A DNA stretch of 64,000 bases from Candidatus Poribacteria bacterium. Lineage in GTDB: Bacteria > Poribacteria > WGA-4E > WGA-3G. The DNA lies in contig JAJECK010000015.1 of the NCBI GenBank assembly GCA_022822085.1, forward strand, positions 25,782-89,781, given 5' to 3'. The position numbers were made by a program, and so were the translations under genes. The notes under the pieces were generated by a model, which worked only from the letters and a program-made list of their open reading frames with translations, did no database searches and was not told the origin of the DNA. Shown piece after piece: positions 1 to 64,000 of the stretch; positions within the stretch are counted from its first letter, which is position 1; each line of letters opens with the position of its first letter.

Positions 1-449
1 GGGCAATCATCGGTGGAGCCAGTACTGAAGAAGTTGATGTCTTCATAGAACTTGGGAAATCTTTGGGAGTTGCATTTCAAATTCAGGATGATGTCTTGAA
101 TCTCATTGGAGATGTTGGAAATTACGGTAAAGAAATTGCAGGAGACATTAGTGAGGGCAAACGGACGCTCGTACTTATCCACCTATTCAACGTATGCACT
201 CCAAAAGAAGCACAATCCGTAATTGACATTATGGCAAGACCCCGAACAGAAAAAACTGAGGCAGAGATACAAAGTGTCTTACAACTGATGCATAAATATA
301 ACTCTATTCAATATGCGCAGAAATGTTCTATCGAACTACTACAGGAAGCATCAGAACAATTTACTCATAAGTTTGCCCATCTCCCAAATAACAGGGCAAA
401 GCAACTATTTTTATCATTAATACATTTCTTTGTTGAACGCGAATATTAA
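1..449 (+). CDS. Polyprenyl (geranylgeranyl/farnesyl) diphosphate synthase, C-terminal part. The 5' end lies outside the window.
   Basis: The translation contains the second Asp-rich motif, FQIQDDVLN, followed by GKEIAGDISEGKRTLVLIH. This is characteristic of trans-isoprenyl diphosphate synthases. The frame is open to the window edge. Confidence 0.7.
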   Translation, partial: AIIGGASTEEVDVFIELGKSLGVAFQIQDDVLNLIGDVGNYGKEIAGDISEGKRTLVLIHLFNVCTPKEAQSVIDIMARPRTEKTEAEIQSVLQLMHKYNSIQYAQKCSIELLQEASEQFTHKFAHLPNNRAKQLFLSLIHFFVEREY

Positions 450-467
450 GAAGGAGAACACGTTTCA

Positions 468-1538
468 ATGGCTACTACGGCTATATCATCTGGAAAATTG
501 AGAGGCATAATGAAACTTGCGGATGCAAGTGGTAGATTTAAAATGATGGCGATTGACCAGCGAGGTTCTATGGTAACCGCTCTCGCTGATGTCCTTAGTA
601 TCGAAAAAACTGATGTAAAATACGATGATGTCGCATCCCTTAAGACCTTAATTACAAGGATACTTGCACCAAATGCCACCGCAATTCTTACTGACCCTAT
701 CTATGGACACCCATATTCTATCACTGAAATACCGCGTGATGTCGCACTACTTTTGGCTTACGAAGAATCTGGGTATGTAAGTGAGGGTGTTGCTGAAAAT
801 GAACGTCTTTCCAATCCAATTGAAAATTGGACAATTGCAAAGGCACAACGTGCGGGGGCAGATGCTATCAAACTTCTCGCTTATTACCATCCAGATGCTT
901 CAGAAGCAACCTTGAAACATCAACAAGCATTTGTCAAACATGTTGGAGACGAATGTGAAAAACAGGACATACCATTTCTGCTTGAACTTGTTAGTTATGC
1001 CTTTGAAGGAACGACAAAAAGCCTTGAGTTTGCTAAGCAGAAACCGGATTTGGTCATCCGTAGCGTACAAGAATTTACGGATCCATCCTATAAAGTTGAT
1101 ATTCTAAAGTTAGAATTTCCTGCGGATCTAAAATATACAGATGAATATAAGGACAGTGCATTTTATGCAGGTGCTTCAGCTTATGATTTAAGTGAGGTTA
1201 ATGACATCTGCGAGAAATTGGATGGGACTTCAACATTGCCGTGGGTTATTTTAAGTGCGGGTGTAGATATTGAGGAGTTTATTGAAAACGTCAAACTTGC
1301 TACCGCAGCAGGAGCAAGTGGATTCTTATGTGGACGTGCAATATGGAAAAAAGTTTTTGAATATTATCCTGATATTAGTGCTGTAACAGAATTCCTTGAG
1401 AATGAGGCGACGGCGAATTTTCATAATTCCAATGAAGCCGCAGGCATAGCATTACCTTGGTTTGAGCATCGTCAATTTGGAGGCGCGGAAAACATTCAAC
1501 TTGCGAAGCAATCTGAAAACTGGGTTCAAGATTATTAG
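468..1538 (+). CDS. Class I aldolase of the LacD/YihT family (tagatose-bisphosphate or sulfofructose-phosphate aldolase-like)
   Basis: The N-terminal ...KMMAIDQRGSM... matches the conserved AFDQRG motif of the LacD family. The size and lysine-rich TIM-barrel layout are plausible. A ribosome-binding site (RBS), aaggag, lies upstream. Confidence 0.55.
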   Translation: MATTAISSGKLRGIMKLADASGRFKMMAIDQRGSMVTALADVLSIEKTDVKYDDVASLKTLITRILAPNATAILTDPIYGHPYSITEIPRDVALLLAYEESGYVSEGVAENERLSNPIENWTIAKAQRAGADAIKLLAYYHPDASEATLKHQQAFVKHVGDECEKQDIPFLLELVSYAFEGTTKSLEFAKQKPDLVIRSVQEFTDPSYKVDILKLEFPADLKYTDEYKDSAFYAGASAYDLSEVNDICEKLDGTSTLPWVILSAGVDIEEFIENVKLATAAGASGFLCGRAIWKKVFEYYPDISAVTEFLENEATANFHNSNEAAGIALPWFEHRQFGGAENIQLAKQSENWVQDY

Positions 1539-1632
1539 AGTTGAGTATCAGAAATAATCAACTCTACTCAAATGAGAAATCTTGTGTTCCCGGTTTCTCG
1601 GCTTTTAATCTGGATATTTGATAGACTCAATG

Positions 1633-2112
1633 CTACTCAAGCAAGTTGTCGAGTTTATTTTTAACTTTGCGGGCAATTTCAAACGTGGTCTCTTCAGGTA
1701 TTTGTCCGCCAATTTCGGCAACTAAAACGACAACAGTTTCACGAACAAAAAGCCAATTCGCCCCAGCTTGCCACACTGAATCTCCAAGTTCGACTTGATC
1801 ACTGTCAACTGGTTGATAAACAGATTCACGTCCACCAAGTTTTAGCAAAGTTTGTGCGGATATCCGAAGACGACCTGAATCTGCTGCTGTATAAGCTTCA
1901 TCTGCTGTTTGATAAATCCAATAATGGAGAGCGATTTGCTCAGAAGGTACATGGTTTAACCACCATCGATCACGCCATCCCAATAGCGCAATCGGTTTAG
2001 CAGGGGCTGTCAGCGAATATAACTCTTGTTGAGAACTTAAACGTGCCGAATACTCTGACAAGTCCGATTCTGTTAACTGAATTGATTCCAGGGTAATGTT
2101 CATAATAAACAT
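1633..2112 (-). CDS. Hypothetical protein
   Basis: A 160-166 codon ORF on the minus strand with no recognisable motifs. The start is uncertain (several Met codons at 2133, 2112 and 2103). Confidence 0.35.
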   Translation of the reverse strand: MFIMNITLESIQLTESDLSEYSARLSSQQELYSLTAPAKPIALLGWRDRWWLNHVPSEQIALHYWIYQTADEAYTAADSGRLRISAQTLLKLGGRESVYQPVDSDQVELGDSVWQAGANWLFVRETVVVLVAEIGGQIPEETTFEIARKVKNKLDNLLE

Positions 2113-2351
2113 GATACCATGTTCACGGCACAAATTCTAATTAAAATAAATTTTTATAAACATTTTCTACAAAAATAACAACTAATAGATTAAGCATGTA
2201 GTATCTATATAAAATCTTGGTATTCTATTTAAAGGGGTTTCGGGACTATATCAAAGCATATATTTTGCATACTGAAACGCCAGGCTTTATAAGCATTTAG
2301 ATAAAATTCTCTAAATTGATACTATTGTAATCTAAGTAGTATCAAGTAATT

Positions 2352-3560
2352 ATGAAAATACTTTCACGTTATTGTCTTAAAGAGTTCATACCACCTTTTC
2401 TTATTGCCCTCTTATGTTTTACATGTATAATCCTTTTTGATGAACTTTTTCGACTTGTAAAACTCTTTGTTAAAAAAGGTGTAAATCCATTTTACTTAAT
2501 GGAATCGTTGTTGTATGTAATGCCAGCAACAGTTGTCTTATCTATTCCGATGGCTGCGTTAGTTGCTATCCTTCTGGCGTTAGGAAGATTCTCAACCGAT
2601 TCAGAAATTATGGCAATGCGTGCGCACGGGATAGCATTCCATCAACTTATGATACCGCTGATTAGTGCTACTGTTCTCTTGAGTGCAATTGACTTAGTTA
2701 TGATGGAATATGTTCTTCCAAAAGCAACTCTTGCATCCGTTTCTCTCAAACGCGACATCCAAAGACATAATCCTGCCCTCATTTTGGAAGAGGGTACCGT
2801 CATGAAAGAACTTCAGACTGAAGGTAAACTGTGGATGTACGAATCTACTGACCCAAAAACGGAACGTCTTCAAAATGTAAAAATCTGGGATCAAATATAT
2901 CCAGGACAACCTCGTCTTACGCTTGCCAAAACTGCTACTCTCGGATATGATAATGGGAATGCTAAATTAACACTTTACGATGGTGAAACTTATGAACCAC
3001 AGACAGATGGTTCAGAAGGTTTTAGAGTAACGCATTTTCAACAACAGCACATTTCACTTGACTTTACTAAGGACTTACAACGCGGTGAATATAAGTCGCA
3101 ACATCCGCAAACTATGCGTGTCGGTGAACTAAAAACCCATATTGAAAAATTAGAAAAATCTATAAATCTAAAACCGGATAGAATCTCCGAGTATACCGTT
3201 AATAAACTGCGGTATTCTAAAGTAGAATTTCACAAGAAGTTTGCACTCCCATTTGCCTGCTTAGCGTTTGGTATCATCGGTATCCCACTCGGGTTTATGG
3301 TCAAAAAGAACGGCAGAATGATTGGATTTGGTATTGGATTAGCTGTGATATTACTATATTATCTTCTGCTTCAGATAGGTCAAAATTCTGGTATCAACGG
3401 AAAATTACACCCCGCGTTTGCCATGTGGATTCCTAATATTGTAATTGGTGTAATTGGTATGGTACTCATTATGAGGATGTTCGGTGAAGGCAAACTCAAA
3501 GCTATGCAGAAAAAAGAACGCAAAATACCGTTGGTTGTTAACAGAAAAGCGGAATCTTAA
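2352..3560 (+). CDS. LPS export ABC transporter permease of the LptF/LptG (YjgP/YjgQ) family
   Basis: The N-terminus MKILSRYCLKEFIPPFLIALLCF is typical of YjgP/YjgQ permeases. It has multiple transmembrane segments, a periplasmic loop, and C-terminal transmembrane helices. It is paired with the next gene. Confidence 0.7.
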   Translation: MKILSRYCLKEFIPPFLIALLCFTCIILFDELFRLVKLFVKKGVNPFYLMESLLYVMPATVVLSIPMAALVAILLALGRFSTDSEIMAMRAHGIAFHQLMIPLISATVLLSAIDLVMMEYVLPKATLASVSLKRDIQRHNPALILEEGTVMKELQTEGKLWMYESTDPKTERLQNVKIWDQIYPGQPRLTLAKTATLGYDNGNAKLTLYDGETYEPQTDGSEGFRVTHFQQQHISLDFTKDLQRGEYKSQHPQTMRVGELKTHIEKLEKSINLKPDRISEYTVNKLRYSKVEFHKKFALPFACLAFGIIGIPLGFMVKKNGRMIGFGIGLAVILLYYLLLQIGQNSGINGKLHPAFAMWIPNIVIGVIGMVLIMRMFGEGKLKAMQKKERKIPLVVNRKAES

Positions 3561-3584
3561 TGTGTCATTAACAGGAATAATCAC

Positions 3585-4646
3585 TTGAACATTTTAGACA
3601 GGTATCTACTCAAGGACTACCTAAAGGCATTTTTTGTAGGTTTCCTATTCTTTAGCGCGCTCGTTGTCGTTGTCCGATTATTAGATAAGGACATAAAACA
3701 CTTTGAAGAAGGTATCTCTTACCTCACTGCGGTTAAAATAGTTTTGTACCAAGCACCACGACGGATAATGGAGATAGTCCCGGTTTCAGGTTTTGTCGCT
3801 ATTTTCTTCGTCCTCGGTCGCATGGTTCGCAACAACGAATTTGTTGCGATGAAAGCTGGTGGTATAAGTGTCTATAGAATACTGACACCTGTTATTATTG
3901 TTACGCTGTTACTATGTATAGTTTTCGCAGTATTCTATGATCGAGTTGCTTCTCCCATATTTCATCAGGCAAATCTATTGCAGAAAAAAGCAACACCGAA
4001 ACACGGAAGGTATCTTATATTTAAGGGGAAAGGCAACCGTGAATTTTACTTACATCAAATTAATTTGGTAGAGAAAAAAATTAATAAATTGACAATTTGG
4101 GAGTCAAATGAAGCAGGAGAGATTGATCGCATAATTTTTGCCAAAAATGCAACTTGGACACCGACACACTGGCAGATGAGTAATGGAGACATCCGCTATT
4201 TTGAGTATGGAGTGGAAATAGGGTATGAGACTTTTGATGAGAAGTCAATTGAGCGGCATGAGGATCCCGCTCGTTTCATAGGTAGTGATAAAGACCCGCG
4301 CGCCATGACCATTAAGGAATTAAAGGAACAGATTGCCTATAAAAAGGAAGCTGGACAAATCTCACGAATAGAACAGGTCAAGTTGCATCACAAAATCGCC
4401 TATCCTTTCGCTGCGGTTGTCGTTGTCATGTTAGGCTCACCAATTGCAATCCGGTTTGGAAAAGCAGGATTTTTTGCAGGATTAGTCATTGCATTCTTTC
4501 TGGTATTTATCTATTGGGCAATCTCCTTCGCAACACTTGAAGGATTAAGTGAAAACGGTAAACTTCATCCATTTTTAGCATGTTGGGGTGCAAACATCAT
4601 CTATGGAATTGTTGGTACTTTGCTAATATGGCAAACTCCAAGATAG
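3585..4646 (+). CDS. LPS export ABC transporter permease of the LptF/LptG (YjgP/YjgQ) family, second paralog
   Basis: The N-terminus MNILDRYLLKDYLKAFFVGFLFF is typical. Its architecture matches the upstream gene, giving a classic lptF-lptG tandem. Confidence 0.7.
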   Translation: MNILDRYLLKDYLKAFFVGFLFFSALVVVVRLLDKDIKHFEEGISYLTAVKIVLYQAPRRIMEIVPVSGFVAIFFVLGRMVRNNEFVAMKAGGISVYRILTPVIIVTLLLCIVFAVFYDRVASPIFHQANLLQKKATPKHGRYLIFKGKGNREFYLHQINLVEKKINKLTIWESNEAGEIDRIIFAKNATWTPTHWQMSNGDIRYFEYGVEIGYETFDEKSIERHEDPARFIGSDKDPRAMTIKELKEQIAYKKEAGQISRIEQVKLHHKIAYPFAAVVVVMLGSPIAIRFGKAGFFAGLVIAFFLVFIYWAISFATLEGLSENGKLHPFLACWGANIIYGIVGTLLIWQTPR

Positions 4647-4705
4647 TTATTGATATAAACTGCTTCTGTTACATTTCACAGAACGCAATTTTATCAGATT
4701 AGTCC

Positions 4706-5305
4706 TTGCCTTCGGAACCGAAAATACCTCTCATGATTTCACAAAAATTCGGTAATTTCTTCTTCAGAATCCGAAGTTTCACACCTATTCCATTTATCTT
4801 AGCACTTCTGTATTTCGCAAGACCTACTTGGCTCAGTGCGACTGTCAGTATTCCATTCATTACAGTAGGGGAATTGTTGCGAATTTGGGCAGTAGGTTAT
4901 GCTGGTGGAACGACACGTGCTACTGCTCTCGGTGCCGCACGCGACCTTGTAACCACTGGACCCTATAGTTATGTGCGCAACCCTCTGTATCTCGGAAATT
5001 TACTACTCAGTATCGGAATAACGTTGTTCACGAACATATATTTGCTAATTCCTATCTTAATTATTGGATTTTTCATTCAATATGTGCCTATCATTGCAGT
5101 TGAAGAGACATATTTGTTAGAATCTTGTAGACAAGTATATGAAGAATATCAATCAGAAGTGTCACGTTTTCTCCCGAATTTTCGTCCCTATACAAATCCA
5201 TCATCCCATGACTTTTCTTGGTCACGTGCCTTCAAAAGTGAAAGACGTACCTTGACTGCTATTATCACTGTTATGGCATTGATATTCGCCAGAGTATATG
5301 TATGA
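4706..5305 (+). CDS. Membrane methyltransferase of the isoprenylcysteine carboxyl / phospholipid methyltransferase family
   Basis: The motif GPYSYVRNPLYLGNLL (G-x-Y-x-x-R-[HN]-P-x-Y-x-G) is characteristic of the ICMT/PEMT family. It lies within a polytopic membrane protein. Confidence 0.55.
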   Translation: MPSEPKIPLMISQKFGNFFFRIRSFTPIPFILALLYFARPTWLSATVSIPFITVGELLRIWAVGYAGGTTRATALGAARDLVTTGPYSYVRNPLYLGNLLLSIGITLFTNIYLLIPILIIGFFIQYVPIIAVEETYLLESCRQVYEEYQSEVSRFLPNFRPYTNPSSHDFSWSRAFKSERRTLTAIITVMALIFARVYV

Positions 5306-5560
5306 GTTTATTGTTTATACATAGGGCATACATATTTTCATTGTTATGTAAGGATATGTCATGAAGAAGGATATGTCAGATTTACACTAAAAATTAGTAG
5401 GAACGTTCCGCGTTCCGTCCGCAAGTTCAAACTGCAATTGGACAACGGAGAATCACTTGAATTGCGTCTCTGTTTGTGTTGATAAACCAAATAATTAATG
5501 CACCCGCAGGATGAAACTATATTTACAACGCAATAGGTTGTTTTACAAATATTCACGGAA

Positions 5561-6412
5561 TTGATTTTAGGAGGTGCCACAGCTGTGAAAGGAAGCAAGA
5601 AGGTTAAAATAATCATAAGTATCCTTAGTGTACTAGTTGTTGGGCTCATTGGATGGCAAGTGTTGAAAACCCAAACGCCTGACGTAAAGAAAATCCAACG
5701 AATGAACAAGACAAGCGGGGTAAATGACCGGAGAATCACTAAATATCCGTTTGTTCAGAGTGCTACAGAAAGGGAAACAGAAACACAACAAGAAGAGGTA
5801 GACATTGGACATCCTAAAATAGAAATACTACCTGTTCCAGAGACCGTGCCTACCGCTCAAAGCAGCGATGCTGAAATCAAGGAGTTTCAAGCCTGGCTTT
5901 CCTCCATCGTTAAGGAGGACAATCAAAAGGAAACAGAACAAGAGGATTCAAGTGCAGAAGTGGAAGAGAATAACGAATTCAATTCTGATCTTGAGACATC
6001 ACGTATAAAAATCATGATTGAGGATCAATGGAAAAATAGTCTTGAAACTTACGATATTGAAGGGTATATGTCCGCGATATGGGAAGATAATTTCTTCTAT
6101 GTCAGCGACATGGGCACACCTGATAATCAAGATGACGATCTGATAATTCGGAGTGGTCAACAAGAACGCGAAGCGGCATTGAATATGTTCAATACATTAG
6201 ATAGTATTCAATTGAATCTCTATAGAAATAGAGAAATTGAATTTTTGAGTAGGACGCTCGCTATCGCTGACTACGATTACGAACTCAAACTTTTCTCTCC
6301 AATGCCAATCAAAACAAATCCATCAGGACGCATGATTTTTATCTTGGAACTTCGAGAAGGTACTGATTGGCGTATTCTCGAATGGTATGATTTTGCAAAC
6401 CCAGATCCATAA
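5561..6412 (+). CDS. Hypothetical membrane-anchored acidic protein
   Basis: It has an N-terminal transmembrane helix (IISILSVLVVGLIGW) followed by an E/D/Q-rich region. No motif was recognised. The start may be an internal GTG. Confidence 0.4.
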   Translation: MILGGATAVKGSKKVKIIISILSVLVVGLIGWQVLKTQTPDVKKIQRMNKTSGVNDRRITKYPFVQSATERETETQQEEVDIGHPKIEILPVPETVPTAQSSDAEIKEFQAWLSSIVKEDNQKETEQEDSSAEVEENNEFNSDLETSRIKIMIEDQWKNSLETYDIEGYMSAIWEDNFFYVSDMGTPDNQDDDLIIRSGQQEREAALNMFNTLDSIQLNLYRNREIEFLSRTLAIADYDYELKLFSPMPIKTNPSGRMIFILELREGTDWRILEWYDFANPDP

Positions 6413-6995
6413 GAATTCCTCACACCTAAAATTCGTTTCAATCCAGATTCCATCTCCGTTGGCTGTCCATTGCTTATCAACGTATAACGAGGTTATATAA
6501 TGGATTTTGGCAATCAGGTTTCCCTGTCAGTAGTCATACCAGTATATAATAACGTGAGTTTGATAATAGATATATGAACTTCATTTGTCCGAAATATAGC
6601 TCTCATAGACACGGAAGGTGCGGTTTCCTGACCACACCATTGATATATTAACATATCTCGCTACCCTCTTTAGTTCCATGGAGGACCTAAAACCCCATAC
6701 AAATTACTACCATTTAGCATTAACGGAACAATAAAGAACAGCGAAAATATCGAAAACAAAACAACCCTGTTCTTTATACAAAATTCACTTGACAGTCATA
6801 ACATTAAAGATATAAAATATAAGTAGCGTAATTTATAAGCATAGAATTACGGTGTCAAAGACCAACCTGCTCTGAACCTTTAAGATTACATAGACGAATT
6901 TGTTGACTAATGCACCAACTATGTAGAACCTCTTGAATGTTCGTGAGTGATGATTTAAAACACACCAAATATCCAAACAGAAGGAGAAAATTAAG

Positions 6996-7682
6996 ATGAA
7001 AAAGACATTTTACGCTCTTATCATACCCGCAATACTTACAATTCTGTTTACCCTTCCAGTAAATCTTGCTTTTTCACGTGCTTTTAACAATGATTTTGAA
7101 ACAGGTGACTTAACGGATTGGGAAAAAGAGGGTACAGCATTTGATTTCCAACCCACATGGGGCGACAACCCAACAGCACGCGGCAGAGGACAGCCTTCCC
7201 AACATCAAGGTGAATGGTGGCTCGGACTATTTGAAAAGTATCCGGGAGAAGACAAAGCAAAAGCTCTTGGTGTGAACCCAGGTGCCACACAAGGAGATGC
7301 ACCACAAGGCAAACTTACTTCAATTGAATTCAAAATAATCGGTGATTCCATGAATTTTCTCATCGGTGGTGGTAATCATCCTTGGGGAGGTAATACACCT
7401 TGTTGTGTCAACCTTGAAATTAACGGCGACGTAGAACGAACTGCAACCGGTAATGCCACTGAAACAATGAGTCGAAAAGAGTGGGATGTTTCCGACTTGA
7501 AAGGCCAAACCGCCAAACTTGTCGTTGTAGATCAAAACGGCGGTGGTTGGGGCCATCCAAACTTTGACGATGTACATCAAGCCGATGCAGACGGTGAAAA
7601 TATACCGTGGGATAGAGTCCTTGCCGTTGAAGCACAGGGGAAGTTAGCTGTGAGCTGGGCACAGATGAAAAAGTACTATTAG
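6996..7682 (+). CDS. Secreted protein carrying the conserved C-terminal KLxxxW..K tail
   Basis: An RBS (aaggagaaaattaag) precedes the ATG. It has a signal peptide (MKKTFYALIIPAILTILFTLPVNLAFS). It ends with ...VEAQGKLAVSWAQMKKYY, matching the tail shared by four other secreted proteins in the window. Confidence 0.6.
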   Translation: MKKTFYALIIPAILTILFTLPVNLAFSRAFNNDFETGDLTDWEKEGTAFDFQPTWGDNPTARGRGQPSQHQGEWWLGLFEKYPGEDKAKALGVNPGATQGDAPQGKLTSIEFKIIGDSMNFLIGGGNHPWGGNTPCCVNLEINGDVERTATGNATETMSRKEWDVSDLKGQTAKLVVVDQNGGGWGHPNFDDVHQADADGENIPWDRVLAVEAQGKLAVSWAQMKKYY

Positions 7683-7869
7683 GTGTTAGGTCATACTGTT
7701 ATTAACAACCATTATTACATTATATAATATAGTTTTTCAAAACAGAAGGAGATATTTCAGAGGAATAAATTCGCTTTTTCAATTATGATTTTTTTCCTCA
7801 TCGCTATCTTGTTCATTATGTCTGTTGACATCGCTTTTGCTCGAACATTTACTTGGTTGTAGTCTTAGT

Positions 7870-8382
7870 ATGCTCAGCGACGAAGGCAAGCGATGGATAC
7901 AAGATCAATTCACACATGAAAATAAGAAACTTGAAGAACGCGCTTCTCAGCTTACAAAAAAGAACACTGAACTTATAAAAGTCAATAGCGGTCTGAAGAA
8001 TGAGGATGATCTTCCTTTGCCACCCCAACAGATTCATAGTGAAGTCAAACCTGATAAGATTTTTCGTGTTGGAGATAAGCTTCCATCCTTTACTTTCAAT
8101 GATGTTACCGACTCGAGTATCAAAATGGCTATAGTCGGGCGCGACGCGACGTTCGGCTTCGGTTTCTTTGATGGAATATATTGGGTCGGCGGGATCCTGA
8201 CTGTGCAGGGTGTTAAGTATGGCCCCAGTGTAATAGCAATTTCAGATAAGAAGGCATGGATAGAACTAAAGGATGGAACTCGCTATGTCTGTCTAACTGA
8301 AGGAGGATGCATAATTCGTCAGGAAGATTATATCATCATTCGGGGGGACATAAAAGTTTCTTACAAAAATGGCAGTAAGTAG
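7870..8382 (+). CDS. Hypothetical protein
   Basis: ORF with a coiled-coil-like N-terminus. The ATG at 7870 (MLSDEGK) is preferred over the longer tracker start at 7825. No motif was recognised. Confidence 0.35.
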   Translation: MLSDEGKRWIQDQFTHENKKLEERASQLTKKNTELIKVNSGLKNEDDLPLPPQQIHSEVKPDKIFRVGDKLPSFTFNDVTDSSIKMAIVGRDATFGFGFFDGIYWVGGILTVQGVKYGPSVIAISDKKAWIELKDGTRYVCLTEGGCIIRQEDYIIIRGDIKVSYKNGSK

Positions 8383-8558
8383 GTTTTCACAATGGACTTA
8401 CCGCGATAAACGGACAGCTCAAAATTGAGTTGGATCAAATACGTTAAGCAAAAATCAAATCTCGATAACACGTTACCCTCCAAACCTCACCAAAGTTGCC
8501 ACCGATAAACCTGTCCGTGGCAACTTGATTTTTAACAGAGGTATTCAATGGTCGATAT

Positions 8559-8795
8559 TTATTCCGATAAGTTCAATTGCTTGTTTTGGATTTGCGGCAA
8601 ATAACGAAGTCCATAGGCTATTTCGGTCCATTCTGAAGTTCGTAACAAACTTATCACGGCATTGCGTAGTGCTGCCATGACTTGTGGAATGTTGCCACAT
8701 CGCACATGTGATGCGTCTTCACCAAATAACATATCTCGTGTCCGGAACAACTGCCAGTGAGCGGTCCTGAAAATGTCAAAACCTTTTTGTGATTG
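8559..8795 (-). pseudogene. IS4/ISAs1-type DDE transposase, C-terminal remnant only
   Basis: The minus-strand translation ...TAHWQLFRTRDMLFGEDASHVRCGNIPQVMAALRNAVISLLR matches the C-terminal HW...D..FGEDASR.R....N.A.LR..A.NLL signature of DDE_Tnp_1 transposases. Only about 78 residues are open before an upstream stop, and there are no catalytic-core ORFs. Confidence 0.5.
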
Positions 8796-8960
8796 TCAAT
8801 CGTCCTGCTACAAATTGCAATGTTAGTCAACTCAATCTACAACGGACCAAGTAGAGAAGTTTCAAGGATGAAGACCTTATTTCAATAGAAAATAAGAGGT
8901 GAATATTACTATTTTGTTATACAGGTTTATGCACATCCCTCAATTAAATCTAATACCCAA

Positions 8961-9048
8961 TGTCCGTTGGGTTGAGGGACGAAACCCAACATGGAGTGCT
9001 CTATAATGCGTAAAGATGTTGGGTTTCGCCCCTCAACCCAACCTACGA
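8961..9048. repeat. Hairpin-forming REP/MITE-like repeat (family CGTAGGTyGGGTwGAGG...CCTCwACCCrAC)
   Basis: It is an inverted repeat: gggttgagggacgaaacccaacat ... atgttgggtttcgcccctcaaccc. Other members are at 28440-28545, 44050-44140, 52560-52640 and 52650/52930-53015, with a half copy at 14748-14790. Confidence 0.7.
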
Positions 9049-9194
9049 AGATTTATCAAACTCACGTTCTATTTAGGTGATTGTATCTATAGTTGAAGTT
9101 TGTATACTTTTGCGAATGAGTTTAATAAATCCGTCCGTTTTTTCATGTGAATAGACTAATGCATAACTGATTATAGAAAATCTAATTTTATAAT

Positions 9195-9235
9195 TTAAAT
9201 TATCCTTGACAAAAAAATGAAATTATATTATACTA
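9195..9235 (+). promoter_or_regulatory. Sigma70-like promoter for the 9341 gene
   Basis: TTGACA-17 nt-TATACT (cttgacaaaaaaatgaaattatattatact) lies about 100 nt upstream of the start. Confidence 0.4.
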
Positions 9236-9340
9236 ATAACTTATATATCACAACTGTAATATGTTCATTGATACAATCAAGATGTAATGATATAGGAAGT
9301 AATTTATCCAATTAATTACATTTTCAGATATACATATATA

Positions 9341-10189
9341 ATGGAGGTTTATGTACAAATGAAATCTTGGAATTTGACATTACTTGCAACGATAATATCA
9401 ATAATACTAACTTTTAATATTTCTCTATATTCTTATGCTCAAGGCGAAGCTAATGTGAAAGGCGGCCCTTTGAAAGAAGCTGATTTTTTCACAAAACCAC
9501 CAGGGACAGTAGACGAAGACCATTCTGGCTTTAACACCTGGATCAGCAAGTGGTATGGACCTGATGGAAATTACACAAATACTGGTGGTCCAGGAAATGT
9601 TATAAGAAGAGATCTTATTGACGAAGGGACTGATGGCAAACTAACTCAGGTTACGCTATCTACCCTTGCCGGTTTGCAGAAAACAAAAAATATAGATGAG
9701 ATTGATTGGGAAGATGCAAACGGAGGTCCTCGACAATGGAATGTCTTTGAATTAGATCCTAACAGTGACAATAACATGAATAGGAATGGTCCTGCCGATA
9801 ACATTGACATCTACGGTATTCTTGTAATTGATGCACCGAAGGCGATGACATCTGTAATGTCACCCGCCCACGATAATAATGCACAAATCTGGATTAATGG
9901 CGAAAAATGGTATTATCACCCCGATTGGACCGGCGGCGCAAAAAAGGTTGACTACAACGTTGAAATCAAGCTTCAGAAAGGTGCTAACGTGCTGCTGTAC
10001 CGCGTAAGTGAAGGTGGAGGAGGTGCTTATATGAACCTCCATTTTGATGATGAAACACATGATACGGTCGATATCTATCCAGATGCAGCTACAAACAAAG
10101 ATGAATTCTTCAAAGAAATTGATGGAGTTCTATCTGTAGAACCAGTTGGTAAGTTAACAACTATTTGGGCAGATATTAAACGAGACTAA
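9341..10189 (+). CDS. Secreted protein carrying the conserved C-terminal KLTTIW..IK tail
   Basis: It has a signal peptide (LTLLATIISIILTFNISLYSYAQG). It ends ...VEPVGKLTTIWADIKRD. It is Gly-rich with no enzyme motif. Confidence 0.55.
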   Translation: MEVYVQMKSWNLTLLATIISIILTFNISLYSYAQGEANVKGGPLKEADFFTKPPGTVDEDHSGFNTWISKWYGPDGNYTNTGGPGNVIRRDLIDEGTDGKLTQVTLSTLAGLQKTKNIDEIDWEDANGGPRQWNVFELDPNSDNNMNRNGPADNIDIYGILVIDAPKAMTSVMSPAHDNNAQIWINGEKWYYHPDWTGGAKKVDYNVEIKLQKGANVLLYRVSEGGGGAYMNLHFDDETHDTVDIYPDAATNKDEFFKEIDGVLSVEPVGKLTTIWADIKRD

Positions 10190-10395
10190 TTTACAATACA
10201 TTCATCAGTGTTGATACTTCTTTATATAATTTGGTGGATAGGAATCATCTATACTTCCTATTCGCCATTTTTACTTAATTCCTTATCTTGAATGAAAAAA
10301 TATCGATAATTTGACAGCTACAAGATGGAGTAATGTCAAATATATATTTCTGACATATTCTTGATAATTGTGTCATTAATCGTTATAATTATTAT

Positions 10396-11022
10396 ATGGT
10401 CAACAGAATTTTCATAATTTTTCTTTTATTTTGCATTATACCTGTTTTTCTCGGTTTCATAGGACGTTGGACACAACAGATGAAAATCGGTTATGAAGCC
10501 TATGGTTATCAAGATTATGAGGCAGCTATATTGGTATTTCAAGAAGCTTCATTACAAAAGCCTCACAATCCAATTGCTCATTATAATCTGGGTACAGCAT
10601 ACTACAAACAAGGTAAATTCATGCAAGCTGCTTATGCATTTCAAACAACATTATTAAAAGCGAATGTTTATAATAAAGCTGCTGTCTATTACAACTTAGG
10701 TAATGCTCAGTTTAAGATGCATGACCTATCAGCTGCAGTTGAATCCTATAAGTCAGCATTGCGATTGAATCCAAATGATGTTGATGCTAAACATAATCTA
10801 AACTTGGCACTTGAACTATTAGCTGCAGAACAACAAAACATCACTCCACAACTAAAGAATAACATGCCAAAGCAAGATACTACTAAGCATGAACCTAAAG
10901 ATTTATCAAAATCCGAGACAAATAAACTCCTTGAACTTCTGAGTATGAATGAAAGTAGACGACGAAAAAAGATTCTCAAACAACAACTCAATACTGGAAT
11001 CAGGCGTGATAAAGATTGGTAA
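10396..11022 (+). CDS. TPR-repeat membrane-anchored protein (BatC-like)
   Basis: It has an N-terminal transmembrane segment and TPR motifs (YNLGTAYYKQGKFMQAAYAFQ; YYNLGNAQFKMHDLSAAVESYKSALRLNPND). The C-terminus is a basic coiled coil. Confidence 0.5.
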   Translation: MVNRIFIIFLLFCIIPVFLGFIGRWTQQMKIGYEAYGYQDYEAAILVFQEASLQKPHNPIAHYNLGTAYYKQGKFMQAAYAFQTTLLKANVYNKAAVYYNLGNAQFKMHDLSAAVESYKSALRLNPNDVDAKHNLNLALELLAAEQQNITPQLKNNMPKQDTTKHEPKDLSKSETNKLLELLSMNESRRRKKILKQQLNTGIRRDKDW

Positions 11023-12649
11023 TTTTCACTTCAAGCTGAGTACCTCGTTATTAGGATTTATTACTTTATGTATCTTTTTGATACTTTCACCCACCGTAAT
11101 TGAAAGTAAAGATATAGAAGTCACAGCCGTTGTCTCACCTCGACACATACAATATAACGAGAAAGCAACTATGGAACTCACCATTTCAGGTAAAACACAG
11201 ATAAAACATATCGGTGCACCACAATTCAATTTTTTTCCAAACTTCCTCACTGCCCCACTCGAATCTAAAACAATCCCAAGATTAATTGATGACAAAGTTG
11301 CTGTTTCAATGGTTTGGATCTATGAACTTATACCGCAGAAGATCGGAGAGATGGTTTTACCAGATATCAGTTTCTCTTATCAAGGTATTCCATATTTTGC
11401 TAATCCTGGAAAAATAATTGTAGGTGCAGCTGATACATATCAAAACATCCCAACTGGAGGATTACATAAAGTCGTAGCAAAAGTTGATAAGCATCAGCCC
11501 TACCATAATGAGAAAATTGAGTATAGGTTTCGTTACCTTTATACAACTGTTTTACCTACACCAAAACCTCCGACACCGATACTTCCAAACTTTTCTGGAT
11601 TTGTTGTTGAACGATTCCTAAATCAAAATAATACTACAACAATATTAGATGGCAAGAAATACCATGTGAAAGAAACTGTAGTACATTTGTATCCAAAAAA
11701 ATCTGGTCAAATCCTAATTCAACCTGCTGAGTTAATATTACATTTAGCAGGAAAACCTAAAACATTAAAAACAAGACCAATACCAATAACTGTACAACCA
11801 TTACCTGAACTCGGTAGACCAATAAATTTTAGTGGGGCAGTAGGAGAATATAAAATAACAGCACATGTTGACCGGAAAAGACTTAAAGTCCGAGATGGAC
11901 TGACACTTTCACTTCAAATAAATGGTACTGGAAACAACAATAATCTAATTCCTCCTAATTTGTCAATCAAGAACTTCCGAGTTGATTCGCCAAAACTTGT
12001 CCATGAGGATATTGAATCAAACACACTGTTTTCTTATGTTGTAATACCCTTAAAATCAGGAATATTACAGATACCCGCTATTGAACTTTCATTTTACAAT
12101 CCAACTATAAGGTCATATCAGACAACAAAAACAAACCCTATTCCAATTACAGTAATTCCCACAACACCAACTGCAGATGATGATGATTCCAATTTTCCTT
12201 ACTGGATTTTGTGGTTGGTGTTATTACTCTTGGCAATTGTTCTTGTTTTCATTGGATTTCTATTGTATCGATCAAAATGGCAATCAAACAGTGTTACATC
12301 ATCTTCAGGTGACCTGTCTAATTCCAATGTAGCAGAACACGTCACAATTGATGCATTAGATAATGTTGCTATTGATACGGATTCTGCTTCCTTTGGAGCG
12401 GGACTAATACGAATTCTACATCAAAATCTATGTAAAAAGATAGACGAACCTTATAGGCAACTGACTAATGCAGAAGTTCAAGAAATTTGTCATCAAGTAG
12501 GTGTTCCTATCACTATAGTGCAGGAAACTACTGACATCATCACAAAATGTGAACATCATCGGTTTGCCCCTATACCACTGTCTGTTGAAGAACGCGAAAC
12601 ATTAATTTCTCGCACAAAGGTAGTTATACAACATATTGAATCAACTTGA
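10949..12649 (+). CDS. BatD-like protein: large secreted protein with a C-terminal transmembrane anchor
   Basis: It has an N-terminal signal/TM and a long extracytoplasmic region. A single transmembrane helix (FPYWILWLVLLLLAIVLVFIGFLLY) sits near the C-terminus. This architecture and its position after a TPR protein resemble the Bat aerotolerance cluster. The start is uncertain because the tracker start overlaps the upstream gene by 74 nt. Confidence 0.35.
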   Translation: MKVDDEKRFSNNNSILESGVIKIGNFHFKLSTSLLGFITLCIFLILSPTVIESKDIEVTAVVSPRHIQYNEKATMELTISGKTQIKHIGAPQFNFFPNFLTAPLESKTIPRLIDDKVAVSMVWIYELIPQKIGEMVLPDISFSYQGIPYFANPGKIIVGAADTYQNIPTGGLHKVVAKVDKHQPYHNEKIEYRFRYLYTTVLPTPKPPTPILPNFSGFVVERFLNQNNTTTILDGKKYHVKETVVHLYPKKSGQILIQPAELILHLAGKPKTLKTRPIPITVQPLPELGRPINFSGAVGEYKITAHVDRKRLKVRDGLTLSLQINGTGNNNNLIPPNLSIKNFRVDSPKLVHEDIESNTLFSYVVIPLKSGILQIPAIELSFYNPTIRSYQTTKTNPIPITVIPTTPTADDDDSNFPYWILWLVLLLLAIVLVFIGFLLYRSKWQSNSVTSSSGDLSNSNVAEHVTIDALDNVAIDTDSASFGAGLIRILHQNLCKKIDEPYRQLTNAEVQEICHQVGVPITIVQETTDIITKCEHHRFAPIPLSVEERETLISRTKVVIQHIEST

Positions 12650-12707
12650 TAATTATTTTATGAGGTAATCCAAATTTATTAGTACATATCAACAAGGACA
12701 TCATAAT

Positions 12708-13223
12708 ATGCCAGATATATTAAATCTTTTACTTCGATGGATACACGTCATTGCGGCAGTTGTTTGGATCGGTGGAAACTTGATATTAGCAACGGTAATT
12801 GTTCCGTATTTTCGTCAAAACTTACCACCTGTCCAACGGATTAAACTCCTTACACAGATTGGAAAACGTTTTGAACCGATTGTATGGGGCTGTGTCGGGA
12901 TATTATTTTTTACTGGATTGATCAATGTAGTCAATGCAATTGGTTTTTCCGCAACTGCAGAATCAGCAATTAGTACAACTTTTATGAGAACATTATTTGT
13001 CAAATTGATATTATTTGTTATACTTGTAGTTCTTACAACACTACACAGTTTTGTGTTTGGACCAAAATTAGCGACAGCAATTGAAACATTGGACGAATCA
13101 TTAGAGGAATTGCCAGACGAAGTCAAACCAATCCGAAAACAAATGTCTATTGTGTCGAGTCTAATGGGTGTTGTTTCCGTACTAATATTACTTGCAGCCG
13201 TTGCATTAGGTATGGGTATTTAA
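12708..13223 (+). CDS. Hypothetical integral membrane protein (4 transmembrane segments)
   Basis: It has four hydrophobic helices. No motif was recognised. Confidence 0.45.
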   Translation: MPDILNLLLRWIHVIAAVVWIGGNLILATVIVPYFRQNLPPVQRIKLLTQIGKRFEPIVWGCVGILFFTGLINVVNAIGFSATAESAISTTFMRTLFVKLILFVILVVLTTLHSFVFGPKLATAIETLDESLEELPDEVKPIRKQMSIVSSLMGVVSVLILLAAVALGMGI

Positions 13224-13338
13224 CGAACAATTACTTGATATATCTGTCAAACATGATATAATATATTTATCAATAAATTTAATATACATATCGTTTTAAT
13301 TACGATCTAAAAACAAACACGATATATAGGAGAAATTA

Positions 13339-14025
13339 ATGTATTTTCGATTGAGTTTTTTGCCGTTATTTTTCTGTACAATATTATTCGTTGCCGGTTG
13401 TCATATTCTAATAACAGAACAGGAATGGAGCGACAACTATGCTTTATTGGAAGGCACACTTTCAACAAATCCTGAAATGATTGATGGTGATATTAAAACT
13501 GTTGGTGAAACAAGATCCTCCACAGGTCCGGGAAGACTTTACGGTTCAAGTAATGCAACAGAAGTTATTGTGACTTTACCAGAAAAGAAACTCATACGTA
13601 GGATAGTTATCCATTCTGATAATATCAATAAATTTGCCATATATGCTGATAGAGGAGGCACTTTACATTCAGACACGGATTGGCAATTGGTTAAGGAAGT
13701 TAAAATGGTGAAATCTTTACCAGTAGTTGTCCCGTATATGGATACAATACCAACTGCACGGTTTCGAATTGTTGTCTTAGACACAAAGGACGATGCTACA
13801 CTGGCACGACAAGCAAAAGCAGACTTGATCACTGAAATGGATAGATTTGATAGAGAACAGGAAAATTACAGATATAGCGATCGAGGAACTCGATTTCGTA
13901 CACGCTATCCAGCAAGAATTAGCGAAATTGAGTTTTATGGATATAAATCTGCAGAAGAAACAGCAACAATAAAATCAGATCCGAAACCAAAACATGAAAC
14001 TGAACTTGATCTGATTTTGCAGTAG
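13339..14025 (+). CDS. Hypothetical lipoprotein
   Basis: It has a lipoprotein signal peptide (LFFCTILFVAGC). An RBS (aggaga) lies upstream. Confidence 0.45.
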   Translation: MYFRLSFLPLFFCTILFVAGCHILITEQEWSDNYALLEGTLSTNPEMIDGDIKTVGETRSSTGPGRLYGSSNATEVIVTLPEKKLIRRIVIHSDNINKFAIYADRGGTLHSDTDWQLVKEVKMVKSLPVVVPYMDTIPTARFRIVVLDTKDDATLARQAKADLITEMDRFDREQENYRYSDRGTRFRTRYPARISEIEFYGYKSAEETATIKSDPKPKHETELDLILQ

Positions 14026-14193
14026 AATTTACATTCATAGTATACTCCATATTCAATATCTTGTTGAACAAAGAATGGTGTGGTCTAATACCACACCATT
14101 TTACTATTAATCACGACTTGTGCTAAATAACCGTATGTAAAATATCATTTCACATAAGCAGGATTTTTGTCCGTGTTTTCATTTGTCCATAGG

Positions 14194-14690
14194 TTCTTTA
14201 GTCCCGTAGGGACGATATGTTTATAGTAGCACGTGCTATCCCTATGCTCTTAGTCCTGTCCGAAAATTAAAAAATAATTTAGGTCCTGTGGCGAGGTTAG
14301 GAAGAAATCAACGGGACCAATGCCATTTAGGCATTCCCCGCCTCGCCAGCAGGAGTACAACTGCCCTCACCCAGAAGGAAAAGATCATAAGTTAATCTTC
14401 ATCCAGTTTGCGCTCTTTGACGCACAAACTGGAAGTTTATGCTACAGACACACAAGGTTCCCCTCCTTCTGCTGGCGTGGTTTCCTAACCTCGCCACAGG
14501 ACCCGATTAAATTCTTAATCTTCATTAGAGACTATGTTTATAGCAAAACGTTGAACACAAGTTCTTTAGTCCCGTAGGGACGATATCTGTGTGCCAATGA
14601 AATAATTTTAATTAACATATCGTCCCTACGGGACTAAAGAGGTTTGAGTGACGTTTTTCTATAAACATATCGTCCCTACGGGACTGAAGA
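14194..14690. repeat. Cluster of four copies of a 30-bp interspersed repeat (CTTTAGTCCCGTmGGGACGATATGTTTATAG), including an inverted pair
   Basis: Copies lie at 14194-14226 and 14561-14590 in direct orientation, and at 14613-14640 and 14658-14690 in reverse complement. The same ~30-mer recurs at 29817, 33441, 44166/44213, 56316, 56606 and 62603/62651. The region also holds a copy of the tggcgaggttagga..cctcgcca palindrome (14290-14350, 14455-14500). Confidence 0.75.
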
Positions 14691-14827
14691 AGGACACTCA
14701 AAATCAAAATTCCTTAAGTTGACACCCGCTGAATGCCAAAAAGGCATTCATAGCGTTGATTTACGGGTTTCGTTCCTCAACCCAACGGACAAATTTGTTT
14801 TGTACAAAAACTTACATACCCCCATTT

Positions 14828-14868
14828 TCAAACACTCTTGACATTATCAGATGATTTTGGTATCATAT
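14828..14868 (+). promoter_or_regulatory. Sigma70-like promoter for the 14905 gene
   Basis: TTGACA-17 nt-TATCAT (cttgacattatcagatgattttggtatcat) lies about 40 nt upstream of an RBS (aggtaagg). Confidence 0.4.
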
Positions 14869-14904
14869 CTATAAACCTATCAACTGAATATAGGTAAGGA
14901 TTTT

Positions 14905-16839
14905 ATGTATTATTCATACCACAGAAGAACCACTGTTTACATCATAGGATTGGTCTTCCTTTTTATAACATTCGCACATTCAGAACAGTACGTTACCGTT
15001 GATCGTTCAAATGGTGATAGACTCACAGGACGTTGGATAAAAGCAACAGATACACATTTTGAAATTGAATATAATGGACAGATGTTAAAGTTTCCATTAG
15101 AAGGTAATACGCTTAGTTTTTTTACAAATCTTGAAAATATACCTGATAAACTGGCAACGAAGTATTTTAGGAATGGACTTGATCTGTTAGATATAGAACT
15201 CCCTGACTCAGCAAAGAGTGCATTTGAATTAGCAATACAAGAATCACCCAAATATGCAGATGCACATTATCAACTCGGTTTAATAAATAACAAAGAAGGA
15301 CACATACAAAAAGCATTAACCCATTTTAAATCTGTACTACTGGTAGATGCACAGAAATATGACCTTGTACCTCTACTTGAGGAAATTGCAGAAAATGCAA
15401 TTGTCGCAAAAGATTATACACAAGCAGTCAATGCCAACCAACTCATCATCAGACACTATCCAGAACACCAATCAATTGCAAAGATAAGTTATCAAACAGG
15501 ATTCCTACTTGTAGAAGAATTAGACGATCCTGCAGCTGCACTTGACCTACTTGTTAATACTGTTAATACATCACAACTTTCAGATTCACCTGAATTTGAA
15601 AAGGCTGTATACCTAATCGGTGTATTACAAGCAGATTCTGGTGATCTTGAAACTGCACTTCATACCTTACAACAATTCGTCCGTATTTATCAGGATAGTG
15701 TCTGGGTGAACAGCGCGCTATTAAAACAAGCAACAATCTATCTTAAACTTGAAAATAGGAAAAACGCTGTAAATATTGCCAACTTACTCCTACGACAGAA
15801 TCCAGATGATGCTTCATTGGTCGAACAAGCTAAAGATATAATTAGTGGAAGTGCCTGGACTATCTATACAAAAGATCTTCCTGATCCGAGTATTCAAGCA
15901 ATCGCAGTTGATGGAACTTCTTTATGGGTTGGGACACCGAAAGGAATAGCACAATTTGAAACAGGTGGAAAGGGTGGATGGAAAGTTGTTGAAGGTGTCG
16001 CTTGGATGATCAACACACATGTCACTGTTCCGGATGTCAGAGCAATTGCAGTTAACCCGTCTGGTGTTTGGGTGGGAACCAGAAACCAAGGTGTCGTCCG
16101 ATATAATAAAATTACAAACAAAGTTGAGAGTTATCCTATTGCCGGTGCTCCGAAGTGGATCAGAGATATAGAAATGGATACTGAAGAGATTTGGTTCGCT
16201 TCAGATAAAGGTATTGTACGGCAGATAATAGAAACAGGTGAACAATTCCCATACTATGGTATTGATTCAGTTCCCGATGATATTCATTCAATGGCACTTA
16301 CACCTGATACAGTATGGGTGGGCACATCTGGTGATGACATTGCTGCGTTCAATCGTGAAGAACAACTATGGAATCCACAATATTATATTGACATCACAGA
16401 GGAATCTCAGATTGTTAGGTTTGATGTAATTGAAGGAAAAATGTTGTTTTCATGGTATAACGAAGTAGATAGAACTAATGGGATTTTTTATGTCAATTGG
16501 GATGGAACAGACAATCGCTCGTCCCCAATATATGAGGGTAAAGAATCAAATGATGAGTTAGTCAATATCTTTGTAACAGGTTATGTTGACAAAAGTCTCT
16601 TAGAAGTAGATGACGTAGAACCACTGGACTATCAAGTTTTATGGATTGCTGACAATAGATATGTATATATATACAACCCGTCTAATGATGAATATCCAGG
16701 TGTCATAGGATATCCTAATATAATTCTGGAAGATTTATCAGTACAATGCATTATAGTTGATAAGAATCGGGCATGGATAGGTACAACTAAAGGTATGCTG
16801 ATGATTGAAAAAGATAGGGTTTTACAACTCAGTGAATAA
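14905..16839 (+). CDS. Secreted TPR + beta-propeller (two-component-regulator-propeller / Reg_prop-like) protein
   Basis: It has a signal/TM. N-terminal TPR repeats are present (AKSAFELAIQESPKYADAHYQLG...). The C-terminal half has repeated IxAIAVD..S.WVGT..GI..F units typical of Reg_prop/Y_Y_Y beta-propellers. Confidence 0.5.
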   Translation: MYYSYHRRTTVYIIGLVFLFITFAHSEQYVTVDRSNGDRLTGRWIKATDTHFEIEYNGQMLKFPLEGNTLSFFTNLENIPDKLATKYFRNGLDLLDIELPDSAKSAFELAIQESPKYADAHYQLGLINNKEGHIQKALTHFKSVLLVDAQKYDLVPLLEEIAENAIVAKDYTQAVNANQLIIRHYPEHQSIAKISYQTGFLLVEELDDPAAALDLLVNTVNTSQLSDSPEFEKAVYLIGVLQADSGDLETALHTLQQFVRIYQDSVWVNSALLKQATIYLKLENRKNAVNIANLLLRQNPDDASLVEQAKDIISGSAWTIYTKDLPDPSIQAIAVDGTSLWVGTPKGIAQFETGGKGGWKVVEGVAWMINTHVTVPDVRAIAVNPSGVWVGTRNQGVVRYNKITNKVESYPIAGAPKWIRDIEMDTEEIWFASDKGIVRQIIETGEQFPYYGIDSVPDDIHSMALTPDTVWVGTSGDDIAAFNREEQLWNPQYYIDITEESQIVRFDVIEGKMLFSWYNEVDRTNGIFYVNWDGTDNRSSPIYEGKESNDELVNIFVTGYVDKSLLEVDDVEPLDYQVLWIADNRYVYIYNPSNDEYPGVIGYPNIILEDLSVQCIIVDKNRAWIGTTKGMLMIEKDRVLQLSE

Positions 16840-16866
16840 CAGTTTAAGCAATTATCCGATTGAATC

Positions 16867-17712
16867 ATGCAACAAACAAGTACGAAACAGGTCGTCCGTT
16901 GGAATCTGTCTGAAACAACACAGATAGAAGATGAATTGGTTATTGAAGAACCGCTTGAAATTCGGGTAGGACAGCAGAGTCTTATTGTAGTCATGCGGAC
17001 ACCTGGGCATGATTTTGAACTCGCTGCTGGATTTCTATTTACAGAAAACCTAATTCAATCAGAAGACGACATTGAAATCATTGCCTATTGTGAAGATGAC
17101 AACACAGAATCAGATACTGATAATCTATACACTGGCAGGTCATCATTTCAGAACATTTTAAATGTTCATCTAAAGGATAAGTTGGTACTTGAAGAGGCAG
17201 GATGGCAACGAAATTTCCATGCAAATGCAAGCTGCGGACTCTGTGGGAAAATGACGATTGATTCGGTTAAACATCAAGTAGACCCGTTAGAGCTCGGTGG
17301 ACGATTAAATCATAATGTGTTATATCAACTGAATAATCAACTTAGGGCAGCACAAACTGTCTTTGATAAAACAGGTGGATTACACGCAGCAGGACTTTTC
17401 AATGAGATGGGTGAACCCCTAATTATCAGAGAGGATATCGGTAGACACAATGCAGTTGATAAAGTTATTGGACAAGCATTACTATCAGATATGATTCCGT
17501 TAGATAATCACATTCTGATGGTAAGCGGTCGTGCAAGTTTTGAGATAGTTCAGAAAGCACTTTTTGCCCGTATTCCTATTGTTGTCGCAGTATCCGCAGC
17601 TTCTACACTTGCAGTTGATTTAGCTGAAGAAGGAAACATTACTTTAATAGGTTTTATGCGAGATAAACGCATGGCAGTTTACTGCCATCCTAAGCGAATA
17701 CATAACGAATAG
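16867..17712 (+). CDS. fdhD: Formate dehydrogenase accessory sulfurtransferase FdhD
   Basis: Conserved FdhD motifs are present: ASCGLCGK (active-site Cys), TGGLHAAGLF and VSGRASFEIVQKA. Its length of 281 aa is typical. Confidence 0.8.
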   Translation: MQQTSTKQVVRWNLSETTQIEDELVIEEPLEIRVGQQSLIVVMRTPGHDFELAAGFLFTENLIQSEDDIEIIAYCEDDNTESDTDNLYTGRSSFQNILNVHLKDKLVLEEAGWQRNFHANASCGLCGKMTIDSVKHQVDPLELGGRLNHNVLYQLNNQLRAAQTVFDKTGGLHAAGLFNEMGEPLIIREDIGRHNAVDKVIGQALLSDMIPLDNHILMVSGRASFEIVQKALFARIPIVVAVSAASTLAVDLAEEGNITLIGFMRDKRMAVYCHPKRIHNE

Positions 17713-17838
17713 ACACAAATCTATTAGTACCACCAAGAAATGCTATCTTTTACAGTCCTAGCGTCTCTATATAAGCAAACACAATAAAAAGAGTCTGCGT
17801 TATGAAATACGGAGATTCTGAATATATAGGAGTAACTT

Positions 17839-18126
17839 ATGTTAAATTTCATTTTTGAGAGCATACAAGGAACAGTAAATTTACTTTTTTTTGTTGTCGT
17901 AGTTGGTACAGTTGTTGTTTCATTCGTATACGCTGATAGATTACGAAAACGTCATAGTGCCGATTTTCCTTGGAATAAGGCATTAGCAATAATCGCAATT
18001 GAAGTCGGTTTATGGATAGCATTTAACATATTTTTTGAGATTTTCCAAGCATATTGGGTGTGGATTACAATCGGTACAATAATTGTACTGTATATTATCT
18101 CAAAGAAGAAACGAAGATACAGTTGA
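17839..18126 (+). CDS. Small hypothetical membrane protein (2-3 transmembrane segments)
   Basis: It is hydrophobic. An RBS (ggagtaactt) lies upstream. No motif was recognised. Confidence 0.35.
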   Translation: MLNFIFESIQGTVNLLFFVVVVGTVVVSFVYADRLRKRHSADFPWNKALAIIAIEVGLWIAFNIFFEIFQAYWVWITIGTIIVLYIISKKKRRYS

Positions 18127-18190
18127 TAGAATAGTATGTGAGGTTACAGTCGTTTCGGTAACTTCCCTCACAGTCACATAGGAGAAAACA

Positions 18191-19243
18191 ATGCCGCGAA
18201 CAGGTAGAGCAGTTGTTGCTTATGGAAAGGATTTTGAGATACGTGAATATCCTGTTCCTGACCCCGAACCCAATACGGTCCTACTCCGACAGGAACTTGC
18301 AGGTATATGCGGAACAGACCTTCATAATTGGCAAAATGGTTTTCAAACCGAGATTCTATTAGGACATGAAAACGTTGGAATAGTAGAAGCAATAGGTCCT
18401 GGTGTGAAAACTGATTATGTCGGTAACCCTATCAAAGAGGGAGATAGGGTTATCTTTGCCCCCGGCACTGACTATGGCGGGTACGGATTTCAATGGAATC
18501 CAGATGAAGCACCTCATTTTCGTGGCGGATTTGCTGATTACATGTATCTCTCCTATCCAAATACCTGTTTTATGAGAACTGATATTTCACCAGAGGTAGC
18601 AGTTCTTACAGAACCTTTCACAGTCGGTGTCCACGCAGTTATGCGAGGCAAAATCAAATTTGGTGATACTGTGGTTGTACAGGGTTCTGGAGCAATCGGC
18701 TTGGTAACACTTGCGTGTGCAAAGATGAGCGGTGCAGGTAAAATAATCATGGTAGGTGGGCCCGCAGGACGGTTGGAACTCGCGAAACGGTTTGGAGCAG
18801 ATGTTACGATTGACATTGAGGAAGTTACCACTGCCGAAGAACGGACCGAACTCGTCCAAGCTGAAACACCACGAAATGAAGGTGCAGATGTAGTCTTTGA
18901 ATGTGCAGGGTTTCTCCCTGCCACTCCAGAGGGGTTAGGGTATACAAGACGGAGTGGAACATTTGTAGAAGTTGGGCACTTTGTGGATATGGGTTCAATT
19001 GACTTCAACATCAATCAACTGCTGATGCGAAAAAATCTTCGACTTGAAGCAATATGGGGTAGCCAATACGAGCACTTTATCCGAGGGCTACCCCTGCTTG
19101 AAAAAAGTGATCTACCATTCGCTGATATGATCAGTCATCAGTTACCTCTATCTCAAGTAGAAGATGGATTTAAGGCACTTGATGGCGGATACAGAATTAA
19201 TGGAGAAACTGCAATTAAGATTGCAATTCGTGCACAAGAATAA
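18191..19243 (+). CDS. Zinc-dependent alcohol/polyol dehydrogenase (medium-chain dehydrogenase/reductase (MDR) family)
   Basis: It has the zinc-ligand motif GICGTDLH and a Rossmann motif (VVQGSGAIGL). The length is 350 aa and the RBS is ggagaaaac. Confidence 0.75.
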   Translation: MPRTGRAVVAYGKDFEIREYPVPDPEPNTVLLRQELAGICGTDLHNWQNGFQTEILLGHENVGIVEAIGPGVKTDYVGNPIKEGDRVIFAPGTDYGGYGFQWNPDEAPHFRGGFADYMYLSYPNTCFMRTDISPEVAVLTEPFTVGVHAVMRGKIKFGDTVVVQGSGAIGLVTLACAKMSGAGKIIMVGGPAGRLELAKRFGADVTIDIEEVTTAEERTELVQAETPRNEGADVVFECAGFLPATPEGLGYTRRSGTFVEVGHFVDMGSIDFNINQLLMRKNLRLEAIWGSQYEHFIRGLPLLEKSDLPFADMISHQLPLSQVEDGFKALDGGYRINGETAIKIAIRAQE

Positions 19244-19276
19244 CTAACAGACTAATTTAGACAGGAGATACAGATT

Positions 19277-20296
19277 ATGTCAAAAACCTATCGCGTTGGC
19301 TTTGCTTCGTTAGTCCACGATCATGTTTGGGGTGAACTCAACCGTTGGAAAGCACATCCTCAAGTTGAGATCGTTGCTGCGGGAGATGTCAACGCGGAAT
19401 TGCGCGACCAATTCATATCGGAGACAGATGTTGAAAACGTATACGATTCATGGCAAGAGATGATAGATAAAGAGGAATTAGATTTCGTTCAAGCTTGTGC
19501 TGAGAATAATGCAGGACCAGAGATCGTTGATGCTGCAGCGGCGAAAGGAATTCACGTCGTATCTGAAAAACCGATGGCAGCAAGACTGGCACAAGCCGAT
19601 CAGATGCTGAAATCTGCTGACGATGCAAACATATTACTAATGATCAATTGGCCTACTGCTTGGAGTCCTGCCTTAAATACAGCAATGCAACTTATCAAAG
19701 ATGGCGCGATCGGTGATGTTTTCTATTTCAAATGGCGTTCTGCACATAACGGTCCAATGGAAATTGGTTGTTCCAAGTACTTCTATGAATGGTTATATGA
19801 CGAGGAGAAAAATGGTGCTGGAGCATTGATGGATTACTGTTGTTATTGTGCCGATATGTGTGCGTATCTGCTTGGAAAACCGGAACAAGTAACAGCCTTC
19901 CGTGGCACATTTGTCAAAGACTATCCTGTTCCTGACGACAACGCTGTCATATTGATGAAATACGGTAACGCTTTCGGTATCACTGAAGCATCTTGGACAC
20001 AAAAGACTGGTTATGTTACACCTAATCCTGTGGTCTACGGCACTGAAGGAGCGTTAACTGTAACTGGCAATCAAGTAAATCTGAATCCTGCCGATGGTGA
20101 TGTCCAAGTCATAGACTCTGACCCACTCCCAGAAGGCAAGCGGAACGCTCCAGAATACTTAATTCACTGCTTGGAAACAGGTGAACATATTGATGGGTTA
20201 TGTTGTCCATACATAAGCCGAGACGCACAAGAAATCTTGGAAGCAGGCTTAGTTTCTGCTGATAGTGGAAAAGCTATAAACTTACCAATGACATAA
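19277..20296 (+). CDS. Gfo/Idh/MocA-family NAD(P)-dependent oxidoreductase
   Basis: It has an N-terminal Rossmann fold and the family EKP motif (VVSEKPMAARLAQAD). Confidence 0.75.
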   Translation: MSKTYRVGFASLVHDHVWGELNRWKAHPQVEIVAAGDVNAELRDQFISETDVENVYDSWQEMIDKEELDFVQACAENNAGPEIVDAAAAKGIHVVSEKPMAARLAQADQMLKSADDANILLMINWPTAWSPALNTAMQLIKDGAIGDVFYFKWRSAHNGPMEIGCSKYFYEWLYDEEKNGAGALMDYCCYCADMCAYLLGKPEQVTAFRGTFVKDYPVPDDNAVILMKYGNAFGITEASWTQKTGYVTPNPVVYGTEGALTVTGNQVNLNPADGDVQVIDSDPLPEGKRNAPEYLIHCLETGEHIDGLCCPYISRDAQEILEAGLVSADSGKAINLPMT

Positions 20297-20317
20297 TGTA
20301 AAACAAGGAGAATCTAA

Positions 20318-21076
20318 TTGAGCGAAAGAATACCAATTGCATTACAATTATATTCTGTCAGAGATGACTGTGCAAAAGACCTATCACTCACCCTACAAGC
20401 AGTAGCACAGATGGGATATGAAGGCGTAGAATTTGCTGGATATTACGACAGAAGTGCAGAAGAATTACGTGGTATGTGTGATGACCTTGAACTAAAAATA
20501 GTGGGAACACATACTGGGTTGAACACACTTCTTGGGGATGAACTTGATAAAACTGTTGAGTTCAATAAAACACTCGGTAATCCATATCTAATTGTTCCAG
20601 GATTGGGAGGACAATATACCAATTCACAAGATGCTTGGAAAGAAACTGCTACAATTTTCAACGATATAGCAGAAAAAATCTCCGACCAAGGTCTGTCTAC
20701 TGGCTACCATAACCATGCAAGTGAGTTCATGCCGTTGGAGGGAGAAATCCCTTGGGACACTTTTGCCAGCAATACCCGCGACGATGTCGTCCTACAGATC
20801 GATACGGGGCATGTCCTACGAGCAGGTCAAGACAACGTCCCATTCATTGAACGTTACCCCGGAAGATACAAGATCGTGCACATCAAAGAGTTCTCTGCAA
20901 CCAATGACAAAGCACTCATTGGTGAGGGTGACTTGGCATGGGAAGAATTATTCAACGCATTTGAAACGGTCGGGGGAACTGAATGGTATATCGTTGAGCA
21001 AGAAAGTTATCCGTACCCACCACTTGAATGTGCGAAACGTTGTCTTGATGCACTTAGAAAAATGGGAAAAATATAG
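20318..21076 (+). CDS. Sugar phosphate isomerase/epimerase (xylose-isomerase-like TIM barrel)
   Basis: The layout is typical of AP_endonuc_2/xylose-isomerase-like barrels (IALQLYSVRD...GYEGVEF...HNHASEF...IDTGH...EQESYP). It uses a TTG start. Confidence 0.6.
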   Translation: MSERIPIALQLYSVRDDCAKDLSLTLQAVAQMGYEGVEFAGYYDRSAEELRGMCDDLELKIVGTHTGLNTLLGDELDKTVEFNKTLGNPYLIVPGLGGQYTNSQDAWKETATIFNDIAEKISDQGLSTGYHNHASEFMPLEGEIPWDTFASNTRDDVVLQIDTGHVLRAGQDNVPFIERYPGRYKIVHIKEFSATNDKALIGEGDLAWEELFNAFETVGGTEWYIVEQESYPYPPLECAKRCLDALRKMGKI

Positions 21077-21078
21077 GT

Positions 21079-21822
21079 GTGAGTGAACCCGATGCATCAC
21101 GACCGGATGGTCATTCATACGATGTTGAGACAGAACTTTTACTTTGGTGGGAGGATTATTATTTACCTGTTTTTGAATATGTCCTCCCCAAAATGGGTGA
21201 TCTGCCAGGTAAACGTGTACTTGAGTTAGGCACTGGCACAGGTGGCACAGCAACACTTCTTGCCAAAAAAGGTGCCTCTGTTGTTGGAATTGATCTGTTG
21301 CCCTTTCGGTTAGATGAAGCGAAGGATAGGGTGAAACATCACAATGTCTCTGATTCGGTTGACTTTTCGCTCATGGATGCCACGCATCTTGCATTTCCAG
21401 ATAATACCTTTGATTTTGTAATCTCAAAATCCGTGTTAGTGTTTACTGAACACTCACTTACTGCAAAAGAGTGCTACCGTGTGTTAAAACCGGGTGGTAA
21501 GGCTATTTTCGTAGAGAATATGCAACATCACCCAGCAGTAAAACTGTACCGTAAGTTTTTCTTGAAATATTCTCAAGAATTGCATTACTTTTCACTATCC
21601 GATATTGAAGCGATTACCGTAGAATTTGATGGGATGGAACACAGAGAATTCCATCTTCTCTCTTTAGGTGCGCTATTTTGGCAAAAAGTTATCCCAATCT
21701 CTATCTTCTATCGGTGGACACTCCAAACTCTCAAATCTGTTGATAGATACTTACTACGTCTGTTTCCTTTCCTAAAACGAATCTGTTGGATCACAGCAAT
21801 GATCTGTAATAAAGAGGTCTAA
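21079..21822 (+). CDS. Class I SAM-dependent methyltransferase
   Basis: Motif I is VLELGTGTGGTATLLAKKGASVVGIDL. Motif II/III are spaced appropriately (VISKSVLVF... LKPGGKAIF). It uses a GTG start. Confidence 0.65.
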   Translation: MSEPDASRPDGHSYDVETELLLWWEDYYLPVFEYVLPKMGDLPGKRVLELGTGTGGTATLLAKKGASVVGIDLLPFRLDEAKDRVKHHNVSDSVDFSLMDATHLAFPDNTFDFVISKSVLVFTEHSLTAKECYRVLKPGGKAIFVENMQHHPAVKLYRKFFLKYSQELHYFSLSDIEAITVEFDGMEHREFHLLSLGALFWQKVIPISIFYRWTLQTLKSVDRYLLRLFPFLKRICWITAMICNKEV

Positions 21823-21885
21823 ACACTTGTGCCTTTTTGATTCCATATTAGAGACTAAGATCGTTTCAATAATTTAGAGGCGAGC

Positions 21886-23883
21886 ATGAAAACAACAATT
21901 CCCATAATCACATTTATTCTTGTATTAGTAGGACACGCTTCTCTTGTTTTTGCACAAGATAACACACAAGTTGGTCTACCTGATGGTGCTATTGCGCGAC
22001 TTGGTAAAGGCGGGATCAACATAATGCGATTCTCACCAGATGGCAGCAAACTGGCAGTGGGTACGGATGTCGGAGTGTGGCTTTACGATGTGTCAGATGG
22101 AAATGCAACTGCCCTGTTCACAGATAAACCTGGTCAGGTCAACGCACTTGCATTTTCAAGTGATGAAAAAATACTTGCAAGTGGTGGACACGGAAACCCA
22201 TTCATACAACTGTGGAGCTTGGAGAACGGTACTAAACATTCTACACTGTTTTTTAAAAGCGAATTTAGATATGTTGTTGCCTTGGGATTTATTGGTAATA
22301 CACTTATAAGTTATGATAATAGTGGGAGAATTATTTATTGGAATATAAGCAATGGTGATATTTTAACAGAATTGGAAAAGGTGAATCCAAACCAAGCAGT
22401 TACATTTTCACCTACTACTAATCTTATTGCTGTAGCAGATAATTTACACAAAATACATATATATGATACTTCCTTAAGTGATAAGCATATTGTGTTTCAT
22501 GATGATGGATTAGATGAATTAAAAAAGGATATTTTTGCCTTAGCAATTACATCAAATAACAAAAAACTTGTAAGTGGCAGTGAGGACAAAGCAATTAGAA
22601 TTTGGGATATTGAAAAAAGGAAACTAACAACTTCTCTTAATGTCCATAAATCCACAATCACTTCTGTTGCCATATCACCTGATGACAAAATCCTTGCAAG
22701 TGGAGATGCCAGCAAAGAAATCATCCTTTGGGATGTTGATAATCCTAAAGAACTTAGGACATTATTAGGACACAAAAACACCGTTACTGCATTAGCATTC
22801 TCACCTGATGGTGCTGGCAAATATAGTGGTTGTCTTGCAAGTGGTAGCCATGATGGTACGATCCGGTTTTGGAACCCTGACACAGGTGAGAAACTTGTTA
22901 CTTTTGCTACGGGACATGCCAAATGGATTAAAACTATCGCCTTTTCTGAGAACGGGTCAACACTTGTGAGTGCTAACATGACTGGGAATGCAGTTGTTTG
23001 GAGTTTGAATAGCTATCAAGAAATTGGTAGTTTTACAAATGGAGAAAGCGACTATGCGGCTACAGTTGGATTCACCTCTGATGCTAAGCATTTTGTCTGT
23101 CAGGGGTTAAACGGATGGCAGTTTACGTTTAAGCCTTACGGTTTTGGGTATACCTCAAAAGACGGTGAAAATTATGAAGCACTTCCCCTAAGAATGTGGG
23201 ACATAACCACTCGTGAAGAAGTACAAGGTCCTTGGAATGAAAATTCATGTGATATACTTACATTTTCTGCTGATAACAAAATACTTGCTATCTATGGATC
23301 AGATAATGTATTGGGATGGAACATTGATTCTGCAGAAGAATTGTTTGATCTATCAACTGAGGATATATGGTTCATTGAACACATGGTAATATCGTCTGAC
23401 AATAAATACCTTGCTGTGTATGAATCCTCTGAGAAACTGTATATATGGAATTTAGAAAAACCAGAGGATCCGCCTGTCCAAACTAAATCGGATATTGACT
23501 CGTTGGCATTCTCTCCAGATGGTAATAGTATAGCAATATTGAGGAGTGGGAATATTTTCCTTCATGATATAGAGTCGTTCCCAGATGGTGAACCTGAAGA
23601 AATTCTTACAGACCTACACGGTCATGTAGCAAGAATGATCTTTTCTCCCGATAGTAAAATCCTGATATGCGCTGGATTTTCTGGTGTTATATCAAAAATT
23701 AGTATAAAGTTGTTGGATATGGAAACAGGTCAAGAAATTGGAAACCTTTCAGGACACTCGGAACTGATAGAGACACTCGCATTTTCTCATGATGGGAAAA
23801 TACTTGCCAGTGGCAGTTTTGATGGGACAATATTGCTATGGGATTGGGAAAAAATATCTAAAAGACAAGAAATGGTCAAATAG
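21886..23883 (+). CDS. Secreted WD40-repeat beta-propeller protein (paralog 1)
   Basis: It has a signal peptide. Multiple WD40 units have LASGS.D..I..W motifs. The N-terminal QVGLPDGAIARLGKGGIN block is shared with paralogs at 24393 and 44359. Confidence 0.75.
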   Translation: MKTTIPIITFILVLVGHASLVFAQDNTQVGLPDGAIARLGKGGINIMRFSPDGSKLAVGTDVGVWLYDVSDGNATALFTDKPGQVNALAFSSDEKILASGGHGNPFIQLWSLENGTKHSTLFFKSEFRYVVALGFIGNTLISYDNSGRIIYWNISNGDILTELEKVNPNQAVTFSPTTNLIAVADNLHKIHIYDTSLSDKHIVFHDDGLDELKKDIFALAITSNNKKLVSGSEDKAIRIWDIEKRKLTTSLNVHKSTITSVAISPDDKILASGDASKEIILWDVDNPKELRTLLGHKNTVTALAFSPDGAGKYSGCLASGSHDGTIRFWNPDTGEKLVTFATGHAKWIKTIAFSENGSTLVSANMTGNAVVWSLNSYQEIGSFTNGESDYAATVGFTSDAKHFVCQGLNGWQFTFKPYGFGYTSKDGENYEALPLRMWDITTREEVQGPWNENSCDILTFSADNKILAIYGSDNVLGWNIDSAEELFDLSTEDIWFIEHMVISSDNKYLAVYESSEKLYIWNLEKPEDPPVQTKSDIDSLAFSPDGNSIAILRSGNIFLHDIESFPDGEPEEILTDLHGHVARMIFSPDSKILICAGFSGVISKISIKLLDMETGQEIGNLSGHSELIETLAFSHDGKILASGSFDGTILLWDWEKISKRQEMVK

Positions 23884-24039
23884 AAAGTCTCAATAGATAA
23901 TACATGGGTGTGTAAAGTTTTTGTCACTTATCTGTCTGAACCCGGATTATTGCCAAATCAAAGGTCCGCATCATGGCGTATGCTGCTTTAGGCATTCCCG
24001 GATTTTACCGATTGCTCGGCTTATATGCCTGGAGATGCC

Positions 24040-24215
24040 AAGTTGTTTTGCGTCTGGGCGATAGTCCGTCTTTGTCCCGTCCGCTTCCAGATTGCGATTT
24101 TTTGTACCGTAATCTTCCAGATTGTGCAGTAGTGTGTGCGCAAACTGGAAGTGGACGGGACAAATGTGTGCAAGTAATTATAGATTCCACTATAATGGAA
24201 GGTGACTGAGTTTCA
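24040..24215. repeat. Composite ~170-bp structured repeat element (copy A) with a long imperfect hairpin and a conserved 3' tail
   Basis: It contains gtcccgtccgcttccag...ctggaagtggacgggac, a ~17-bp stem with one mismatch. It also has cttccagattg x2 and the tail acaaatgtgtgcaagtaattatagattccactataa. Homologous copies are at 35925-36110 and 62640-62830. Confidence 0.65.
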
Positions 24216-24392
24216 TGTGAAGACTCATCTATTTATTGAAGGCCGACGTTAATAAAAATTTAAAGCGACTATTTCCTTACTTAGTAGGTTCCTGTTGGAT
24301 TTCAGCAAACATCTATTCCAAATAGATTGAACTCCTGCATCATACCATATAAAATATTAGTAACACATAACATTTCAAATAAAATATCAACC

Positions 24393-26402
24393 ATGAAAAC
24401 ATCGTATTCTTTTTTCACCTTTATTCCTGTGTTAGTAGCAATAGTATCATCTGTTTTGGCAAGAGACAACACACAAGTTGGTCTACCTGATGGTGCTATT
24501 GCACGTCTTGGTAAAGGCGGAATCAATATAATGCAATTCTCACCTGATGGCAGCAAACTGGCAGTGGGAACAGATGTTAGTGTATGGCTATACGATGTGC
24601 CTGATGGAAATGCAACTGCTTTGTTCTCAGATAGTCCAGCGCAGGTTAACGCTCTTGCTTTTTCGAATGATGGAAAAATACTTGCAAGCGGAGGATATGG
24701 AAATCCTACCATACAACTGTGGAATTTGGAGGATGATACACTCCATTCTGACTTTATTCTTACAAGTAAGTCCAATTATGTAAATGCCCTTGTTTTTCAA
24801 GGGCAAATGCTCATTAGCTATGATAGAGTGGGTAACGTATCACGTTGGAATACCGATACTGGAATTATTTCTTCAGAATTGGTGAAAATACCAGCATTTC
24901 CAGCAATATTCTCACAAACAGGTAAAATTCTAACGGCTACAGACAGTTTAGGAAGAATTCACATATATGATACAATTACAAAAGAGAAATATTCAATACT
25001 TGCAGATGTTGAACTAAAAAAAGAATTGCAGTGTTTGAGTATAGCACCTAACGGTAAAACAATTGCATGCGGAGGCAGGGATAATATAATTAGATTATTG
25101 GAAATCGATAATGACAATAAGGTCCAATCATTAATTGGCCAAACAGCAGGAATAATTTCCATTGCTTTCTCCACTGATGGCAAAATTCTTGCAAGTGGTG
25201 ATTCAAATAAAGAAATTACAATCTGGGATGCTGAGAATACCAAGAAACTTAGAAAAATAAGTGGACACACAGGCACTGTAAATGCATTAGCATTTTCACC
25301 TGATGGGGCAGGTAAATATAGCGGTTGTCTTGCCAGTGGTAGCCTTGATGGAACAATCCGATTTTGGAATCCTAACACAGGTGAGGAACTTGTCAGCTTT
25401 GCTACAGGACATACGAAATGGATTAAAACTATCGCCTTTTCTGAGAACGGGTCAACACTTGTGAGTGCTAACATGACTGGAAATGTAGATGTGTGGAGTT
25501 TAAATGGTTATCAAGAAATAGCTACATTCGCGGATGGTGAATGTGATTATGCAGCTTCAGTTGCATTTACCAATGATGCTAAGTATTTTGTCTGCCAAGG
25601 GCTTAACGGCTATACGGTTACATTTGACTCCTACGGTTTTGGATATAAAACAAGAAGAAGTGATAATCTTGAAATACTACCTGTGCAAATGTGGGACATA
25701 ACCACTGGTGAAGAACATTACGGTCCTTGGAATAAGACATCAGGTAATTTATTGGCATTTTCACACGACAATAAAAATCTTGCCATCTATGGTTCTAAAA
25801 TATTGTTGGTTTGGAACACAGAAACTAAAGATGAATTGTTCAATACTGACACTGAGAAAATGTTTCGCATTGATGAGATGGTTTTCTCATCTGACAATAA
25901 AATGATTGCTTTATATGAAACATCAAGGAATGCTAAAATTTGGGATTTAGATAAACCAGATGAGCCATATATTCAAACCAAACATACAACAGATGCATTA
26001 GGGTTCTCTCCATGTGGAAGGTTTTTCGCTACATTAAAAGTAGGTGGTTTTTCATATCCTAAACCGGGAAAAATATTTATTCATATTTTAGATAGGTTTC
26101 CTGATGGCGAACCAATAGAAATTAGTGCCAATATCCACGGTTTTGAAAATAGATTAATCTTTTCTCCTGATAGCAAAACAATTGTTTGGGCAGGGACGTT
26201 AAATATGAGATCAAATGTTCGCATAAAATTATGGGATGTGGAAACTGGTGAAGAAATAAGAACATTATCTGGGCACACTGAACCTATAGAATCGCTTGCA
26301 TTTTCTCATGATGGGAAAATACTTGCCAGTGGCAGTTTTGATGGGACAATATTGCTATGGGATTGGGAAAAAATATCTAAAAGACAAGAAATGGTAAAAT
26401 AG
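24393..26402 (+). CDS. Secreted WD40-repeat beta-propeller protein (paralog 2, tandem duplicate)
   Basis: Architecture matches 21886..23883. The last ~130 nt, including the stop and ~25 nt of 3' flank, are nearly identical to paralog 1. A 50-nt internal block is identical (25430-25490 vs 22930-22990). The ATG at 24393 with a signal peptide is preferred over the tracker start at 24327. Confidence 0.75.
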   Translation: MKTSYSFFTFIPVLVAIVSSVLARDNTQVGLPDGAIARLGKGGINIMQFSPDGSKLAVGTDVSVWLYDVPDGNATALFSDSPAQVNALAFSNDGKILASGGYGNPTIQLWNLEDDTLHSDFILTSKSNYVNALVFQGQMLISYDRVGNVSRWNTDTGIISSELVKIPAFPAIFSQTGKILTATDSLGRIHIYDTITKEKYSILADVELKKELQCLSIAPNGKTIACGGRDNIIRLLEIDNDNKVQSLIGQTAGIISIAFSTDGKILASGDSNKEITIWDAENTKKLRKISGHTGTVNALAFSPDGAGKYSGCLASGSLDGTIRFWNPNTGEELVSFATGHTKWIKTIAFSENGSTLVSANMTGNVDVWSLNGYQEIATFADGECDYAASVAFTNDAKYFVCQGLNGYTVTFDSYGFGYKTRRSDNLEILPVQMWDITTGEEHYGPWNKTSGNLLAFSHDNKNLAIYGSKILLVWNTETKDELFNTDTEKMFRIDEMVFSSDNKMIALYETSRNAKIWDLDKPDEPYIQTKHTTDALGFSPCGRFFATLKVGGFSYPKPGKIFIHILDRFPDGEPIEISANIHGFENRLIFSPDSKTIVWAGTLNMRSNVRIKLWDVETGEEIRTLSGHTEPIESLAFSHDGKILASGSFDGTILLWDWEKISKRQEMVK

Positions 26403-26408
26403 AAAGGC

Positions 26409-26651
26409 TCAATAGATAATACATGCCCCACCGACACAGACACTTCCTGCTTTCTGCGTAACATCCCCTGCTACACTGTTTTCTTCTCCTGTTTCAAATT
26501 CTGAAATTAGAGATTCAGTTCTCTCAGTAGGTTTAGTAAGATTTATCTGTAAAGAGCCGTTTGTAGTCAGAGTAAATGTGCAGCCAGAGAATAGTATAGA
26601 AAATAAAAATACACACAGTAGTGTGATAGTAGGTATGTATTTGGATTTCAC
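26409..26651 (-). CDS. Small hypothetical lipoprotein
   Basis: It has a lipoprotein signal (LCVFLFSILFSGC). It is the last gene of the minus-strand selenoprotein cluster. The short length makes the call tentative. Confidence 0.3.
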   Translation of the reverse strand: MKSKYIPTITLLCVFLFSILFSGCTFTLTTNGSLQINLTKPTERTESLISEFETGEENSVAGDVTQKAGSVCVGGACIIY

Positions 26652-26655
26652 TAAA

Positions 26656-27768
26656 TTATACCTCTATTTTTTGAAGGTTCACTTGGTCAAGCGAGTTATT
26701 TCCTAATTCAAGTCCACTTGCTGATGTAATATGGTTTGCATATTTAGACATAGAACTTAATCCCATCTCCTCGCGTTTCTGATTGACAGTTTGAAGGATT
26801 AATACATCAAGGATAACCGGATCAGCACTTACAAACATTCCGCCAAATTGCCATGCACTTTCTGCGTGGTATGTCGGTCCGTGGTCAAACGAAGCCAACA
26901 ACCCATCAACGATATTCAGAACGACCTTATCCTTTATCACCTTATTTTCATAAATCTCGGCGATAGCAGGATTGCAGTAGAGCGGTCTGCCGTGGAATCT
27001 CCTCGTATTATCCACACTACCAAAAGCCATGTTCTTCAAACATCCGCTAACACCAGACATATCGTGATGCTTCAAGACAGGGACATTAATAACAACATCC
27101 ACCATTTCAGTAATGATACGAGAATAAAGGGAGCGAGTGCTTTCGTTTTCACGTCTTGTGATACTGTCCTTTTCGGTTTCATAGAAAACTTTATCGTCAT
27201 AACCTATGTCTTGTAAATTGGAAGCTAATGTTCGGACATCTCCTTCCTCGGTTCTAATAGGGAATCCTGCACTCAATAGGTGGTCTTCAAACCGGTCCCA
27301 AATGATAATTTGCTTTCTGAGAACACCTGCACTAAATAAAGCATCTACAATTTTATTTACAATGACAGAATGCGTGCTTAACTTTGGGCCAGCAAGTGGA
27401 TTGACTTTTATGCCTACTATATGATCAGGCAAAACAAAGTCTCTCCATGCTTCTTTTGCTGTTTCACGACCGGTAAGTTTAACCATAGCCTGATCCAGCA
27501 TATACGCTACAGCCTCTTCATTAAGTCTATCATCTTCCCACACCTGTTTCCCAAGAACTTCTACGACAGGAGTTAAATTCTCTTTCTGTGTTGGAGGTGT
27601 GAGAACCCGTCCCCCGATTTGTGCAATAGCGGGAAGTGTGGATAGTGCAGCACCACTAACAACCCCAATCGTCGTGAGGAATTCACGACGATTGAACTTG
27701 TTTCGTTGGGACACTGTCTCTTCACAGTCTGACAAGATGTTCGCTATAACCTTATCGTGAGGCTTCAT
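26656..27768 (-). CDS. Tat-signal periplasmic protein, DUF362-like
   Basis: It has a twin-arginine signal (NRREFLTTIGVVSGAALSTLPAIAQ). It is 370 aa. Its ATG overlaps the TAA of the upstream selenoprotein gene by 1 nt (TAATG), implying translational coupling. The family assignment is from memory of overall features and is low confidence. Confidence 0.45.
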   Translation of the reverse strand: MKPHDKVIANILSDCEETVSQRNKFNRREFLTTIGVVSGAALSTLPAIAQIGGRVLTPPTQKENLTPVVEVLGKQVWEDDRLNEEAVAYMLDQAMVKLTGRETAKEAWRDFVLPDHIVGIKVNPLAGPKLSTHSVIVNKIVDALFSAGVLRKQIIIWDRFEDHLLSAGFPIRTEEGDVRTLASNLQDIGYDDKVFYETEKDSITRRENESTRSLYSRIITEMVDVVINVPVLKHHDMSGVSGCLKNMAFGSVDNTRRFHGRPLYCNPAIAEIYENKVIKDKVVLNIVDGLLASFDHGPTYHAESAWQFGGMFVSADPVILDVLILQTVNQKREEMGLSSMSKYANHITSASGLELGNNSLDQVNLQKIEV

Positions 27769-28370
27769 TAGAGTTTACCTAATTCTGATAGGATGGTTGC
27801 AGTAGGTACACGTGAAGCAAAAGAATCTAACGACTTCCATGCAACTGTCCCATCCTGAGCAATAATATACGCTGATGGTCTTGCTATTGTTTCGTCAGTT
27901 TGATCAAGGACATTATATGCGTTAATTACATCTTTGTTAGTGTCTGCAAGTACGGGATACGTGAGTCCTTCTTTCTCAGTAGTGTTCTTTGTAAGACTTA
28001 CATTTTCAGAACTTATTGCGAATAGTTCTGTCCCAGTGTCTTTTATGTTTTCGTAATTTTGTTGCAACTCAACGAGTTGCGAGGTGCAAAGTCCTCAGCC
28101 GCCTGTTCGGTAGAAAACGATTACTACATTTTTTCCATTATCAAGATGTTCGGATAGTGTGTGTAAATTCTCAAACCCATCAGACAGTTCAAAATCTGGA
28201 GCATGTGTGCCAATCACTAAACCCTCACCTAATTCAGTTTCGGATTCGGTTATAGGCGTTGTCACTGTTTCTGTATCTTTAGTTTCATTTATCGGATCAT
28301 CTGATGTCCCACAACCAAATACGCCTATAAGTAACAATGCTAATGTAAGGAAAGTTAATTTTTTATTCAT
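27768..28370 (-). CDS. Selenoprotein: TlpA/ResA-like thiol:disulfide oxidoreductase lipoprotein (thioredoxin fold, redoxin family) with a UxxC active site. The Sec codon is the TGA at 28095-28097.
   Basis: Two tracker ORFs (28095..28451 and 27768..28067) share a frame and are separated only by TGA. Read-through gives ...VVIVFYRTGG-U-GLCTSQLVELQQNYENIK... U aligns with the first Cys of the WCxPC/CxxC motif of TlpA/ResA/Prx-like proteins. Downstream similarity to ResA (..YPVLADTNKDVINAYNV) supports this. A lipoprotein signal (LLLIGVFGCG) starts at the ATG at 28370, with an RBS (aaaggaa). A hairpin sits 14 nt 3' of the UGA. Confidence 0.7.
28064..28080 (-). promoter_or_regulatory. Putative bacterial SECIS stem-loop for selenoprotein 1
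   Basis: The mRNA reads GCAACUC-GUU-GAGUUGC, a 7-bp perfect stem with a G/U loop. It starts 14 nt after the UGA and lies within the codons for SQLVELQ. Confidence 0.6.
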
Positions 28371-28439
28371 ATCATGTATTCCTTTCAAGGATTTTAGTAA
28401 TCCTTGCCTTAATATTTTAACGTGAGTTTGATAATAAAA

Positions 28440-28545
28440 TCCAATAACCACGTAGGTTGGGTTGAGGAACGAAACCCAACATGGAGTGATCTAAAGTGAG
28501 TAAAGATGTTGGGTTCCGTTCCTCAACCCAACGGACACAGACTTA
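28440..28545. repeat. Hairpin-forming REP/MITE-like repeat (same family as 8961-9048) between selenoprotein genes 1 and 2
   Basis: The inverted repeat is acgtaggttgggttgaggaacgaaacccaacat...atgttgggttccgttcctcaacccaacggac. Confidence 0.7.
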
Positions 28546-28575
28546 TGTTTAGAATTATCAAACTCACATTAGGAG

Positions 28576-29706
28576 TTACCAAAGCTTACTCAACTCCTTC
28601 ATAATTCGTGTTGTTGGTACTCGTTTGTCAAATGTATCTATTGATTTCCATACGACTGTGCCATCAGATTCAAGAAGAAATGTAGACGGATTGAGTGCAC
28701 CTGTATCTACTGGAACTTCTACATTGAAAGGTTTGACTGCATCAAGGTTTGTATCAGAAAGGACAGGAAATTCAAGATTTTCTCTATTGACTGTTATTCT
28801 TGTTGCTGGTACATCTTGTATACTAATAGCAAATATTTCAGCATTATCTGCTTTTATTCTATCATAATTATCTTGCAACTCACCGAGTTGCGTTACGCAT
28901 GCAGCTCAGGCACCACCTATGTAAAAGACGACGATAGCATTTTTCCCTTCATCAAGTGTATCGTAAAGTGAATGTAGTTTTCCATTCCCATCAGGCAACT
29001 CAAATTCTGGTGCTTTAGAAAATATTGGTAAACCTTCCCCTGGTTCCTCGGGTTCAACTTCTCTATCACCGATCCCAATTGGTGATAACTTTACATTTAA
29101 TTTCTCAGTCTCATTTGCATCTAAAGGCTTCACTGAGAGATCGTAGACTTCATAATCGGCAGCTTCTATTGTCAAGGTAAACTTCTGTTGAGTCGGAAGA
29201 TTATCAAAATTGAAGATACCCTCATCGGAGGTAATAGTCTCGTCCTGTTTTCCATCTTGATCAGTAAGTTGTACGCGTATCTCAGGTAGTCGTATTCCAG
29301 TTCTGTTGTTCCGAACAAGTCCTATAATATGTGAAACAGGATATGACAATTCTTCAAGTGTGATAGTATCCAACGTAACTGTTTCACCAGCAATAACATT
29401 CACGTTGAATTCCATCTCCTGAAATCCTCGTGCTGAAATACGTAACGTGTAATTTCCTGCTTCAATTTTTCTGAGTGTGAAACCTCCAGTACTTTCCATC
29501 TGCGCGACAACTTTACCGTCTTTTAATAAACGGACCTTGATTGTCCCATCAACGTTTGGTTGTACTTTACCGTGTATAACACCAGTTGTGGTCTCTATTT
29601 CCGGTATTTCACTGACAGGATTTTCTACTGTCTCACATCCAAAGGCAGTTAGGAGTAGTAAGGGAATTGTGAGGAATGTAAATAATCGTCTCATTTTTTT
29701 CTCCAA
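28576..29706 (-). CDS. Selenoprotein: CarboxypepD_reg-like domain + TlpA/ResA-like thioredoxin-fold lipoprotein with a UxxC site. The Sec codon is the TGA at 28906-28908.
   Basis: Tracker ORFs 28906..29706 and 28576..28878 are in frame across a single TGA. The read-through is ...NAIVVFYIGGA-U-AACVTQLGELQDNYDRIK... It has a lipoprotein signal (LLLLTAFGC). The N-terminal ~150 aa resemble a carboxypeptidase-regulatory-like beta-sandwich (GVIHGKV...G.YTLRISARGF). A hairpin sits 14 nt after the UGA. Confidence 0.7.
28875..28891 (-). promoter_or_regulatory. Putative bacterial SECIS stem-loop for selenoprotein 2
   Basis: The mRNA reads GCAACUC-GGU-GAGUUGC, starting 14 nt after the UGA and lying within the TQLGELQ codons. 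Confidence 0.6.
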
Positions 29707-30107
29707 TTGTATATTAATTATTAATATAGTAACGTCTTATGCTAAATAATTATTTGTAAAACATTGTTATACATAAAGAGGAGGATTTGACCGTATATCT
29801 TTGCTTTGGATGATCTTTAGTCCCATCCGGACGATATGTTTATATGTTAAATCCATTTTATGCGAATACAATACAAACAAATAGTTAACTGACACAAGTC
29901 GTTATAGTAAATTTATTTTATCGAGTTACATTTGACATAGTTCAATTTAAGTGATTTATAGCAGTTTTTAGAATTGATTGGACATTAGGGAATTGTCGGA
30001 GGGAACTCCGATTCCCAACTATCATTGAGTTAAGTCTCGATTCGGAGACCGCTCCTACAGAATATGAAAAGTCATGAAAATAAAACACAACATCAATACA
30101 TCTCACA

Positions 30108-31214
30108 TTATAACTTCCCTAACTGGTCAATAATATCTTCATTTGGAACACGATGCCCTAAACGTTCATCAAGGAATGTCCATGCCACTATACCATTCCG
30201 ATTTAGTATAAAAGTGGCAGGACGTGCGATATGTTTGTTGTTTGGATCAACGACATTATAATCGGCGATCATCTTCTTTTCACTATCAGCGAGTACAGTG
30301 AACTTTAGTCCTTCTTTATCAACTGTTTGCTTTGATGAAGCCACGGTATCAGAACTAATTGCTATGAGTTCTGCACCTTTAGCTTTGATTTTTGCGTAGT
30401 CATCTTGCAACTCTCCGAGTTGCGAAACACAGAAAGGTCACCACCCTCCACGATAAAAGACTATGACTAACTTGGTGTCTCCGATAAATTCATCAAGCGA
30501 ACGTACTTGGTTGTTGCTGTCTGACAGTTCAAACCCTGGAGCTTGACTGCAGTCGATTAGTCCATTACCCGGATCTAAATCCACATTTTCACGAATCATT
30601 GATGTAAGTTTTACATCTATTTCAAAAGTGTTGCCAGCTTCAATTGCATCCACTGTTTGATCATACATCTCGTAACAAGTATGGGTGATTGATAGTGTGA
30701 AAGCATTATCAGCAGGTAGATTTTCAAAAATAAAGGTTCCGTCATCAGAAGTCAAGGTTTCATATTCTTGACCCGATGTTTCTGTAAGTTTAATTAGGAT
30801 ATTGGATAACGGATTGCCTGTTTCTTCATCAGTTAATTGACCATTCAAATGTGCAATAGGTTCTTCTAATGGTGAGAGTGTTACTTTATCAAGCACATAA
30901 GTTTCACCTGCAACAATATCGACTTTAAGTTCTGTTGTTTCATAACCTTTTGCGGATATTTCTACAGTATATTCGCCCTTTTCTATCTCACCCAGATCAT
31001 AATTTCCTACAGAATCAGCTTGTGCGATGAGTTGACCATCTTTCAGAAGACGAACATGAATTGTAACTCCTTCGATCTCTTCAACCTGTACCTGAAGTTT
31101 ACCTGATTCTAACTGAACTTCGTCAATTTTATCAATCGGATCTTCAGTTGATCCACAATTCAGTCCAACCAATATTAACAAAGCCAATGCAATGAGTGCC
31201 ATTGTCTGTTTCAT
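30108..31214 (-). CDS. Selenoprotein: CarboxypepD_reg-like domain + TlpA/ResA-like thioredoxin-fold lipoprotein with a W-U-P-F-C site. The Sec codon is the TGA at 30438-30440.
   Basis: Tracker ORFs 30438..31271 and 30108..30410 are in frame across a single TGA. The read-through is ...KLVIVFYRGGW-U-PFCVSQLGELQDDYAKIK... WUPFC mirrors the thioredoxin WCGPC motif. The probable start is the ATG at 31214 (MKQTMALIALALLILVGLNC lipoprotein signal) with an RBS (aaggaaa). A hairpin sits 14 nt after the UGA. Confidence 0.7.
30407..30423 (-). promoter_or_regulatory. Putative bacterial SECIS stem-loop for selenoprotein 3
   Basis: The mRNA reads GCAACUC-GGA-GAGUUGC, starting 14 nt after the UGA. The flanking uuuc/aaga can extend the stem with one mismatch. 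Confidence 0.6.
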
Positions 31215-31288
31215 GATTATATGTTTCCTTAATCTTATCTTTACTTCACTGTTTTTCAATACCTTCGCCAATAATTAACGGACTTCCA

Positions 31289-31362
31289 GATTGTGCATAT
31301 TGTAGCACATTCATCCTTGATTGTGCATATTATAGCACATTCATCCTTGATTGTGCATATAA
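31289..31362. repeat. Tandem direct repeat, 30-bp unit x ~2.5 (gattgtgcatattgtagcacattcatcctt)
   Basis: Exact tandem copies lie immediately upstream of the selenoprotein-3 start. The unit shares the cttccagattgtgca motif with the composite repeat element at 24040. Confidence 0.7.
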
Positions 31363-31625
31363 CCTTTATTGTCAGTCTGCTGAAAAGTCATTTCTATTGT
31401 CAAATCAGGATCTATGACAATTAAAAACGCTTCAGCAAAAATCTCAAACTATTAATAATCATGTAATCCTACAATATCACAAATCAATGGAAGAACAACA
31501 CTGTATTCTCATTATGCTGAAGCATTAAAAAATGGCGAAGGTATTGATTTTTATAAAGAGATACTATTTTGTAAATTGATATTATTTTGTAGGTAGGTGA
31601 GACAAATCACCTACAACAATGAAAC

Positions 31626-32432
31626 CTAATGGGACGCACGTTGTTTAATAGTTCCCCAAGTCGTGGTCAATTTATCTTGTGCTTCAACAGAAGTTATATT
31701 CACAAGACCGTCAGACATAATAGAATTTATATCGTCTTCAGTCAAGGCGACGTTATAGAGTGCAACTTCATCAATGATCCCATTTGTATATCGGTCAAAA
31801 TGTCTTCCGATATGAAACACACCTTCAGCCGTTCCGTATCCATCATCGGTATTGAAATCGACTGCAGCTTCCATTTTGCCATCAATCCAAATAGATGCTT
31901 TACCGGTATCGGTATTCGCTACACCAGCAACAAAATGCCAATTGTCATCACCAATTTCTGTTGTGCTCTGAGGTCTGAAACTGGTATTACCACTATCGCG
32001 TAAGAAGAAAGTTACCTTGTTATCGCCACCACCGTTCCAAATCATGTACCACGGTGTTGCTTGAGATTTATCTTCATAATTCTTTCCTGCAAGTGAACCA
32101 CCGACCTTCGTTCCTTTGAAATGTGCAGTGAGAGAAAAGGATGTTCCAGACTCAAATGCTACGGTATCGGAATGTGCAACTTCAACCCAATCGTCTGTTC
32201 CATCAAATTGAAGTGCTTTCCCAAATTTTCCATCAACCCAGGTTGCCCCGTGTATTTGACCTTCATTATCTTGACTTGATGAATCACCTGCTACTGTGCC
32301 TGCACCTTCATCAAAAAGCCATAATCCAGTGATATTCTCATATCCATATTCAGCAAAACTTGGATATGCTATTAGTAAAGCGAGACCTATAAACAAAGTT
32401 AACGTAAATCCAAAATATTTCATATTGTCCAT
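31626..32432 (-). CDS. Secreted LamG/concanavalin-A-like lectin-fold protein carrying the conserved C-terminal tail
   Basis: It has a signal peptide (FTLTLFIGLALLIAYPSFA). It is a paralog of 32441..33238 (shared WLFDEGAG..DSS..N.G...GA.WVDG.FGKAL.F.GTDDWVEV.HSDTV.F..GTSFS...H.KG). It ends ...VEAQDKLTTTWGTIKQRASH. Confidence 0.6.
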   Translation of the reverse strand: MDNMKYFGFTLTLFIGLALLIAYPSFAEYGYENITGLWLFDEGAGTVAGDSSSQDNEGQIHGATWVDGKFGKALQFDGTDDWVEVAHSDTVAFESGTSFSLTAHFKGTKVGGSLAGKNYEDKSQATPWYMIWNGGGDNKVTFFLRDSGNTSFRPQSTTEIGDDNWHFVAGVANTDTGKASIWIDGKMEAAVDFNTDDGYGTAEGVFHIGRHFDRYTNGIIDEVALYNVALTEDDINSIMSDGLVNITSVEAQDKLTTTWGTIKQRASH

Positions 32433-32440
32433 ATCCTTTC

Positions 32441-33238
32441 TTATTGTAATTGTCGTTTAATCTTACCCCATGTTGTTGTAAGTTTACCAACAGCAGCGAC
32501 TGCTGCTGCTTCTTCCAAACCATTATTCATAATCGTATCCATTTCATCTTCACTCAAGGCAACATTAAATAGTCCAACATCATCAATGATTCCTTTAGTA
32601 TAACGGTCAAAGTGCCTTGCGATGTGAAAGACACTATCATTCGTACCGTAACCTTCAGAAACATCTAATGTGTCTTCCTGATTCTTTTTACCATCTATCC
32701 ACAAGGATATTTTTTTTGCATCTGCATCTGCAACTGCAGCGATAAAATGCCATTTTTCATCTGAGACAGGCACGGTACTATCTATTTTTGAATTCTTATC
32801 TGCTGAGGTGCGAAGATAGAAAGAAACATTTTGGTCTTGACCACCGTTCCAAAGCAGATACCAAGGTTTGACCTGTGATGTATCTTCATAGCCTTTGCCA
32901 ACAAGTGAACCTCCTACTGCTGAACCTTTGTAATGAAGTGTAATAGAAAAGGAAGTTCCCTTCTTAAACCCAACAGTATCTGAATGTTGAACTTCTACCC
33001 ACCCATCAGTACCATTAAATTCAAGTGCTTTGCCAAATTGACCGTCTACCCATTTTGCTCCGCCTATAACTTTTCCATCATTGCCATTACCAGATGAATC
33101 ATTTGCTTTATCACCGTTCCCTTCGTTAAAAAGCCACATCCCCATAATGTTGTCTGCATTTAAGGCAGCTTGTGACGGAAGGATAAGGAAACAGAATGTA
33201 ATTAGACAGAGTACAAAAATAAATAATATTCTCATCAA
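32441..33238 (-). CDS. Secreted LamG/concanavalin-A-like lectin-fold protein carrying the conserved C-terminal tail
   Basis: It has a signal peptide. It is paralogous to the downstream gene. It ends ...AAVGKLTTTWGKIKRQLQ. Confidence 0.6.
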   Translation of the reverse strand: MMRILFIFVLCLITFCFLILPSQAALNADNIMGMWLFNEGNGDKANDSSGNGNDGKVIGGAKWVDGQFGKALEFNGTDGWVEVQHSDTVGFKKGTSFSITLHYKGSAVGGSLVGKGYEDTSQVKPWYLLWNGGQDQNVSFYLRTSADKNSKIDSTVPVSDEKWHFIAAVADADAKKISLWIDGKKNQEDTLDVSEGYGTNDSVFHIARHFDRYTKGIIDDVGLFNVALSEDEMDTIMNNGLEEAAAVAAVGKLTTTWGKIKRQLQ

Positions 33239-33580
33239 ATTCTCCTTATGTTTTTTATCTAATTTCTTATCAACATTTTCTCATGCTCATAGATTGAAAC
33301 CAACTGATAAAGTATAACATTAATATGGCGTTGCGTCAAGCATATTTGATTATGAAGCAGGGTTATTTAGTTTTATGAATATTCATTGAATGAGTGTAAC
33401 AAGGTGTTTATATCATATAAAGGAATTTCATTTAAGCACCCTCTTCAGTCCCGTCCGAAAACTCTTTTAAATACGGTGTTTTTGTAAATTGACATCTATG
33501 AGATATTGCGTAAATGCGACCAACATTAAGCCATAACTCTGAGCCATGCACATCAACGAAAGATTCTTACGAACTAAATA

Positions 33581-33623
33581 ACCCTGAAATCAACTTGATA
33601 TTATTGGAAAAATATGTCATAAT
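33581..33623 (+). promoter_or_regulatory. Sigma70-like promoter with the upstream AAATAACCCTG element
   Basis: The sequence is aaataaccctg-9 nt-TTGATA-17 nt-(TG)tCATAAT, which includes an extended -10. It lies about 70 nt upstream of the 33692 start. Confidence 0.5.
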
Positions 33624-33691
33624 GATTATACACAGTTACATTATATCTCGTGTGTTTATATCGCACAAAAAATAAGGAATGGAAACAAAAT

Positions 33692-34864
33692 ATGCCACTT
33701 AGTAGGAAAATACGTTATGGAATGGTGGGTGGTGGTCCGGATGCATTCATTGGAGCTGTGCATCGGAAAGCTGCGGCACTTGATGGGGAAATTGATCTGG
33801 TCGCTGGTGCCTTTTCTTCTTCGCCTGAAAAATCAAAACAACAAGGAACAGAACTATTTCTTGATGATGACCGTGTCTACGGTTCATATAAGGAGATGGC
33901 TGAAAAGGAAAGTCAACTTCCTGAGGGAAAAAGGATTGACTTTGTTTCAATTGTTACCCCCAATCACGTTCACTTTGATGTAGCAAAAACCTTTATTGAA
34001 GCCGGTTTCCATGTTGTCTGTGATAAACCCATGACAACGACAGTGGAAGATGCAGAAACCCTATGTAATCTTGTAAAATCACACGATGTTATATTTGCAT
34101 TGACCCACAACTACACTGGTTACCCTATGGTTAAGCAAGCACGTGAACTTGTTAAAGAGGGTAAACTTGGGACACTACGTAAAATAGTTGTGGAATATCC
34201 GCAAGGATGGCTTTCTACTTTTCTTGAAAACGAAGGTGCGAAGCAAGCAGTCTGGCGGACAGATCCAAAACAGGCTGGCGCATCTTCTTGTATAGGGGAC
34301 ATCGGTTCACATGCCGAGAATTTGGCACACTATATTACTGGACTTGAAATGGAAGAGGTGTGTGCTGATATGACCACCTTTGTTGAGGGACGTTTGTTAG
34401 AGGATGATGGAAATCTCTTGGTACATTATGAAAACGGAGTTCGTGGCGTGCTTTTCGCTTCACAAATCTCTGTAGGGGAAGAAAACAACCTCCGAATCAG
34501 AGTATATGGTACAGATGCGTCGCTTGAATGGCATCAAGAAAATCCGAATTACCTGTCTGTCCGTTATCCTGATGGTCCAGAACAGGTATATAAACGTGGG
34601 AATGATTATCTTGCAGAGATTACACAACACAATTCAAGAATACCTTTTGGACACCCAGAGGCGTTTATAGAAGCCTTTGCCAATATTTATGTCAATGCTT
34701 CACGGACAATGGCATCGAAAATTGCAGGAGAATCCCCAGATGAATTTGACACCGATTTCCCAACAGTGCAAGATGGCGCGCGCGGTGTCCACTTCATAAA
34801 TACCGCGGTGGAGAGCGGCAAACAACGTGGATGGGTGGATGCAGCCTATACGCCTCCAGAGTAA
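33692..34864 (+). CDS. Gfo/Idh/MocA-family oxidoreductase
   Basis: The N-terminus has IRYGMVGGGPDAFIG (Rossmann) and ...CDKPMTTTVEDAE (EKP-like motif). The ATG at 33692 with an RBS (aaggaatgg) is preferred over the tracker start at 33650. Confidence 0.75.
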   Translation: MPLSRKIRYGMVGGGPDAFIGAVHRKAAALDGEIDLVAGAFSSSPEKSKQQGTELFLDDDRVYGSYKEMAEKESQLPEGKRIDFVSIVTPNHVHFDVAKTFIEAGFHVVCDKPMTTTVEDAETLCNLVKSHDVIFALTHNYTGYPMVKQARELVKEGKLGTLRKIVVEYPQGWLSTFLENEGAKQAVWRTDPKQAGASSCIGDIGSHAENLAHYITGLEMEEVCADMTTFVEGRLLEDDGNLLVHYENGVRGVLFASQISVGEENNLRIRVYGTDASLEWHQENPNYLSVRYPDGPEQVYKRGNDYLAEITQHNSRIPFGHPEAFIEAFANIYVNASRTMASKIAGESPDEFDTDFPTVQDGARGVHFINTAVESGKQRGWVDAAYTPPE

Positions 34865-34923
34865 CTACAAGGCTAAGGTATTGATCAGATATTGTTACAA
34901 ATGATGTAAAAAGGAGAAAAAAT

Positions 34924-35922
34924 ATGGCAAGACCTGTTACTTTATTTACAGGACAATGGGCAGATTTGACACTTGAAGATTTAGCAAAGAAAGCCAGCGA
35001 GTGGGGATATGACGGATTAGAACTTGCTTGCTGGGGAGATCATTTTGAGACTGATAAAGCACTTTCAGATGATAGTTATTGTCAAGGTAGGCATGACTTA
35101 CTTGAAAAATATGGGTTGAAAGTTTGGTCAATAAGTAATCACCTCGTTGGTCAAGCAGTATGCGATAATATTGATGGACGACATCAAGCAATTTTGTCAG
35201 AACAAATTTGGGGTGATGGAGATCCTGAAGGTGTGCAAAACCGCGCAGCTGAAGAGATGAAAAACACTGCCCGCGCTGCAGCAGCACTCGGCGTTGATGT
35301 TGTTAACGGATTTACGGGGAGTTCAATTTGGCATTTACTCTATTCGTTTCCACCAGTAGACCCTTCACAAATTGATGCTGGATTTAAAGATTTCGCAGAC
35401 AAATGGAATCCTATATTCGATGTTTTTGATGAAGTAGGCGTTAAATTTGGACTTGAAGTCCATCCAACTGAAATAGCATTTGACATCGTAACGGCTGAGC
35501 GTGCAATTGAAGCACTTGACGGTAGAGAAACCTTTGGTTTCAACTACGACCCCAGTCATCTCGGTTATCAAGGAGTTGACTATGTAGCATTTATTGAACG
35601 ATTAGGGGATCGTATCTATCACGTACACATGAAGGATGTCTGGTGGGCGGACACGCCACGGTTGTCCGGTGTATTCGGTGGACATTTGAACTTTGGCGAT
35701 TCAAAACGCTTCTGGGATTTTCGTTCTATCGGTCGTGGCAGTATCAATTTTGAGGAGATTATCCGTGCACTCAACAATATAGGATATGAGGGTCCACTCT
35801 CTATTGAATGGGAAGACAGTGGAATGGACAGAGAACATGGCGCAAGCGAAGCATGTGTTGCTGTAAAAAGTTACGATTTTGAACCTTCAGCTGTCGCCTT
35901 TGATGCTGCATTTGAAGAATAG
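34924..35922 (+). CDS. Sugar phosphate isomerase/epimerase (xylose-isomerase-like TIM barrel)
   Basis: It has the typical layout ([14 protein letters not shown]...FGLEVHPTE...YDPSHL...VHMKD...IEWED). The RBS is aaaggaga. Confidence 0.65.
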
Positions 35923-35924
35923 TC

Positions 35925-36110
35925 CTATACGATTGTTATTATCTTATAGTAGAATCCAAAAATATATACACACTTTTGGTACGTTAAACCTAAACCGCTG
36001 GACTGTGCCGTAGCACAAACTTTCCAGTTTGTGCAGTAGTGTCTGCGCAAACTGGAAAGTTTGCGGTACAAATGTGTGCAAGTAATTATAGATTCCACTA
36101 TAATATCTAC
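35925..36110. repeat. Composite ~170-bp structured repeat element (copy B)
   Basis: It shares atagtagaatccaaaaatatatacacacttttgg..cgttaaacctaaaccg, then the long hairpin caaactttccagtttg..(16-nt loop)..caaactggaaagtttg, then the tail acaaatgtgtgcaagtaattatagattccactataat. It aligns with 62640-62830 and 24040-24215. Confidence 0.7.
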
Positions 36111-36140
36111 AAATTTACACCGCATAGATGGCTTTAATGA

Positions 36141-37235
36141 ATGGGAAAAGGTACTGTTTATACATCTGAATCGCGTTCATTTTACGATAGGCGAACTGGA
36201 ACGCATATTCGTCAGATAACGACTGCTTCCGCACATCACCATCATCCGTTCTTTATTATTCCAGCGTATGATGATAACATGAAGCGTCTGATATTTGTGT
36301 CACATCGGACAGGTACACCGCAGATTTTTGCTGAAGAACGTAGCACAGGACAGCTCAGACAACTCACTGACAGGACTGAATTTAGCGAATGGTCAGTTCA
36401 TCCTTCTCACGATGGAGGTGCTGTGTTTTTTACCGCGGGTACAAGTGGATGGCGACTTGACTTGGAAACGTTGGAAGAACGCGAATTAGTGAACTTCTCT
36501 GCAACAGAAATGCAAGATGAAGGTATGGTCGCTGCAGCGATGGGAACAACAGCGTTAAGTCACGATGACAAATGGTGGGCAGTGCGTTATAGAGTTGGCG
36601 ATGAGTCAGTTCTGAAAATTGTCAGTACGGAGACTGGTGAGTCTGAAATTATTCTACGCAGGGACAGTATCGCGCATCTCCAATTTTGTCCTGATGATTC
36701 CAACTTACTCTATTATGCCGGTCCGCTAACTGACCGAGTTTGGGTTATACACCGTGATGGCACAGGCAACAGAAGATTGTATGCGCGTAATACTGAAAAA
36801 AATGAGTGGATTACACACGAAACTTGGATACCGGGCACACGTGAGTTAGCATTCGTTGATTGGCAACGTGGTGTTCGGTGTATCAATGTTGATACCGATG
36901 AAGAACGACAAGTTACGTCATTCAATGCTTGGCACGCAATATGCAATCCGGAGGGCACTTTAATGGTGGCAGACACGAATTTTCCCGATATCGGTATCCA
37001 AACTTTTAATCCGAGAGATGGAATAGGTGAACCAATTCCCCTTTGTTATCCGAATGCTTCATCATTAGGAGAACATTGGGACGGACAATTTCCTTATGCT
37101 GATGGTCCGGTCCAGGTATATGCTCCGCAGCATACGCATCCACATCCTTCATTTAGTCCTGATGGAAAATATGTTGTATTTACTTCAGATAGAAGCGGAT
37201 TCGCACAAATTTATGAAGCGACTTATACAACCTAA
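36141..37235 (+). CDS. TolB-like/PD40 beta-propeller protein (oligogalacturonate-lyase-like family is possible)
   Basis: Repeated ..SPDG..V.F.S.R.G..QI.. PD40-like units are present (HPSFSPDGKYVVFTSDRSGFAQIYEA). There is no signal peptide. The family call is tentative. Confidence 0.4.
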   Translation: MGKGTVYTSESRSFYDRRTGTHIRQITTASAHHHHPFFIIPAYDDNMKRLIFVSHRTGTPQIFAEERSTGQLRQLTDRTEFSEWSVHPSHDGGAVFFTAGTSGWRLDLETLEERELVNFSATEMQDEGMVAAAMGTTALSHDDKWWAVRYRVGDESVLKIVSTETGESEIILRRDSIAHLQFCPDDSNLLYYAGPLTDRVWVIHRDGTGNRRLYARNTEKNEWITHETWIPGTRELAFVDWQRGVRCINVDTDEERQVTSFNAWHAICNPEGTLMVADTNFPDIGIQTFNPRDGIGEPIPLCYPNASSLGEHWDGQFPYADGPVQVYAPQHTHPHPSFSPDGKYVVFTSDRSGFAQIYEATYTT

Positions 37236-37514
37236 AGTTATTACAGAATTCCATAAGCAGTTAGTTATAGGTAAAGTATGAAAGAACTAATCAGTCAGAA
37301 AAATTTAAGGACATTGATAGATATACCAGAACCATGATACAATTATCAATTATTAACAGTTGCTATACGTAACGAAATAATGCCTTAAATCAAATAACAT
37401 TATGTTCAAATTCTCATGAACCAGATTTCATGCATAGATTCTTTGAGTATTATTGAAGAAATGTAAGCAAAATCCTATAGTGATTTTGACTTATTATAAT
37501 AAGTCAAAATCTTA

Positions 37515-38168
37515 TTGAAGACCTTCATGAACATAAGAGGACTGTACTACATCACACATATTGACAACTTGTCATCTATTTTAAAGAGAGGAATCTTATG
37601 TCATGAAAGAATTGATGCTCTACAAATTCAGAACACGCCAATCTATGATATTGATCTTGTTAATAGACGGAAGGAAAGAAACACTCCGGATGGCAAGAAT
37701 CTCTGGCATTATGTAAACCTATTTTTTCAACCTCGTAACTCAATGCTCTATGGAGTTATAAAGTCAAATGGCATGAAGAACATCGCGGTGTTGGGAATAT
37801 CCAGAAATGTGTTGGACAGACAAGGAATCTTCATAACCAATGGAATTGCATGGAAAAGTTGTACTCAAATTTATCGAAAATCAATGGGAATGCAGTTCCT
37901 TGAGAAACAACAGGAAATACTCCAAAATGACGATTGGATTGACTGGCTCCATTCATCTAAAGTTAAAAATCAACTAATGGCTGAATGTTTGGTTCCTAAA
38001 CAAGTTGAGACAGAGTATATAAGAAAATTTATTGTTGCAGATAAGAGTGTAGCAGATTCAATAAAATGTAACCTTTCCAATGATAATATTCAGAAATTAG
38101 TTGTTGCAGCTAATAACGAAAACAACATATTCACTCCATTCAGCAAAAAAACTGTGATTTCAGCCTAA
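37515..38168 (+). CDS. DarT-like DNA ADP-ribosyltransferase (DUF4433)
   Basis: The N-terminus LYYITHIDNLSSILKRGIL matches the DarT/DUF4433 signature. A conserved ...MAECLVP... block (putative catalytic Glu) is present. It is 217 aa. Confidence 0.6.
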   Translation: MKTFMNIRGLYYITHIDNLSSILKRGILCHERIDALQIQNTPIYDIDLVNRRKERNTPDGKNLWHYVNLFFQPRNSMLYGVIKSNGMKNIAVLGISRNVLDRQGIFITNGIAWKSCTQIYRKSMGMQFLEKQQEILQNDDWIDWLHSSKVKNQLMAECLVPKQVETEYIRKFIVADKSVADSIKCNLSNDNIQKLVVAANNENNIFTPFSKKTVISA

Positions 38169-38239
38169 TACGGAACATATATGTCATAAGTAGGTACCGA
38201 ATGTTTATAATGACAAAATAACGTGATAAAAAATACAAT

Positions 38240-39451
38240 ATGAAGGGTCGTACAATGCAGAATAATAGTCTTTACTATATTACTCATTTAGACAACTTAC
38301 AATCAATTTTTGCAAACGGGATTCTATCCTTTGATAGATTGAAGTCAGAAAATAGAAATGTCATCTCAATATTTAAGGGAAAGACTAAGGCAAAGGATGA
38401 TATTAGTCTTAGATCCTCAATCGTTCCACAATTTTGCAAAGACAATTTATTGAGTTACGTCAGTCTCTATTTTCAACCACGTAACCCATTGTTGTATCGC
38501 GCTATTCTGGAAATTGGTCTCGAAAATCTTGTCATTCTTGAAGTTGCAAACACAGTCCTTAGTAACCCTGGAGTAGTCATTACCGATGGCAAATCCACTG
38601 AAGAGCTAACACAGTTCTATCCATGTCCTCAGGGTTTAAAAAGAATTAAGCAGTTGGACAAAACAATTCGGAGCGATTGGTGGAAAAAATGTGACGGATC
38701 AAAACGACAAATCATGGCAGAATGTTTAGTACCGGAGTCTGTCATTCCTGAGTACATTCGTTCAATTATCATGGCAGACGAAATAGAGACTTTACTTGGA
38801 AAGATAATGTTAGATAATATTAAATTACCCATTGTTTGTCAACCTGAGAAATTCTTCCAACCAAAACGGAGGATTGCTGTAAGTGAAAATATTACACTCA
38901 TTGATGGTGGTGATATGTTTTTCTCTGAGATGCAGACATTTACAATAACAGTCAACCTTCAAGGAATAATGGGTAAAGGTTTGGCTTTACGTGCTAGAGA
39001 ACAATTTTCTGACGTTTATGTTGAATATGAGAAAGCATGTAGAACTAAGAAAATCACTGCTGATCGTCCTTACATTTACAAGCGCGAGGAATCCGTTCTC
39101 CATGAGTTAGTGGATATAGAACCATACCGTAACAAGATTAGGACTCCCTACAGATGGTTTCTGCTTTTTGCAACAAAACGACATTGGAAAACAAACTCAC
39201 GTATTGAGGATATTGAGAATGGTTTGAAATGGGTACAGGAATACGCCAAAACGGAAGGTATGCGATCACTTGCCATGCCTGCTCTAGGTTGTGCTTTAGG
39301 AGGCTTAAATTGGAAAGATGTCGCACCTTTGATGTGCAAATATCTTGATGTAATTGGAATACCTATTGAGATCTATCTTCCCCGAGAATACCCAATTGAA
39401 TCTAGATATCTATCAGAATCACATTTATTTGCACATCAGGCAGTTAGTTAG
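38240..39451 (+). CDS. Fusion protein: N-terminal DarT-like (DUF4433) domain + C-terminal macrodomain (DarG-like ADP-ribose glycohydrolase)
   Basis: The N-terminus LYYITHLDNLQSIFANGIL and ...IMAECLVPESVIPEYI parallel the upstream gene. The C-terminal half has macrodomain motifs: NLQGIMGKGLALRAREQF, ATKRHWKTNSRIEDIENGL and AMPALGCALGGLNWKDVAPLM. Confidence 0.6.
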   Translation: MKGRTMQNNSLYYITHLDNLQSIFANGILSFDRLKSENRNVISIFKGKTKAKDDISLRSSIVPQFCKDNLLSYVSLYFQPRNPLLYRAILEIGLENLVILEVANTVLSNPGVVITDGKSTEELTQFYPCPQGLKRIKQLDKTIRSDWWKKCDGSKRQIMAECLVPESVIPEYIRSIIMADEIETLLGKIMLDNIKLPIVCQPEKFFQPKRRIAVSENITLIDGGDMFFSEMQTFTITVNLQGIMGKGLALRAREQFSDVYVEYEKACRTKKITADRPYIYKREESVLHELVDIEPYRNKIRTPYRWFLLFATKRHWKTNSRIEDIENGLKWVQEYAKTEGMRSLAMPALGCALGGLNWKDVAPLMCKYLDVIGIPIEIYLPREYPIESRYLSESHLFAHQAVS

Positions 39452-39686
39452 ACTACAGTTACTTTCGTTAGGACAAGTGAGAACACTTAGACAATTTAGG
39501 TAATGACACATTCATATCGTATATAATAGTCGGCAAACATTTTTTTGTTGAACAACGGACGAATATTAATGGTAAAACATTACTTAAAATTGAATCGCTC
39601 TAAATGATCCCTTGAATCTCTAGATTAAACAGAGTTATTAAACGAATTCAAATTCTTATAAAAATTTACAATAACAGGAGAAAAAA

Positions 39687-41078
39687 ATGCCAGTAGTAAT
39701 TCCCCGCCTAATAGTAGAGGTGTTTCAACACACCAATTTTCGTGGTAGAATGGGGTATGTATTAGAACCTGTTCCGCACACCGGACATATAGGTTTTCAA
39801 GACAATATCTCTTCACTTAGAGTTTATAAAGGACCAAACTTTTCTGGTAGTCCCAATTACAAAGTAATCTTACATCAACATGTCAACTATAAAGGGAAAA
39901 AACTCCCACTCGGTCCCGGTTTTTACCCTAATTTACACGATGTAGCATTCAATTTTGCTGATAGAGTATCATCCATAAGTTTCGGTTCAACAATTGATGT
40001 CGTCGGACCTGAATGGGGCACTATTCCGATGATTGTGGATTGCTATGAACACGTTGAATTTAAAGGCAAGAAAATCACAATCCTACGTGATATTGCAAAC
40101 CTACGAACACCTCAAGGTGGTACTTGGTTTGAAGATAGAATCTCGTCAATACGCATCTTCAAAGGTCCTAACTTTCCACCGGATGGTGCAGAAGTTGTAT
40201 TCTATGAACATCCTGATTTTGAAGGGGCAAAGTTATCTATACGAATGGAGCCTTCCGAATTCAAAAAAGAATTTCCCAACCTTCATTTACTTCCACAAAG
40301 TTTCGGAGATTCAATATCCGCTATAAAGATTGAAGGATGGGCATCGTCAGGTGAGTTCTCAGAAATGGTGTTTGAAGACGAATTTATTGGAAACGATATG
40401 CGACCAGAATGGAAATGGGTAGACCCGCAGGGCGGAGGCGGTTGGACAGAACGACAAGGGTATTTGGAAATGCGTACTGACCCGGGTCAAGATTTATGGC
40501 ACGGCCCAAATGGGCGCGACGGAGATATGACGGCACCCAGGCTCCTCATGGAAGTATCTGAGGACTTTTCTATTGAAACACGGATGCGTATCTCACCACA
40601 ATTGAGGGAACACGGTGGATTAATAGTATGGAAAAATGAAAATCAGTTCGTCCGATTAGAAAAGACATCCGGACCCCATGCATTTCGGGGTGATGTCCGT
40701 TTTGAAAGACATGTAAATAGACGTTTCCATCTCGTTGGACGTGGCGGCATGCGGAATGTCCGGGAACTTTTCCTACGGTTAGAAAGACGTGGAAATCAAT
40801 TCTCTTCTTTTGCAAGCCAAGATGGAATCCATTGGAAAGGTGTTGGCATCACACGGGTTGCAATGGGACCGAGAGTACAAGTCGGTTTGCATGCACTCTG
40901 TCCCGGCAACATACCGCCGACAATGACACGTTTCGATTATTTCCGTATCTTCAAACGTAAAGGTGAAGCATCACAATATGTATCCATTTTTGCTGAACAA
41001 CCTGATGAACAGTCCGATGCTGAAACTGAACGTGAACGTGCAGATGATCGTCGTCGTGCTATGCGTGACTTAACGTAG
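39687..41078 (+). CDS. Beta/gamma-crystallin-repeat + DUF1349-like (ConA-like jelly-roll) domain protein
   Basis: Four Greek-key-like units are present (VEVFQHTNFRG...ISSLRV; VILHQHVNYKG...VSSISF; CYEHVEFKG...ISSIRIF; VVFYEHPDFEG...ISAIKI). A C-terminal region (WKWVDPQGGGGWTERQGYLEMRTDPGQDLWHGPN..APRLL) resembles the DUF1349/ConA-like fold. The acidic tail is low complexity. There is no signal peptide. Confidence 0.4.
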   Translation: MPVVIPRLIVEVFQHTNFRGRMGYVLEPVPHTGHIGFQDNISSLRVYKGPNFSGSPNYKVILHQHVNYKGKKLPLGPGFYPNLHDVAFNFADRVSSISFGSTIDVVGPEWGTIPMIVDCYEHVEFKGKKITILRDIANLRTPQGGTWFEDRISSIRIFKGPNFPPDGAEVVFYEHPDFEGAKLSIRMEPSEFKKEFPNLHLLPQSFGDSISAIKIEGWASSGEFSEMVFEDEFIGNDMRPEWKWVDPQGGGGWTERQGYLEMRTDPGQDLWHGPNGRDGDMTAPRLLMEVSEDFSIETRMRISPQLREHGGLIVWKNENQFVRLEKTSGPHAFRGDVRFERHVNRRFHLVGRGGMRNVRELFLRLERRGNQFSSFASQDGIHWKGVGITRVAMGPRVQVGLHALCPGNIPPTMTRFDYFRIFKRKGEASQYVSIFAEQPDEQSDAETERERADDRRRAMRDLT

Positions 41079-41220
41079 TTGAATAAACACCAAGATTATT
41101 TGTACGATATGGTGTTTGAATTTCAATGTTGTAAATCTTAACGTCCAGTATTCAATTCTAAACAAGGCTTGTTAGATACATATTAAATATTTAGCAAGTC
41201 TTTCCTTAAAAGGAGACATC

Positions 41221-42057
41221 ATGTTTGACAAAACTTATTTATTCACAACAACCTTGATTTTAGTTATATTTTCCACGGTGATTATGATACCAACTTATGC
41301 AGCAAAGGGGGCAGTCGTGAATGGTTTAGTTGCATATTGGTCGTTTGATAGAGATACAGTGCAAATCGCTAAACATGCAGAGGATGTATTATCAGGACTA
41401 AAGGCAATAGTTGATGGCGATCCTGAACTTGCACCTGCAGCTGATTGTATAGTAGGAGAATGTGTGTTACTTGATGGTATTGATGATTACTTCCTTGTAG
41501 ATGATTCAGATCCTCCGAAGATTGACAGAGATTGGGATGAAATTACCTTGGAGTGTTGGGTCAAAATTAATGCATTAGACGACAGTTGGAATCGTATCAT
41601 CTCACTTGACGACCAACCCACTAATACAAAAGTTGTAACCTTGTATTACGATGATGATGACAACCAACATGGCTTTTTTGTTAAGGCAGGCGGAAAAAAT
41701 TCAGATCCAGCACAACATAATGTACTTGAGGATATCCCGCTGAATGAATGGTTGCATCTTGTGGGTACTTATGATGGTTCGGATGCACATTACTATGTCA
41801 ATGGAAAGCTGGAAAAACAGCATGCAATGGCAGGTGGAAAAATATCAAAAGGTGGTCTTCTGTTAGGCATTGGAGATAGATCGGATGGAATCAATGCAGA
41901 TGCTATTCAGGGTTATCTTGATGAATTCCGTGTTTATGATCGCGCATTGACAGCCGCTGAAGTAAAAAACAATATGAATGCTGAAGGGCTTGATGTGAGT
42001 CCCTCATCAAATCATCTGAGTGTAACTTGGGGACAAATTAAAGCGAGACGGAGGTAA
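41221..42057 (+). CDS. Secreted LamG-like protein carrying the conserved C-terminal tail
   Basis: It has a signal peptide (LFTTTLILVIFSTVIMIPTYAA). It has a LamG_3-like core (VAYWSFD...LDGIDDYFLV...ITLECWVK...GTYDG...YVNGKL). It ends ...HLSVTWGQIKARRR. Confidence 0.55.
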   Translation: MFDKTYLFTTTLILVIFSTVIMIPTYAAKGAVVNGLVAYWSFDRDTVQIAKHAEDVLSGLKAIVDGDPELAPAADCIVGECVLLDGIDDYFLVDDSDPPKIDRDWDEITLECWVKINALDDSWNRIISLDDQPTNTKVVTLYYDDDDNQHGFFVKAGGKNSDPAQHNVLEDIPLNEWLHLVGTYDGSDAHYYVNGKLEKQHAMAGGKISKGGLLLGIGDRSDGINADAIQGYLDEFRVYDRALTAAEVKNNMNAEGLDVSPSSNHLSVTWGQIKARRR

Positions 42058-42061
42058 AAGC

Positions 42062-43090
42062 TTGGAAAATGATGGTGCACAATCTTTAGAGACAATTGGT
42101 ATTGGCGTTATCGGATGCGGGGGTATGGGGAGAAGCCTGGCAAATGGGGCAAACGCTGTTGAAGGCATTGATGTCGTTTGTGTGAGTGATCTTCAAGAGG
42201 AATTGGCTAAAGCACTTGCAGAGAATCTCGGCACAGAATATACAACGGATTATCATCAACTACTTGCGAATGACAATATCCGTGCAGTACTTATTGCATC
42301 ACCACCATTCTTACATGCACAGATGGCAGTCGATGCAGCAAATGCAGGAAAACATGTTTTCTCTGAAAAACCGATGGCACCGACATTAGAAGATTGTGAT
42401 GCGATGCTGAGTGCTGCGTCAGAAAATAATGTGTCCTTAACAATCGGTTTGGTTTGTAGATATCATGCAACACATTCTAAAGTCAGAGAGATAGTGCATA
42501 GCGGTGAACTCGGTGCACCTGTCAATATGATGGTACATCGCATCGGCGGTCCGTGGCGAGGAGGAAATCGCACACCGTGGCGGTTGGAACGAGCAAAATC
42601 CGGTGGAAGTCTCATGGAAATTAATGCACATGAGATTGATTTTATGCGGTGGACATGTGGAGAAGTAATCTCTGTATTTGGTGCAGGTGGTAAATATGTG
42701 CAAAAGGATACAGACTATCCAGATGTCGTGCTGGCTTCGCTGAAATTTGAAAATGGATCAGTAGGTTTGCTGCATTCAAGTCATGCTGCAGCTGTTGGAG
42801 GTTATGGCGGTCGTGTTGACTGTGAAAAAGGCACCATCTATTTTCCACAAATATGGGGTGGGGATGCATCTATTCAGATAAAACCGTTTGAGGAAGAAGA
42901 AAGAAGGATCCGAATTGGGGATATAATCGTACCGCCCCCCGTTCAACAGGAGATACGTGTGTTTGTAGATGCAGTTCGCAACGGTACAACGCCTCCAATT
43001 ACTGGTGTTGATGGTCGTGCTGCTGTCGAAATTGCTCTCGCAGCATATCAATCCGTAGAAACTGGACAACCGGTGTCATTGCCATTGTAG
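42062..43090 (+). CDS. Gfo/Idh/MocA-family oxidoreductase
   Basis: It has IGIGVIGCGGMGRSLA (Rossmann) and FSEKPMAPTLEDCD (EKP motif). It uses a TTG start. Confidence 0.75.
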   Translation: MENDGAQSLETIGIGVIGCGGMGRSLANGANAVEGIDVVCVSDLQEELAKALAENLGTEYTTDYHQLLANDNIRAVLIASPPFLHAQMAVDAANAGKHVFSEKPMAPTLEDCDAMLSAASENNVSLTIGLVCRYHATHSKVREIVHSGELGAPVNMMVHRIGGPWRGGNRTPWRLERAKSGGSLMEINAHEIDFMRWTCGEVISVFGAGGKYVQKDTDYPDVVLASLKFENGSVGLLHSSHAAAVGGYGGRVDCEKGTIYFPQIWGGDASIQIKPFEEEERRIRIGDIIVPPPVQQEIRVFVDAVRNGTTPPITGVDGRAAVEIALAAYQSVETGQPVSLPL

Positions 43091-43100
43091 AGGAGAACAA

Positions 43101-44039
43101 ATGAAAATTTCTGTATGGGACGGTGGTCTTTCAGATACTTATATGAAACAAGTTACACAGCTCGGTGCAGATTACATAGATTTTGGAAACGGTGGGTCTT
43201 TCCCAGGGGTAAAAGAACAAGGATACCCCGATTTAGACGAACTGTTGAAAATGAAAAAACAGATTCGCTCTTACGGTTTGGACATCAACCGCGTGACACT
43301 ACCGAACATCACTGAGAAGTTTATGAAAGGCCAAACAGGCTGTGAAATAGAACTTGAGAATACATGTAATGCGTTAAAGGTGTTTGCTGAAGCTGGTGTT
43401 CCTATTGCACGGCAAAGGTTCTGGGGAGATACTTTTGACTATTTGATGACCCGTTATTCTGCGGTGCACCGAGGCGGTTATATCTCCCGTGGAGAGAGCC
43501 GCGCAGCCACGAAAAACCCGCCAGATACACCGACAAGAGAAGAACTTGATGAATGGTGGAAAAGGTTTTGTGAGGTATACGGAGCATTAGTTCCAATCGC
43601 AGATGAATATGGCATAAAGTTGGCTATCCATCCATCTGATGTCCCGAACCCAGATACACCTCTTGGTAGTCTTGGGTTTCACCGAGTAATAGACGCGTTC
43701 CCAAGCAGAAATGTAGGTTATCTATACTGTTGTGGTACGCGTGCGGAAGCTGGTGGTAGTGCAATTGTACTTGATGAAATTAACAATTATGGACGAAAAG
43801 GACGTATATTTATGGTACACCTCCGGAATGTGCGTGGTAGTCTGGCAACCGCAGGGGCATTTGAGGAGTCACTCCTTGATGACGGTGATATGAACATGGT
43901 CAAAATTGTTCGAGAACTACAGAAGGTTGGATTTGATGGATGTATCAATGCTGACCATATACCAAGGTTGGAAGGGAATGTTGGATTAGCATACTCTGTT
44001 GGTTACATTAAGGCAATATTCGCTGCATTAGCAGCATAG
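43101..44039 (+). CDS. Mannonate dehydratase (UxuA)-family TIM-barrel protein, short form
   Basis: Blocks similar to UxuA are present: KLAIHPSDVPNPDTPLGSLGFHRVI (cf. MAVHPDDPP..ILGLPRIV), RIFMVHLRNVRGS (cf. IYFTHLRSTMRE) and ADHIPRLEG. Length is 312 aa versus ~390 for E. coli UxuA. Confidence 0.5.
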   Translation: MKISVWDGGLSDTYMKQVTQLGADYIDFGNGGSFPGVKEQGYPDLDELLKMKKQIRSYGLDINRVTLPNITEKFMKGQTGCEIELENTCNALKVFAEAGVPIARQRFWGDTFDYLMTRYSAVHRGGYISRGESRAATKNPPDTPTREELDEWWKRFCEVYGALVPIADEYGIKLAIHPSDVPNPDTPLGSLGFHRVIDAFPSRNVGYLYCCGTRAEAGGSAIVLDEINNYGRKGRIFMVHLRNVRGSLATAGAFEESLLDDGDMNMVKIVRELQKVGFDGCINADHIPRLEGNVGLAYSVGYIKAIFAALAA

Positions 44040-44049
44040 TGGAGTGTCC

Positions 44050-44240
44050 AGACTAAACTTGTAGGTCGGGTAGAGGCACGAAACCCGACACGTGATGATT
44101 ATGTCTATCATGTCGGGTTTCGTGCCTCTACCCGACGGACTTATTTAGTCAGGCTATCCACTATTTCTTTAGTCCTGTCCGGACGATATGTTAATATTAT
44201 TTCATCGGCACACAGATATCGTCCGGACGGGACTAAAGAC
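44050..44240. repeat. REP/MITE-like hairpin repeat (44050-44140) followed by an inverted pair of the 30-bp interspersed repeat (44166-44196 and 44213-44240)
   Basis: The hairpin is gtaggtcgggtagaggcacgaaacccgacacg...catgtcgggtttcgtgcctctacccgacggac. The inverted pair is ctttagtcctgtccggacgatatgtt / cagatatcgtccggacgggactaaag. Confidence 0.7.
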
Positions 44241-44358
44241 ACGGACAATATACAGAAATTTAACATTAACGTAATAGTACAAAACCGTAGAAAATATTGA
44301 AAACAAAAAACCCTGTTAGAAATGGTATAAGCATTGCCAGCTGTGTCGTACTCATGCC

Positions 44359-46431
44359 TTAAGGGTTTAACTTCTGTTTGATAGATTCCCAATCCCACAG
44401 GATGACAGTACCATCTCTACTTGCAGTGGCTAAAGTCTTTCTATCTGGAAAGAACGCTAAATCGTTGACCAAATCGGTATGTCCTTTGAGGATATTCGAG
44501 ACGTTGAATGTACGTGTTTCCCGCACTTGTATTGTCCCGTTAGATCCACCACTAACAATGCTTGTATCATCAGGAGAAAACCGTAGACATCTACAGACTT
44601 CATTAGTACGACCTGAAGATATTCGCTCACCTGATGACACATCCCAGATATAAATTTCATCATAACTCATACTTGCCAATGTTTTTCCACTTGGTGAGAA
44701 TACTAACCTACGTATTGCATTTTTCTGTCCAGTTAGTGTAAGCCGTTTAGTCCCCTTTTCTATGTCCCAAAGGTGAATTATCTTGTCTTTGCCACCACTC
44801 GCTAATAGGTCTCCATTCGGTGATAGTGCCAATGTACTAAGAGAACCTGTAGAGCCATTAAGAGTGTAGACCGGTGCTATCGTCTTGACATTAGTCAACA
44901 GTCTTTTCAATATAGGTTTTGTCTGGATCGGAATGTTCCATATATGAAACTTACCGATTTGTTCATTCTGAGTTGCAGTTGCTAATCTATTCCCTACATT
45001 AGAGAATACAAAAGTTGGTATCTTATATGGGGGAACTTCAATCCCAGTTATAGTCAATCTCTTCCTTTTTTCGGAGGTGTCCCACAGTTCATAAGTATTT
45101 TCAGGACTCCAATCCTTTATTACAACATACTTTGCATCTGATGAAATTGCAAGAGGGGTTTCCCAGTTGAAGAAAGTTCCTGTCAAGTGATGGCCGACAT
45201 TGGTGTCCCAATTCTGTATTTGATAATTCATAAAATGCCCAGTTATTAGAGCATTATTCTCCTCCGAAATGGCTAAATTAACGACTTCTGATGCATGTCC
45301 CGAACAAGCAAGTTGCTGTCGACCAGTGTTAGCATCCCAAACCCGAATTGTACCATCTTTGCTGCCTGTAAGAAGTCTATTTCCATCAGGTGAATATGTT
45401 ATGTCTGAGATTGTGTATTTATGTCGAGTGAGTCTTTGCTTGGGAAAGAAACGTCTTATTTTTCCAAGCCAACCTTGTTGTTTTGCTGTGGCATCCCATA
45501 GATATATACTCCCATCGTGCCCACCACTAACAAGGGTTTTGCCATTCGGTGAAAATGCAAGCGCGGAAAAACTTATAGGTGCTTTGAACGATACCTGTGA
45601 TTCCTGTGTATCCATATTCCATAACTTGATAGTCCGAAAGTTATCACCACTTGCAAGTGTCTTACTATCTGGCGAAAAAGCTAAGGATTGAATAGACCGT
45701 TCATGTCCCGATAGTGTGAACAGAAGCTTAGAATTAGCCGTGTCCCATAAATGGATTGGAGTTTTTCTCTTTGAGCGGTGTTTTGACACTGCTAAGGCAA
45801 GAAAGCGTCCATCAGGTGAAAGTCCAATTACTGGACTATGTGTATCCTCAAAATCGAAATTTATACTCTTTATTTCGATCGGTTTTGGTGCTGACCGTTC
45901 ATTAAAACGCAAATGGACTATTTTATTCTGCGCCCTGCTTACACCTACCATCTCAGGACGATCTGCAGATAAGAGAACTGATGAATACTTGCTTTTTTCA
46001 ATAACAATAATGGTTTGGAGTTCACCAGTATCTGCATCCCATTGTACTATCTTTCCTCCTGAAACTGCTCCAATCAGTGTACTGCCATCCACTGAAAACA
46101 TTACTCCCTTAACATTCTGTCTATCTCCTTTTAATAGTGAAATCTCTGTTCCAGTCTTTGCATCATACATCCAGATGCCAATCGTGGTTGCCACTGCAAA
46201 CCAATTACCGTCGGGTGAAAATTTGATGTCATTTATACTGCCTTTACCTAAACGTGCTTTTGCACCTTCAGGTAACTGCCATCGGGAGTAGTTTACATTT
46301 GATGTAGGGAATGTCAATTCTATTGTATCACGATTCATCAACCTTCTGACGAATAATATCGAAGCAAGAACTGCAAGTATAGATATAAGAATCACTATGA
46401 GTATAGCAAAAGAGCGACGAGATAATTTCAT
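44359..46431 (-). CDS. Secreted WD40-repeat beta-propeller protein (paralog 3)
   Basis: It has an N-terminal TM/signal. WQLPEGAKARLGKGSINDIKFSPDGNWFAVATTIGIWMYDAKTG parallels the N-termini of paralogs 1 and 2. Many WD40 units are present (LASGS.D.TI.LWD). Confidence 0.7.
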   Translation of the reverse strand: MKLSRRSFAILIVILISILAVLASILFVRRLMNRDTIELTFPTSNVNYSRWQLPEGAKARLGKGSINDIKFSPDGNWFAVATTIGIWMYDAKTGTEISLLKGDRQNVKGVMFSVDGSTLIGAVSGGKIVQWDADTGELQTIIVIEKSKYSSVLLSADRPEMVGVSRAQNKIVHLRFNERSAPKPIEIKSINFDFEDTHSPVIGLSPDGRFLALAVSKHRSKRKTPIHLWDTANSKLLFTLSGHERSIQSLAFSPDSKTLASGDNFRTIKLWNMDTQESQVSFKAPISFSALAFSPNGKTLVSGGHDGSIYLWDATAKQQGWLGKIRRFFPKQRLTRHKYTISDITYSPDGNRLLTGSKDGTIRVWDANTGRQQLACSGHASEVVNLAISEENNALITGHFMNYQIQNWDTNVGHHLTGTFFNWETPLAISSDAKYVVIKDWSPENTYELWDTSEKRKRLTITGIEVPPYKIPTFVFSNVGNRLATATQNEQIGKFHIWNIPIQTKPILKRLLTNVKTIAPVYTLNGSTGSLSTLALSPNGDLLASGGKDKIIHLWDIEKGTKRLTLTGQKNAIRRLVFSPSGKTLASMSYDEIYIWDVSSGERISSGRTNEVCRCLRFSPDDTSIVSGGSNGTIQVRETRTFNVSNILKGHTDLVNDLAFFPDRKTLATASRDGTVILWDWESIKQKLNP

Positions 46432-46435
46432 GTGC

Positions 46436-47059
46436 TTATTTCCTTGTTGAGTTTAGTAGATGCTCATAGATAGATTGCGCATGAATATAGTCCTCTGGTG
46501 TGTTGATATTGAAGAAGGAAAGTCCATCGGGATCGTACAATTTCCATTTCTCTGGATGGATAGACAAGACATTTGCATGTTCCTGCAACGCATGGACGCG
46601 TAATTCAGATTGCTGCAACATCTCCTCAATTATCGGAATGCATTGTTTAGAATACACTGTACATAGGGTTTGGAGGGTTTTCTGTGTATCGCTTACCTTT
46701 TTGGTTGTAGGCATTACTGCATCATAGTTTCCTAATACAGAAACAAGATAATTGAGTAGATTTGGGTTCAAAAATGGACTATCGCAACCGACACAGATTA
46801 CCGTTTGATGTGATGCGTTTTTCAAACCAGAATGAATGCCCCCTAATGTGCCTACATTCTGTATAATATCGTGATGCATTTCAATATCCAGATGTGCATA
46901 TTCATCTGGCTTATTTGTGATAAGGAGCAGTTCATCAGCGATTGACTTCATGCCCTTGATGACATGACCGATGAGTGTGTCGCTTCCCAGACGCAGAAAA
47001 GCCTTATTTTGTCCCATCCGACGGCTTTTTCCGCCTGCTAAGATTACTCCTGTTACCAT
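46436..47059 (-). CDS. mobA: Molybdenum cofactor guanylyltransferase MobA
   Basis: The N-terminus MVTGVILAGGKSRRMGQNKAFL is the canonical MobA nucleotide-binding motif. It is 207 aa. Confidence 0.75.
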   Translation of the reverse strand: MVTGVILAGGKSRRMGQNKAFLRLGSDTLIGHVIKGMKSIADELLLITNKPDEYAHLDIEMHHDIIQNVGTLGGIHSGLKNASHQTVICVGCDSPFLNPNLLNYLVSVLGNYDAVMPTTKKVSDTQKTLQTLCTVYSKQCIPIIEEMLQQSELRVHALQEHANVLSIHPEKWKLYDPDGLSFFNINTPEDYIHAQSIYEHLLNSTRK

Positions 47060-48456
47060 TTCATTGGGTCTCTATTGTTTTCAACAAGCCTCGGGCCAAA
47101 TCGGCTTTCCATCGTTGCGCGTAATTCTTGAACCAATTCCTTATTAGATTCAGCAATATTGTGCAATTCTTCTGGATCGTCTTCAAGATTATACAGTTCA
47201 ATGAAACCTTCTCGGTTTTCTATTAATTTATGTGTATGTGTCCGAATACAAGTGAAGTTTATCAGTCTGCTGACCGCCTCACTTCGGTGTGTATCTGTTT
47301 CTCCGTGAAGTACTGGTGCAATTGATTTTGCATCAATATTTTCCAACACTGGAACACCCGCCATATCACAAATAGTCGGATTTAAGTCATTTAATTCAAC
47401 CAATGTATTTGAGATGCGATGTGGTTCTATTCTTGGTCCTGCTACAATAAGAGGGACTCTTAGCGATGCTTCATACGCCAAACTCTTTGTGTATAGTCCG
47501 TGGTCACCGAGCATTTCACCGTGGTCGCTTGAATAGATAATATAGGTGTTTTCAAGCATGCCGCGTTCTTCCAATGCATTTAGCATGTTGCCGATTTGAC
47601 TGTCTATGAGTTCAGTGGCAGCGCAATACTGTTGTCGTGTGATTTTAATTTCTTCAGGACTTATATTGACGACACGTTTTTTTACCCAATTTGGTTTTCC
47701 GTCCATATTGTCTTTGATGGGTTCTGGCATATCGGACTGACGGTACTTGTCACCATATTCCGTAGGTGGATCGAAGGGATCGTGCGGTCCAACAAAACTG
47801 ACAAACATATGCCAAGGAAAATCATCAGGGACAGTTTGAATGAATTCGGTTGCGCGTCTGCCGATATATGAATCTTCAAAATCCTCTGTTGGCAGTACAG
47901 AATCGTAAGAACCGTTTTTTATCCATCCACCGGATGAACTTCTATTCCGGTAATCTTGATGAAATTTTTCTAACAGCCCCTTTTCCTGTAGATAATGTGT
48001 ATAGGGACCGATGGGTGTTGGTGATTTGCCGGCATGCATTTTTCCTTCACACTCTTCTGGATGTGTGAATCCCCAACCATACGCGCGAGGTCGGTCTCCG
48101 TAACGACCGTTGTATCCGTCAGGTTTTGCAAGGTCCAGTTTTCCTACACATCCAACACGATACCCGTAATTGCGAAGTTGTTGGTAGTAGGTTGGCACGG
48201 TGGCAGGTAGGAAACTTCCATTTGCGAGCGATCCGAGACGCGAAGGTTGGACACCTGAAGCTAAACCGATTCTGGATGGTGCACAGACGGGCGCGTTCAC
48301 GGTGCAATTTGGAAAATTTACACCCATTTCTGTTAATCTGCGTAGGTTCGGTGTGTTAAGTGCATTGGGAGCATTTTCATCTGTTTCTACATAGTCATAT
48401 CTGTGTTGATCAGACATTATGAATAGTACGTTTGGTCTATCTGTTTTTCTGTTCAT
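47053..48456 (-). CDS. Sulfatase (formylglycine-dependent arylsulfatase family)
   Basis: It has the N-terminal PNVLFIMSDQHRYD and the C-x-P-x-R formylglycine motif in NAPVCAPSRIGLASG. It is 467 aa. Its start overlaps the mobA stop by 7 nt. Confidence 0.8.
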   Translation of the reverse strand: MNRKTDRPNVLFIMSDQHRYDYVETDENAPNALNTPNLRRLTEMGVNFPNCTVNAPVCAPSRIGLASGVQPSRLGSLANGSFLPATVPTYYQQLRNYGYRVGCVGKLDLAKPDGYNGRYGDRPRAYGWGFTHPEECEGKMHAGKSPTPIGPYTHYLQEKGLLEKFHQDYRNRSSSGGWIKNGSYDSVLPTEDFEDSYIGRRATEFIQTVPDDFPWHMFVSFVGPHDPFDPPTEYGDKYRQSDMPEPIKDNMDGKPNWVKKRVVNISPEEIKITRQQYCAATELIDSQIGNMLNALEERGMLENTYIIYSSDHGEMLGDHGLYTKSLAYEASLRVPLIVAGPRIEPHRISNTLVELNDLNPTICDMAGVPVLENIDAKSIAPVLHGETDTHRSEAVSRLINFTCIRTHTHKLIENREGFIELYNLEDDPEELHNIAESNKELVQELRATMESRFGPRLVENNRDPMKW

Positions 48457-48575
48457 ATTCCTCCGTTCTTTTCCGTTGTATGGAAAATTATAGGTGTTAG
48501 AAACTAATGCAGCGGTTTTTCTACCTTAAAGCGATTATATCATAGTTTTGTTGTCCGGTCAATATATTGAAAACA

Positions 48576-48621
48576 AAATAACCCTGAATAATTTGACCGA
48601 AACTTGTGTTTATGCTAAAAT
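48576..48621 (+). promoter_or_regulatory. Sigma70-like promoter with the upstream AAATAACCCTG element
   Basis: The sequence is aaataaccctg-6 nt-TTGACC-17 nt-TAAAAT. It lies about 120 nt upstream of the TPR gene at 48746. Confidence 0.5.
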
Positions 48622-48745
48622 CCATTTTACACTATAAATGATTACAAAAATTACATTCTGGTTAACTTTATGTATGTCAATATTACAAAATTTTAACTTC
48701 AATTTATACCTTACCACATTATTCCTATAATGAAGGAGGTAAAAG

Positions 48746-49885
48746 ATGAAAGAGAAACAATCTGGTGAGTCTATACAAGAATCTGAAGAACAAATAGACG
48801 CAGAGACAGACGGTGCAGATGAGAAACCGGATATATATGCATCAATACAACATAGATTTAATGATTTACGGAGTGAATATCTTGATGCCCGGTCAAAATC
48901 TATCAACAGATGGTTAGCATTTATATGCATTGTGCTACTATTTTTTACTATACTCATTCCGATTATAACAGGTATTGCTGCGTATTTTATCTATGATCGG
49001 TTTGGCGACCTCCAGGAACAGATGTTGATACATGTGAAAACGGCAGAAAAACATTCATCGGATTCTGCTAAAAATGCCGCTGAAGCTGCGAAATTCCTTA
49101 AGGAAATTAAGGGACATAATAGGACAGTCAAGGGAATAGTAACTAAATTAACGAGTAAGGATTTCACAAATCCGAATAAAGTAGAGATTTTACAATCTAC
49201 TATAGAAGATATATTAAGAAATCCAGCAATTTCTCTTGAAGACAAGGCAATCATTGAAGCGTATAGACTGCAGAGAGCAGGGAATATAGCAGAGGCTATC
49301 GAGAAATGGCGTTCTATCGCTAACACTGCTAAAGGTGTAAATAATGAATTGGTTGCCCGTGCGTTCTTTTCAATGGGTTATCTCCATTCGCAGCAAGACG
49401 AAAAGGATCAGGCTATTTCCGCTTTTGACAAAGCAATTGAGATGATGCCAACTTTTGCGGATGCTTATACCAGTCGTGGTGTTGTAAGGAGTTCACTCGG
49501 TAATCTTGAGGAGGCTATTGCTGACCACAGTGAAGCAATACGCTTGAATCCGAATTTGGTTGAGGCGTATATCAATCGTGGCACGGCTAAACGCTCTCTA
49601 AATCAGCATGAGGCAGCGATTTCAGATTTTGATGAAGCGATACGATTGGATGCAAATTCGGCTGTGGCTTGGACATTACGCGGTGTGTCTAAGGGTGCAC
49701 TTGGACGACACCAGGAGGCAGTTGCTGACCATAATGAGGCAATTCGACTCAAACCCAATTATGTTGATGCCTATATCAATCGTGGATCAGCGAAACGTGC
49801 GCTTGGTGACCATGAGGGTGGGAAGAAGGATATGGATAAGGCTTTGGATTTGGCTCAGGAGTTGAAGGTGAGTGGCGGAGAGTGA
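48746..49885 (+). CDS. TPR-repeat protein with an N-terminal transmembrane anchor
   Basis: The TM is WLAFICIVLLFFTILIPIITGIAAYFI. At least five canonical TPR units follow (AYTSRGVVRSSLGNLEEAIADHSEAIRLNPN; AYINRGTAKRSLNQHEAAISDFDEAIRLDAN; ...). Confidence 0.6.
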   Translation: MKEKQSGESIQESEEQIDAETDGADEKPDIYASIQHRFNDLRSEYLDARSKSINRWLAFICIVLLFFTILIPIITGIAAYFIYDRFGDLQEQMLIHVKTAEKHSSDSAKNAAEAAKFLKEIKGHNRTVKGIVTKLTSKDFTNPNKVEILQSTIEDILRNPAISLEDKAIIEAYRLQRAGNIAEAIEKWRSIANTAKGVNNELVARAFFSMGYLHSQQDEKDQAISAFDKAIEMMPTFADAYTSRGVVRSSLGNLEEAIADHSEAIRLNPNLVEAYINRGTAKRSLNQHEAAISDFDEAIRLDANSAVAWTLRGVSKGALGRHQEAVADHNEAIRLKPNYVDAYINRGSAKRALGDHEGGKKDMDKALDLAQELKVSGGE

Positions 49886-49899
49886 TAGGACCACATATT

Positions 49900-49976
49900 A
49901 AATTATAACGGCTTTGCGAAGCACAACACATAACCATCATGATCCTTCAACTCAAAAGCACGCAAATCATATAAAA
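49900..49976 (-). pseudogene. Duplicated 3'-terminal fragment of the VOC/glyoxalase gene
   Basis: About 75 nt closely match 52017-52090 (acggctttgcgaa.ca.a.cataaccatcatgatcctt.aactcaaaagc.cgca), which is the stop codon and last ~20 codons of 52020..52415. No upstream coding continuation exists. Confidence 0.35.
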
Positions 49977-50518
49977 CTACAGTTGATATTCTATTTTTCT
50001 TTGAATTCCATTACATATTGATGTATAATTCTTGAAGTACTTCACACTATAGTAAATTGGAGGTATAGATAACTGTACATAATCGTTCCTATCAGAATAA
50101 TCAAATTTACTTGTGATATCGTCTTCTGGGTAGTAGTTGGTTATTCTAACGATTCCCTTGTTAGACAAGTTAAGAATGCAGATTATTTCTGAACATAAAC
50201 TCACTGAATTTGCAGTTAGACATTCAACCCAGACCGGGCATTATACGTTGGATCAATTTGGTACGACAAAGAAATTTCAAGTCGGTAAATGAGTTACGTG
50301 AAATTTTTCCTCACGCCGATCTTGTGAAAAAGGAAAATCCTATCCAACAAAAGCAACGGGTTCCTTACAGTAAGTAATCAACTACATACACAATTTTCAA
50401 TATTGGTGGGAACAAAGCGCGACTTATTACAATTTTGCGGTATGATTCACGACAAGTCGTAATTCATAAAGTACTGACACATGCCGAGTACGATGTATGG
50501 AACAAAAAGAGGTGACAT

Positions 50519-51088
50519 GTGATATTAACTGAAATACCAAATCCACAAAATATATTATCAACATTTACACCTTTTGGATCATCTGCATTGCGTGCACACA
50601 TCATGTCAAATCAAGCGTTACTTGGCTCAACATTACCTTACACAAAAGGATTTGTTGATATTTCACCTTACCCTGAAACTACAACACAGTGGCTAATAAG
50701 TTTGCTGGAACTGTTCACAAGTATCGTAAATCGTAATGAAGATCTGAGTCAGGTTGTAGTGACGGAAACCGAGTACCAACAGCTTTTAGAATTCCTGGAT
50801 GATTTCATACATATTGTCGGTGAAGACGAAAACCACCCTTTAACCGCAACAATGACATTGATCGGTGGACTAATTAAAGCGTATGAGGATCAACATTTTC
50901 CAAAACTAAATACTCTCTTCCCCGAACTTACAGAAGGGCATCTGTTGAAACTAATGGCAACGATAGTGATGCGCCTGCTACGCTTTCAGGACAGATTAAC
51001 ACAGATTTCGTCATCGTATTATATTCCATCGGTTGTCTCCTTTGGAATGGTGGTCCGTCAGATCGAGCTATTTCTGCATCCGACTTAG
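50519..51088 (+). CDS. Hypothetical protein
   Basis: It is 189 aa with no motif recognised. It uses a GTG/ATG start. Confidence 0.3.
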   Translation: MILTEIPNPQNILSTFTPFGSSALRAHIMSNQALLGSTLPYTKGFVDISPYPETTTQWLISLLELFTSIVNRNEDLSQVVVTETEYQQLLEFLDDFIHIVGEDENHPLTATMTLIGGLIKAYEDQHFPKLNTLFPELTEGHLLKLMATIVMRLLRFQDRLTQISSSYYIPSVVSFGMVVRQIELFLHPT

Positions 51089-51192
51089 CAATTTCTATAA
51101 ACCCGGATTATGCCAGCATCCACACATGTCGTGGTGAAGTAAAGTCCGGACTTAATGATATTAAGGGGGCAAAGACAGATCACCAGTCCGCC

Positions 51193-51612
51193 TTGAAACT
51201 TGCAGAAAAACAGGGAGAAGATGATTTTAGTGATATTATAAAGGAACGACTAAAGGAGCTTGATATCGTAGAGGCTACTTTTGCTTATCTCTCTGACTCT
51301 AAATTCTCGGAATTTTCCATTATCAGAGAGTGTGGTATTCAGATAGGCACAATCCATAGCAGTGCTGACTTTGTGCTTTGCGATACAAAAGGAAACTATA
51401 TCACTATAGCAGAATGCAAATATACCACAAGTTTTGATAATGATGCGTATAGCCATGGACCACTGAAGAGTTACCTCTGTGCAACTGACACACTGTTTGG
51501 TATATTTGCCTCCAGCATAAATCCAGATTCATGGATTTTCTATGAAAATTTGCGACACAATCGGTTTCAACAAATTAAGCGTTCCGATTTTGAAAAGCAA
51601 GTCCTTGTGTAG
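51193..51612 (+). CDS. Hypothetical protein, possibly a PD-(D/E)xK-like nuclease fold, with a start-codon-less TPR-like extension upstream
   Basis: VLCDTKGNYITIAECKYT fits a D...E.K nuclease-like motif only weakly. The same frame is open back to 50887 and encodes a TPR-like segment (AISINPDYASIHTCRGEVKSGLNDIKGAKTDHQSALKL) with no ATG/GTG/TTG. It may be a truncated gene remnant. Confidence 0.3.
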   Translation: MKLAEKQGEDDFSDIIKERLKELDIVEATFAYLSDSKFSEFSIIRECGIQIGTIHSSADFVLCDTKGNYITIAECKYTTSFDNDAYSHGPLKSYLCATDTLFGIFASSINPDSWIFYENLRHNRFQQIKRSDFEKQVLV

Positions 51613-51699
51613 AATAGAGAATCAACAAGTGAGTAGGCATTATAAATTAGCAAGATGTTGCTATTTTCGTGAATTATAGTAAAAACTACAATTACCTGG

Positions 51700-51940
51700 A
51701 CAGTGGCGAGGTTAGGAAACCTCGCCAGCGTGAATGTGCAAGGACCTGGACAGTGGCGAGGTTAGGAAACCTCGCCAGCGTGAGTGTGCTGGCGAGGTTA
51801 GGAAGAAATCAACGGTATGAATCATGGAGCATGCCATACGCGCATGCTTCTTTAGGCATTCCCCGCCTCGCCAGCGAGCGTGTGCAATTACCTGGACAGT
51901 GGCGAGGTTAGGAAACCTCGCCAGCGTTATGGTGTGGGGA
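51700..51940. repeat. Cluster of palindromic hairpin repeats (TGGCGAGGTTAGGAAACCTCGCCA core). The 41-bp unit occurs three times with an embedded related element.
   Basis: The unit acctggacagtggcgaggttaggaaacctcgccagcgtgartgtgca is at 51703, 51744 and 51888. An inserted segment (ctggcgaggttaggaagaaatcaacgg...gcattccccgcctcgccagc) is also at 14290-14350. Each unit has a 10-bp perfect stem and a 4-nt loop. Confidence 0.7.
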
Positions 51941-52019
51941 TTGTTGTTCATTGAAATGTGAACATATTATCGGATTTTACTATAATACAATTAGAGAAAC
52001 TAAGATTTAAGTTCTCCTC

Positions 52020-52415
52020 TCACAACGGCTTTGCGAAACATAAGACATAACCATCATGATCCTTTAACTCAAAAGCGCGCAGACCGTCATCCGTATCTTC
52101 AAGCGGCTCGTGAAATTCTAATCCACGAGACTGAAATTCAGCATAGAGACCGTCGGGATTTGGTGTATAAATAAATGCATCCCATCGTGCCCACTCATGC
52201 CGCGTGTGGTTTGGTACTGGATGGATATATTCTGTTATCTCTTTCAGCAGAACCTTGACGTTATCACGAGCCACGATACCGAAATACGGATCGTCTTCTG
52301 GTACAAGTAAATCAGTTTTAAAACCGAGTTGATTGTTATAGAAGTCAATTGACTCGGCAAGATTGTCAACAATGAAAAAGGGATAGATTCTCTCAAGTCT
52401 CAAATTGTTTGCCAT
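52020..52415 (-). CDS. VOC-family (glyoxalase/bleomycin-resistance/dioxygenase fold) protein
   Basis: It has the betaalphabetabetabeta module signature (IYPFFIVDNLAESIDFYNNQLGF ...). It is 131 aa. Confidence 0.6.
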   Translation of the reverse strand: MANNLRLERIYPFFIVDNLAESIDFYNNQLGFKTDLLVPEDDPYFGIVARDNVKVLLKEITEYIHPVPNHTRHEWARWDAFIYTPNPDGLYAEFQSRGLEFHEPLEDTDDGLRAFELKDHDGYVLCFAKPL

Positions 52416-52559
52416 CGTCTATCCTCCCGTTTCTTTCCAATATCCTAACAGGTTTCTCTTTTGCATTCAACGTAAAAAGTTGGACATACTTTCGCGCCTT
52501 CAGCCTTGACAAGGTTATTTAGTTTTAAGTATTCCTGTTGATGTGTGTTACTTAGAGTT

Positions 52560-53015
52560 TATCTTGTCCGTTGAGTTCGTGAACCCCAACACATATCGAT
52601 AAATGTTGGGTTTCGTTCCTCAACCTAACCTACGATACTAATATAACGAAAGGGGCGTAGGTCGGGTAGAGCGTGAGCGAAACCTATAAGCGTCAATTTA
52701 GTGAGTAAAGTGCATCTGGAACACCTGTCGCCCCTCTGGGCTTTGGCCACACACAGGCATCATCTGCTATACACCTGTCGCCTCTCTGGGGCTATCTTCA
52801 ATCATATATCAGCACCAGCGGTGCGAAAGGTATATAGAATTCACAGGCCAAAAGAAACCAAGCACCAGCGGTGCGAAAGGGTGTCCGATAAAATTGGATT
52901 TCCAACTATAAAACAAGAGACAGGCTCTTAAATTGATGCCTATGGGTAGAGCGTGAGCGAAACCTGACATTCACGGCACGTGTCGGGTTTCGCTCACGCT
53001 CTACCCGACCTACGA
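52560..53015. repeat. MITE-like composite bounded by REP/MITE hairpin-repeat arms, with internal direct repeats
   Basis: There is a complete hairpin at 52560-52640 and arms cgtaggtcgggtagagcgtgagcgaaacct (52650) ... aggtttcgctcacgctctacccgacctacg (53015). The interior holds direct repeats cacctgtcgccyctctggg x2 and agcaccagcggtgcgaaagg x2. The tracker ORF 52701..52931 is probably non-coding. Confidence 0.55.
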
Positions 53016-53058
53016 TATAACTACCAGTAATAATCATAAACTGAATATTCTTAAAACT

Positions 53059-53115
53059 AAATAACCCTGCGTCCTTGAAGAAGCAGTTGAAAATTTCAGC
53101 GTTTTACGGTATACT
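53059..53115 (+). promoter_or_regulatory. Sigma70-like promoter with the upstream AAATAACCCTG element
   Basis: The sequence is aaataaccctg ... TTGAAA-17 nt-TATACT. This places the TSS near 53122, so the TPR gene likely starts at 53165. Confidence 0.45.
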
Positions 53116-53164
53116 CATTGTGATCGCCTCACAGGCTATAAAACAAAAAAGCGGGAGAGACAGA

Positions 53165-53893
53165 ATGGCACAACAAAGACGAAGGAAAAATCGAACAAAA
53201 ACCAAAGCGGTATACCTGAAACGCGGCGATATGTATAACAGGCAACGGGAGTTTACTAAAGCGAAAGCAGCTTTTTTGAAAGTGCTCGCGATAGATGCAG
53301 ATGACGCGGACGCGCATCACAATATCGGCATAACCTACATGGCACTTGAGGCACCTGAAACAGCGATGTCCCACTTCAAGAAGGCACTCGCTCTGAATCC
53401 TAAAATGTCTGAAGTGTATTACAAACTGGGGTACGTTTACGTAGAATTGAAAAGATTTGAAGATGCAATGGAGATGGGCACTGCCGCACTCGCAGCTGAT
53501 AGAGATGAAGAAAAGGAAAAGGCACACTACGTTCTCGGACGCGCCTACATCGGACTGGACGCTTACGAAAAGGCACTCTATCATTTTCAGCAGGCACGCG
53601 AGCTTGGACTGGATTCCATAGAGCTTGATTTCTATATCGGGAACACTTACGCTTTCTTGGGCGAATATGATCTGGCATTAGAGCATTTGCAGCAGTCACT
53701 TACCCAGAATCCAGAAATTCCCTTGGTACACAATAGCATTGCATTGGTTTATATGAGGCAGGGTAAGTTTGAAGAGGCAGAAGAATATATTACTGACGCG
53801 CTTTTGCTCGATCCTAGCTGTGAGGCCACTCACGAAGTTTTGGAACTGTTTGAAAAAGAGCAAAAGGCACAAAAACAGGAGGAAAATACTTGA
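53165..53893 (+). CDS. TPR-repeat protein
   Basis: The basic N-terminus (MAQQRRRKNRTK) is followed by at least six TPR units (AHHNIGITYMALEAPETAMSHFKKALALNPKMSEVYYKLGYVY...). The start was moved to the ATG at 53165, downstream of the predicted promoter. Confidence 0.55.
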   Translation: MAQQRRRKNRTKTKAVYLKRGDMYNRQREFTKAKAAFLKVLAIDADDADAHHNIGITYMALEAPETAMSHFKKALALNPKMSEVYYKLGYVYVELKRFEDAMEMGTAALAADRDEEKEKAHYVLGRAYIGLDAYEKALYHFQQARELGLDSIELDFYIGNTYAFLGEYDLALEHLQQSLTQNPEIPLVHNSIALVYMRQGKFEEAEEYITDALLLDPSCEATHEVLELFEKEQKAQKQEENT

Positions 53894-54861
53894 CAGCAAC
53901 ACTCAGATGGGGTGTCCTCGGATGCGGAAATGTCGCAGAACATAAAGGGGGTCCACCACTCTATTCCGTTGATGATTCAGAACTGATTGCAGTGATGCGA
54001 CGGGACCAAGCAAAAGCAGAAGACTTCGCTGAAAGACATGGAGCAAAACGCGCCTATACAGATGTAGATAAACTCCTGTCAGACGATGAAATAAATGCGA
54101 TATACATTGCAACCCCGCCAAATCTTCACTGTGAACAGACTATCCAGGCTGCACACGCAGGTAAGCATATCCTCTGTGAGAAACCGATGGCTATGTCGGT
54201 GAATGAGTGTCAACAGATGGTGGATGCATGCCGTGAAGCTGGTGTCACCTTAATGCTTGCCTACTACCGAAATCACTATCCGAATATAGAGAAGTTGAAA
54301 GCATTGATGACTGATGGAGCGATTGGTGATGTTGTGCTGGCACGTATCAACTGTACTGGTTACTATAACCCAAATCGTCAAGACTTGAAGAATTGGCGTA
54401 TCAATCCTGAGATAAGCGGTGGCGGTGTTTTAATGGATATCGGTAGTCATCGCATTAGTCTGTTGCAGTATCTAATGGGAGATGTAGCGTCTGTCAGAGG
54501 ATATGCAGAGACTGTACATTTAGATGCTGAAGTTGACGATTCTGCTGTGTTTTCCCTCCGTTTTGAAAGTGGTGCGCATGCCGTTGCGAATATCAATTGG
54601 AATGTGGGTGTTGGCGTTGACGATGTTGAGGTATATGGCACAAAGGGTTGTCTTAGGTGTTCACCTTTGAATTCCGGGAATCTGACACTTGAAACAAAAT
54701 CTGCTGGAGTAAATGAGTTTTCTCAAACACCTTTACCATATACGCATACTGGACTTGTCCAAAATTTTGTAAATCACATTAGAACAGGTGAACCGATCCG
54801 ATGTACGGGTGAATTGGGTTTGCAAACAAACGCTATAATTGCAAAGATAATGCAAGATTAA
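53890..54861 (+). CDS. Gfo/Idh/MocA-family oxidoreductase
   Basis: It has WGVLGCGNVAEHKGG (Rossmann) and ILCEKPMAMSVNECQ (EKP motif). It uses a TTG start overlapping the upstream stop. Confidence 0.7.
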   Translation: MTATLRWGVLGCGNVAEHKGGPPLYSVDDSELIAVMRRDQAKAEDFAERHGAKRAYTDVDKLLSDDEINAIYIATPPNLHCEQTIQAAHAGKHILCEKPMAMSVNECQQMVDACREAGVTLMLAYYRNHYPNIEKLKALMTDGAIGDVVLARINCTGYYNPNRQDLKNWRINPEISGGGVLMDIGSHRISLLQYLMGDVASVRGYAETVHLDAEVDDSAVFSLRFESGAHAVANINWNVGVGVDDVEVYGTKGCLRCSPLNSGNLTLETKSAGVNEFSQTPLPYTHTGLVQNFVNHIRTGEPIRCTGELGLQTNAIIAKIMQD

Positions 54862-54862
54862 G

Positions 54863-56017
54863 TTAACCGATCCGCTTGGATTCTTGTGTTAACCATTCAC
54901 CGTATCCGCGCGGCATATCAGCGGGAGGAGGTAATCCTGACTCCTCGCGCCACCGTAGCAACGGATGTGTACGATCAGCCTGTGGTAAATTTACCCGCTT
55001 GCCATAAGCAGCAGATTCAAAAATGCCCATCATCATCTCAATGACATGTCTTCCCTCATACCCACTGCACACGTGCGGTCTACCTTCATCCAAAGCATTG
55101 ACATAATCTTCAACAAACCAGTAATCCATTTCAGATGCACTGCTTTTGGAATCGTAATGTTCGGGGTAAATTAATTCTAACGATTCCCATTTGTCATTGT
55201 TGCCATCAGGTAGATAATGTGGTGTGGGTAAGAAATGTGCACCCCCCAGTTTCCAGAAGAGTCTTCCTTCTGTCCCGAAGAGTTCCATAGTATAGGCGTT
55301 TGTATCCATTTTATTAAAGCGGTGTTGTAATAATGTGCCGGTAACGTTACCTTCATATTGCATTGTGGCTGTGATATATTCACCTGCGATAGTTCCCATA
55401 CCACTTGGTGATGGGGCAACGTCTTCAGGGGTAATCGGTTTTCCACCCGTTGTAAGATGTGCAACAACACTCTTACAACGTTTCCCAAAATGAAGCATGT
55501 TGTTGAGCATGTGTGTACCGATATTCATCAAGCCGTATCCACCATAATAGCCTTTACCACTACCGTAAATATATCGTAAATTACCGATCTTCCCGGCATT
55601 GTAAGCGTGCGCAATCGCTTGCATTGACGCACCGACTCTTCCTTGATGGTGTACAGCAACCTGAACACCCTTTTCTTCTGCTTTTGCGATCACATCATCT
55701 GCTTGATCAAGATCAACACACATCGGCTTTTCAACTTCAATATTGACACCGTGCTCTAAAACACGCATACATAAATCGTAGTGTAACTCTGTTGCTGTTG
55801 GAATTGCTACGATGTCTGGTGAAGTTTGTTTTATCATCTCATCAAGATCAGAAAAACGAGCAGAGACCTTGAGTTCATCGCCCAATGTGTTGGACCGCTC
55901 TTCGAGTAGGTCGCAGAGTCCCACTATTTCTGTTCGTGGGTGTGCGTGATATGCCCGCGCTGCAGCAGAACCTCGGCCCCTACAACCTAATATTGCTACC
56001 CGATATGTTTTCATAGA
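54863..56017 (-). CDS. Gfo/Idh/MocA-family oxidoreductase
   Basis: It has MKTYRVAILGCRGRGSAAARAYH (Rossmann) and NIEVEKPMCVDLDQAD (EKP motif). The ATG at 56017 with an RBS (aaggaaatg) is preferred over the tracker start at 56053. Confidence 0.75.
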   Translation of the reverse strand, partial: SMKTYRVAILGCRGRGSAAARAYHAHPRTEIVGLCDLLEERSNTLGDELKVSARFSDLDEMIKQTSPDIVAIPTATELHYDLCMRVLEHGVNIEVEKPMCVDLDQADDVIAKAEEKGVQVAVHHQGRVGASMQAIAHAYNAGKIGNLRYIYGSGKGYYGGYGLMNIGTHMLNNMLHFGKRCKSVVAHLTTGGKPITPEDVAPSPSGMGTIAGEYITATMQYEGNVTGTLLQHRFNKMDTNAYTMELFGTEGRLFWKLGGAHFLPTPHYLPDGNNDKWESLELIYPEHYDSKSSASEMDYWFVEDYVNALDEGRPHVCSGYEGRHVIEMMMGIFESAAYGKRVNLPQADRTHPLLRWREESGLPPPADMPRGYGEWLTQESKRIG

Positions 56018-56695
56018 CATTTCCTTATAGTTCAGGACGGACGCATTCCGCATGATATAGTAAAACTTATACCATTTCTATTTAAGAAACTGTCATAAAG
56101 GCTTCCTTAAAGTCCCACTGATAAGGGGAATTTAGGAGGTTCTTCCAATTAGCGATGAGACTTTATTATTTAGAAATGGTATTACAATTAATGGTGCACT
56201 ACTGTAGCGCACACTGTTAGGTTGCGTCGTTTAATACAATACACAAACTAAATGAAGATTAAGAAATTAAATCGGTCCTTTTCATTATACATATTCGGTA
56301 CATTTCAAGTGCTCTTCAGTCGCGTCCAGACGATATGTTTATAGAATACCGCTTGACAACACAAACATAAACTCATAGCAGTTTGTGTACGCGTTGCTTC
56401 GCATAAAGGGCATATTTTTTATTTAATTCTTTCTTAATCGTCGCTGTTCCCCTTAAAACTAGTCAGAATAGTATATCAAAAATGAAACAATGTTGCAAAA
56501 AGAATTATCCAATTAATCACGAGTTGTGCAAAATAACTAATCGCAATATATATACTTACATAAACAGAATGCCTTGTCCATATTTCACTTTTGTTGGCAC
56601 CTTCTTTAGTCCCGTCCGGACGATATGTTTATAGCAGAATAATGCTAATAGTCATAAACAAATTAATACAAAACCCTTACACACCCATTTTTTAA

Positions 56696-56737
56696 TATTT
56701 TCTTGACATTTCTACAAAAATAGTGTATCCTTATATG
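56696..56737 (+). promoter_or_regulatory. Candidate leader promoter for the CRISPR array
   Basis: TTGACA-17 nt-TATCCT (cttgacatttctacaaaaatagtgtatcct) lies in the AT-rich region about 250 nt upstream of the first repeat. Confidence 0.35.
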
Positions 56738-56970
56738 CATAATCCCAAACGCGATTCGTCACTGCTCAAAAAAATCAGTCCAAATTGCTTATCAACCCAG
56801 ACAGTGACTTGATCAGCAGCGTGTTCATTCAAAAAATCGTGTTTGGTGTAGTGTTCATGCGGATTCTTCGGCAATTTTTCAAAATTTTTATCCGAAAAAA
56901 TCCCGAAATTCTGTCGCGTTTGGTTTTGGCAATTTTAGCCCGCACTGTGACTGGGTTCGCAGGGGGTGCT

Positions 56971-57428
56971 GTTCGGAAACACCTTCCCGTTTGAAGGGAA
57001 TTGAAACTTGACTACTCCGTCGTCTCCCGGTCCACCAACTGCTACTGTTCGGAAACACCTTCCCGTTTGAAGGGAATTGAAACAGGTCGAAAGTAATGAT
57101 CAGTTCGTCGTCATCGGTTAGGACGTTCGGAAACACCTTCCCGTTTGAAGGGAATTGAAACATAATGCCTTTTGAAGATTTTGTTGATGAAGATTTTGAG
57201 TTCGGAAACACTTTCCGTTTGAAGGGAATTGAAACAAAAAAAGGGTGGAAGATTGGAAGGATTCTGAAAGTCCTTACTGTTTGAAGGGAACCGAAGCAAA
57301 AAGGGTGGAAGGGTGGAAGATTAGAAGGAGTTCGGAAACCCCTTACTGTTTGAAGGGAATTGCAACTCTTCCAATCTTCCATCCTTCTTTCGTTCTGAAA
57401 GTCCATACTGTTTGAAGGGAACCGAAAC
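56971..57428 (+). CRISPR. CRISPR array: 37-bp repeat GTTCGGAAACACCTTCCCGTTTGAAGGGAATTGAAAC, four well-conserved plus three degenerate repeats
   Basis: Repeats are at 56971-57007, 57047-57083, 57125-57161 and 57199-57234 (the last has a 1-nt deletion), with unique spacers of 39, 41 and 37 bp. Degenerate repeats follow at ~57262-57297, 57330-57366 and ~57391-57428. The repeat ends in ATTGAAAC, the typical Cas6-type 8-nt 5' handle. It contains the internal palindrome cccgtttgaaggg. No cas genes lie within the window. Confidence 0.8.
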
Positions 57429-57496
57429 TCTTCCACCCTTCCACCCTTCTTCCACTGTCAGTTCAAAGTTTTTCCACAATAATAAGAGGCGGCTCT

Positions 57497-58069
57497 ATGA
57501 AATGCTTTACGTGGGAATATGGCCAGTTAACCACAGGTATACAGGTTGAGAGAGATGGCAGCCTTGGCATTATCGTGTCTCTCGGTCAAGATGGAAGAGG
57601 AGCGGGGAACTATCAGGAAAAAGTTGAATTGCTTCGAAAAAACCCGCCTGAAATAAAGGAGGGGGCTATCTTTGATGCACACCCTGTTAAGATTACCGCA
57701 AACTTAGAGCAAGACAGGTACTTTTATATGCTCGCAAAACCCACCGAACCTGACCCCCGCTTTATCGTGAGAATTCTCACAAGATGGGTATACGCCTACC
57801 GAACACACGGCAAATGGAGAACCATAAAAGGCAATCCTGAAGACCTTGTCGTTGGATGCGGTACCGACGATATAGTCATTAGACAAAATCCCACTTGGTA
57901 TGATGGCATCGTGCTGTTCTCCCCCGGTGATGCAGTTCGTGTGAAGCCGGAGGGTGCTCACGAAAATGAAAAATACGCTCTGGTTTGTGATGAGGACGGT
58001 ATGCATGACCTATTCTTTGGCGAATACAAAAACAAGTTTGCTACCGTGATCAAAGAGGAGTTCATCTAA
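57497..58069 (+). CDS. Hypothetical protein immediately downstream of the CRISPR array
   Basis: It is 190 aa. An RBS (aagaggcgg) lies upstream. No motif was recognised. Confidence 0.4.
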   Translation: MKCFTWEYGQLTTGIQVERDGSLGIIVSLGQDGRGAGNYQEKVELLRKNPPEIKEGAIFDAHPVKITANLEQDRYFYMLAKPTEPDPRFIVRILTRWVYAYRTHGKWRTIKGNPEDLVVGCGTDDIVIRQNPTWYDGIVLFSPGDAVRVKPEGAHENEKYALVCDEDGMHDLFFGEYKNKFATVIKEEFI

Positions 58070-58514
58070 TACATCGTAACGGCGAGTTCTCAAAACTCCC
58101 TCTCCCAATGTACACTTTAAAAATTTTGTTCTGTCTGTTCTATGGCTGGAATATACTGTGCGGGACGGCTCATTCAACATCAGAATAGTAAATCGTAAGT
58201 AAAATTGTATGTTAACAAATCTTGACATTCACCGAAATTTAATGGTACCCTTAAATGAAGGAGGCGAATATCATGAGAAAATTATTAAGTTGGATGAAGA
58301 AAGCGTTTATATTTCTTTTGAAAAATCGGCGCGGCAATATTTATCGGTGACATCAATGATTTAGCAAGGTGTTCGTCAACACCTTTACAGGCAGGTAACG
58401 CTAATCGTTATTTGCCTATTTTGTTTGCATAAATGGCATTCATAGCGTTCGGACAGAACTCAGGAAATCTCGGTTGAAAACCACGCCTACAATGTCCGAG
58501 GGGGCAAATCCTGG

Positions 58515-59222
58515 TCATCTTGATTCACGTGCTGCTTCTATTCTCTCCAACATTTCTTCTACGCTCACATCTTCGCCCTCGTCTAAATCTTCCATTATTC
58601 TATCAGCTTCCCTCTCTTGTGCTAATAATGCATCGAGTTTATCGGATGCTTGTTTAGAATATTCGGAGAGTATTTCAAGTGATTCTTTACGCTGATCATT
58701 TAGTTTTTTCAATTTTTCAGCTCCCACACCGATAGCGTCAAAGTCTATAGGTTTCGCTTTGTATAGGACTTTTAATTCCTCAGTTAATTTAGAAGATGCT
58801 AATTGTCCCTCATCATACAGTTTTAAGGCTGTGGCTGCTTTGGGCGGTAGATTTTGGACGACTATATCGGTGAAAACTGGGTGAACAGTCAATTCACCTG
58901 TATTATCCGTTTCTTCGGGTGTGGTACTATCGTCAGTAGGTTGTGCCGTTTCACGAGGTTCTAATGCTATATCCGTGTCATTACTTTGGACAGACGTGTC
59001 TTCAGGTGATGTATCAGGTTGTTCTGGTGTGCTTTTATCCACTTTTACCTGTTTTACCGTTCTATCTTTCGGTATTGTGCCTTGTTGTTCTGGCGCGTCT
59101 TTATAGATTTTTACCGGTTCTGCATTCTTTATTCTGAGATAATGATTGCGCCAAAGTCCGATACCGACACCAACAATAACAACACAAATGAGAATAATAA
59201 CTAAACGCACTGTTCTTTTCAT
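58515..59222 (-). CDS. Hypothetical membrane-anchored acidic coiled-coil protein
   Basis: It has an N-terminal transmembrane helix (LVIILICVVIVGVGIGLW). There is a Pro/Thr/Glu-rich linker and a C-terminal coiled coil (ELKVLYKAKPIDFDAIGVGAEKLKKLNDQRKESLEILSEYSKQ). Confidence 0.4.
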   Translation of the reverse strand: MKRTVRLVIILICVVIVGVGIGLWRNHYLRIKNAEPVKIYKDAPEQQGTIPKDRTVKQVKVDKSTPEQPDTSPEDTSVQSNDTDIALEPRETAQPTDDSTTPEETDNTGELTVHPVFTDIVVQNLPPKAATALKLYDEGQLASSKLTEELKVLYKAKPIDFDAIGVGAEKLKKLNDQRKESLEILSEYSKQASDKLDALLAQEREADRIMEDLDEGEDVSVEEMLERIEAARESR

Positions 59223-59512
59223 TTTATGCCTACCTTTTTAGGTGTTGAGATATTATATCTATATATGTATTAGACAGAAATTTGACCTTTTACGTTCAAG
59301 TTTTTTTGCTGGTGTTGAATACAGGCATGGTTGGGAAACCGCCTACAATGCTTTCATGTAATTATTGCTTGATTGTGAGCAGTGCTTTCATGTGGACATC
59401 TCATCTCAAATACAATCAAATCAAAACTATATATAGAAACATGAATAGACGATTATCTTCAGCCCAGCGATGAAACAGGTATCCAGCATAAGTTTGGGGT
59501 TTTCGACGTCAA

Positions 59513-60668
59513 TCAATGCGTATGCAAAGTAATAGGCACACGCTGTGTGCCGTCAATATCAAAAGACTGTAAACTCGACGGCACGCGGAAGGGCCTGCTA
59601 CTATGCATGGTCAATCTGTATATCCCTTCTTGATTTCTGCCCAACGCACTGTTTGCTTGCCATTGGGGATGATAGGCAATGCGCCACCATTCCAATGTGC
59701 CTTTGATCCTTCCGTCAAGAATGTAATCCCATATCTGTAGCGAGATCATACTTGTAAATCTTTGATATACCAGCACGCTTGTTCTCTCTATCATATTCGG
59801 ACGCACTGAATAGCACAAAACGCTGCTCATCCATCCATTCAACAGAATTCGGACTCCAATTCTCAGGTATTTTCAAAGTTCGGGTGGTGTCGTCGTCTAT
59901 GGTGTGGATGATACAACGAAATGTTCCAAGTGCTTGAATTTGAAGAAAGAAACCCCCATCTTTACCTTCAATTCTTTTAACCCCAATATCCATTTCAGCA
60001 TATTATATCTGTTTGCCATCAGGTGACCAACGGGGTTGAAAACGATGCATTTCACCTTTTTCATGATCGGGGTGTGTCCATTGACGCGGGTTGTCTCCAT
60101 TTGCATCGACTATCCAAAGGTTTTTCTCAATAACATCATGGTCGTCATTGATAAAGACAATTTGCTTTCCATCTGGCGACCAGTCGCAGTGATACACATG
60201 ATTTCTGAGTATCTGATTTATCTCACGAGTATCAATATCTATTGTGTAGAGACCTAACAGCGAATCGTGGTAGAGAAGTTCTCTACCATCGGGAGAATAC
60301 CTCAAGTCTATTACTGAACCTAACTTGTCCGTGAGCTGCCGGGCATTCGATCCATTTGTATTCATGATGAAAATATCAGGATGAGTGCTGTAGTCATTCG
60401 GTGTTGTGTCCCGCATTAACGCTATCCGTCTACCGTTAGGCGACCATATCGGCATCCATTCGGAGTATGGATTTTCGTTTATGGGTGTGATGTTTCTACC
60501 GTTGTCATCCATCACATAGATTTGAGATACTCCGTTTTTGCTTTTACTAAATATGATTTTGGCGTTGGCTGTTGCTACACATAGCAGCAGTATGAGACTG
60601 ATACATAACGTTGTTCGTAGTGTGTGCATGGTTTTCTCCTTCGGTTTGTTCTGTTGATATGTTAGCAA
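59513..60668 (-). pseudogene. PD40/TolB-like beta-propeller gene disrupted by an in-frame TAA and a downstream frameshift
   Basis: ORF 60003..60668 has a signal peptide and PD40 repeats (WMPIWSPNGRRIAL; RYSPDGRELLY; CDWSPDGKQIVF; RWSPDGKQI). It stops mid-motif at a TAA at 60003-60005. The same frame continues (YAEMDIGVKRIEGKDGGFF...) to 59715. A further overlapping ORF at 59513..59842 is in another frame. Confidence 0.5.
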
Positions 60669-60877
60669 TTTATGTGCCAGATATAGTCAGTGAATTTGTG
60701 CGTGGTGCTGCACGACTATGGGCAGATGTTGGTGTTGTTTACACGTATTAGTGCAGGACATTGTAGCGGTTTCTAACTGCGATCAAGATATTTGTTTAAA
60801 CTTTTCTAATTAAATAGCGTTATATAATCAAGGTTATACAACGCTATCGCTGTTTTAAAAGAGGGCACATCTGAACA

Positions 60878-61547
60878 ATGGCTGCTATCCGTATTTTCAT
60901 CAGTAGTGTCCAAAATGAATTTGCTCAAGAACGCAAAGCAATGCGCGACTATTTGCTGAACGATGCATTGCTCAGTAGATTCTTTGATGTGTTTCTATTT
61001 GAGGACGTTCCTGCATCTACATTGTATCTGGATGAACTAACACAATCCGAACTCTATGTGGGGATTTTCTAATTTAACATTGGAGCAATTAAGGGTTGCG
61101 CACACGTCAATTCCTACTAATCCACTGCTTGCTGAACCTTTATACCTTGTAAAGTACATTGAACGGATGGGAACAGGAACATTAGACATGATACGCCGTT
61201 GCGGGGATGCAGGATTGCCTGAACCCGAATTTGACGATAGTAGTGGATTTAAGGTGACGATATGGCGTGCCAATCCAAAAGGGCAGCCAGAGACGCAAGC
61301 ACATAACTTAACATCAAAGGCACTCAATCTAATTGCAGACGGACCGAGGCAGAAATCAGAATTGTCTAAAAGTTTAGGACAGAAACGGATATCGGGGCGA
61401 CTCAACAAAGTTGTCCAACACCTGCTGAGTGATGAGATGATTGAATATACACTGCCAGATAAACCGACGAGTCGCCTGCAGAAATATCGCTTGACAGAAA
61501 AGGGAAGAACTGAACTATTGAATATGAAATCAATGAAAGAGGATTAA
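60878..61547 (+). pseudogene. Remnant of a DUF4062 + ATPase + HATPase_c_4 (RecG-C-terminal-like / Schlafen-AlbA-type) gene, internally deleted or frameshifted
   Basis: ORF 60878..61072 encodes a DUF4062-like N-terminus (MAAIRIFISSVQNEFAQERKAMRDYL). The overlapping out-of-frame ORF 61056..61547 encodes the typical C-terminal ...YIERMGTGTLDMIRRCGDAGLPEPEFDD.. block. The central ATPase portion is absent. Confidence 0.4.
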
Positions 61548-61626
61548 GTTAACCCGAGTTTGCTAATAAAAAACAGTAACCACTGTCCGTTAGGAACCCA
61601 CCTACAATATAAAATATGGAGAATTT

Positions 61627-62553
61627 ATGGAAAACGCTCTTGAGAAACAACGAACATCAATTTCTGAACTGCGTCCGCAGATCGAAAACCTTATCCAGTC
61701 GAGTATTTCTGCTAATACGAAAAAGGCATATCAACGCGCTTTACAAGGGATCGAAAATTGGCTGCCCGCAGGTGAGCCGTTGTCGGATCACTTGCTGGCT
61801 GCGTATTTGACAGAACTGCACGAGAAAGGAAAATCCCCATCAACCATCTCGCAGGTTGTGGCTGCAGTGAAATGGCAGATGAAACATCAACCCGGAGCCG
61901 ACTTTCCGTTGCCGACTACCTACGCGACTTTGGCGGGTATCCGGCGTGATGGTAAGGCACGAGGACGTGGACAGGTGGACGGTATGATTTGGCAAGATGT
62001 AGAACGGGTCTGTATTCTGGCAGAAACCGATGGCACACTCGCGGGGTTACGAGATTCCGCTATGATACGGTTGATGAGCGATTGCCTGCTGCGTATCAGT
62101 GAAGTGGTTGCAGTGAACGCTGGCGATTTGAAGGAGCGGACGCTGTCGGTACAGGCTTCAAAATCTGACCAGGAGGGGCGCGGGGAAAGTCTTTATGTGT
62201 GTGATAGAACTCGCGATATCTTGACGAAATATAAAGAGATGGGCAGTATTCAGGAAGGCCCGATGTTCCGACAGATTCGCCGTGGTGGACATATTCAGGA
62301 GAACAGACTGCACGATCATTCTGCTCGGAGAATCGTCCAGAAACGTGCATCGGATGCGGGTGTAGTCGGGTTTATCTCTGGGCATTCGTTGCGTGTTGGT
62401 TCTGCAATGTCGCTGGCTTCCGCTGGTGCGACTGTAGTTGATATGCAGGTTGCGGGACGGTGGAAGTCGTCTCAGATGCCGGCGCATTATGCGAAGGCGG
62501 AATTGGCAGAACGCGGTGCTATTGCGCGGTTTAAGGATGGAAAAATGCAATGA
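61627..62553 (+). CDS. Tyrosine-type site-specific recombinase (phage-integrase family)
   Basis: It has a SAM-like N-terminal domain. The C-terminal catalytic region has ...GLRDSAMIRLMSDCLLRISEVVAV... and HSLRVGSAMSLASAGATVVDMQVAGRWKSSQMPAHYAK, with the conserved HxxR and a C-terminal Tyr. The RBS is tggagaatttatg. Confidence 0.75.
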   Translation: MENALEKQRTSISELRPQIENLIQSSISANTKKAYQRALQGIENWLPAGEPLSDHLLAAYLTELHEKGKSPSTISQVVAAVKWQMKHQPGADFPLPTTYATLAGIRRDGKARGRGQVDGMIWQDVERVCILAETDGTLAGLRDSAMIRLMSDCLLRISEVVAVNAGDLKERTLSVQASKSDQEGRGESLYVCDRTRDILTKYKEMGSIQEGPMFRQIRRGGHIQENRLHDHSARRIVQKRASDAGVVGFISGHSLRVGSAMSLASAGATVVDMQVAGRWKSSQMPAHYAKAELAERGAIARFKDGKMQ

Positions 62554-62594
62554 ATGTGTCAACCGTGCAATGTTAATAGAAATGTGATGAACCA

Positions 62595-62830
62595 ACCATC
62601 CTTAGGCCCGTCCGGACGATATGTTTATAGATCGCGCATGTACACGGTCCCTTTAGTCCCGTCCGGACGATATGTTATAGTATAATCCAAAAATATATAC
62701 ACACTTTTGATTCGTTAAACCTAAACCGTAGGACTGTGCTGTACCATAAACTTCCAGTTTGTGCAGTAGTGTGTGTGCAAACTGGAAAGTTCACGTTACA
62801 TAGGTGTGCAATTAATTATAGATTCCACTA
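62595..62830. repeat. Two copies of the 30-bp interspersed repeat followed by the composite ~170-bp structured element (copy C)
   Basis: The repeat copies ccttaggcccgtccggacgatatgtttatag and cctttagtcccgtccggacgatatgttatag are at 62603 and 62651. The element follows at 62682-62830 and aligns with 35940-36110. Confidence 0.7.
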
Positions 62831-62847
62831 TAAAACTAAATACCCTG

Positions 62848-62903
62848 CTAAACGTTGAATACACTTGCAATTGTAAGATATTTCTGATAAAATACACAAA
62901 AAG
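62848..62903 (+). promoter_or_regulatory. Sigma70-like promoter with the upstream AAATACCCTG element
   Basis: The sequence is aaataccctg ... TTGCAA-17 nt-TAAAAT. It lies about 25 nt upstream of an RBS (aaggatggaaag) and the ATG at 62926. Confidence 0.45.
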
Positions 62904-62925
62904 TCATTGTCAAAGGATGGAAAGA

Positions 62926-64000
62926 ATGGCATTACCTAAGATGGCACGAGTCAGACAACATTTTGATACACCAGTTCTCACTGATTTACACGCAGCAATC
63001 CACACAGAATTAGATAGAATTGAAACCAAAGCGATTATTAACCCAGGCGAAACCGTCGCAATAACTGCAGGCAGCCGAGGTGTAGCAAATATCGCGATAG
63101 CAGTGAAGGCAATCGTTGACTATCTCAAGAAGATTGAGGCAAAACCTTTTATTGTCCCCGCAATGGGGAGCCACGGTGGTGCTACTGCAGAAGGACAACG
63201 CACGGTATTAGAACATTACGGTATCACTGAAAAAACCGTTGGGGCACCAGTCAAATCGTCAATGGATGTTGTTAAACTTGGAACATTACCACAAGCAGGA
63301 ACAGACGATTTACCTGTTTACATGGATAAATGTGCAGCTGAAGCAGATCATATTGTACCGCTCAATCGTATCAAAGCACATACTGATTTCAACGGATCTA
63401 TTGAGAGTGGTTTGATGAAGATGATGGTCATTGGTCTCGGAAAACAGCAGGGGGCAAACTACTATCACCGTGCTTTCTTTCAATTCGGGTTTGAACATGT
63501 CATAACTGCTGTCGGTGGGTTCATACTTGACACTGGAAAGATCGCATTCGGTGTTGGACTCATTGAAAATGCACACGAAGATACTGCAAAGGTTGTTGCT
63601 ATACCTGCCAATCAATTGCTACAGACTGAACGCGAACTGCTTGTGCAATCAAAATCAATGATGGGTAAACTACCTTTTGATGAACTTGATCTGCTGATTG
63701 TAGATTGGGCAGGGAAAAATATCAGTGGAACAGGTATGGATACAAATGTTATTGGCAGGATGATGCAAAATTTTGAACCTGAACCGCTCAAACCTGCAAT
63801 ACTACGCATCTTTGTCCGTGATCTTACTGAGGAGAGTGATGGCAACGCAACTGGAATCGGACTCGCAGATTTCACAACCACACGACTTGTTGAACAGATT
63901 GACCGACACGCAACTTACATGAACGGAATCACTGCCCTCGGTCCACAAAAATCAAAGGTCCCATTTTATTACGATACTGATCAAGAAGCAATTGAAGTAG
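62926..64000 (+). CDS. LarA-like (DUF2088 / lactate-racemase N-terminal domain) protein. The 3' end lies outside the window.
   Basis: The frame is open from the ATG at 62926 to the window end and encodes ...IINPGETVAITAGSRGVANIA...VPAMGSHGGAT... This resembles the LarA-family N-terminal domain. Overlapping minus-strand ORFs are judged spurious. The family assignment is tentative. Confidence 0.4.
   Translation, partial: MALPKMARVRQHFDTPVLTDLHAAIHTELDRIETKAIINPGETVAITAGSRGVANIAIAVKAIVDYLKKIEAKPFIVPAMGSHGGATAEGQRTVLEHYGITEKTVGAPVKSSMDVVKLGTLPQAGTDDLPVYMDKCAAEADHIVPLNRIKAHTDFNGSIESGLMKMMVIGLGKQQGANYYHRAFFQFGFEHVITAVGGFILDTGKIAFGVGLIENAHEDTAKVVAIPANQLLQTERELLVQSKSMMGKLPFDELDLLIVDWAGKNISGTGMDTNVIGRMMQNFEPEPLKPAILRIFVRDLTEESDGNATGIGLADFTTTRLVEQIDRHATYMNGITALGPQKSKVPFYYDTDQEAIEV

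Follow-up and report, generated by a model that had tools for sequence, protein, structure and literature searches.

Recombinational homogenisation between tandem genes for predicted exported WD40 double propellers at a variable slot of a Candidatus Poribacteria genome

Two WD40 genes, here called A and B, lie in tandem in the window (the whole 64,000-nucleotide stretch of Candidatus Poribacteria DNA that was analysed). We think it likely that they are two old, diverged types of one exported double-propeller gene, standing side by side in a recombination-prone chromosomal slot, and that short stretches have recently been copied between them. The kind of process is known; the locus is new. Gene A (21886..23883, plus strand) encodes an A-type, predicted exported double WD40 propeller of 665 amino acids, and gene B (24393..26402, plus strand) a B-type paralog of 669 amino acids counted from its ATG at 24393, the mechanical open reading frame beginning at a TTG at 24327. 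Both were defined by open reading frame, translation and Pfam, and the two proteins are 60.6% identical. Pfam WD40 matches gene A at E = 1e-57. Taking several repeat matches above the Pfam gathering score as the mark of WD40 membership, A, B and a distant relative, C, all belong to the family, with PF00400 scores of 190, 172 and 230 bits against a cut-off of 27 and 5-6 matched stretches each; at E <= 1e-20, A has at least 2866 matches among cluster representatives. The nearest relatives of gene A are gene A2 of the related locus L001 (92.5% nucleotide identity) and the gene of locus L009 (91.7%), while gene B has an ortholog, P0013, in locus L007 that is 94.9% identical in nucleotides overall and 99-100% over the body of the gene. 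The original prediction of tandem WD40 paralogs is borne out by the tandem reading frames and the Pfam matches; for their predicted secretion, the N-termini resemble signal peptides. It also dismissed the antisense reading frames inside these genes as artefacts of the repeats. They are indeed non-genes, matching no family, but they stem from a single stop-poor antisense register set by codon composition and not from the repeats.

The AlphaFold model of gene A (pLDDT 85.7, pTM 0.83) is all-beta, with about 57 strands that make up about 14 blades. It contains closed propellers of four-stranded blades, and in the PDB it comes closest to tandem double propellers (Foldseek E = 5.5e-38 to 2ymu; TM-score of at most 0.71 to WDR3-type chains), so that A and B are predicted to fold as 14-blade double propellers. 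The 2ymu protein of Nostoc and the WDR3/Utp12-type proteins have the same two stacked or adjacent propellers as the predicted A. However, sequence identity to them is just 14-26% and function is not transferable from them; they are also cytoplasmic or nuclear scaffolds, whereas A has a signal-peptide-like N-terminus. As a Sec signal we looked for an N-terminal positive residue, a hydrophobic core and small residues at -3 and -1 of the cleavage site. By inspection, A begins MK-TTIPIITFILVLVG-HASLVFA and continues, past the putative cleavage site, as QDNTQ; the corresponding junction in B joins SSVLA to RDNTQ. The model of A places a helix at residues 4-18 and a low-confidence linker at 15-27, and A23, D25, N26 and T27 are kept in at least 90% of 66 family members. 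These N-termini may direct export by way of a cleaved signal peptide. WD40 domains are highly abundant in Poribacteria and frequently carry export signals (Kamke et al., 2014, PMC3909097). A and B share phylum and domain with the 'eukaryote-like' WD40 proteins described in that study, many of whose genes encode a Por-secretion C-terminal sorting domain. A, B and C differ in this respect: none matches the TIGR04183 sorting domain of NCBIfam at E <= 0.01, and all lack the hallmark of type IX (Por) secretion cargo, their chains stopping right after the last blade. The same study gives no account of recombination or of allele classes at a locus (PMC3909097).

At the nucleotide level, A and B share a 3' tract comprising the last 105 nt of coding sequence and 23 nt of flank (23779..23906 in A and 26298..26425 in B, both plus strand). 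It contains a 98-nt exact run (23779-23876 / 26298-26395) and only 2 mismatches in its 128 nt, and similarity ends abruptly at 23906/26425, 23 nt beyond the stop codon. A mid-gene tract is identical over 65 nt (22921..22985 and 25416..25480, plus strand). Two further exact runs comprise 35 nt in the conserved N-terminal block (21961..21995, plus strand, partner 24468-24502) and 23 nt at 22039-22061 / 24546-24568. Between the tracts identity drops to 45-70%, in keeping with the divergence that had been anticipated there. The tracts themselves had been foreseen with slightly different dimensions. The 3' identity exists but had been put at the last ~130 nt plus ~25 nt of flank; the mid-gene identity is longer than the ~50 nt claimed and lies slightly upstream of the position given for it; and an identical 38-mer near the 5' end proves to hold one mismatch in B (GAT vs GAC), which leaves the exact run of 35 nt.

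Recombinational homogenisation of the 3' tract is real. In a Sawyer-type permutation of the polymorphic sites of a 12-sequence alignment (3000 shuffles), the 3' fragment spans 35 polymorphic sites, and 21 sites when third codon positions are considered; 0 of 3000 shuffles reach it in either case. The segment 23779-23906 holds 8 private sites, at which A and B of this genome agree with each other and with no close ortholog, and no type-specific site, whereas 23600-23778, just upstream, has 57 type-specific sites and no private one. All 28 degenerate codons among the last 30 codons are identical between A and B, and the identity of B to its L007 ortholog, elsewhere 99-100%, falls to 91% in this tract. 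A private Phe-to-Tyr change in the same tract is common to both tandem genes of L001, a long-read-style 6.2 Mb assembly. The private haplotype of the window occurs in part in L012 and L013, so it may first have entered one copy from an outside source and then been copied.

The mid tract has probably been homogenised by recombination too. Its fragment spans 30 polymorphic sites, which 0 of 3000 shuffles reach, and 15 sites at third codon positions (p = 0.005). One site is private to A and B, a G-to-A change at 22933 (Ala-to-Thr) that gives KWIKTIAFS in both genes against KWIKAIAFS in 10 of 10 other sequences, and at 3 sites B differs from its L007 ortholog and agrees with A. The 5' tract is no evidence of gene conversion and is explained by constraint on the protein. 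The permutation is non-significant there (p = 0.07 for all sites, 0.5 for third positions), there are 14 type-specific sites and no private shared ones, third-position identity between A and B (0.71) is on a par with that between species (0.53-0.67), and the encoded block is almost invariant across the whole family. In distant single-copy A/B pairs the same permutation test found nothing at third positions. Of the two signs of ectopic conversion, identity beyond background is thus present in the 3' and mid tracts and non-significant in the 5' tract, while phylogenetic discordance is present in the 3' tract, weaker in the mid tract with its one private site, and absent from the 5' tract. In the 5' tract and a broad mid tract, moreover, A/B dS within the genome (0.47-0.59) is not below A/B dS between genomes (0.33-0.52), and dS is just as low in these tracts when an A-type gene of one genome is set against a B-type gene of another; recent ectopic conversion therefore does not account for most of the patchiness. 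The proposal that patchy identity reflects ongoing gene conversion accordingly survives for the 3' tract and probably the mid tract, on synonymous identity, private sites and a sharp breakpoint, but not for the 5' tract or for most of the remaining patchiness.

The slot that holds A and B is bordered on the left by a class I SAM methyltransferase gene (21079..21822, plus strand) and on the right by a DUF362 gene (26656..27768, minus strand), both assigned by Pfam. The methyltransferase gene is syntenic in 13 of 14 related loci covering the slot; L010 and L014 lack it upstream of the gene. The DUF362 gene is syntenic in all the covering loci, L014 included. Across the 13 related loci whose slot contents were compared, genomes about 95% identical to this one have two A genes (A+A), one A alone or one A/B chimera in place of A+B, and more distant species have a single A-type or a single B-type gene. 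Single B-type genes occupy the slot in L007, L011 and L012, and single A-type genes in L002-L004, L009, L013 and L015. Gene type does not follow the tree of the flanks, since L007 (B-type) and L009 (A-type) have flanks that are 97-98% identical. A and B are old types. Their dS in the variable regions is 1.0-1.6, while that of flanking genes is 0.10-0.28 within the ~95% cluster and 0.5-0.8 against other species, and B-type orthologs are carried by species whose flanks are just 76-87% identical. The body of B, however, is 99-100% identical to the L007 gene (dS 0.02) against about 95% for the flanks (dS 0.17-0.22), and this near-identity to a gene of another lineage implies a recent transfer.

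Further rearrangements are seen at the same position. The L007 gene has a B body behind a signal peptide and upstream region that are 95-97% identical to those of A. In L001 an A-type gene sits in the B position, together with 32 nt of A upstream sequence and the spacer segment of the window, and one copy of this tandem carries a frameshift. The A-type alleles are themselves mosaic, with four-taxon informative sites divided 46/11/16 and lying in clustered runs. Values of dN/dS in the variable regions are 0.3-0.6 for most pairs, and the lone value above 1 (1.27; 36.5 nonsynonymous vs 7.5 synonymous differences) does not depart from neutrality by an informal comparison with the site counts (N = 434, S = 112). 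Tandem arrays of the WD40 family are also present in other Poribacteria. The main process at this locus is the exchange of gene bodies and change of copy number among strains at one chromosomal slot.

The spacer between A and B is made up of repeat elements (23907..24247, by alignment) and includes an inverted repeat (24071-24096 / 24139-24164). Homology with the downstream flank of B ends at 23906, the segment 24103-24196 recurs at 36022-36104 and 62740-62833, and the segment 24191-24283 matches the inter-gene spacer of L001 at 91%. Upstream of B, local alignment reveals a relic (24248..24339, plus strand) that duplicates the methyltransferase gene's 3' end and its intergenic region. The relic is only weakly collinear with 21739-21805 of the window (offset 2509; score 29 against a null maximum of 27), but it matches the methyltransferase 3' end of L002 with a local score of 73 against the same null maximum of 27, and L011 and L012 match too. 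The duplicated unit therefore started within the methyltransferase gene and reached 23 nt beyond the stop codon, and the B position appears to have arisen as a segmental duplicate. The history may have been an ancient tandem duplication with repeated loss, or the capture of a foreign allele.

Gene C (44359..46431, minus strand; open reading frame and Pfam) is a distant family member of 690 amino acids with an N-terminal membrane-anchor-like segment. As had been noted, it keeps the N-terminal block (LPEGA.ARLGKG.IN..FSPDG), although its overall identity to A and B is just 26-28%. Its orthologs are 96% and 81% identical in amino acids in genomes where the best matches of A reach 88% and 73%. C evolves more slowly and is outside the A/B recombination.

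Could these patterns arise without recombination between the genes? Purifying selection alone, with the identical tracts simply encoding the most constrained blades, is an unlikely explanation. All three blocks are conserved as protein across the family, including in single-copy genomes and in a distant Poribacteria array, dN/dS in the tracts is 0.1-0.2, and the 5' run is non-significant, as this explanation would have it. But it sits badly with a dS in the tracts two to three times below that of the variable regions, with the abrupt change from 57 type-specific sites to none, and with third-position permutations that are significant for the 3' and mid tracts and not for distant A/B pairs. For the 3' tract it is refuted by synonymous identity at all 28 degenerate codons, identity 23 nt into non-coding flank and the 8 private shared sites. 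A recent tandem duplication after which B diverged very fast would make the tracts an undiverged remainder; it fits the tandem layout, the unit border that both genes share at 23906/26425 and the presence of a methyltransferase relic ahead of B. We nevertheless regard it as barely credible: synonymous sites in the variable regions are saturated, far over the values of the within-cluster flanks, and B stands at the same distance from A (61% amino acid identity) and from the single-copy orthologs that other species carry (59-60%). Together with the B-type orthologs in species with distant flanks, these dS values effectively refute it.

An assembly artefact, in which a short-read assembly either joined the alleles of co-occurring A and B strains into a spurious tandem or merged similar tracts into one consensus, also strikes us as improbable. 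The source is a 107-kb metagenome scaffold, where graph simplification or polishing could sharpen tract identity, related samples hold single A-type or single B-type strains, and the body of B is almost identical to that from another sample. Against this, the 486-nt spacer is unique sequence and includes two features missing from single-copy loci, the methyltransferase relic and a signal peptide of B type, and L001, a 6.2-Mb single contig, likewise carries two tandem genes whose spacer includes a homologous segment. Furthermore, if B had carried the L007 haplotype, the longest shared run in the 3' tract would have been at most 47 nt, probably leaving little for a k-mer graph to merge. A dedicated variation system of the pilin or vlsE kind, in which one expressed gene is rewritten at high frequency from neighbouring donors, is very improbable here. 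It would accommodate segmental and apparently one-way copying anchored in conserved tracts, a frameshifted L001 copy that could be a silent donor, and the tandem arrays of the family elsewhere in Poribacteria. However, there are two copies only, and A and B are both full length, each with its own start codon, putative signal peptide and about 150 nt of native upstream sequence. The classical systems (pilE/pilS, vlsE, tprK) instead have one expression site with promoterless, partial silent cassettes and copy the variable regions, whereas A and B copy conserved tracts and their variable regions stay 45-70% identical.

We therefore favour two old types of one gene recombining within the slot. A conserved frame would correspond roughly to blades 1-2, 7-8 and 14, that is, to both ends and the junction of the two propellers, and the variable bodies to blades 3-6 and 9-13; this assignment of blades is inferred. 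The frame could supply nucleotide similarity long enough for homologous recombination, with three outcomes: non-reciprocal copying between the tandem genes of one chromosome, which would give the 3' tract and probably the mid tract; the swapping of gene bodies between strains through crossovers inside the conserved tracts; and the gain and loss of copies. Diversity of the variable blades may be favoured through binding of a changing partner. More tentatively, and with considerable doubt, the slot might hold a balanced A/B polymorphism that is long-lived, persists across Poribacteria species and owes its mobility to crossovers in the tracts that encode the conserved blades. On that reading, frequency-dependent selection by phage, grazer or animal host would act on one protein of the large Poribacteria WD40 expansion, with the variable blades (about 3-6 and 9-13) as the recognition surface.

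Ectopic (interlocus) conversion between tandem bacterial paralogs is known from duplicated tuf genes and from outer-membrane protein gene families. As in A and B, short tracts with synonymous identity occur between otherwise diverged neighbouring paralogs, breakpoints are sharp, and paralogs of one genome share variants that orthologs lack. Unlike those cases, A and B are anciently diverged and also serve as alternative alleles of one slot among strains, and their mosaicism reflects mostly exchange between strains and less copying within a genome. Allelic dimorphism with mosaic recombination is likewise familiar at surface-protein loci such as pneumococcal pspA and Neisseria opa and por. A and B are distinct from these in being WD40 double propellers of an uncultured phylum, for which both classes can stand in tandem. 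The likeness is nonetheless close: two deep sequence classes depart from the genome tree, close strains differ in class, and conserved segments flank the variable ones and act as crossover points.

The two paired WD40 genes of the window, A and B, lie on a 107-kb metagenome scaffold (KELL22-1_SAMN22237337 scaffold_236). The window has a G+C content of about 40%, all named relatives of its proteins belong to Candidatus Poribacteria, and scanning it for tRNAs and Rfam families gave no match. Gene A (21886-23883, plus strand, 665 aa) and gene B (24393-26402, plus strand, 669 aa) are arranged head to tail with 509 nt between them, in a slot bounded by a class I methyltransferase gene (21079-21822, plus strand) and a DUF362 gene (26656-27768, minus strand). 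A distant WD40 paralog, gene C (44359-46431, minus strand, 690 aa), is 26-28% identical to both. The signal-peptide-like N-termini of A (ending VFA|QD) and B (ending VLA|RD) suggest that both proteins are exported, and C begins with a hydrophobic anchor which is longer than the corresponding segment of A and B. A search of A, B and C against NCBIfam returned no family match and no Por-type sorting domain, and comparing their sequences with solved structures brought up generic WD40 matches only. The source annotation also calls a 78-aa gene of no family in the A-B spacer (23973-24209, plus strand), overlapping an inverted repeat, and this call is probably spurious.

The original prediction, that A and B share nucleotide-identical stretches, held with small coordinate corrections. 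Exact runs of 98, 65, 35 and 23 nt were found in the nucleotide alignment at the places named, with 45-70% identity between runs. The 3' tract (23779-23906 in A, 26298-26425 in B) comprises the final 105 nt of coding sequence and 23 nt past the stop codon with 2 mismatches, and similarity ends abruptly beyond it. Degenerate codons are identical between A and B at 28/28 positions in the last 30 codons and at 23/25 in the mid tract (22921-22985/25416-25480), against a background of 30-60%. We found a sharp change in the pattern of shared states at the boundary of the 3' tract. Between 23600 and 23778 there are 57 sites at which A is like the A-type genes of related genomes and B is like its ortholog in L007 (a related Poribacteria locus), with no private states shared by A and B; within 23779-23906 there are no such type-specific sites, and at 8 sites A and B have in common a state missing from the four closest relatives. 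The 65-nt mid tract contains a private G-to-A change (Ala to Thr) common to A and B and absent from 10/10 other sequences, and B departs from its ortholog to match A at three sites. In permutation tests on all sites, 0/3000 shuffles reached the observed 3' or mid fragment; with third positions alone, 0/3000 shuffles again reached the 3' fragment, and p was 0.005 for the mid fragment. In L001, a related locus with its own tandem, the two genes have a private Phe-to-Tyr change in common within the same 3' tract.

The 5' tract, which includes the 35-nt exact run (21961-21995/24468-24502), behaves differently, with 14 type-specific sites, 0 private sites and a non-significant permutation result. 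It is explained by protein constraint, because the N-terminal block is near-invariant across the family while third positions decay with distance. That same decay (third-position identity falls from 0.71 to 0.36) led us to reject a nucleotide-level functional element there. The gene conversion that had been proposed for all of these stretches is thus borne out by private sites and permutation for the 3' tract and probably for the mid tract, and gives way to protein constraint for the 5' tract. Collapse of near-identical sequence during assembly could in principle produce such tracts, but is unlikely: with the L007 haplotype in B, the longest A/B run in the 3' tract would be no more than 47 nt, and the long single-contig assembly represented by L001 has the same tandem layout.

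Searching with the proteins and looking up contigs turned up 14 further instances of the slot. By their flanking genes, four genomes (the window, L001, L007 and L009) group together at about 95% nucleotide identity, and within this cluster L007 and L009 are sister genomes (97-98% identical in these genes); for other species, identity to the window in the flanking genes is 76-90%. What the slot holds varies even inside this cluster. The window holds A and B; L001, a 6.2-Mb single contig, holds two A-type genes, one of them frameshifted and the second in B's position; L007 holds a single gene in which the upstream region and signal peptide of A are fused to a B body; and L009 holds a single A-type gene. 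The frameshifted L001 gene (7096-9089), which is the first of its tandem, shifts frame after about codon 33 and has a 12-nt deletion before the stop; unless the long-read assembly contains a sequencing error here, it is a pseudogene. Further afield, single A-type genes occupy the slot in L002-L004, L013 and L015, and single B-type genes in L011 and L012. In L014 (1-8242, from a 6.4-Mb Poribacteria genome) the gene is cut by insertion sequences, lacks its 5' half and lies beside transposase genes (DDE_Tnp_4, UPF0236); an 868-aa protein combining sigma-70 regions 2 and 4 with WD40 repeats is encoded nearby. At least three family members stand in a row in a distant Poribacteria genome (L005 3416-7995, and L006; 44% identical proteins), and tandem arrays are therefore common in this WD40 family. 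In one pair from this distant array only the 5' tract is 87-93% identical at the nucleotide level, with an exact run of 44 nt.

The A and B types are ancient. Synonymous divergence (dS) of A-type from B-type genes across the variable regions is 1.0-1.6 for any pairing of genomes, compared with flanking-gene values of 0.10-0.28 inside the cluster and 0.5-0.8 between species, and the B protein is as distant from A (61% identity) as it is from its single-copy orthologs in other species (59-60%). Recent duplication followed by rapid divergence is therefore excluded. Despite this age, the body of B (~24840-26260) and the L007 gene share 99-100% identity at a dS of 0.02, a tenfold closer match than in the flanks; this identity falls to 91% within the 3' tract, and the 5' end of the L007 gene resembles A, not B. 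The simplest reading is that the B body recently moved between lineages by crossovers in the conserved tracts. The cluster's A-type alleles are mosaics of one another: informative sites number 46, 11 and 16 for the three possible groupings of four sequences, and they fall in clustered runs. Sawyer-type tests were also significant for A/B pairs taken across genomes of the cluster, and were not significant at third positions for distant single-copy A/B pairs. In the broad 5' and mid tracts, A-type/B-type dS is 0.33-0.59 within as between genomes, which is about the between-species level and two to three times below that of the variable regions; these tracts have therefore been homogenised across types population-wide rather than specifically in the window.

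How the tandem arose is harder to read. Downstream homology between A and B ends at 23906/26425, and the spacer beyond consists of repeat elements, including an inverted repeat (24071-24164; 26 nt, 92% complementary). The short intergenic repeat of the 24071-24196 region recurs at 36022-36104 and 62740-62833, with further elements at 14182-14783 and 29814-29901 and in related spacers (L001 9272-9546 and 18471-18956; L009 7837-7982). These look like small mobile or REP-like elements at rearrangement junctions. Immediately 5' of B (24248-24339) lies a decayed methyltransferase 3' end with its intergenic region, which places one end of the duplicated unit within the methyltransferase gene and the other 23 nt beyond the stop codon; B retained its native upstream sequence. 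L001 has part of the window spacer (91% over 92 nt), which suggests that the two tandems probably share a single origin; searching JGI metagenome contigs for exact-pattern matches to that segment gave none and so added no tandem loci. The methyltransferase relic is closer to the versions in L002 and L011 than to the window's own gene, a hint that B was captured as a foreign allele. The flank haplotypes are themselves mosaic, however, which weakens this lean towards capture, and the tandem may instead go back to an old duplication in place, followed by several losses.

An AlphaFold model of A built with 66 homologs is confident (pLDDT 85.7, pTM 0.83) and all-beta, with about 57 strands making about 14 blades, and its top structural matches are tandem double propellers. 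Based on the strand list of the model, the conserved tracts (residues ~25-105, 291-375 and 621-665) would correspond approximately to blades 1-2, 7-8 and 14, at the ends and junction of both propellers, and the variable parts to blades 3-6 and 9-13. From 0.03-0.14 in flanking genes, dN/dS rises to 0.1-0.2 in the tracts and 0.3-0.6 in the variable parts, which shows relaxed or diversifying pressure on the variable parts and falls short of proving positive selection. Paralog C is more conservative than A (ortholog identities of 96% and 81% versus 88% and 73% in the same genomes). A and B are most likely binding scaffolds outside the cytoplasm.

Antisense ORFs within A and B (22497-22979, 24302-24775 and 24959-25474, minus strand) and C (45269-45691 and 45716-46291, plus strand) had been called artefacts of the repeats. 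They all use one stop-poor register relative to the sense frame, and those of A and B lie at homologous positions and are open in nearly all orthologs, distant ones included. Codon-shuffled genes already have mean open stretches of 115-129 codons, compared with 171-199 observed (P = 0.05-0.065 each), and none of the ORFs has a family match. We therefore reject them as genes, as originally proposed, and treat them as a by-product of composition, rather than of the repeats, with a mild excess of length.

Downstream of DUF362 (27769-33238, minus strand) lies an array in which small AhpC/TSA-like redoxin genes are paired with CarboxypepD_reg-like ones; two Laminin_G_3 paralogs come after it. Unit counts in this region vary among close relatives (L001, L007, L009, L013 and L014 were compared), and L009 has no equivalent of window 28420-30019. 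A 379-aa TPR gene (48746-49885) is found at 2-811 in L007, directly upstream of the equivalent of window position 14824 (94.8% identical), and the window and L007 therefore differ by a rearrangement of ~34 kb, one end of which lies in the repeat-rich region 14182-14783.

An abundance of WD40 genes with export signals has been reported for Poribacteria (PMC3909097). The slot described here is unusually dynamic, with ~95% identical genomes varying in both copy number and gene type; gene bodies move between lineages, and conserved blade-coding stretches serve as crossover points. The locus is a candidate for encoding a protein that faces a changing partner, and offers a handle on which blades vary, which are fixed and which samples carry which type. 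It also carries a practical warning, in that short identical tracts in tandem paralogs may mislead MAG assembly and ortholog calling. Neither the slot locus itself nor recombination in WD40 genes of Poribacteria came up in searches of the literature. The A/B locus differs from cassette-type antigenic variation, whose defining features it lacks. Conversion among tandem paralogs is a familiar process, as is mosaicism at dimorphic surface-protein loci; the mechanism itself is not new, and the A/B locus is a fresh example of it in an unstudied family.

Follow-up and report, generated by a model that had tools for sequence, protein, structure and literature searches.

What holds three putative selenoprotein genes together with a gene for a Tat-exported protein and another for a very small lipoprotein, and do the five products act in concert? 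The question is raised by a locus of a Candidatus Poribacteria bacterium lying in the window analysed here, a single stretch of 64,000 nucleotides (GCA_022822085.1 JAJECK010000015.1:25782-89781, positions counted from its first letter), for which a preliminary description had proposed a five-gene operon with a redox role in the cell envelope. Here we report that, judging by comparative sequence evidence, the five genes (Table 1) belong to a cassette that is conserved across the sponge-symbiont phylum Poribacteria. The explanation that we put forward, and to which we give about an even chance of being right, is that of an envelope array in which an exported DUF362 redox enzyme has a tethered selenoprotein as its dedicated electron partner.

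Table 1. Features of the locus, in window coordinates
Feature	Position	Strand	Description
LamG_B	32441..33235	minus	Secreted Laminin_G_3, signal peptide and C-terminal tag; Pfam PF13385, 1.7e-14
LamG_A	31626..32432	minus	Secreted Laminin_G_3 paralog with C-terminal tag; Pfam 5.3e-16
Tandem 30-nt repeat	31289..31348	.	In the 411-nt gap upstream of sel3
sel3	31214..30108	minus	Lipoprotein-type signal, two CarboxypepD_reg, AhpC/TSA, motif GGW-U-PFC
Predicted Sec (UGA) codon of sel3	30438..30440	minus	SECIS hairpin GCAACUCGGAGAGUUGC at 30423-30407
sel2	29694..28576	minus	sel3-like architecture, divergent motif GGA-U-AAC
Predicted Sec (UGA) codon of sel2	28906..28908	minus	SECIS hairpin at 28891-28875
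Nested palindromic REP/MITE-like repeat	28418..28571	.	Most of the sel2-sel1 gap; core GTTGGGTTGAGGAACGAAACCCAAC
sel1	28370..27768	minus	200-aa lipoprotein redoxin without beta-sandwich stalk, motif TGG-U-GLC
Predicted Sec (UGA) codon of sel1	28095..28097	minus	SECIS hairpin at 28080-28064
TAATG stop/start overlap, sel1/DUF362	27766..27770	minus	
DUF362 gene	27768..26656	minus	370 aa, Tat signal, LarA-like fold
Small lipoprotein gene	26651..26409	minus	80 aa

Selenocysteine codons and redoxin class

Each of the three redoxin open reading frames holds a single in-frame TGA, which occupies the first position of the UxxC motif and falls inside a contiguous Pfam AhpC/TSA domain (5.7e-30 in sel3, 3.8e-23 in sel2, 2.5e-28 in sel1). 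A hairpin of the form GCAACUC-GNN-GAGUUGC, with a 7-bp stem and the apical loops GGA, GGU and GUU in its three copies, begins 14 nt past each TGA. In the redoxin orthologs and paralogs that tblastn found in 36 other Poribacteria genomes, the UxxC site was encoded by TGA, and never by a Cys codon, in every case (50/50), and the C-terminal half past the TGA was conserved in these 50 genes. Three codons of the hairpin are fixed in 52/52 genes, namely CTC (background, 22% of Leu codons), GAG (34% of Glu codons) and TTG (16% of Leu codons), and the sole stem codon variant, CAG, preserves a G-U pair. Reassignment of the genetic code is ruled out, because TGA serves as the ordinary stop codon of 6 of the 38 genes in the window. 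On these grounds each of the three UGA codons is predicted to encode Sec with the help of its own bacterial SECIS hairpin, and the original proposal of three selenoprotein genes is upheld. The hairpins matched no Rfam family; neither a tRNA gene nor, among the proteins scanned, any Sec-machinery gene was found within the 64-kb window. Sec-containing hydrogenases have already been reported from Poribacteria (PMC13582414).

The domain content of the redoxins departs in part from what had been described. By Pfam, two CarboxypepD_reg domains are present in each of sel3 and sel2, as stated earlier for the Sec-redoxin lipoproteins at large, and none in sel1. The suggested link to TonB receptors or the outer membrane found no support: Pfam found no such domain, nothing ties CarboxypepD_reg to the outer membrane, and in sel3 and sel2 it is here a generic beta-sandwich. 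The lipobox reads V-F-G-C in sel1, A-F-G-C in sel2 and, atypically, G-L-N-C in sel3, and nearly all redoxin orthologs have a Cys after the hydrophobic region.

In peroxiredoxins the active site reads PxxxT/SxxC and includes a peroxidatic Cys. In the three redoxins Sec stands at the position of the peroxiredoxin Thr (W-U-P-F-C, A-U-A-A-C and G-U-G-L-C), and by inspection a peroxiredoxin-type Arg is kept in the motif 'IARP..[FY]I'. Assignment to the peroxiredoxin (Prx/BCP) class was rejected on account of this Sec and of NCBIfam scores below cutoff throughout (24-52 bits for BCP, PrxQ, AhpC and PrxU, against cutoffs of 140-272). The best sub-threshold NCBIfam match was ResA, with 55-56 bits against a cutoff of 170, and membership of the ResA/TlpA subfamily was rejected as well, the resemblance being confined to a W-x-x-x-C-type motif and membrane tethering. 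Compared with TlpA, ResA and CcmG, the Poribacteria redoxins have in common the membrane tether, the periplasm-facing orientation and the W-C/U-x-x-C site, and may share the typical dedication to a single client system; they differ in using Sec for Cys and in keeping the peroxiredoxin-type Arg.

Poribacteria genomes carry one to three redoxin copies, mostly one and sometimes two, with three in the lineage of the window only. The ortholog of the ancestral single-copy redoxin is sel3; sel1 falls in a derived 'proximal' paralog clade, and sel2 is a long-branch, fast-evolving paralog seen in the window lineage only. The predicted ancestral cassette is one with a single long redoxin, the trio being lineage-specific paralogs.

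Conservation and transcription of the array

The minus strand carries all five genes, as first described, with tight spacing limited to the genes for sel1, DUF362 and the small lipoprotein. The TAA stop of sel1 and the ATG start of DUF362 share one base (a spacing of -1 nt), so that the TAATG overlap noted earlier is confirmed, and the GTG start of the small lipoprotein gene lies 4 nt past the DUF362 stop codon. The ATG start is itself confirmed by the invariance of the DUF362 N-terminus across homologs. These three genes are a tightly packed, translationally coupled core, and to this extent the coupling proposed for the last selenoprotein gene and its two downstream neighbours stands.

The core recurs across the phylum. 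A redoxin gene is immediately upstream of DUF362 in 36/36 Poribacteria loci, and the small lipoprotein gene is downstream in 35/36, the lone exception being a contig end. The 1-nt overlap of redoxin stop and DUF362 start is found in 30 of the 36 other Poribacteria loci, and the two genes overlap or abut in 34 of them. Adjacency is kept across DUF362 divergence down to ~54% identity. The neighbourhood comparison (n=36) thus disposes of the possibility that these genes are never co-localised elsewhere. The small lipoprotein has an invariant F-S-G-C lipobox and an equally invariant C-terminus, GD-x-T-x-K-x-GS-x-C-x-GG-x-C-x-x-Y-COOH; it matched no Pfam or NCBIfam entry and represents an orphan family confined to Poribacteria.

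The stretch of conserved, co-oriented genes reaches beyond the interval 26409-31214 to which it was originally assigned, and takes in one or two LamG genes upstream (31626-33235), with LamG orthologs found upstream on the same strand in 31/36 Poribacteria loci. Its predicted order runs from the LamG gene or genes through one or more Sec-redoxin lipoproteins and the Tat DUF362 to the 80-aa C-x4-C-x2-Y lipoprotein. The conserved array opens with LamG_B, and a promoter-like site, TTGACG-N17-TATACT, can be read from the sequence upstream of this gene (33339-33311). LamG_A and LamG_B share the C-terminal tag KLTTTWGKIK and are the only tagged open reading frames in the 64-kb window, both within the array. 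Tags of the KLTTTWGxIK type were also seen on further proteins in the vicinity of the array, encoded on either strand.

The preliminary description had sel3, sel2, sel1, DUF362 and the small lipoprotein gene on a single mRNA, with the three selenoproteins as one unit. The shared orientation of the five genes fits this picture, as does a consensus scan in which neither of the two long gaps showed a minus-strand site resembling an intrinsic terminator, leaving room for read-through; in some related two-copy genomes, moreover, the redoxin pairs are only 2-39 nt apart. We nevertheless consider a single transcript rather unlikely. The gaps between sel3 and sel2 (413 nt) and between sel2 and sel1 (205 nt) far exceed typical within-operon spacing. 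Most of the second is taken up by a dispersed repeat built of the inverted repeats I1 and I7, whose core has six copies in the window against none expected, and the 205-nt gap would fold into an RNA hairpin of -85.2 kcal/mol (z = -9.6). The 411-nt gap before sel3 contains the tandem 30-nt repeat, the units of which combine TGCACA-N17-TATAAT or TACAAT hexamers with a GTGC-N8-GCAC inverted repeat. This may be a separate, regulated sel3 promoter, by a match to consensus only in a region where promoter-like matches are not above chance (23 against 20.2 expected). The variation in redoxin copy number and the fast, lineage-specific evolution of sel2 also argue against the trio as a conserved functional unit. 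Of the five-gene operon, then, the sel1-DUF362-lipoprotein part is well founded, and the gaps and the repeat tell against its extension to sel3 and sel2. The long gaps between the three redoxin paralogs appear to have been secondarily expanded.

DUF362 and its proposed electron partner

The affiliation suggested for the Tat-signal protein was borne out by a match to PF04015 (DUF362) that scores 74.9 bits (cutoff 24) and spans positions 1-198 of the 200 in the profile. Its signal reads N-R-R-E-F-L-T...LPAIAQ; R27, R28, F30 and L31 are invariant in Poribacteria homologs, and most distant DUF362 homologs have RRxF[LI]. With its twin arginine (consensus S/T-R-R-x-F-L-K), hydrophobic region and A-x-A site, the protein is a predicted Tat substrate.

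The fold of the protein resembles that of LarA, i.e. of the nickel-pincer-nucleotide racemases, with no sequence match to the LarA superfamily detected: there was no Pfam DUF2088 match and no PDB sequence match. Among the residues that never vary in the family are K121, N228, P230, K233, H235, K245, H259, D288, D316 and D321. In LarA, H174, K184 and H200 are spaced as H174-x9-K184-x15-H200, K184 being the cofactor-tethering Lys and H200 the Ni-binding His (PMC11770544); the invariant H235-x9-K245-x13-H259 of DUF362 does no more than resemble this spacing, at the level of sequence. Compared with LarA lactate racemase (DUF2088), DUF362 is shorter (~310 mature against ~420 residues), is predicted to leave the cytoplasm by Tat and occurs paired with electron carriers. 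Export and this pairing suggest net redox chemistry rather than redox-neutral racemisation. Cys243, beside K245, is universal among Poribacteria but is shared by a few polyferredoxin-linked homologs, and hence does not cleanly mark a thiol-based mechanism. None of the cofactor-biosynthesis genes larB, larC and larE was found within the 64-kb window. The earlier idea that the Tat protein might fold round a cofactor in the cytoplasm fits the LarA-like fold.

Outside Poribacteria, 30 of 41 DUF362 loci have an adjacent same-strand gene for a polyferredoxin of 500-600 aa, whose Pfam Fer4_5 and dicluster Fer4 domains were confirmed in Acidobacteria, Verrucomicrobia, Bacteroidales, Fibrobacteria and Spirochaetia; the corresponding count is 0/39 in loci of Poribacteria or their closest relatives. 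NapG/NapH and NosZ/NosR are known pairs of a Tat-exported periplasmic redox protein and a membrane polyferredoxin. The non-Poribacteria Tat DUF362 genes share with them the directly adjoining polyferredoxin, and thereby the arrangement of an exported enzyme served by a membrane-bound electron partner of its own. The differences are that the exported DUF362 has a LarA-like fold and is not a molybdo-, copper- or Fe-S enzyme, and that the partner gene in Poribacteria encodes a Sec-redoxin lipoprotein, not an Fe-S protein.

We propose that DUF362 would fold in the cytoplasm, probably round a cofactor, be exported by Tat and work in the periplasm as a redox enzyme, for which the membrane-tethered selenol/thiol redoxin would be the dedicated electron donor or acceptor, a role suggested by gene order alone. 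The Sec-redoxin would then take in Poribacteria the role held by the polyferredoxin in other phyla. Such a swap is not mechanistically trivial, because a selenol/thiol redoxin passes on electrons two together, by way of a dithiol, and a polyferredoxin one at a time. The CX4C motif could make the small lipoprotein a subunit for docking or for dithiol relay. In the long redoxins the beta-sandwich domains may be stalks, and the substrate, perhaps a glycan, may be bound by the LamG proteins. The redoxin might be reduced by, e.g., a CcdA/DsbD-type protein (no CcdA/DsbD gene lies within the 64-kb window). Since every product has an export signal, the locus can reasonably be viewed as an envelope redox unit.

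A broader proposal, which we advance tentatively and regard as doubtful, is that Tat-exported DUF362 proteins are a new class of LarA-scaffold extracytoplasmic redox enzymes, which may receive in the cytoplasm a hydride-carrying cofactor, of the nickel-pincer type or another. Evolution would have exchanged their electron partner, which is a polyferredoxin of the NapH/NosR type in Bacteroidota, Acidobacteriota, Verrucomicrobiota and others, and a tethered Sec-redoxin with a CX4C mini-lipoprotein in Poribacteria. A glycan or hydroxy acid would be presented as substrate by the tagged LamG proteins. Should the proposal hold, the LarA superfamily would for the first time be connected with the periplasm and with selenoprotein electron transfer.

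It seems improbable that the Sec-redoxins are instead general periplasmic thiol peroxidases or antioxidant peroxiredoxins, next to DUF362 for reasons of shared regulation or localisation only. Their AhpC/TSA domain, the inclusion of BCP, PrxQ and PrxU among the sub-threshold NCBIfam matches and the retained Arg all speak for such a function. However, Sec in place of the TxxC Thr makes the site a thioredoxin/TlpA-like W-U-P-x-C, ResA outscores the peroxiredoxin models, and the degree to which overlap and adjacency with DUF362 are conserved points to stoichiometric co-production of redoxin and DUF362.

TlpA/ResA-type redoxins typically have dedicated protein clients; TlpA, for example, maintains the ScoI Cys pair in reduced form so that metal can be loaded. 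This habit, the invariant Cys-pair C-terminus of the small lipoprotein (C-x4-C-x2-Y-COOH) and the restriction of tagged window genes to the LamG pair, conserved first genes of the array, would suit a cassette that matures or anchors envelope proteins, with DUF362 modifying or the redoxin reducing the small lipoprotein or the LamG tails (KLTTTWGxIK), but we hold this to be very unlikely, given that the tag also occurs on other proteins nearby and matches no known sorting or maturation domain, and that DUF362 homologs in other phyla, without the small protein and LamG, have the same invariant active-site residues and are paired with electron carriers.

Relation to known selenoproteins

The redoxin family has relatives among the Prx-like thiol:disulfide oxidoreductase selenoproteins with UxxC (PF00578; 'Prx-like 1', ocean metagenome selenoproteomes) listed in PMC2398784 and in a 2026 review (PMC13188914), with which it has in common the AhpC/TSA fold, Sec as the first residue of UxxC and a bacterial SECIS just past the UGA. 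What sets the Poribacteria proteins apart, as predicted from their genes, is the lipoprotein form, with CarboxypepD_reg stalks in two of them, and the lock to a Tat-signal DUF362 gene by translational coupling; the review mentions neither DUF362 nor lipoproteins (PMC13188914).

Several selenoprotein genes are clustered at one locus in the Tso and SAO operons too (PMC13188914). Identity with the three-selenoprotein Tso operon was rejected, no NCBIfam Tso model having matched any cassette protein. Tso consists of three unrelated families, TsoA (LULAxC motif), the rhodanese/DsbD-like TsoB and TsoC (PMC13188914), whereas the trio in the window is made up of three paralogs of one family.

Selenocysteine decoding in three redoxin genes

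Five co-oriented minus-strand genes lie between 31214 and 26409, with the TAATG junction where the preliminary description had placed it. In transcription order they comprise three redoxin genes (sel3, sel2 and sel1), a gene for a 370-aa DUF362 protein, and an 80-aa lipoprotein gene that starts 4 nt past the DUF362 stop codon. The earlier suggestion of a Tat-exported, DUF362-like partner finds support in a match to PF04015 at 74.9 bits and a twin-arginine motif, N-R-R-E-F-L. All three redoxins begin with a signal peptide ending in Cys, while the CarboxypepD_reg beta-sandwich domains once attributed to the redoxins as a set were found by Pfam only in the longer sel3 and sel2 (two each), and not in the short sel1.

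Features of the locus and of compared loci (window coordinates unless a locus is named)
Feature	Position	Strand	Description
sel3	31214..30108	minus	ORF pair split by single in-frame TGA; read-through AhpC/TSA, Pfam 5.7e-30
sel2	29694..28576	minus	ORF pair split by single in-frame TGA; read-through AhpC/TSA, Pfam 3.8e-23
sel1	28370..27768	minus	ORF pair split by single in-frame TGA; read-through AhpC/TSA, Pfam 2.5e-28
TAATG stop/start overlap	27770-27766	minus	sel1 stop and DUF362 ATG, one common base
LamG genes	31626-32432 and 32441-33235	minus	upstream of cassette, same strand
Tandem 30-nt repeat	31289-31348		upstream of sel3; promoter-like hexamers and GTGC-N8-GCAC inverted repeat per unit
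REP/MITE-like palindromic repeat	28418-28571, 8966-9042, 14762-14786, 52605-52629
KLTTTWGxIK tail	31626-31680 and 32441-32500		C-termini of LamG_A and LamG_B
KLTTTWGxIK tail, other loci	L041 9815-10876; L027 4174-4764 (-); L019 4943-5824
WD40 beta-propeller genes	21886-26402 and 44359-46431		several, large, 665-691 aa
DarT-Macro ORF	38240-39451
FdhD/NarQ-family gene	16867-17712
MobA-like NTP-transferase gene	46436-47059
Public gene calls, same contig	L001 6555-10001		redoxin genes as six ORF fragments

Each TGA supplies the U of a UxxC motif (W-U-P-F-C in sel3, A-U-A-A-C in sel2, G-U-G-L-C in sel1), and 14 nt after each lies an identical 7-bp hairpin, GCAACUC-GNN-GAGUUGC, whose first loop base is G. 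The window derives from a Candidatus Poribacteria genome. When one genome per species was scanned, yielding 36 other Poribacteria loci, tblastn placed TGA at the UxxC site in all 50 redoxin genes and a Cys codon in none. The C-terminal half past the TGA is conserved in every one of these genes as well, which rules out a pseudogene reading. The hairpin region encodes the peptide Q-L-x-E-L-Q with its synonymous codons frozen: CTC, GAG and TTG are used in 52/52 genes, against 22% of Leu, 34% of Glu and 16% of Leu codons, respectively, in these genomes, and the sole variant, CAA to CAG, keeps a G-U pair. Reassignment of TGA is likewise ruled out, and the standard genetic code applies, because, of 38 ordinary window genes, 6 have TGA as their stop codon.

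At the level of sequence, selenocysteine decoding of the three redoxin UGAs is thus established. No Rfam SECIS family matched and the 64-kb window holds no Sec-machinery genes; hydrogenases that contain Sec are on record for Poribacteria (PMC13582414). The redoxins correspond to an already known selenoprotein family, the Prx-like thiol:disulfide oxidoreductases with PF00578 and UxxC (PMC2398784; PMC13188914). The three-selenoprotein Tso operon was rejected as a counterpart, its families being unrelated (PMC13188914) and the NCBIfam Tso models giving no match. Gene calling splits each redoxin gene at its UGA, so these genes are mis-annotated in the source assemblies and the cassette of redoxins, DUF362 and lipoprotein is invisible in public annotation; on the window's own contig the public calls (L001) cut all three.

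Conservation of the cassette and extent of the operon

The Sec-redoxin gene stands immediately 5' of the DUF362 ortholog (54-81% identity) in 36/36 Poribacteria loci, overlapping or abutting it in 34 and sharing the 1-nt stop/start overlap of the window in 30. A small lipoprotein gene follows DUF362 in 35/36, the exception being a contig end, so that the neighbourhood comparison supports the grouping originally proposed. This lipoprotein ends in an invariant GD-x-T-x-K-x-GS-x-C-x-GG-x-C-x-x-Y, belongs to a family without a Pfam or NCBIfam model, and has matches bearing an organism name only in Poribacteria. The conserved array reaches beyond the interval first described, to one or two upstream Laminin_G_3 (LamG) genes with signal peptides, present directly upstream on the same strand at 31/36 loci and, where the genome has a single redoxin gene, often no more than about 20 nt away from it. 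Poribacteria are uncultivated sponge symbionts, and the presence of the cassette in every sampled species makes it a likely part of their core envelope physiology.

Of the genomes compared, 22 have a single redoxin gene and 13 have two; a third copy is confined to the lineage of the window. In a neighbour-joining tree, the redoxin domains fall into an ancestral-type group (GGW-U-PFC, with stalk domains), which holds sel3 and all single-copy genes, and a derived group (TGG-U-GxC), which holds sel1 and took the position adjoining DUF362; sel2 is an extra copy on a long branch.

By their spacing, sel1, DUF362 and the lipoprotein gene form a tightly coupled core, whereas the redoxins are separated by 413 nt (sel3-sel2) and 205 nt (sel2-sel1), and LamG_A, the nearer LamG gene, lies 411 nt from sel3. 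The single five-gene transcript initially proposed is a candidate: a consensus scan found no terminator-like site within the long gaps, and promoter-like matches across the region occur at chance frequency. Against it stand the gaps themselves, the nested palindromic repeat that fills most of the 205-nt gap (predicted RNA fold of -85 kcal/mol), and a 30-nt tandem repeat with promoter-like hexamers ahead of sel3, perhaps a duplicated operator or promoter. The palindromic repeat is dispersed and REP/MITE-like; its 25-nt core, GTTGGGTTGAGGAACGAAACCCAAC, has six copies in the window against zero expected, arranged as near-identical inverted pairs of ~77 nt including the spacer, one of them between sel2 and sel1, plus solo copies. 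Rfam returned only sub-threshold, microRNA-like matches to it.

DUF362 and its gene neighbours across phyla

In an AlphaFold model built on 84 sequences from two phyla, DUF362 is predicted to have a LarA fold. Invariant residues among 76 homologs from many phyla include K121, N228, P230, K233, H235, K245, H259, D288, D316 and D321, and a four-Cys cluster motif is absent from the same set. The invariant H235-x9-K245-x13-H259 resembles in spacing the H174-x9-K184-x15-H200 of LarA, where the three residues serve, in this order, in catalysis, in tethering the cofactor and in binding Ni (PMC11770544). We infer that the two triads may correspond; the retrieved loci include no LarA homolog to align residue by residue. 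Two DUF362 profiles run against PDB sequences gave no meaningful match at E values up to 10, and NCBIfam has no family for the protein. Most homologs carry the twin-arginine motif, preceded in Poribacteria by a conserved 26-residue segment predicted to be helical; this arrangement would fit proofreading and cofactor loading before export.

Outside Poribacteria, a membrane polyferredoxin of 500-600 aa accompanies the Tat-signal DUF362 homolog at 30 of 41 loci (Acidobacteria, Verrucomicrobia, Bacteroidales, Fibrobacteria, Spirochaetia and others), on the same strand and usually tens of nt away. Pfam finds in it two Fer4_5 domains together with dicluster Fer4 domains, as in the NapH/NosR type. 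The Acidobacteria clusters run polyferredoxin, DUF6599 lipoprotein, DUF362, DUF362. The basic two-gene module, Tat-signal DUF362 with polyferredoxin, was seen at L042, L045-L047, L049, L054-L082 and L083-L085 among the retrieved loci and is widespread in the five named groups; we found no description of it in the literature searched. In Poribacteria and their closest relatives, all 39 loci lack a polyferredoxin gene within 4 kb; in its place stand a Sec-redoxin upstream and a Cys-pair mini-lipoprotein downstream. The polyferredoxin thus appears to have been exchanged for a selenoprotein partner of DUF362 in Poribacteria. Should the Sec-redoxin prove to be the electron partner, a selenoprotein would clearly have taken over from an Fe-S protein while the rest of the module stayed conserved, which would bear on why some lineages retain Sec.

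The cassette also offers a concrete handle on a large uncharacterised family (>3,500 homologs by profile search), for which the predicted LarA fold, wide Tat targeting by motif and consistent pairing with electron-transfer proteins are here brought together.

Proposed function and neighbouring genes

We read exported DUF362 as a putative periplasmic redox enzyme, because a membrane-associated electron carrier is consistently encoded beside it. In Poribacteria the tethered selenoprotein would be its dedicated redox partner, the redoxin beta-sandwich domains would serve as stalks, and the CX4C lipoprotein would act in docking or as a relay. On this plan an exported enzyme would be served by its own redox partner tethered to the membrane, here a Sec-redoxin, and we give the proposal roughly even chances of being right. 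A carbohydrate substrate is hinted at by the LamG genes within the array and by sugar-metabolism genes surrounding it in the window, though such genes are common in the phylum. Neither CcdA/DsbD nor lar genes occur in the 64-kb window.

Alternatively, the cassette may be a maturation or anchoring system with the small lipoprotein or the tailed LamG proteins as clients, which would leave the DUF362-polyferredoxin pairing of other phyla unexplained. That the Sec-redoxins are generic periplasmic peroxidases is disfavoured by their conserved translational coupling to DUF362, by the T-to-U change that yields a thioredoxin-like UxxC site, and by scores below cutoff for every NCBIfam peroxiredoxin model.

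In the literature searched we found no account of a redoxin gene coupled in fixed fashion to those of a Tat-exported DUF362 protein with LarA fold and a Cys-pair mini-lipoprotein, of the conservation of the cassette across Poribacteria, or of the apparent polyferredoxin-selenoprotein exchange; there was also nothing relevant on Tat export of DUF362 or nickel-pincer enzymes, or on these redoxin selenoproteins in Poribacteria.

Secreted Poribacteria proteins that are otherwise unrelated (LamG proteins, a NosD-like beta-helix protein, ~200-aa proteins without known domain) share a conserved tail, [AP]-V-[ED]-P-x-x-K-L-T-T-T-W-G-x-I-K, with 2-6 further residues before the C-terminus. In the window just two ORFs carry it, both inside the array. 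The tail matches none of the sorting-signal models of Pfam or NCBIfam and looks like an undescribed, phylum-specific sorting or recognition tag; the LamG proteins likewise have no NCBIfam family. The FdhD/NarQ-family and MobA-like genes, at distances of 9-20 kb from the cassette, both encode factors for molybdoenzyme maturation; the window showed no gene for a formate dehydrogenase. One ORF, a predicted toxin-antitoxin-like fusion, joins a DarT domain (ssDNA thymidine ADP-ribosyltransferase) to a Macro domain. In most Poribacteria loci, WD40 genes run towards the cassette in convergent orientation.

Follow-up and report, generated by a model that had tools for sequence, protein, structure and literature searches.

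The locus examined here raises a question of decoding. Three consecutive minus-strand genes in the window, the whole 64,000-nt stretch of DNA from an uncultured Candidatus Poribacteria bacterium that was analysed, are each interrupted by a TGA codon inside a redoxin domain, and this codon either ends translation or encodes selenocysteine (Sec, U). From the sequence, each in-frame TGA almost certainly encodes selenocysteine in the U-x-x-C active site of a thioredoxin fold. We consider it very probable that the products are real Poribacteria selenoproteins, which most likely work as anchored extracytoplasmic selenol/thiol-disulfide oxidoreductases of the ResA/TlpA type.

Three redoxin genes with an in-frame TGA codon

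In all three genes (g1, g2 and g3, the U-redoxin genes), an N-terminal and a C-terminal open reading frame lie in the same frame, with a single internal stop that is TGA each time, confirming the predicted split at a homologous position. The first, g1 (27768..28370, minus strand; 200 residues), consists of a redoxin domain joined by a short T/E-rich linker to a lipoprotein signal (VFGC), and its Sec codon at 28095..28097 (...VFYRTGG-TGA-GLCTSQLVELQ) gives the active site G-U-G-L-C. In g2 (28576..29694, minus strand; 372 residues), a lipoprotein signal (AFGC) and two CarboxypepD_reg stretches precede the redoxin domain, in which the Sec codon at 28906..28908 (...VFYIGGA-TGA-AACVTQLGELQ) gives A-U-A-A-C. 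The architecture of g3 (30108..31214, minus strand; 368 residues) is a signal peptide with a conserved Cys20 (GLNC), two CarboxypepD_reg stretches and a PRX-like redoxin domain, with the Sec codon at 30438..30440 (...VFYRGGW-TGA-PFCVSQLGELQ) and the active site W-U-P-F-C. Translation most probably begins with MNKK at 28370 in g1, with MRRL at 29694 in g2 and with MKQT at 31214 in g3, and therefore the predicted extent of the array, 27768-31214, fits.

When U was replaced by C in the translations, g1, g2 and g3 matched Pfam AhpC-TSA (E 2.5e-28, 3.8e-23 and 5.7e-30; 82-104 bits) as well as Redoxin, and the match was unbroken across the TGA. The three are approximately 40% identical to each other, and all have the second Cys of the UxxC. 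An independent Logan assembly of run SRR16351678 is identical over window positions 26366-28447, a range that takes in the TGA of g1. On the other hand, two details of the original prediction need adjustment. Lipoprotein signals were expected in all three proteins; by a PROSITE-type rule the lipoboxes of g1 and g2 fit, whereas that of g3 is non-canonical and fits only with N allowed at -1. The CarboxypepD_reg domain expected in the second and third copies is present, but as two stretches in each according to Pfam, not one.

Conservation of the TGA codon in Poribacteria

The family set comprised 112 genes from 78 species-level Poribacteria genomes or loci, closed chromosomes among them. The TGA is at the site in 112/112 members and Cys in none, indicating that its retention, first noticed among the three paralogues, extends to all family members found. 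The active-site xxC is likewise kept in every member, and past the TGA the frame runs on for 109-111 codons without exception. Database homologues all end at ...FYRGGW, and gene callers cut the U-redoxin genes in two. A uniform stop followed by a second gene, which had been named as an observation that would speak against selenocysteine, is therefore seen in gene-caller output only; the frame, the domain and the tail always continue past the TGA, which is the signature of Sec. In alignments, the TGA coincides with the first CxxC Cys of ResA (4nmu) and, in 14 'peroxiredoxin-like family' homologues that contain Cys, with the first of the two Cys in WCPYC, so that the predicted replacement of the first Cys, with the second one kept, is borne out.

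A hairpin downstream of the TGA and the selenocysteine machinery

A bSECIS search on the minus strand found a bSECIS-like hairpin after each TGA. In g3 it is GCAACUC-GGA-GAGUUGC (30407..30423), which begins 14 nt past the UGA and encodes (S)QLGELQ; in g2 it is GCAACUC-GGU-GAGUUGC (28875..28891) and in g1 GCAACUC-GUU-GAGUUGC (28064..28080), all on the minus strand. The consensus G-CAACUC-GNN-GAGUUG-C has a 7-bp stem and spans 17 nt, 14 nt downstream of the TGA. Because its core CAACTCNNNGAGTTG occurs three times in the window, exclusively at the TGA sites, against 0.09 expected, the hairpin is not a matter of chance. The stem codons CTC, GAG and TTG are each present in 112/112 members, although elsewhere in the same genes they account for 19% of Leu, 25% of Glu and 20% of Leu, respectively. 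Across the members, 97% of stem cells are paired, with five AU-to-GU changes and one GC-to-CG swap. Since this almost invariant stem leaves minimal covariation (one compensatory pair; shuffle control 51/500), the case for the hairpin rests on synonymous-site conservation. The loop, G[G/U]N in 111/112 members, the UGA-to-loop distance of 21 nt and the energy of -7.7 kcal/mol agree with published bSECIS constraints.

The search for the Sec machinery had a divided outcome. The window and the 10 kb of flanking scaffold on each side contained no selA, selB, selD or tRNA-Sec, but selB and tRNA-Sec are present in related genomes. At one locus (L083), SelB (TIGR00475, 354 bits vs cut-off 242) and tRNA-SeC lie beside a further paralogue, and this locus belongs to the same MAG as another (L011) that has the same three-gene array. 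The order redoxin-lepB-selB-tRNA-Sec is also found in L089 and L090, and the tRNA-Sec of the phylum is tRNA-Sec(UCA). More than 120 Poribacteria protein clusters contain SelB; for several of them, the longest contig has the same length as a chromosome with the redoxin locus (4780840, 5426982, 5507996, 5076652 and 6349053), which suggests that both lie on one chromosome. SelA, SelB and SelD COGs have been tabulated for Poribacteria bins and WGA-3G (PMC5649159 Table S4), and WGA-3G has the TGA gene (L055).

Decoding of the UGA codon

We favor full-length translation with Sec because the TGA and the hairpin are conserved, the frame is continuous, Cys in homologues pairs with Sec, and TGA is not reassigned. 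The last point follows from ordinary window genes, which also end in TGA: 13/58 long ORFs do so, and only the selenoprotein fragments among them continue in frame. TGA is, in addition, the true terminator of 57/112 family members, at conserved length. A reading of all UGA as Trp or Gly (genetic codes 4 and 25), with no selenium involved, is thereby effectively ruled out. The database entry for the homologue P0106, an apparent full-length protein with W at the site, seemed to favor it, but a TGA stands there too, and the gene caller wrote W because it applied another genetic code; moreover, in alignments the site falls on a catalytic Cys, and the phylum has a dedicated SelB and tRNA-Sec(UCA). 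A sequencing or assembly error, or a recent pseudogenising mutation, is ruled out by the conservation in all members, closed chromosomes included, and by the independent assembly, and the shared position of the codon in three such divergent paralogues also speaks against it.

Bacterial Sec insertion is not known to be fully efficient. The UGA could be mainly a true stop, with Sec inserted only occasionally and depending on selenium. The main products would then be truncated beta-sandwich lipoproteins and maybe a separate 100-residue C-terminal protein, in line with the two ORFs called everywhere and with a TTG/M start 9 codons past each TGA. However, the split lies at the active site, where strand beta gives way to helix alpha-1 within one thioredoxin-fold domain whose halves could not fold alone, and a truncated g1, having no beta-sandwich, would consist of a linker and a quarter of a domain. 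The 9 codons before the putative restart are conserved in both protein and RNA, and the invariable frame, tail length and xxC described above are likewise at odds with a stop. We regard this explanation as very improbable.

Genomic context

The U-redoxin genes belong to a module with a phylum-wide order of LamG, one to three U-redoxins, a Tat-exported DUF362 protein and a small lipoprotein ending in CxGGxC. Immediately upstream of the array, genes for two secreted Laminin_G_3 (LamG) proteins lie at 31626-32432 and 32441-33238 on the minus strand, a position kept in 75 loci. Between LamG and g3 lies a 30-bp tandem repeat (31289..31360; 2.4 copies, 97% match), each unit of which holds a promoter-like TGCACA-17-TA(T/C)AAT on the minus strand; such sites occur regionally at chance frequency, and the repeat is possibly a promoter or operator of the array. 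On the other side, the product of the DUF362 (PF04015) gene (26656..27768, minus strand) carries a twin-arginine signal (NRREFL) as well as invariant C243 and C265. Translation of this gene is coupled to that of the last redoxin gene, the TAA stop of g1 overlapping the DUF362 ATG by one base, and this order is kept in 73-74/78 Poribacteria loci. We consider the DUF362 protein a candidate redox partner or substrate. The 80-residue lipoprotein (26409..26651, minus strand; lipobox FSGC) ends in ...GSVCVGGACIIY and had no match in Pfam or NCBIfam; its C-terminal C-x-G-G-x-C-I-I-Y is kept in 72/73 loci.

Proposed function

Judging from fold, motif and synteny, an oxidoreductase function is the most likely one. 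During translation, SelB with Sec-tRNA(Sec) would bind the hairpin, and insertion of Sec at the UGA would give the full-length proteins. Because the N-terminal signals contain a conserved lipobox-type Cys, the proteins are probably exported through the Sec translocon and anchored by a lipid outside the cytoplasm, and the two CarboxypepD_reg beta-sandwiches of g2 and g3 may form a stalk or a binding module. Sec would take the nucleophilic first position of the U-x-x-C at the N-terminus of helix alpha-1 in the PRX-like redoxin, and catalysis may proceed by ResA/TlpA-type selenol/thiol-disulfide exchange via a selenenylsulfide. As for substrate and direction of electron flow, which we infer, the exported partners would come from the same module, namely the coupled DUF362 protein with its two invariant Cys, the C-x-G-G-x-C lipoprotein and possibly the LamG proteins.

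The U-redoxins could also be extracytoplasmic Prx-like peroxidases that act at the cell surface to detoxify H2O2 or organic hydroperoxides. AhpC-TSA is their best Pfam family, the best PDB sequence match is the BCP thiol peroxidase 2cx3, and PrxU-type Sec peroxiredoxins are an experimentally verified family. The AF2 model of P0106, with pLDDT >90 in the redoxin domain, places the site after strand 97-103 and before helix 109-127. Among solved structures, BCP/AhpE and ResA come nearest in fold and are equally close (TM 0.82-0.91), and the kept second Cys aligns with the BCP peroxidatic Cys. However, the Prx motif P-x-x-x-T/S-x-x-C is lost, with Arg in place of Pro and Sec at the Thr/Ser position, and the peroxiredoxin NCBIfam models stay below cut-off (BCP 51 bits vs 140; PrxU 24-40 vs 270). 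In the alignment, an R-P-(A/S)-T/Y-F cis-Pro-like loop accompanies a Trx-type U-x-x-C, as in ResA, and the tight coupling to exported Cys-bearing proteins suggests protein substrates. A peroxidase function appears unlikely to us, and we prefer the thiol-disulfide oxidoreductase.

Comparison with known systems

The Prx-like thiol:disulfide oxidoreductase selenoproteins (PF00578, UxxC/UxxU) reportedly go back to Kryukov and Gladyshev in 2004. UxxC Prx-like redoxins are already listed as a selenoprotein family, which the GOS and Sargasso Sea selenoproteomes call 'Prx-like 1'. The U-redoxins should be filed under this family, with which they share the Pfam domain, a U-x-x-C with Sec first, the abundance of Cys homologues and the position of the bSECIS immediately behind the UGA. 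By description, not by sequence, they are set apart from it (reference WP_010940744.1): the Poribacteria proteins are of exported lipoprotein type, two of the three have two CarboxypepD_reg stretches, a selB-linked paralogue has a fusion to Big_5-like repeats, the genes form tandem arrays of one to three in the fixed LamG/DUF362/CxGGxC-lipoprotein module, and no Cys form was found in the phylum.

The closest Cys homologues (28-34% identity) are the 'peroxiredoxin-like family protein' forms with FYRGGWCPYC, which we take to be PRX_like2 (CDD cd02970). They have an identical FYRGGW-C-P-x-C context with the first Cys aligned to U, but are Cys proteins, mostly cytoplasmic and single-domain, and only they have an insertion of approximately 20 residues before the cis-Pro loop. 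The Sec form listed for cd02970 is UxxS, not UxxC.

The best working model, by analogy, may be ResA/TlpA/CcmG, membrane-tethered extracytoplasmic thioredoxin folds (TM 0.82-0.87) whose CxxC aligns exactly to the UxxC. The originally proposed TlpA/ResA-like character holds in this respect, but the best profile is AhpC-TSA/PRX-like and the NCBIfam ResA model reaches 55 bits vs a cut-off of 170. Unlike these proteins, the U-redoxins have Sec in place of Cys, and a probable lipid anchor and beta-sandwich stalk take the place of the transmembrane helix; a cytochrome-c maturation or copper-protein context is absent. With BCP/PrxQ/AhpE and PrxU they share the AhpC-TSA superfamily and fold, but not the PxxxT/SxxC motif or scores above the curated cut-offs; the Sec of PrxU stands in for the peroxidatic Cys (TxxU), whereas theirs lies three residues upstream of that position. 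SelL, or 'SelL-related redox protein' (NF040769), is similar in its Prx-like thioredoxin fold, its aquatic organisms and its U-x-x-U/C centre; the profile match is weak (36-45 bits vs cut-off 120), and the Poribacteria proteins differ in architecture and contain only one Sec. The original view that this is not a named system applies to the fusion, the array and the operon, and not to the UxxC Prx-like redoxin family itself. What is new is an exported, domain-fused branch of a known kind of selenoprotein, and these three features are its new details.

Gene structure of g1, g2, and g3

The ORF calls gave three ORF pairs in the interval 27768-31271 of the minus strand, and within each pair the two ORFs share a frame and are separated by a single stop codon. 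When the DNA was translated straight through, each gene contained one internal stop, which was TGA every time. The genes are g1 (27768-28370, minus strand, likely start MNKK), with the TGA at 28095-28097 in the context FYRTGG-U-GLC; g2 (28576-29694, minus strand, likely start MRRL), with the TGA at 28906-28908 in FYIGGA-U-AAC; and g3 (30108-31214, minus strand, likely start MKQT), with the TGA at 30438-30440 in FYRGGW-U-PFC. The original prediction had described and located these three TGA-split genes correctly. The starts of g2 and g3 match the database gene calls. For g1, both gene callers put the ORF start further upstream (118 and 116 residues), and MNKK is our own choice based on the signal peptide. 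The window, from an uncultured bacterium, lies on a 107-kb scaffold of ENA assembly ERZ23491298. Over window 26366-28447, the sequence recurs without any difference in an independent Logan assembly of run SRR16351678, the TGA of g1 included. In database and genome scans, every relative came from Candidatus Poribacteria. The public annotations that we encountered all cut these genes into an N-terminal "hypothetical" or "redoxin domain-containing" protein and a 100-residue AhpC-TSA fragment.

Domains, active site, and export signals

When the stop was replaced by Cys, AhpC-TSA (PF00578; cut-off 26 bits) was matched by g1 with 99 bits, by g2 with 82, and by g3 with 104, and in each gene the match runs unbroken across the TGA. 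The Redoxin Pfam domain was also matched by all three. CarboxypepD_reg (PF13620), which had been proposed for the second and third copies, was indeed found in g2 (72 bits) and g3 (76 bits; cut-off 32.3) as two beta-sandwich stretches per protein, and the Pfam search gave no such domain in g1. No NCBIfam model attains its cut-off.

The active sites are Sec-first U-x-x-C motifs, namely U-GL-C in g1, U-AA-C in g2, and U-PF-C in g3. In the HMM alignment, the TGA stands opposite the leading Cys of CxxC in ResA and the second Cys is kept in all three genes, both in line with what had been predicted. With PF00578 above the gathering score and U first in U-x-x-C, these proteins fall into the Prx-like thiol:disulfide oxidoreductase family. 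Additionally, the Cys-containing "peroxiredoxin-like family" homologues P0107-P0120 have the first of the two WCPYC cysteines at the TGA position, forming a Cys/Sec pair. An AlphaFold model was made for P0106, a homologue whose database entry has W at the site. The redoxin domain of this model has pLDDT >90, and the site follows strand 97-103 and precedes helix 109-127, which in the model is the classic place of the thioredoxin-fold nucleophile at the N-terminus of helix alpha-1.

The N-termini of g1, g2, and g3 begin with basic residues and also have a hydrophobic segment and a Cys that is conserved. The PROSITE-type lipobox rule is {DERK}(6)-[LIVMFWSTAG](2)-[LIVMFYSTAGCQ]-[AGS]-C, with the Cys at 15-35 and K/R near the N-terminus. 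Lipoprotein signals had been claimed for all three proteins; g1 (VFGC) and g2 (AFGC) follow the rule, but g3 (GLNC) departs from it at position -1 and fits only when Asn is permitted there. Among the 112 members of this family of U-x-x-C thioredoxin-fold proteins (hereafter U-redoxins), 61 have a strict lipobox and another 31 differ from it by Asn at -1; the remaining 20 are unclear, although most of them look similar. The lipobox Cys is at least 90% conserved in the family.

Conservation of the TGA

In the genome scan, which covered 78 loci of different Poribacteria species, the TGA was present at the site in all 112 family members, and neither TGC nor TGT was found there in any of them. Past the TGA, 112/112 members stay in frame for another 109-111 codons before a real stop is reached. 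The best 105 database homologues or clusters all end at the same residue, at ...FYRGGW. The mutual identity of g1, g2, and g3 is only about 40%, and g1-type and g3-type copies are found together in many species; therefore, the TGA has outlasted old duplications.

Several other readings of the TGA were considered and rejected. A pseudogene or a sequencing error does not agree with a TGA that is kept throughout the family and recurs in the independent assembly of g1. Two independent genes per pair would agree with the ORF calls and the public annotations; however, the domain spans the TGA and the 109-111-codon tail is kept in every member. If UGA were reassigned throughout the genome, it should not terminate genes, but it ends 13 of the 58 long ORFs in the window and is the true terminator in 57 of the 112 family members. 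Among the TGA-ended long ORFs of the window, an in-frame continuation was seen only in a shadow ORF and in the two selenoprotein fragments. The sole database entry that seems full-length, P0106, has W at the site, but its codon is a TGA translated under a different genetic code.

A bSECIS-like hairpin downstream of each UGA

A hairpin, G-CAACUC-GNN-GAGUUG-C, begins 14 nt past each UGA and codes for Q-L-x-E-L-Q. The window has three copies of the hairpin core where 0.09 would be expected, and in the fetched Poribacteria loci the core is confined to U-redoxin genes. The published bSECIS model (PMC13188914) allows a loop of 3-9 nt, a stem of 4-16 bp, G in the first two loop positions, a UGA-to-loop spacing of 16-37 nt, and an MFE of -7.5 kcal/mol or lower. 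The hairpin lies within all of these constraints, with a 3-nt loop, a 7-bp stem, a spacing of 21 nt, and an energy of -7.7 kcal/mol in the three window copies. The loop is G[G/U]N in 111/112 members.

Covariation in the stem is weak: AU changes to GU five times, GC is swapped for CG once, and the shuffle control gave 51/500. Since the stem is nearly invariant (five of the seven pairs show no variation at all), covariation is uninformative, and we therefore used synonymous-codon statistics in its place. The synonymous sites of the hairpin are frozen far past the codon usage of the same genes: codon +7 is CTC in 112/112 against 19% of Leu elsewhere, codon +9 is GAG in 112/112 against 25% of Glu, and codon +10 is TTG in 112/112 against 20% of Leu. 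A second hairpin candidate, a 13-bp perfect inverted repeat at window 27666-27694 over the Tat codons of the neighboring DUF362 gene (NRREFLTTIG), occurs in the closest relatives (L008, L011, and L012) and, in contrast to the bSECIS-like hairpin, not phylum-wide. We dismissed it as incidental because it is not conserved past these relatives.

Selenocysteine machinery

In the window and 10 kb on each side of it, selA, selB, selD, and tRNA-Sec are absent, and within the window the Rfam gathering scan gave no RNA family and ARAGORN no tRNA. When SelB from the window's own sample was sought via cluster members, the matches all came from different samples, TARA and SRR23175291. More than 120 protein clusters of Poribacteria contain SelB. 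In locus L083, a further Sec-redoxin paralogue is followed by lepB, SelB (TIGR00475, 354 bits; cut-off 242), and tRNA-Sec(UCA); an ORF at 13535-14854 between selB and the tRNA is, we presume, transposase-like. L083 and L011 belong to the same MAG, and L011 bears the same three-gene array (74% identity). The order paralogue-lepB-selB-tRNA-Sec was found again in two TARA contigs. In several of the SelB clusters, the longest contig is exactly as long as a chromosome that bears the redoxin locus, which suggests that SelB and this locus share a chromosome; the genomes behind this link include one with a DUF362 orthologue 86% identical to that of the window.

The further paralogue (L083 9332-15130, L089 3029-7867, L090 2469-6632, and L088) has the active site FYRGGW-U-PYC or FYRYRH-U-PNC and, unlike the array genes, N-terminal Ig-like (Big_5-type) repeats. 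In several Poribacteria contigs, it lies directly upstream of lepB-selB-tRNA-Sec-lipA-dapB. SelA, SelB, and SelD COGs have been listed for two Poribacteria bins and Poribacteria WGA-3G (Slaby et al. 2017, PMC5649159, Table S4), and the WGA-3G contig ASZN01000014 (L055) bears the TGA gene. Sec-containing hydrogenases in Poribacteria were reported in a 2026 paper.

Conserved module and genomic surroundings

Of the 78 loci, 72-75 keep the order LamG protein(s), one to three U-redoxins, DUF362 protein, and 80-residue lipoprotein. The three-gene array is restricted to the window's subclade, and outside it there are two genes (g3-type and g1-type) or one (g3-type). The DUF362 gene (window 26656-27768, minus strand) always directly follows the last U-redoxin gene, and in the window the g1 stop and the DUF362 start share one base. 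Its product carries a Tat signal; the twin-arginine motif is present in 73/73 orthologues, in which C243 and C265 are the only two invariant Cys. DUF362 belongs to the same Pfam clan as the N-terminal domain of LarA (nickel-pincer). A PDB sequence search with this protein gave no significant match, and its AF2 model was poor (pLDDT 48.5, shallow alignment). The small lipoprotein (26409-26651, minus strand, 80 residues) adjoins the DUF362 gene and has no family match, and its C-terminus GDVTQKAGSVC-x-GG-x-C-I-I-Y is almost invariant in 72/73 Poribacteria loci. Judged from its sequence, this tail resembles a peptide that serves as carrier or substrate, or one that binds metal.

A 30-bp tandem repeat (31289-31360, 2.4 copies, 97% match) separates g3 from the LamG genes, and each of its units has a minus-strand TGCACA-17-TATAAT/TACAAT that resembles a promoter. 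A promoter and terminator scan of the locus gave counts no higher than chance. In L033, L036, L037, L050, L054, and L078, two to four tandem 12-residue units (…SVQLANRKLAIQ…) stand in frame 5' of the g3-type gene start, which suggests that the 5' region contains a 36-nt element in several copies.

Elsewhere in the window, two adjoining DarT-domain genes (PF14487) at 37515-39451 (plus strand), the second fused to a weak Macro match, make up a toxin-antitoxin pair of DarT/DarG-like DNA ADP-ribosyltransferase type. Three WD40 beta-propeller proteins, each about 665-690 residues long (21886-23883 and 24327-26402 on the plus strand, 44359-46431 on the minus strand), have very many eukaryote-type WD40 Pfam matches and are eukaryote-like repeat proteins typical for sponge symbionts. 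An FdhD/NarQ-family gene lies at 16867-17712 (plus strand), and no formate dehydrogenase gene was found near it within the window. At 61056-62553 (plus strand), a phage-type integrase comes after a Fic-like/HATPase_c_4 gene, which possibly marks a mobile-element edge.

Discussion

Five independent lines support reading the TGA as selenocysteine: its conservation, the Cys/Sec pairing, the SECIS-like element, the lack of reassignment, and the Sec machinery of related genomes. On this sequence basis, that g1, g2, and g3 form a genuine selenoprotein array is well supported. The hairpin would direct SelB-dependent insertion of Sec at the UGA, and the U-redoxins would then be exported by the Sec translocon and lipidated. 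At the surface, the anchored U-x-x-C redoxin would cycle via a selenenylsulfide and probably be an oxidoreductase similar to ResA/TlpA, with exported Cys proteins encoded alongside it as substrates.

Tentatively, the U-redoxins can be placed as the catalytic core of an undescribed, Poribacteria-wide surface redox system that strictly needs selenium, a joint reading that we consider rather unlikely to hold as a whole. Such a system may combine the LamG protein(s) and the Tat-exported DUF362 enzyme with one to three U-x-x-C redoxins that are lipid-anchored and stand on beta-sandwich stalks, and the invariant C-x-G-G-x-C-I-I-Y tail of the 80-residue lipoprotein may be its carrier or substrate. 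As part of the same reading, Sec decoding in the phylum may be kept largely for the U-redoxin family, whose paralogue is linked to lepB-selB-tRNA-Sec.

In each Poribacteria genome, corrected annotation would mend one to four genes, and the DNA signature TGA-N14-GCAACTCNNNGAGTTGC suffices to locate the U-redoxin genes. A widespread sponge-associated phylum retains Sec, without Cys alternatives, in predicted exported and surface-anchored redoxins, and these proteins offer a testable way into why Poribacteria keep the Sec machinery. Additionally, their tight coupling to the Tat-exported DUF362 protein is a testable way into DUF362 function. The array leaves unchanged what is known of Sec decoding and of the protein folds that use Sec.

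Comparison with known systems

The U-redoxins resemble ResA/TlpA in the position of UxxC on the ResA CxxC, which in the model is the N-terminus of helix alpha-1, in their fold (TM 0.82-0.87), and in a probable extracytoplasmic membrane tether, judged from signal and lipobox. However, the curated ResA profile NF002854 is not attained (55-56 bits; cut-off 170). In the Foldseek comparison, BCP/AhpE peroxiredoxins were as near as ResA (TM 0.82-0.91), and the main functional rival to a ResA/TlpA-like role is that the U-redoxins act as peroxidases, which we regard as improbable. Their retained Cys aligns with the peroxidatic Cys (Cp) of BCP, but it is the only part kept of the peroxiredoxin motif P-x-x-x-T/S-x-x-Cp; compared with BCP 2cx3, the Pro is replaced by Arg and the Ser/Thr by Sec. 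The NCBIfam peroxiredoxin models (BCP, AhpC, PrxQ, and PrxU) score far under their cut-offs, for example 51/140 for BCP and at most 40/270 for PrxU. The profile of the SelL-related redox protein (NF040769) is likewise not attained (45 and 36 bits; cut-off 120). The nearest Cys-containing homologues of the U-redoxins are the "peroxiredoxin-like family proteins" (FYRGGW-C-P-Y-C), with 28-34% identity.

The original prediction held that a triplicated array fused to CarboxypepD_reg is no named system, and this stands for the architecture. In our literature search, we found no description of a selenoprotein with a lipoprotein/CarboxypepD_reg architecture, of a tandem U-redoxin array, of the phylum-wide Sec-only distribution or the family-specific invariant SECIS of the U-redoxins, of the LamG/DUF362/CxGGxC module, or of a U-redoxin paralogue linked to selB and tRNA-Sec. 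Survey tables list the PF00578 UxxC "Prx-like thiol:disulfide oxidoreductase" as a high-confidence predicted prokaryotic selenoprotein family, and in the GOS data "Prx-like 1" ranked among the most abundant selenoprotein families and Prx-like selenoproteins fused to other domains were already noted. Because the UxxC Prx-like family is already listed in such surveys, the catalytic kind of g1, g2, and g3 is a known one.
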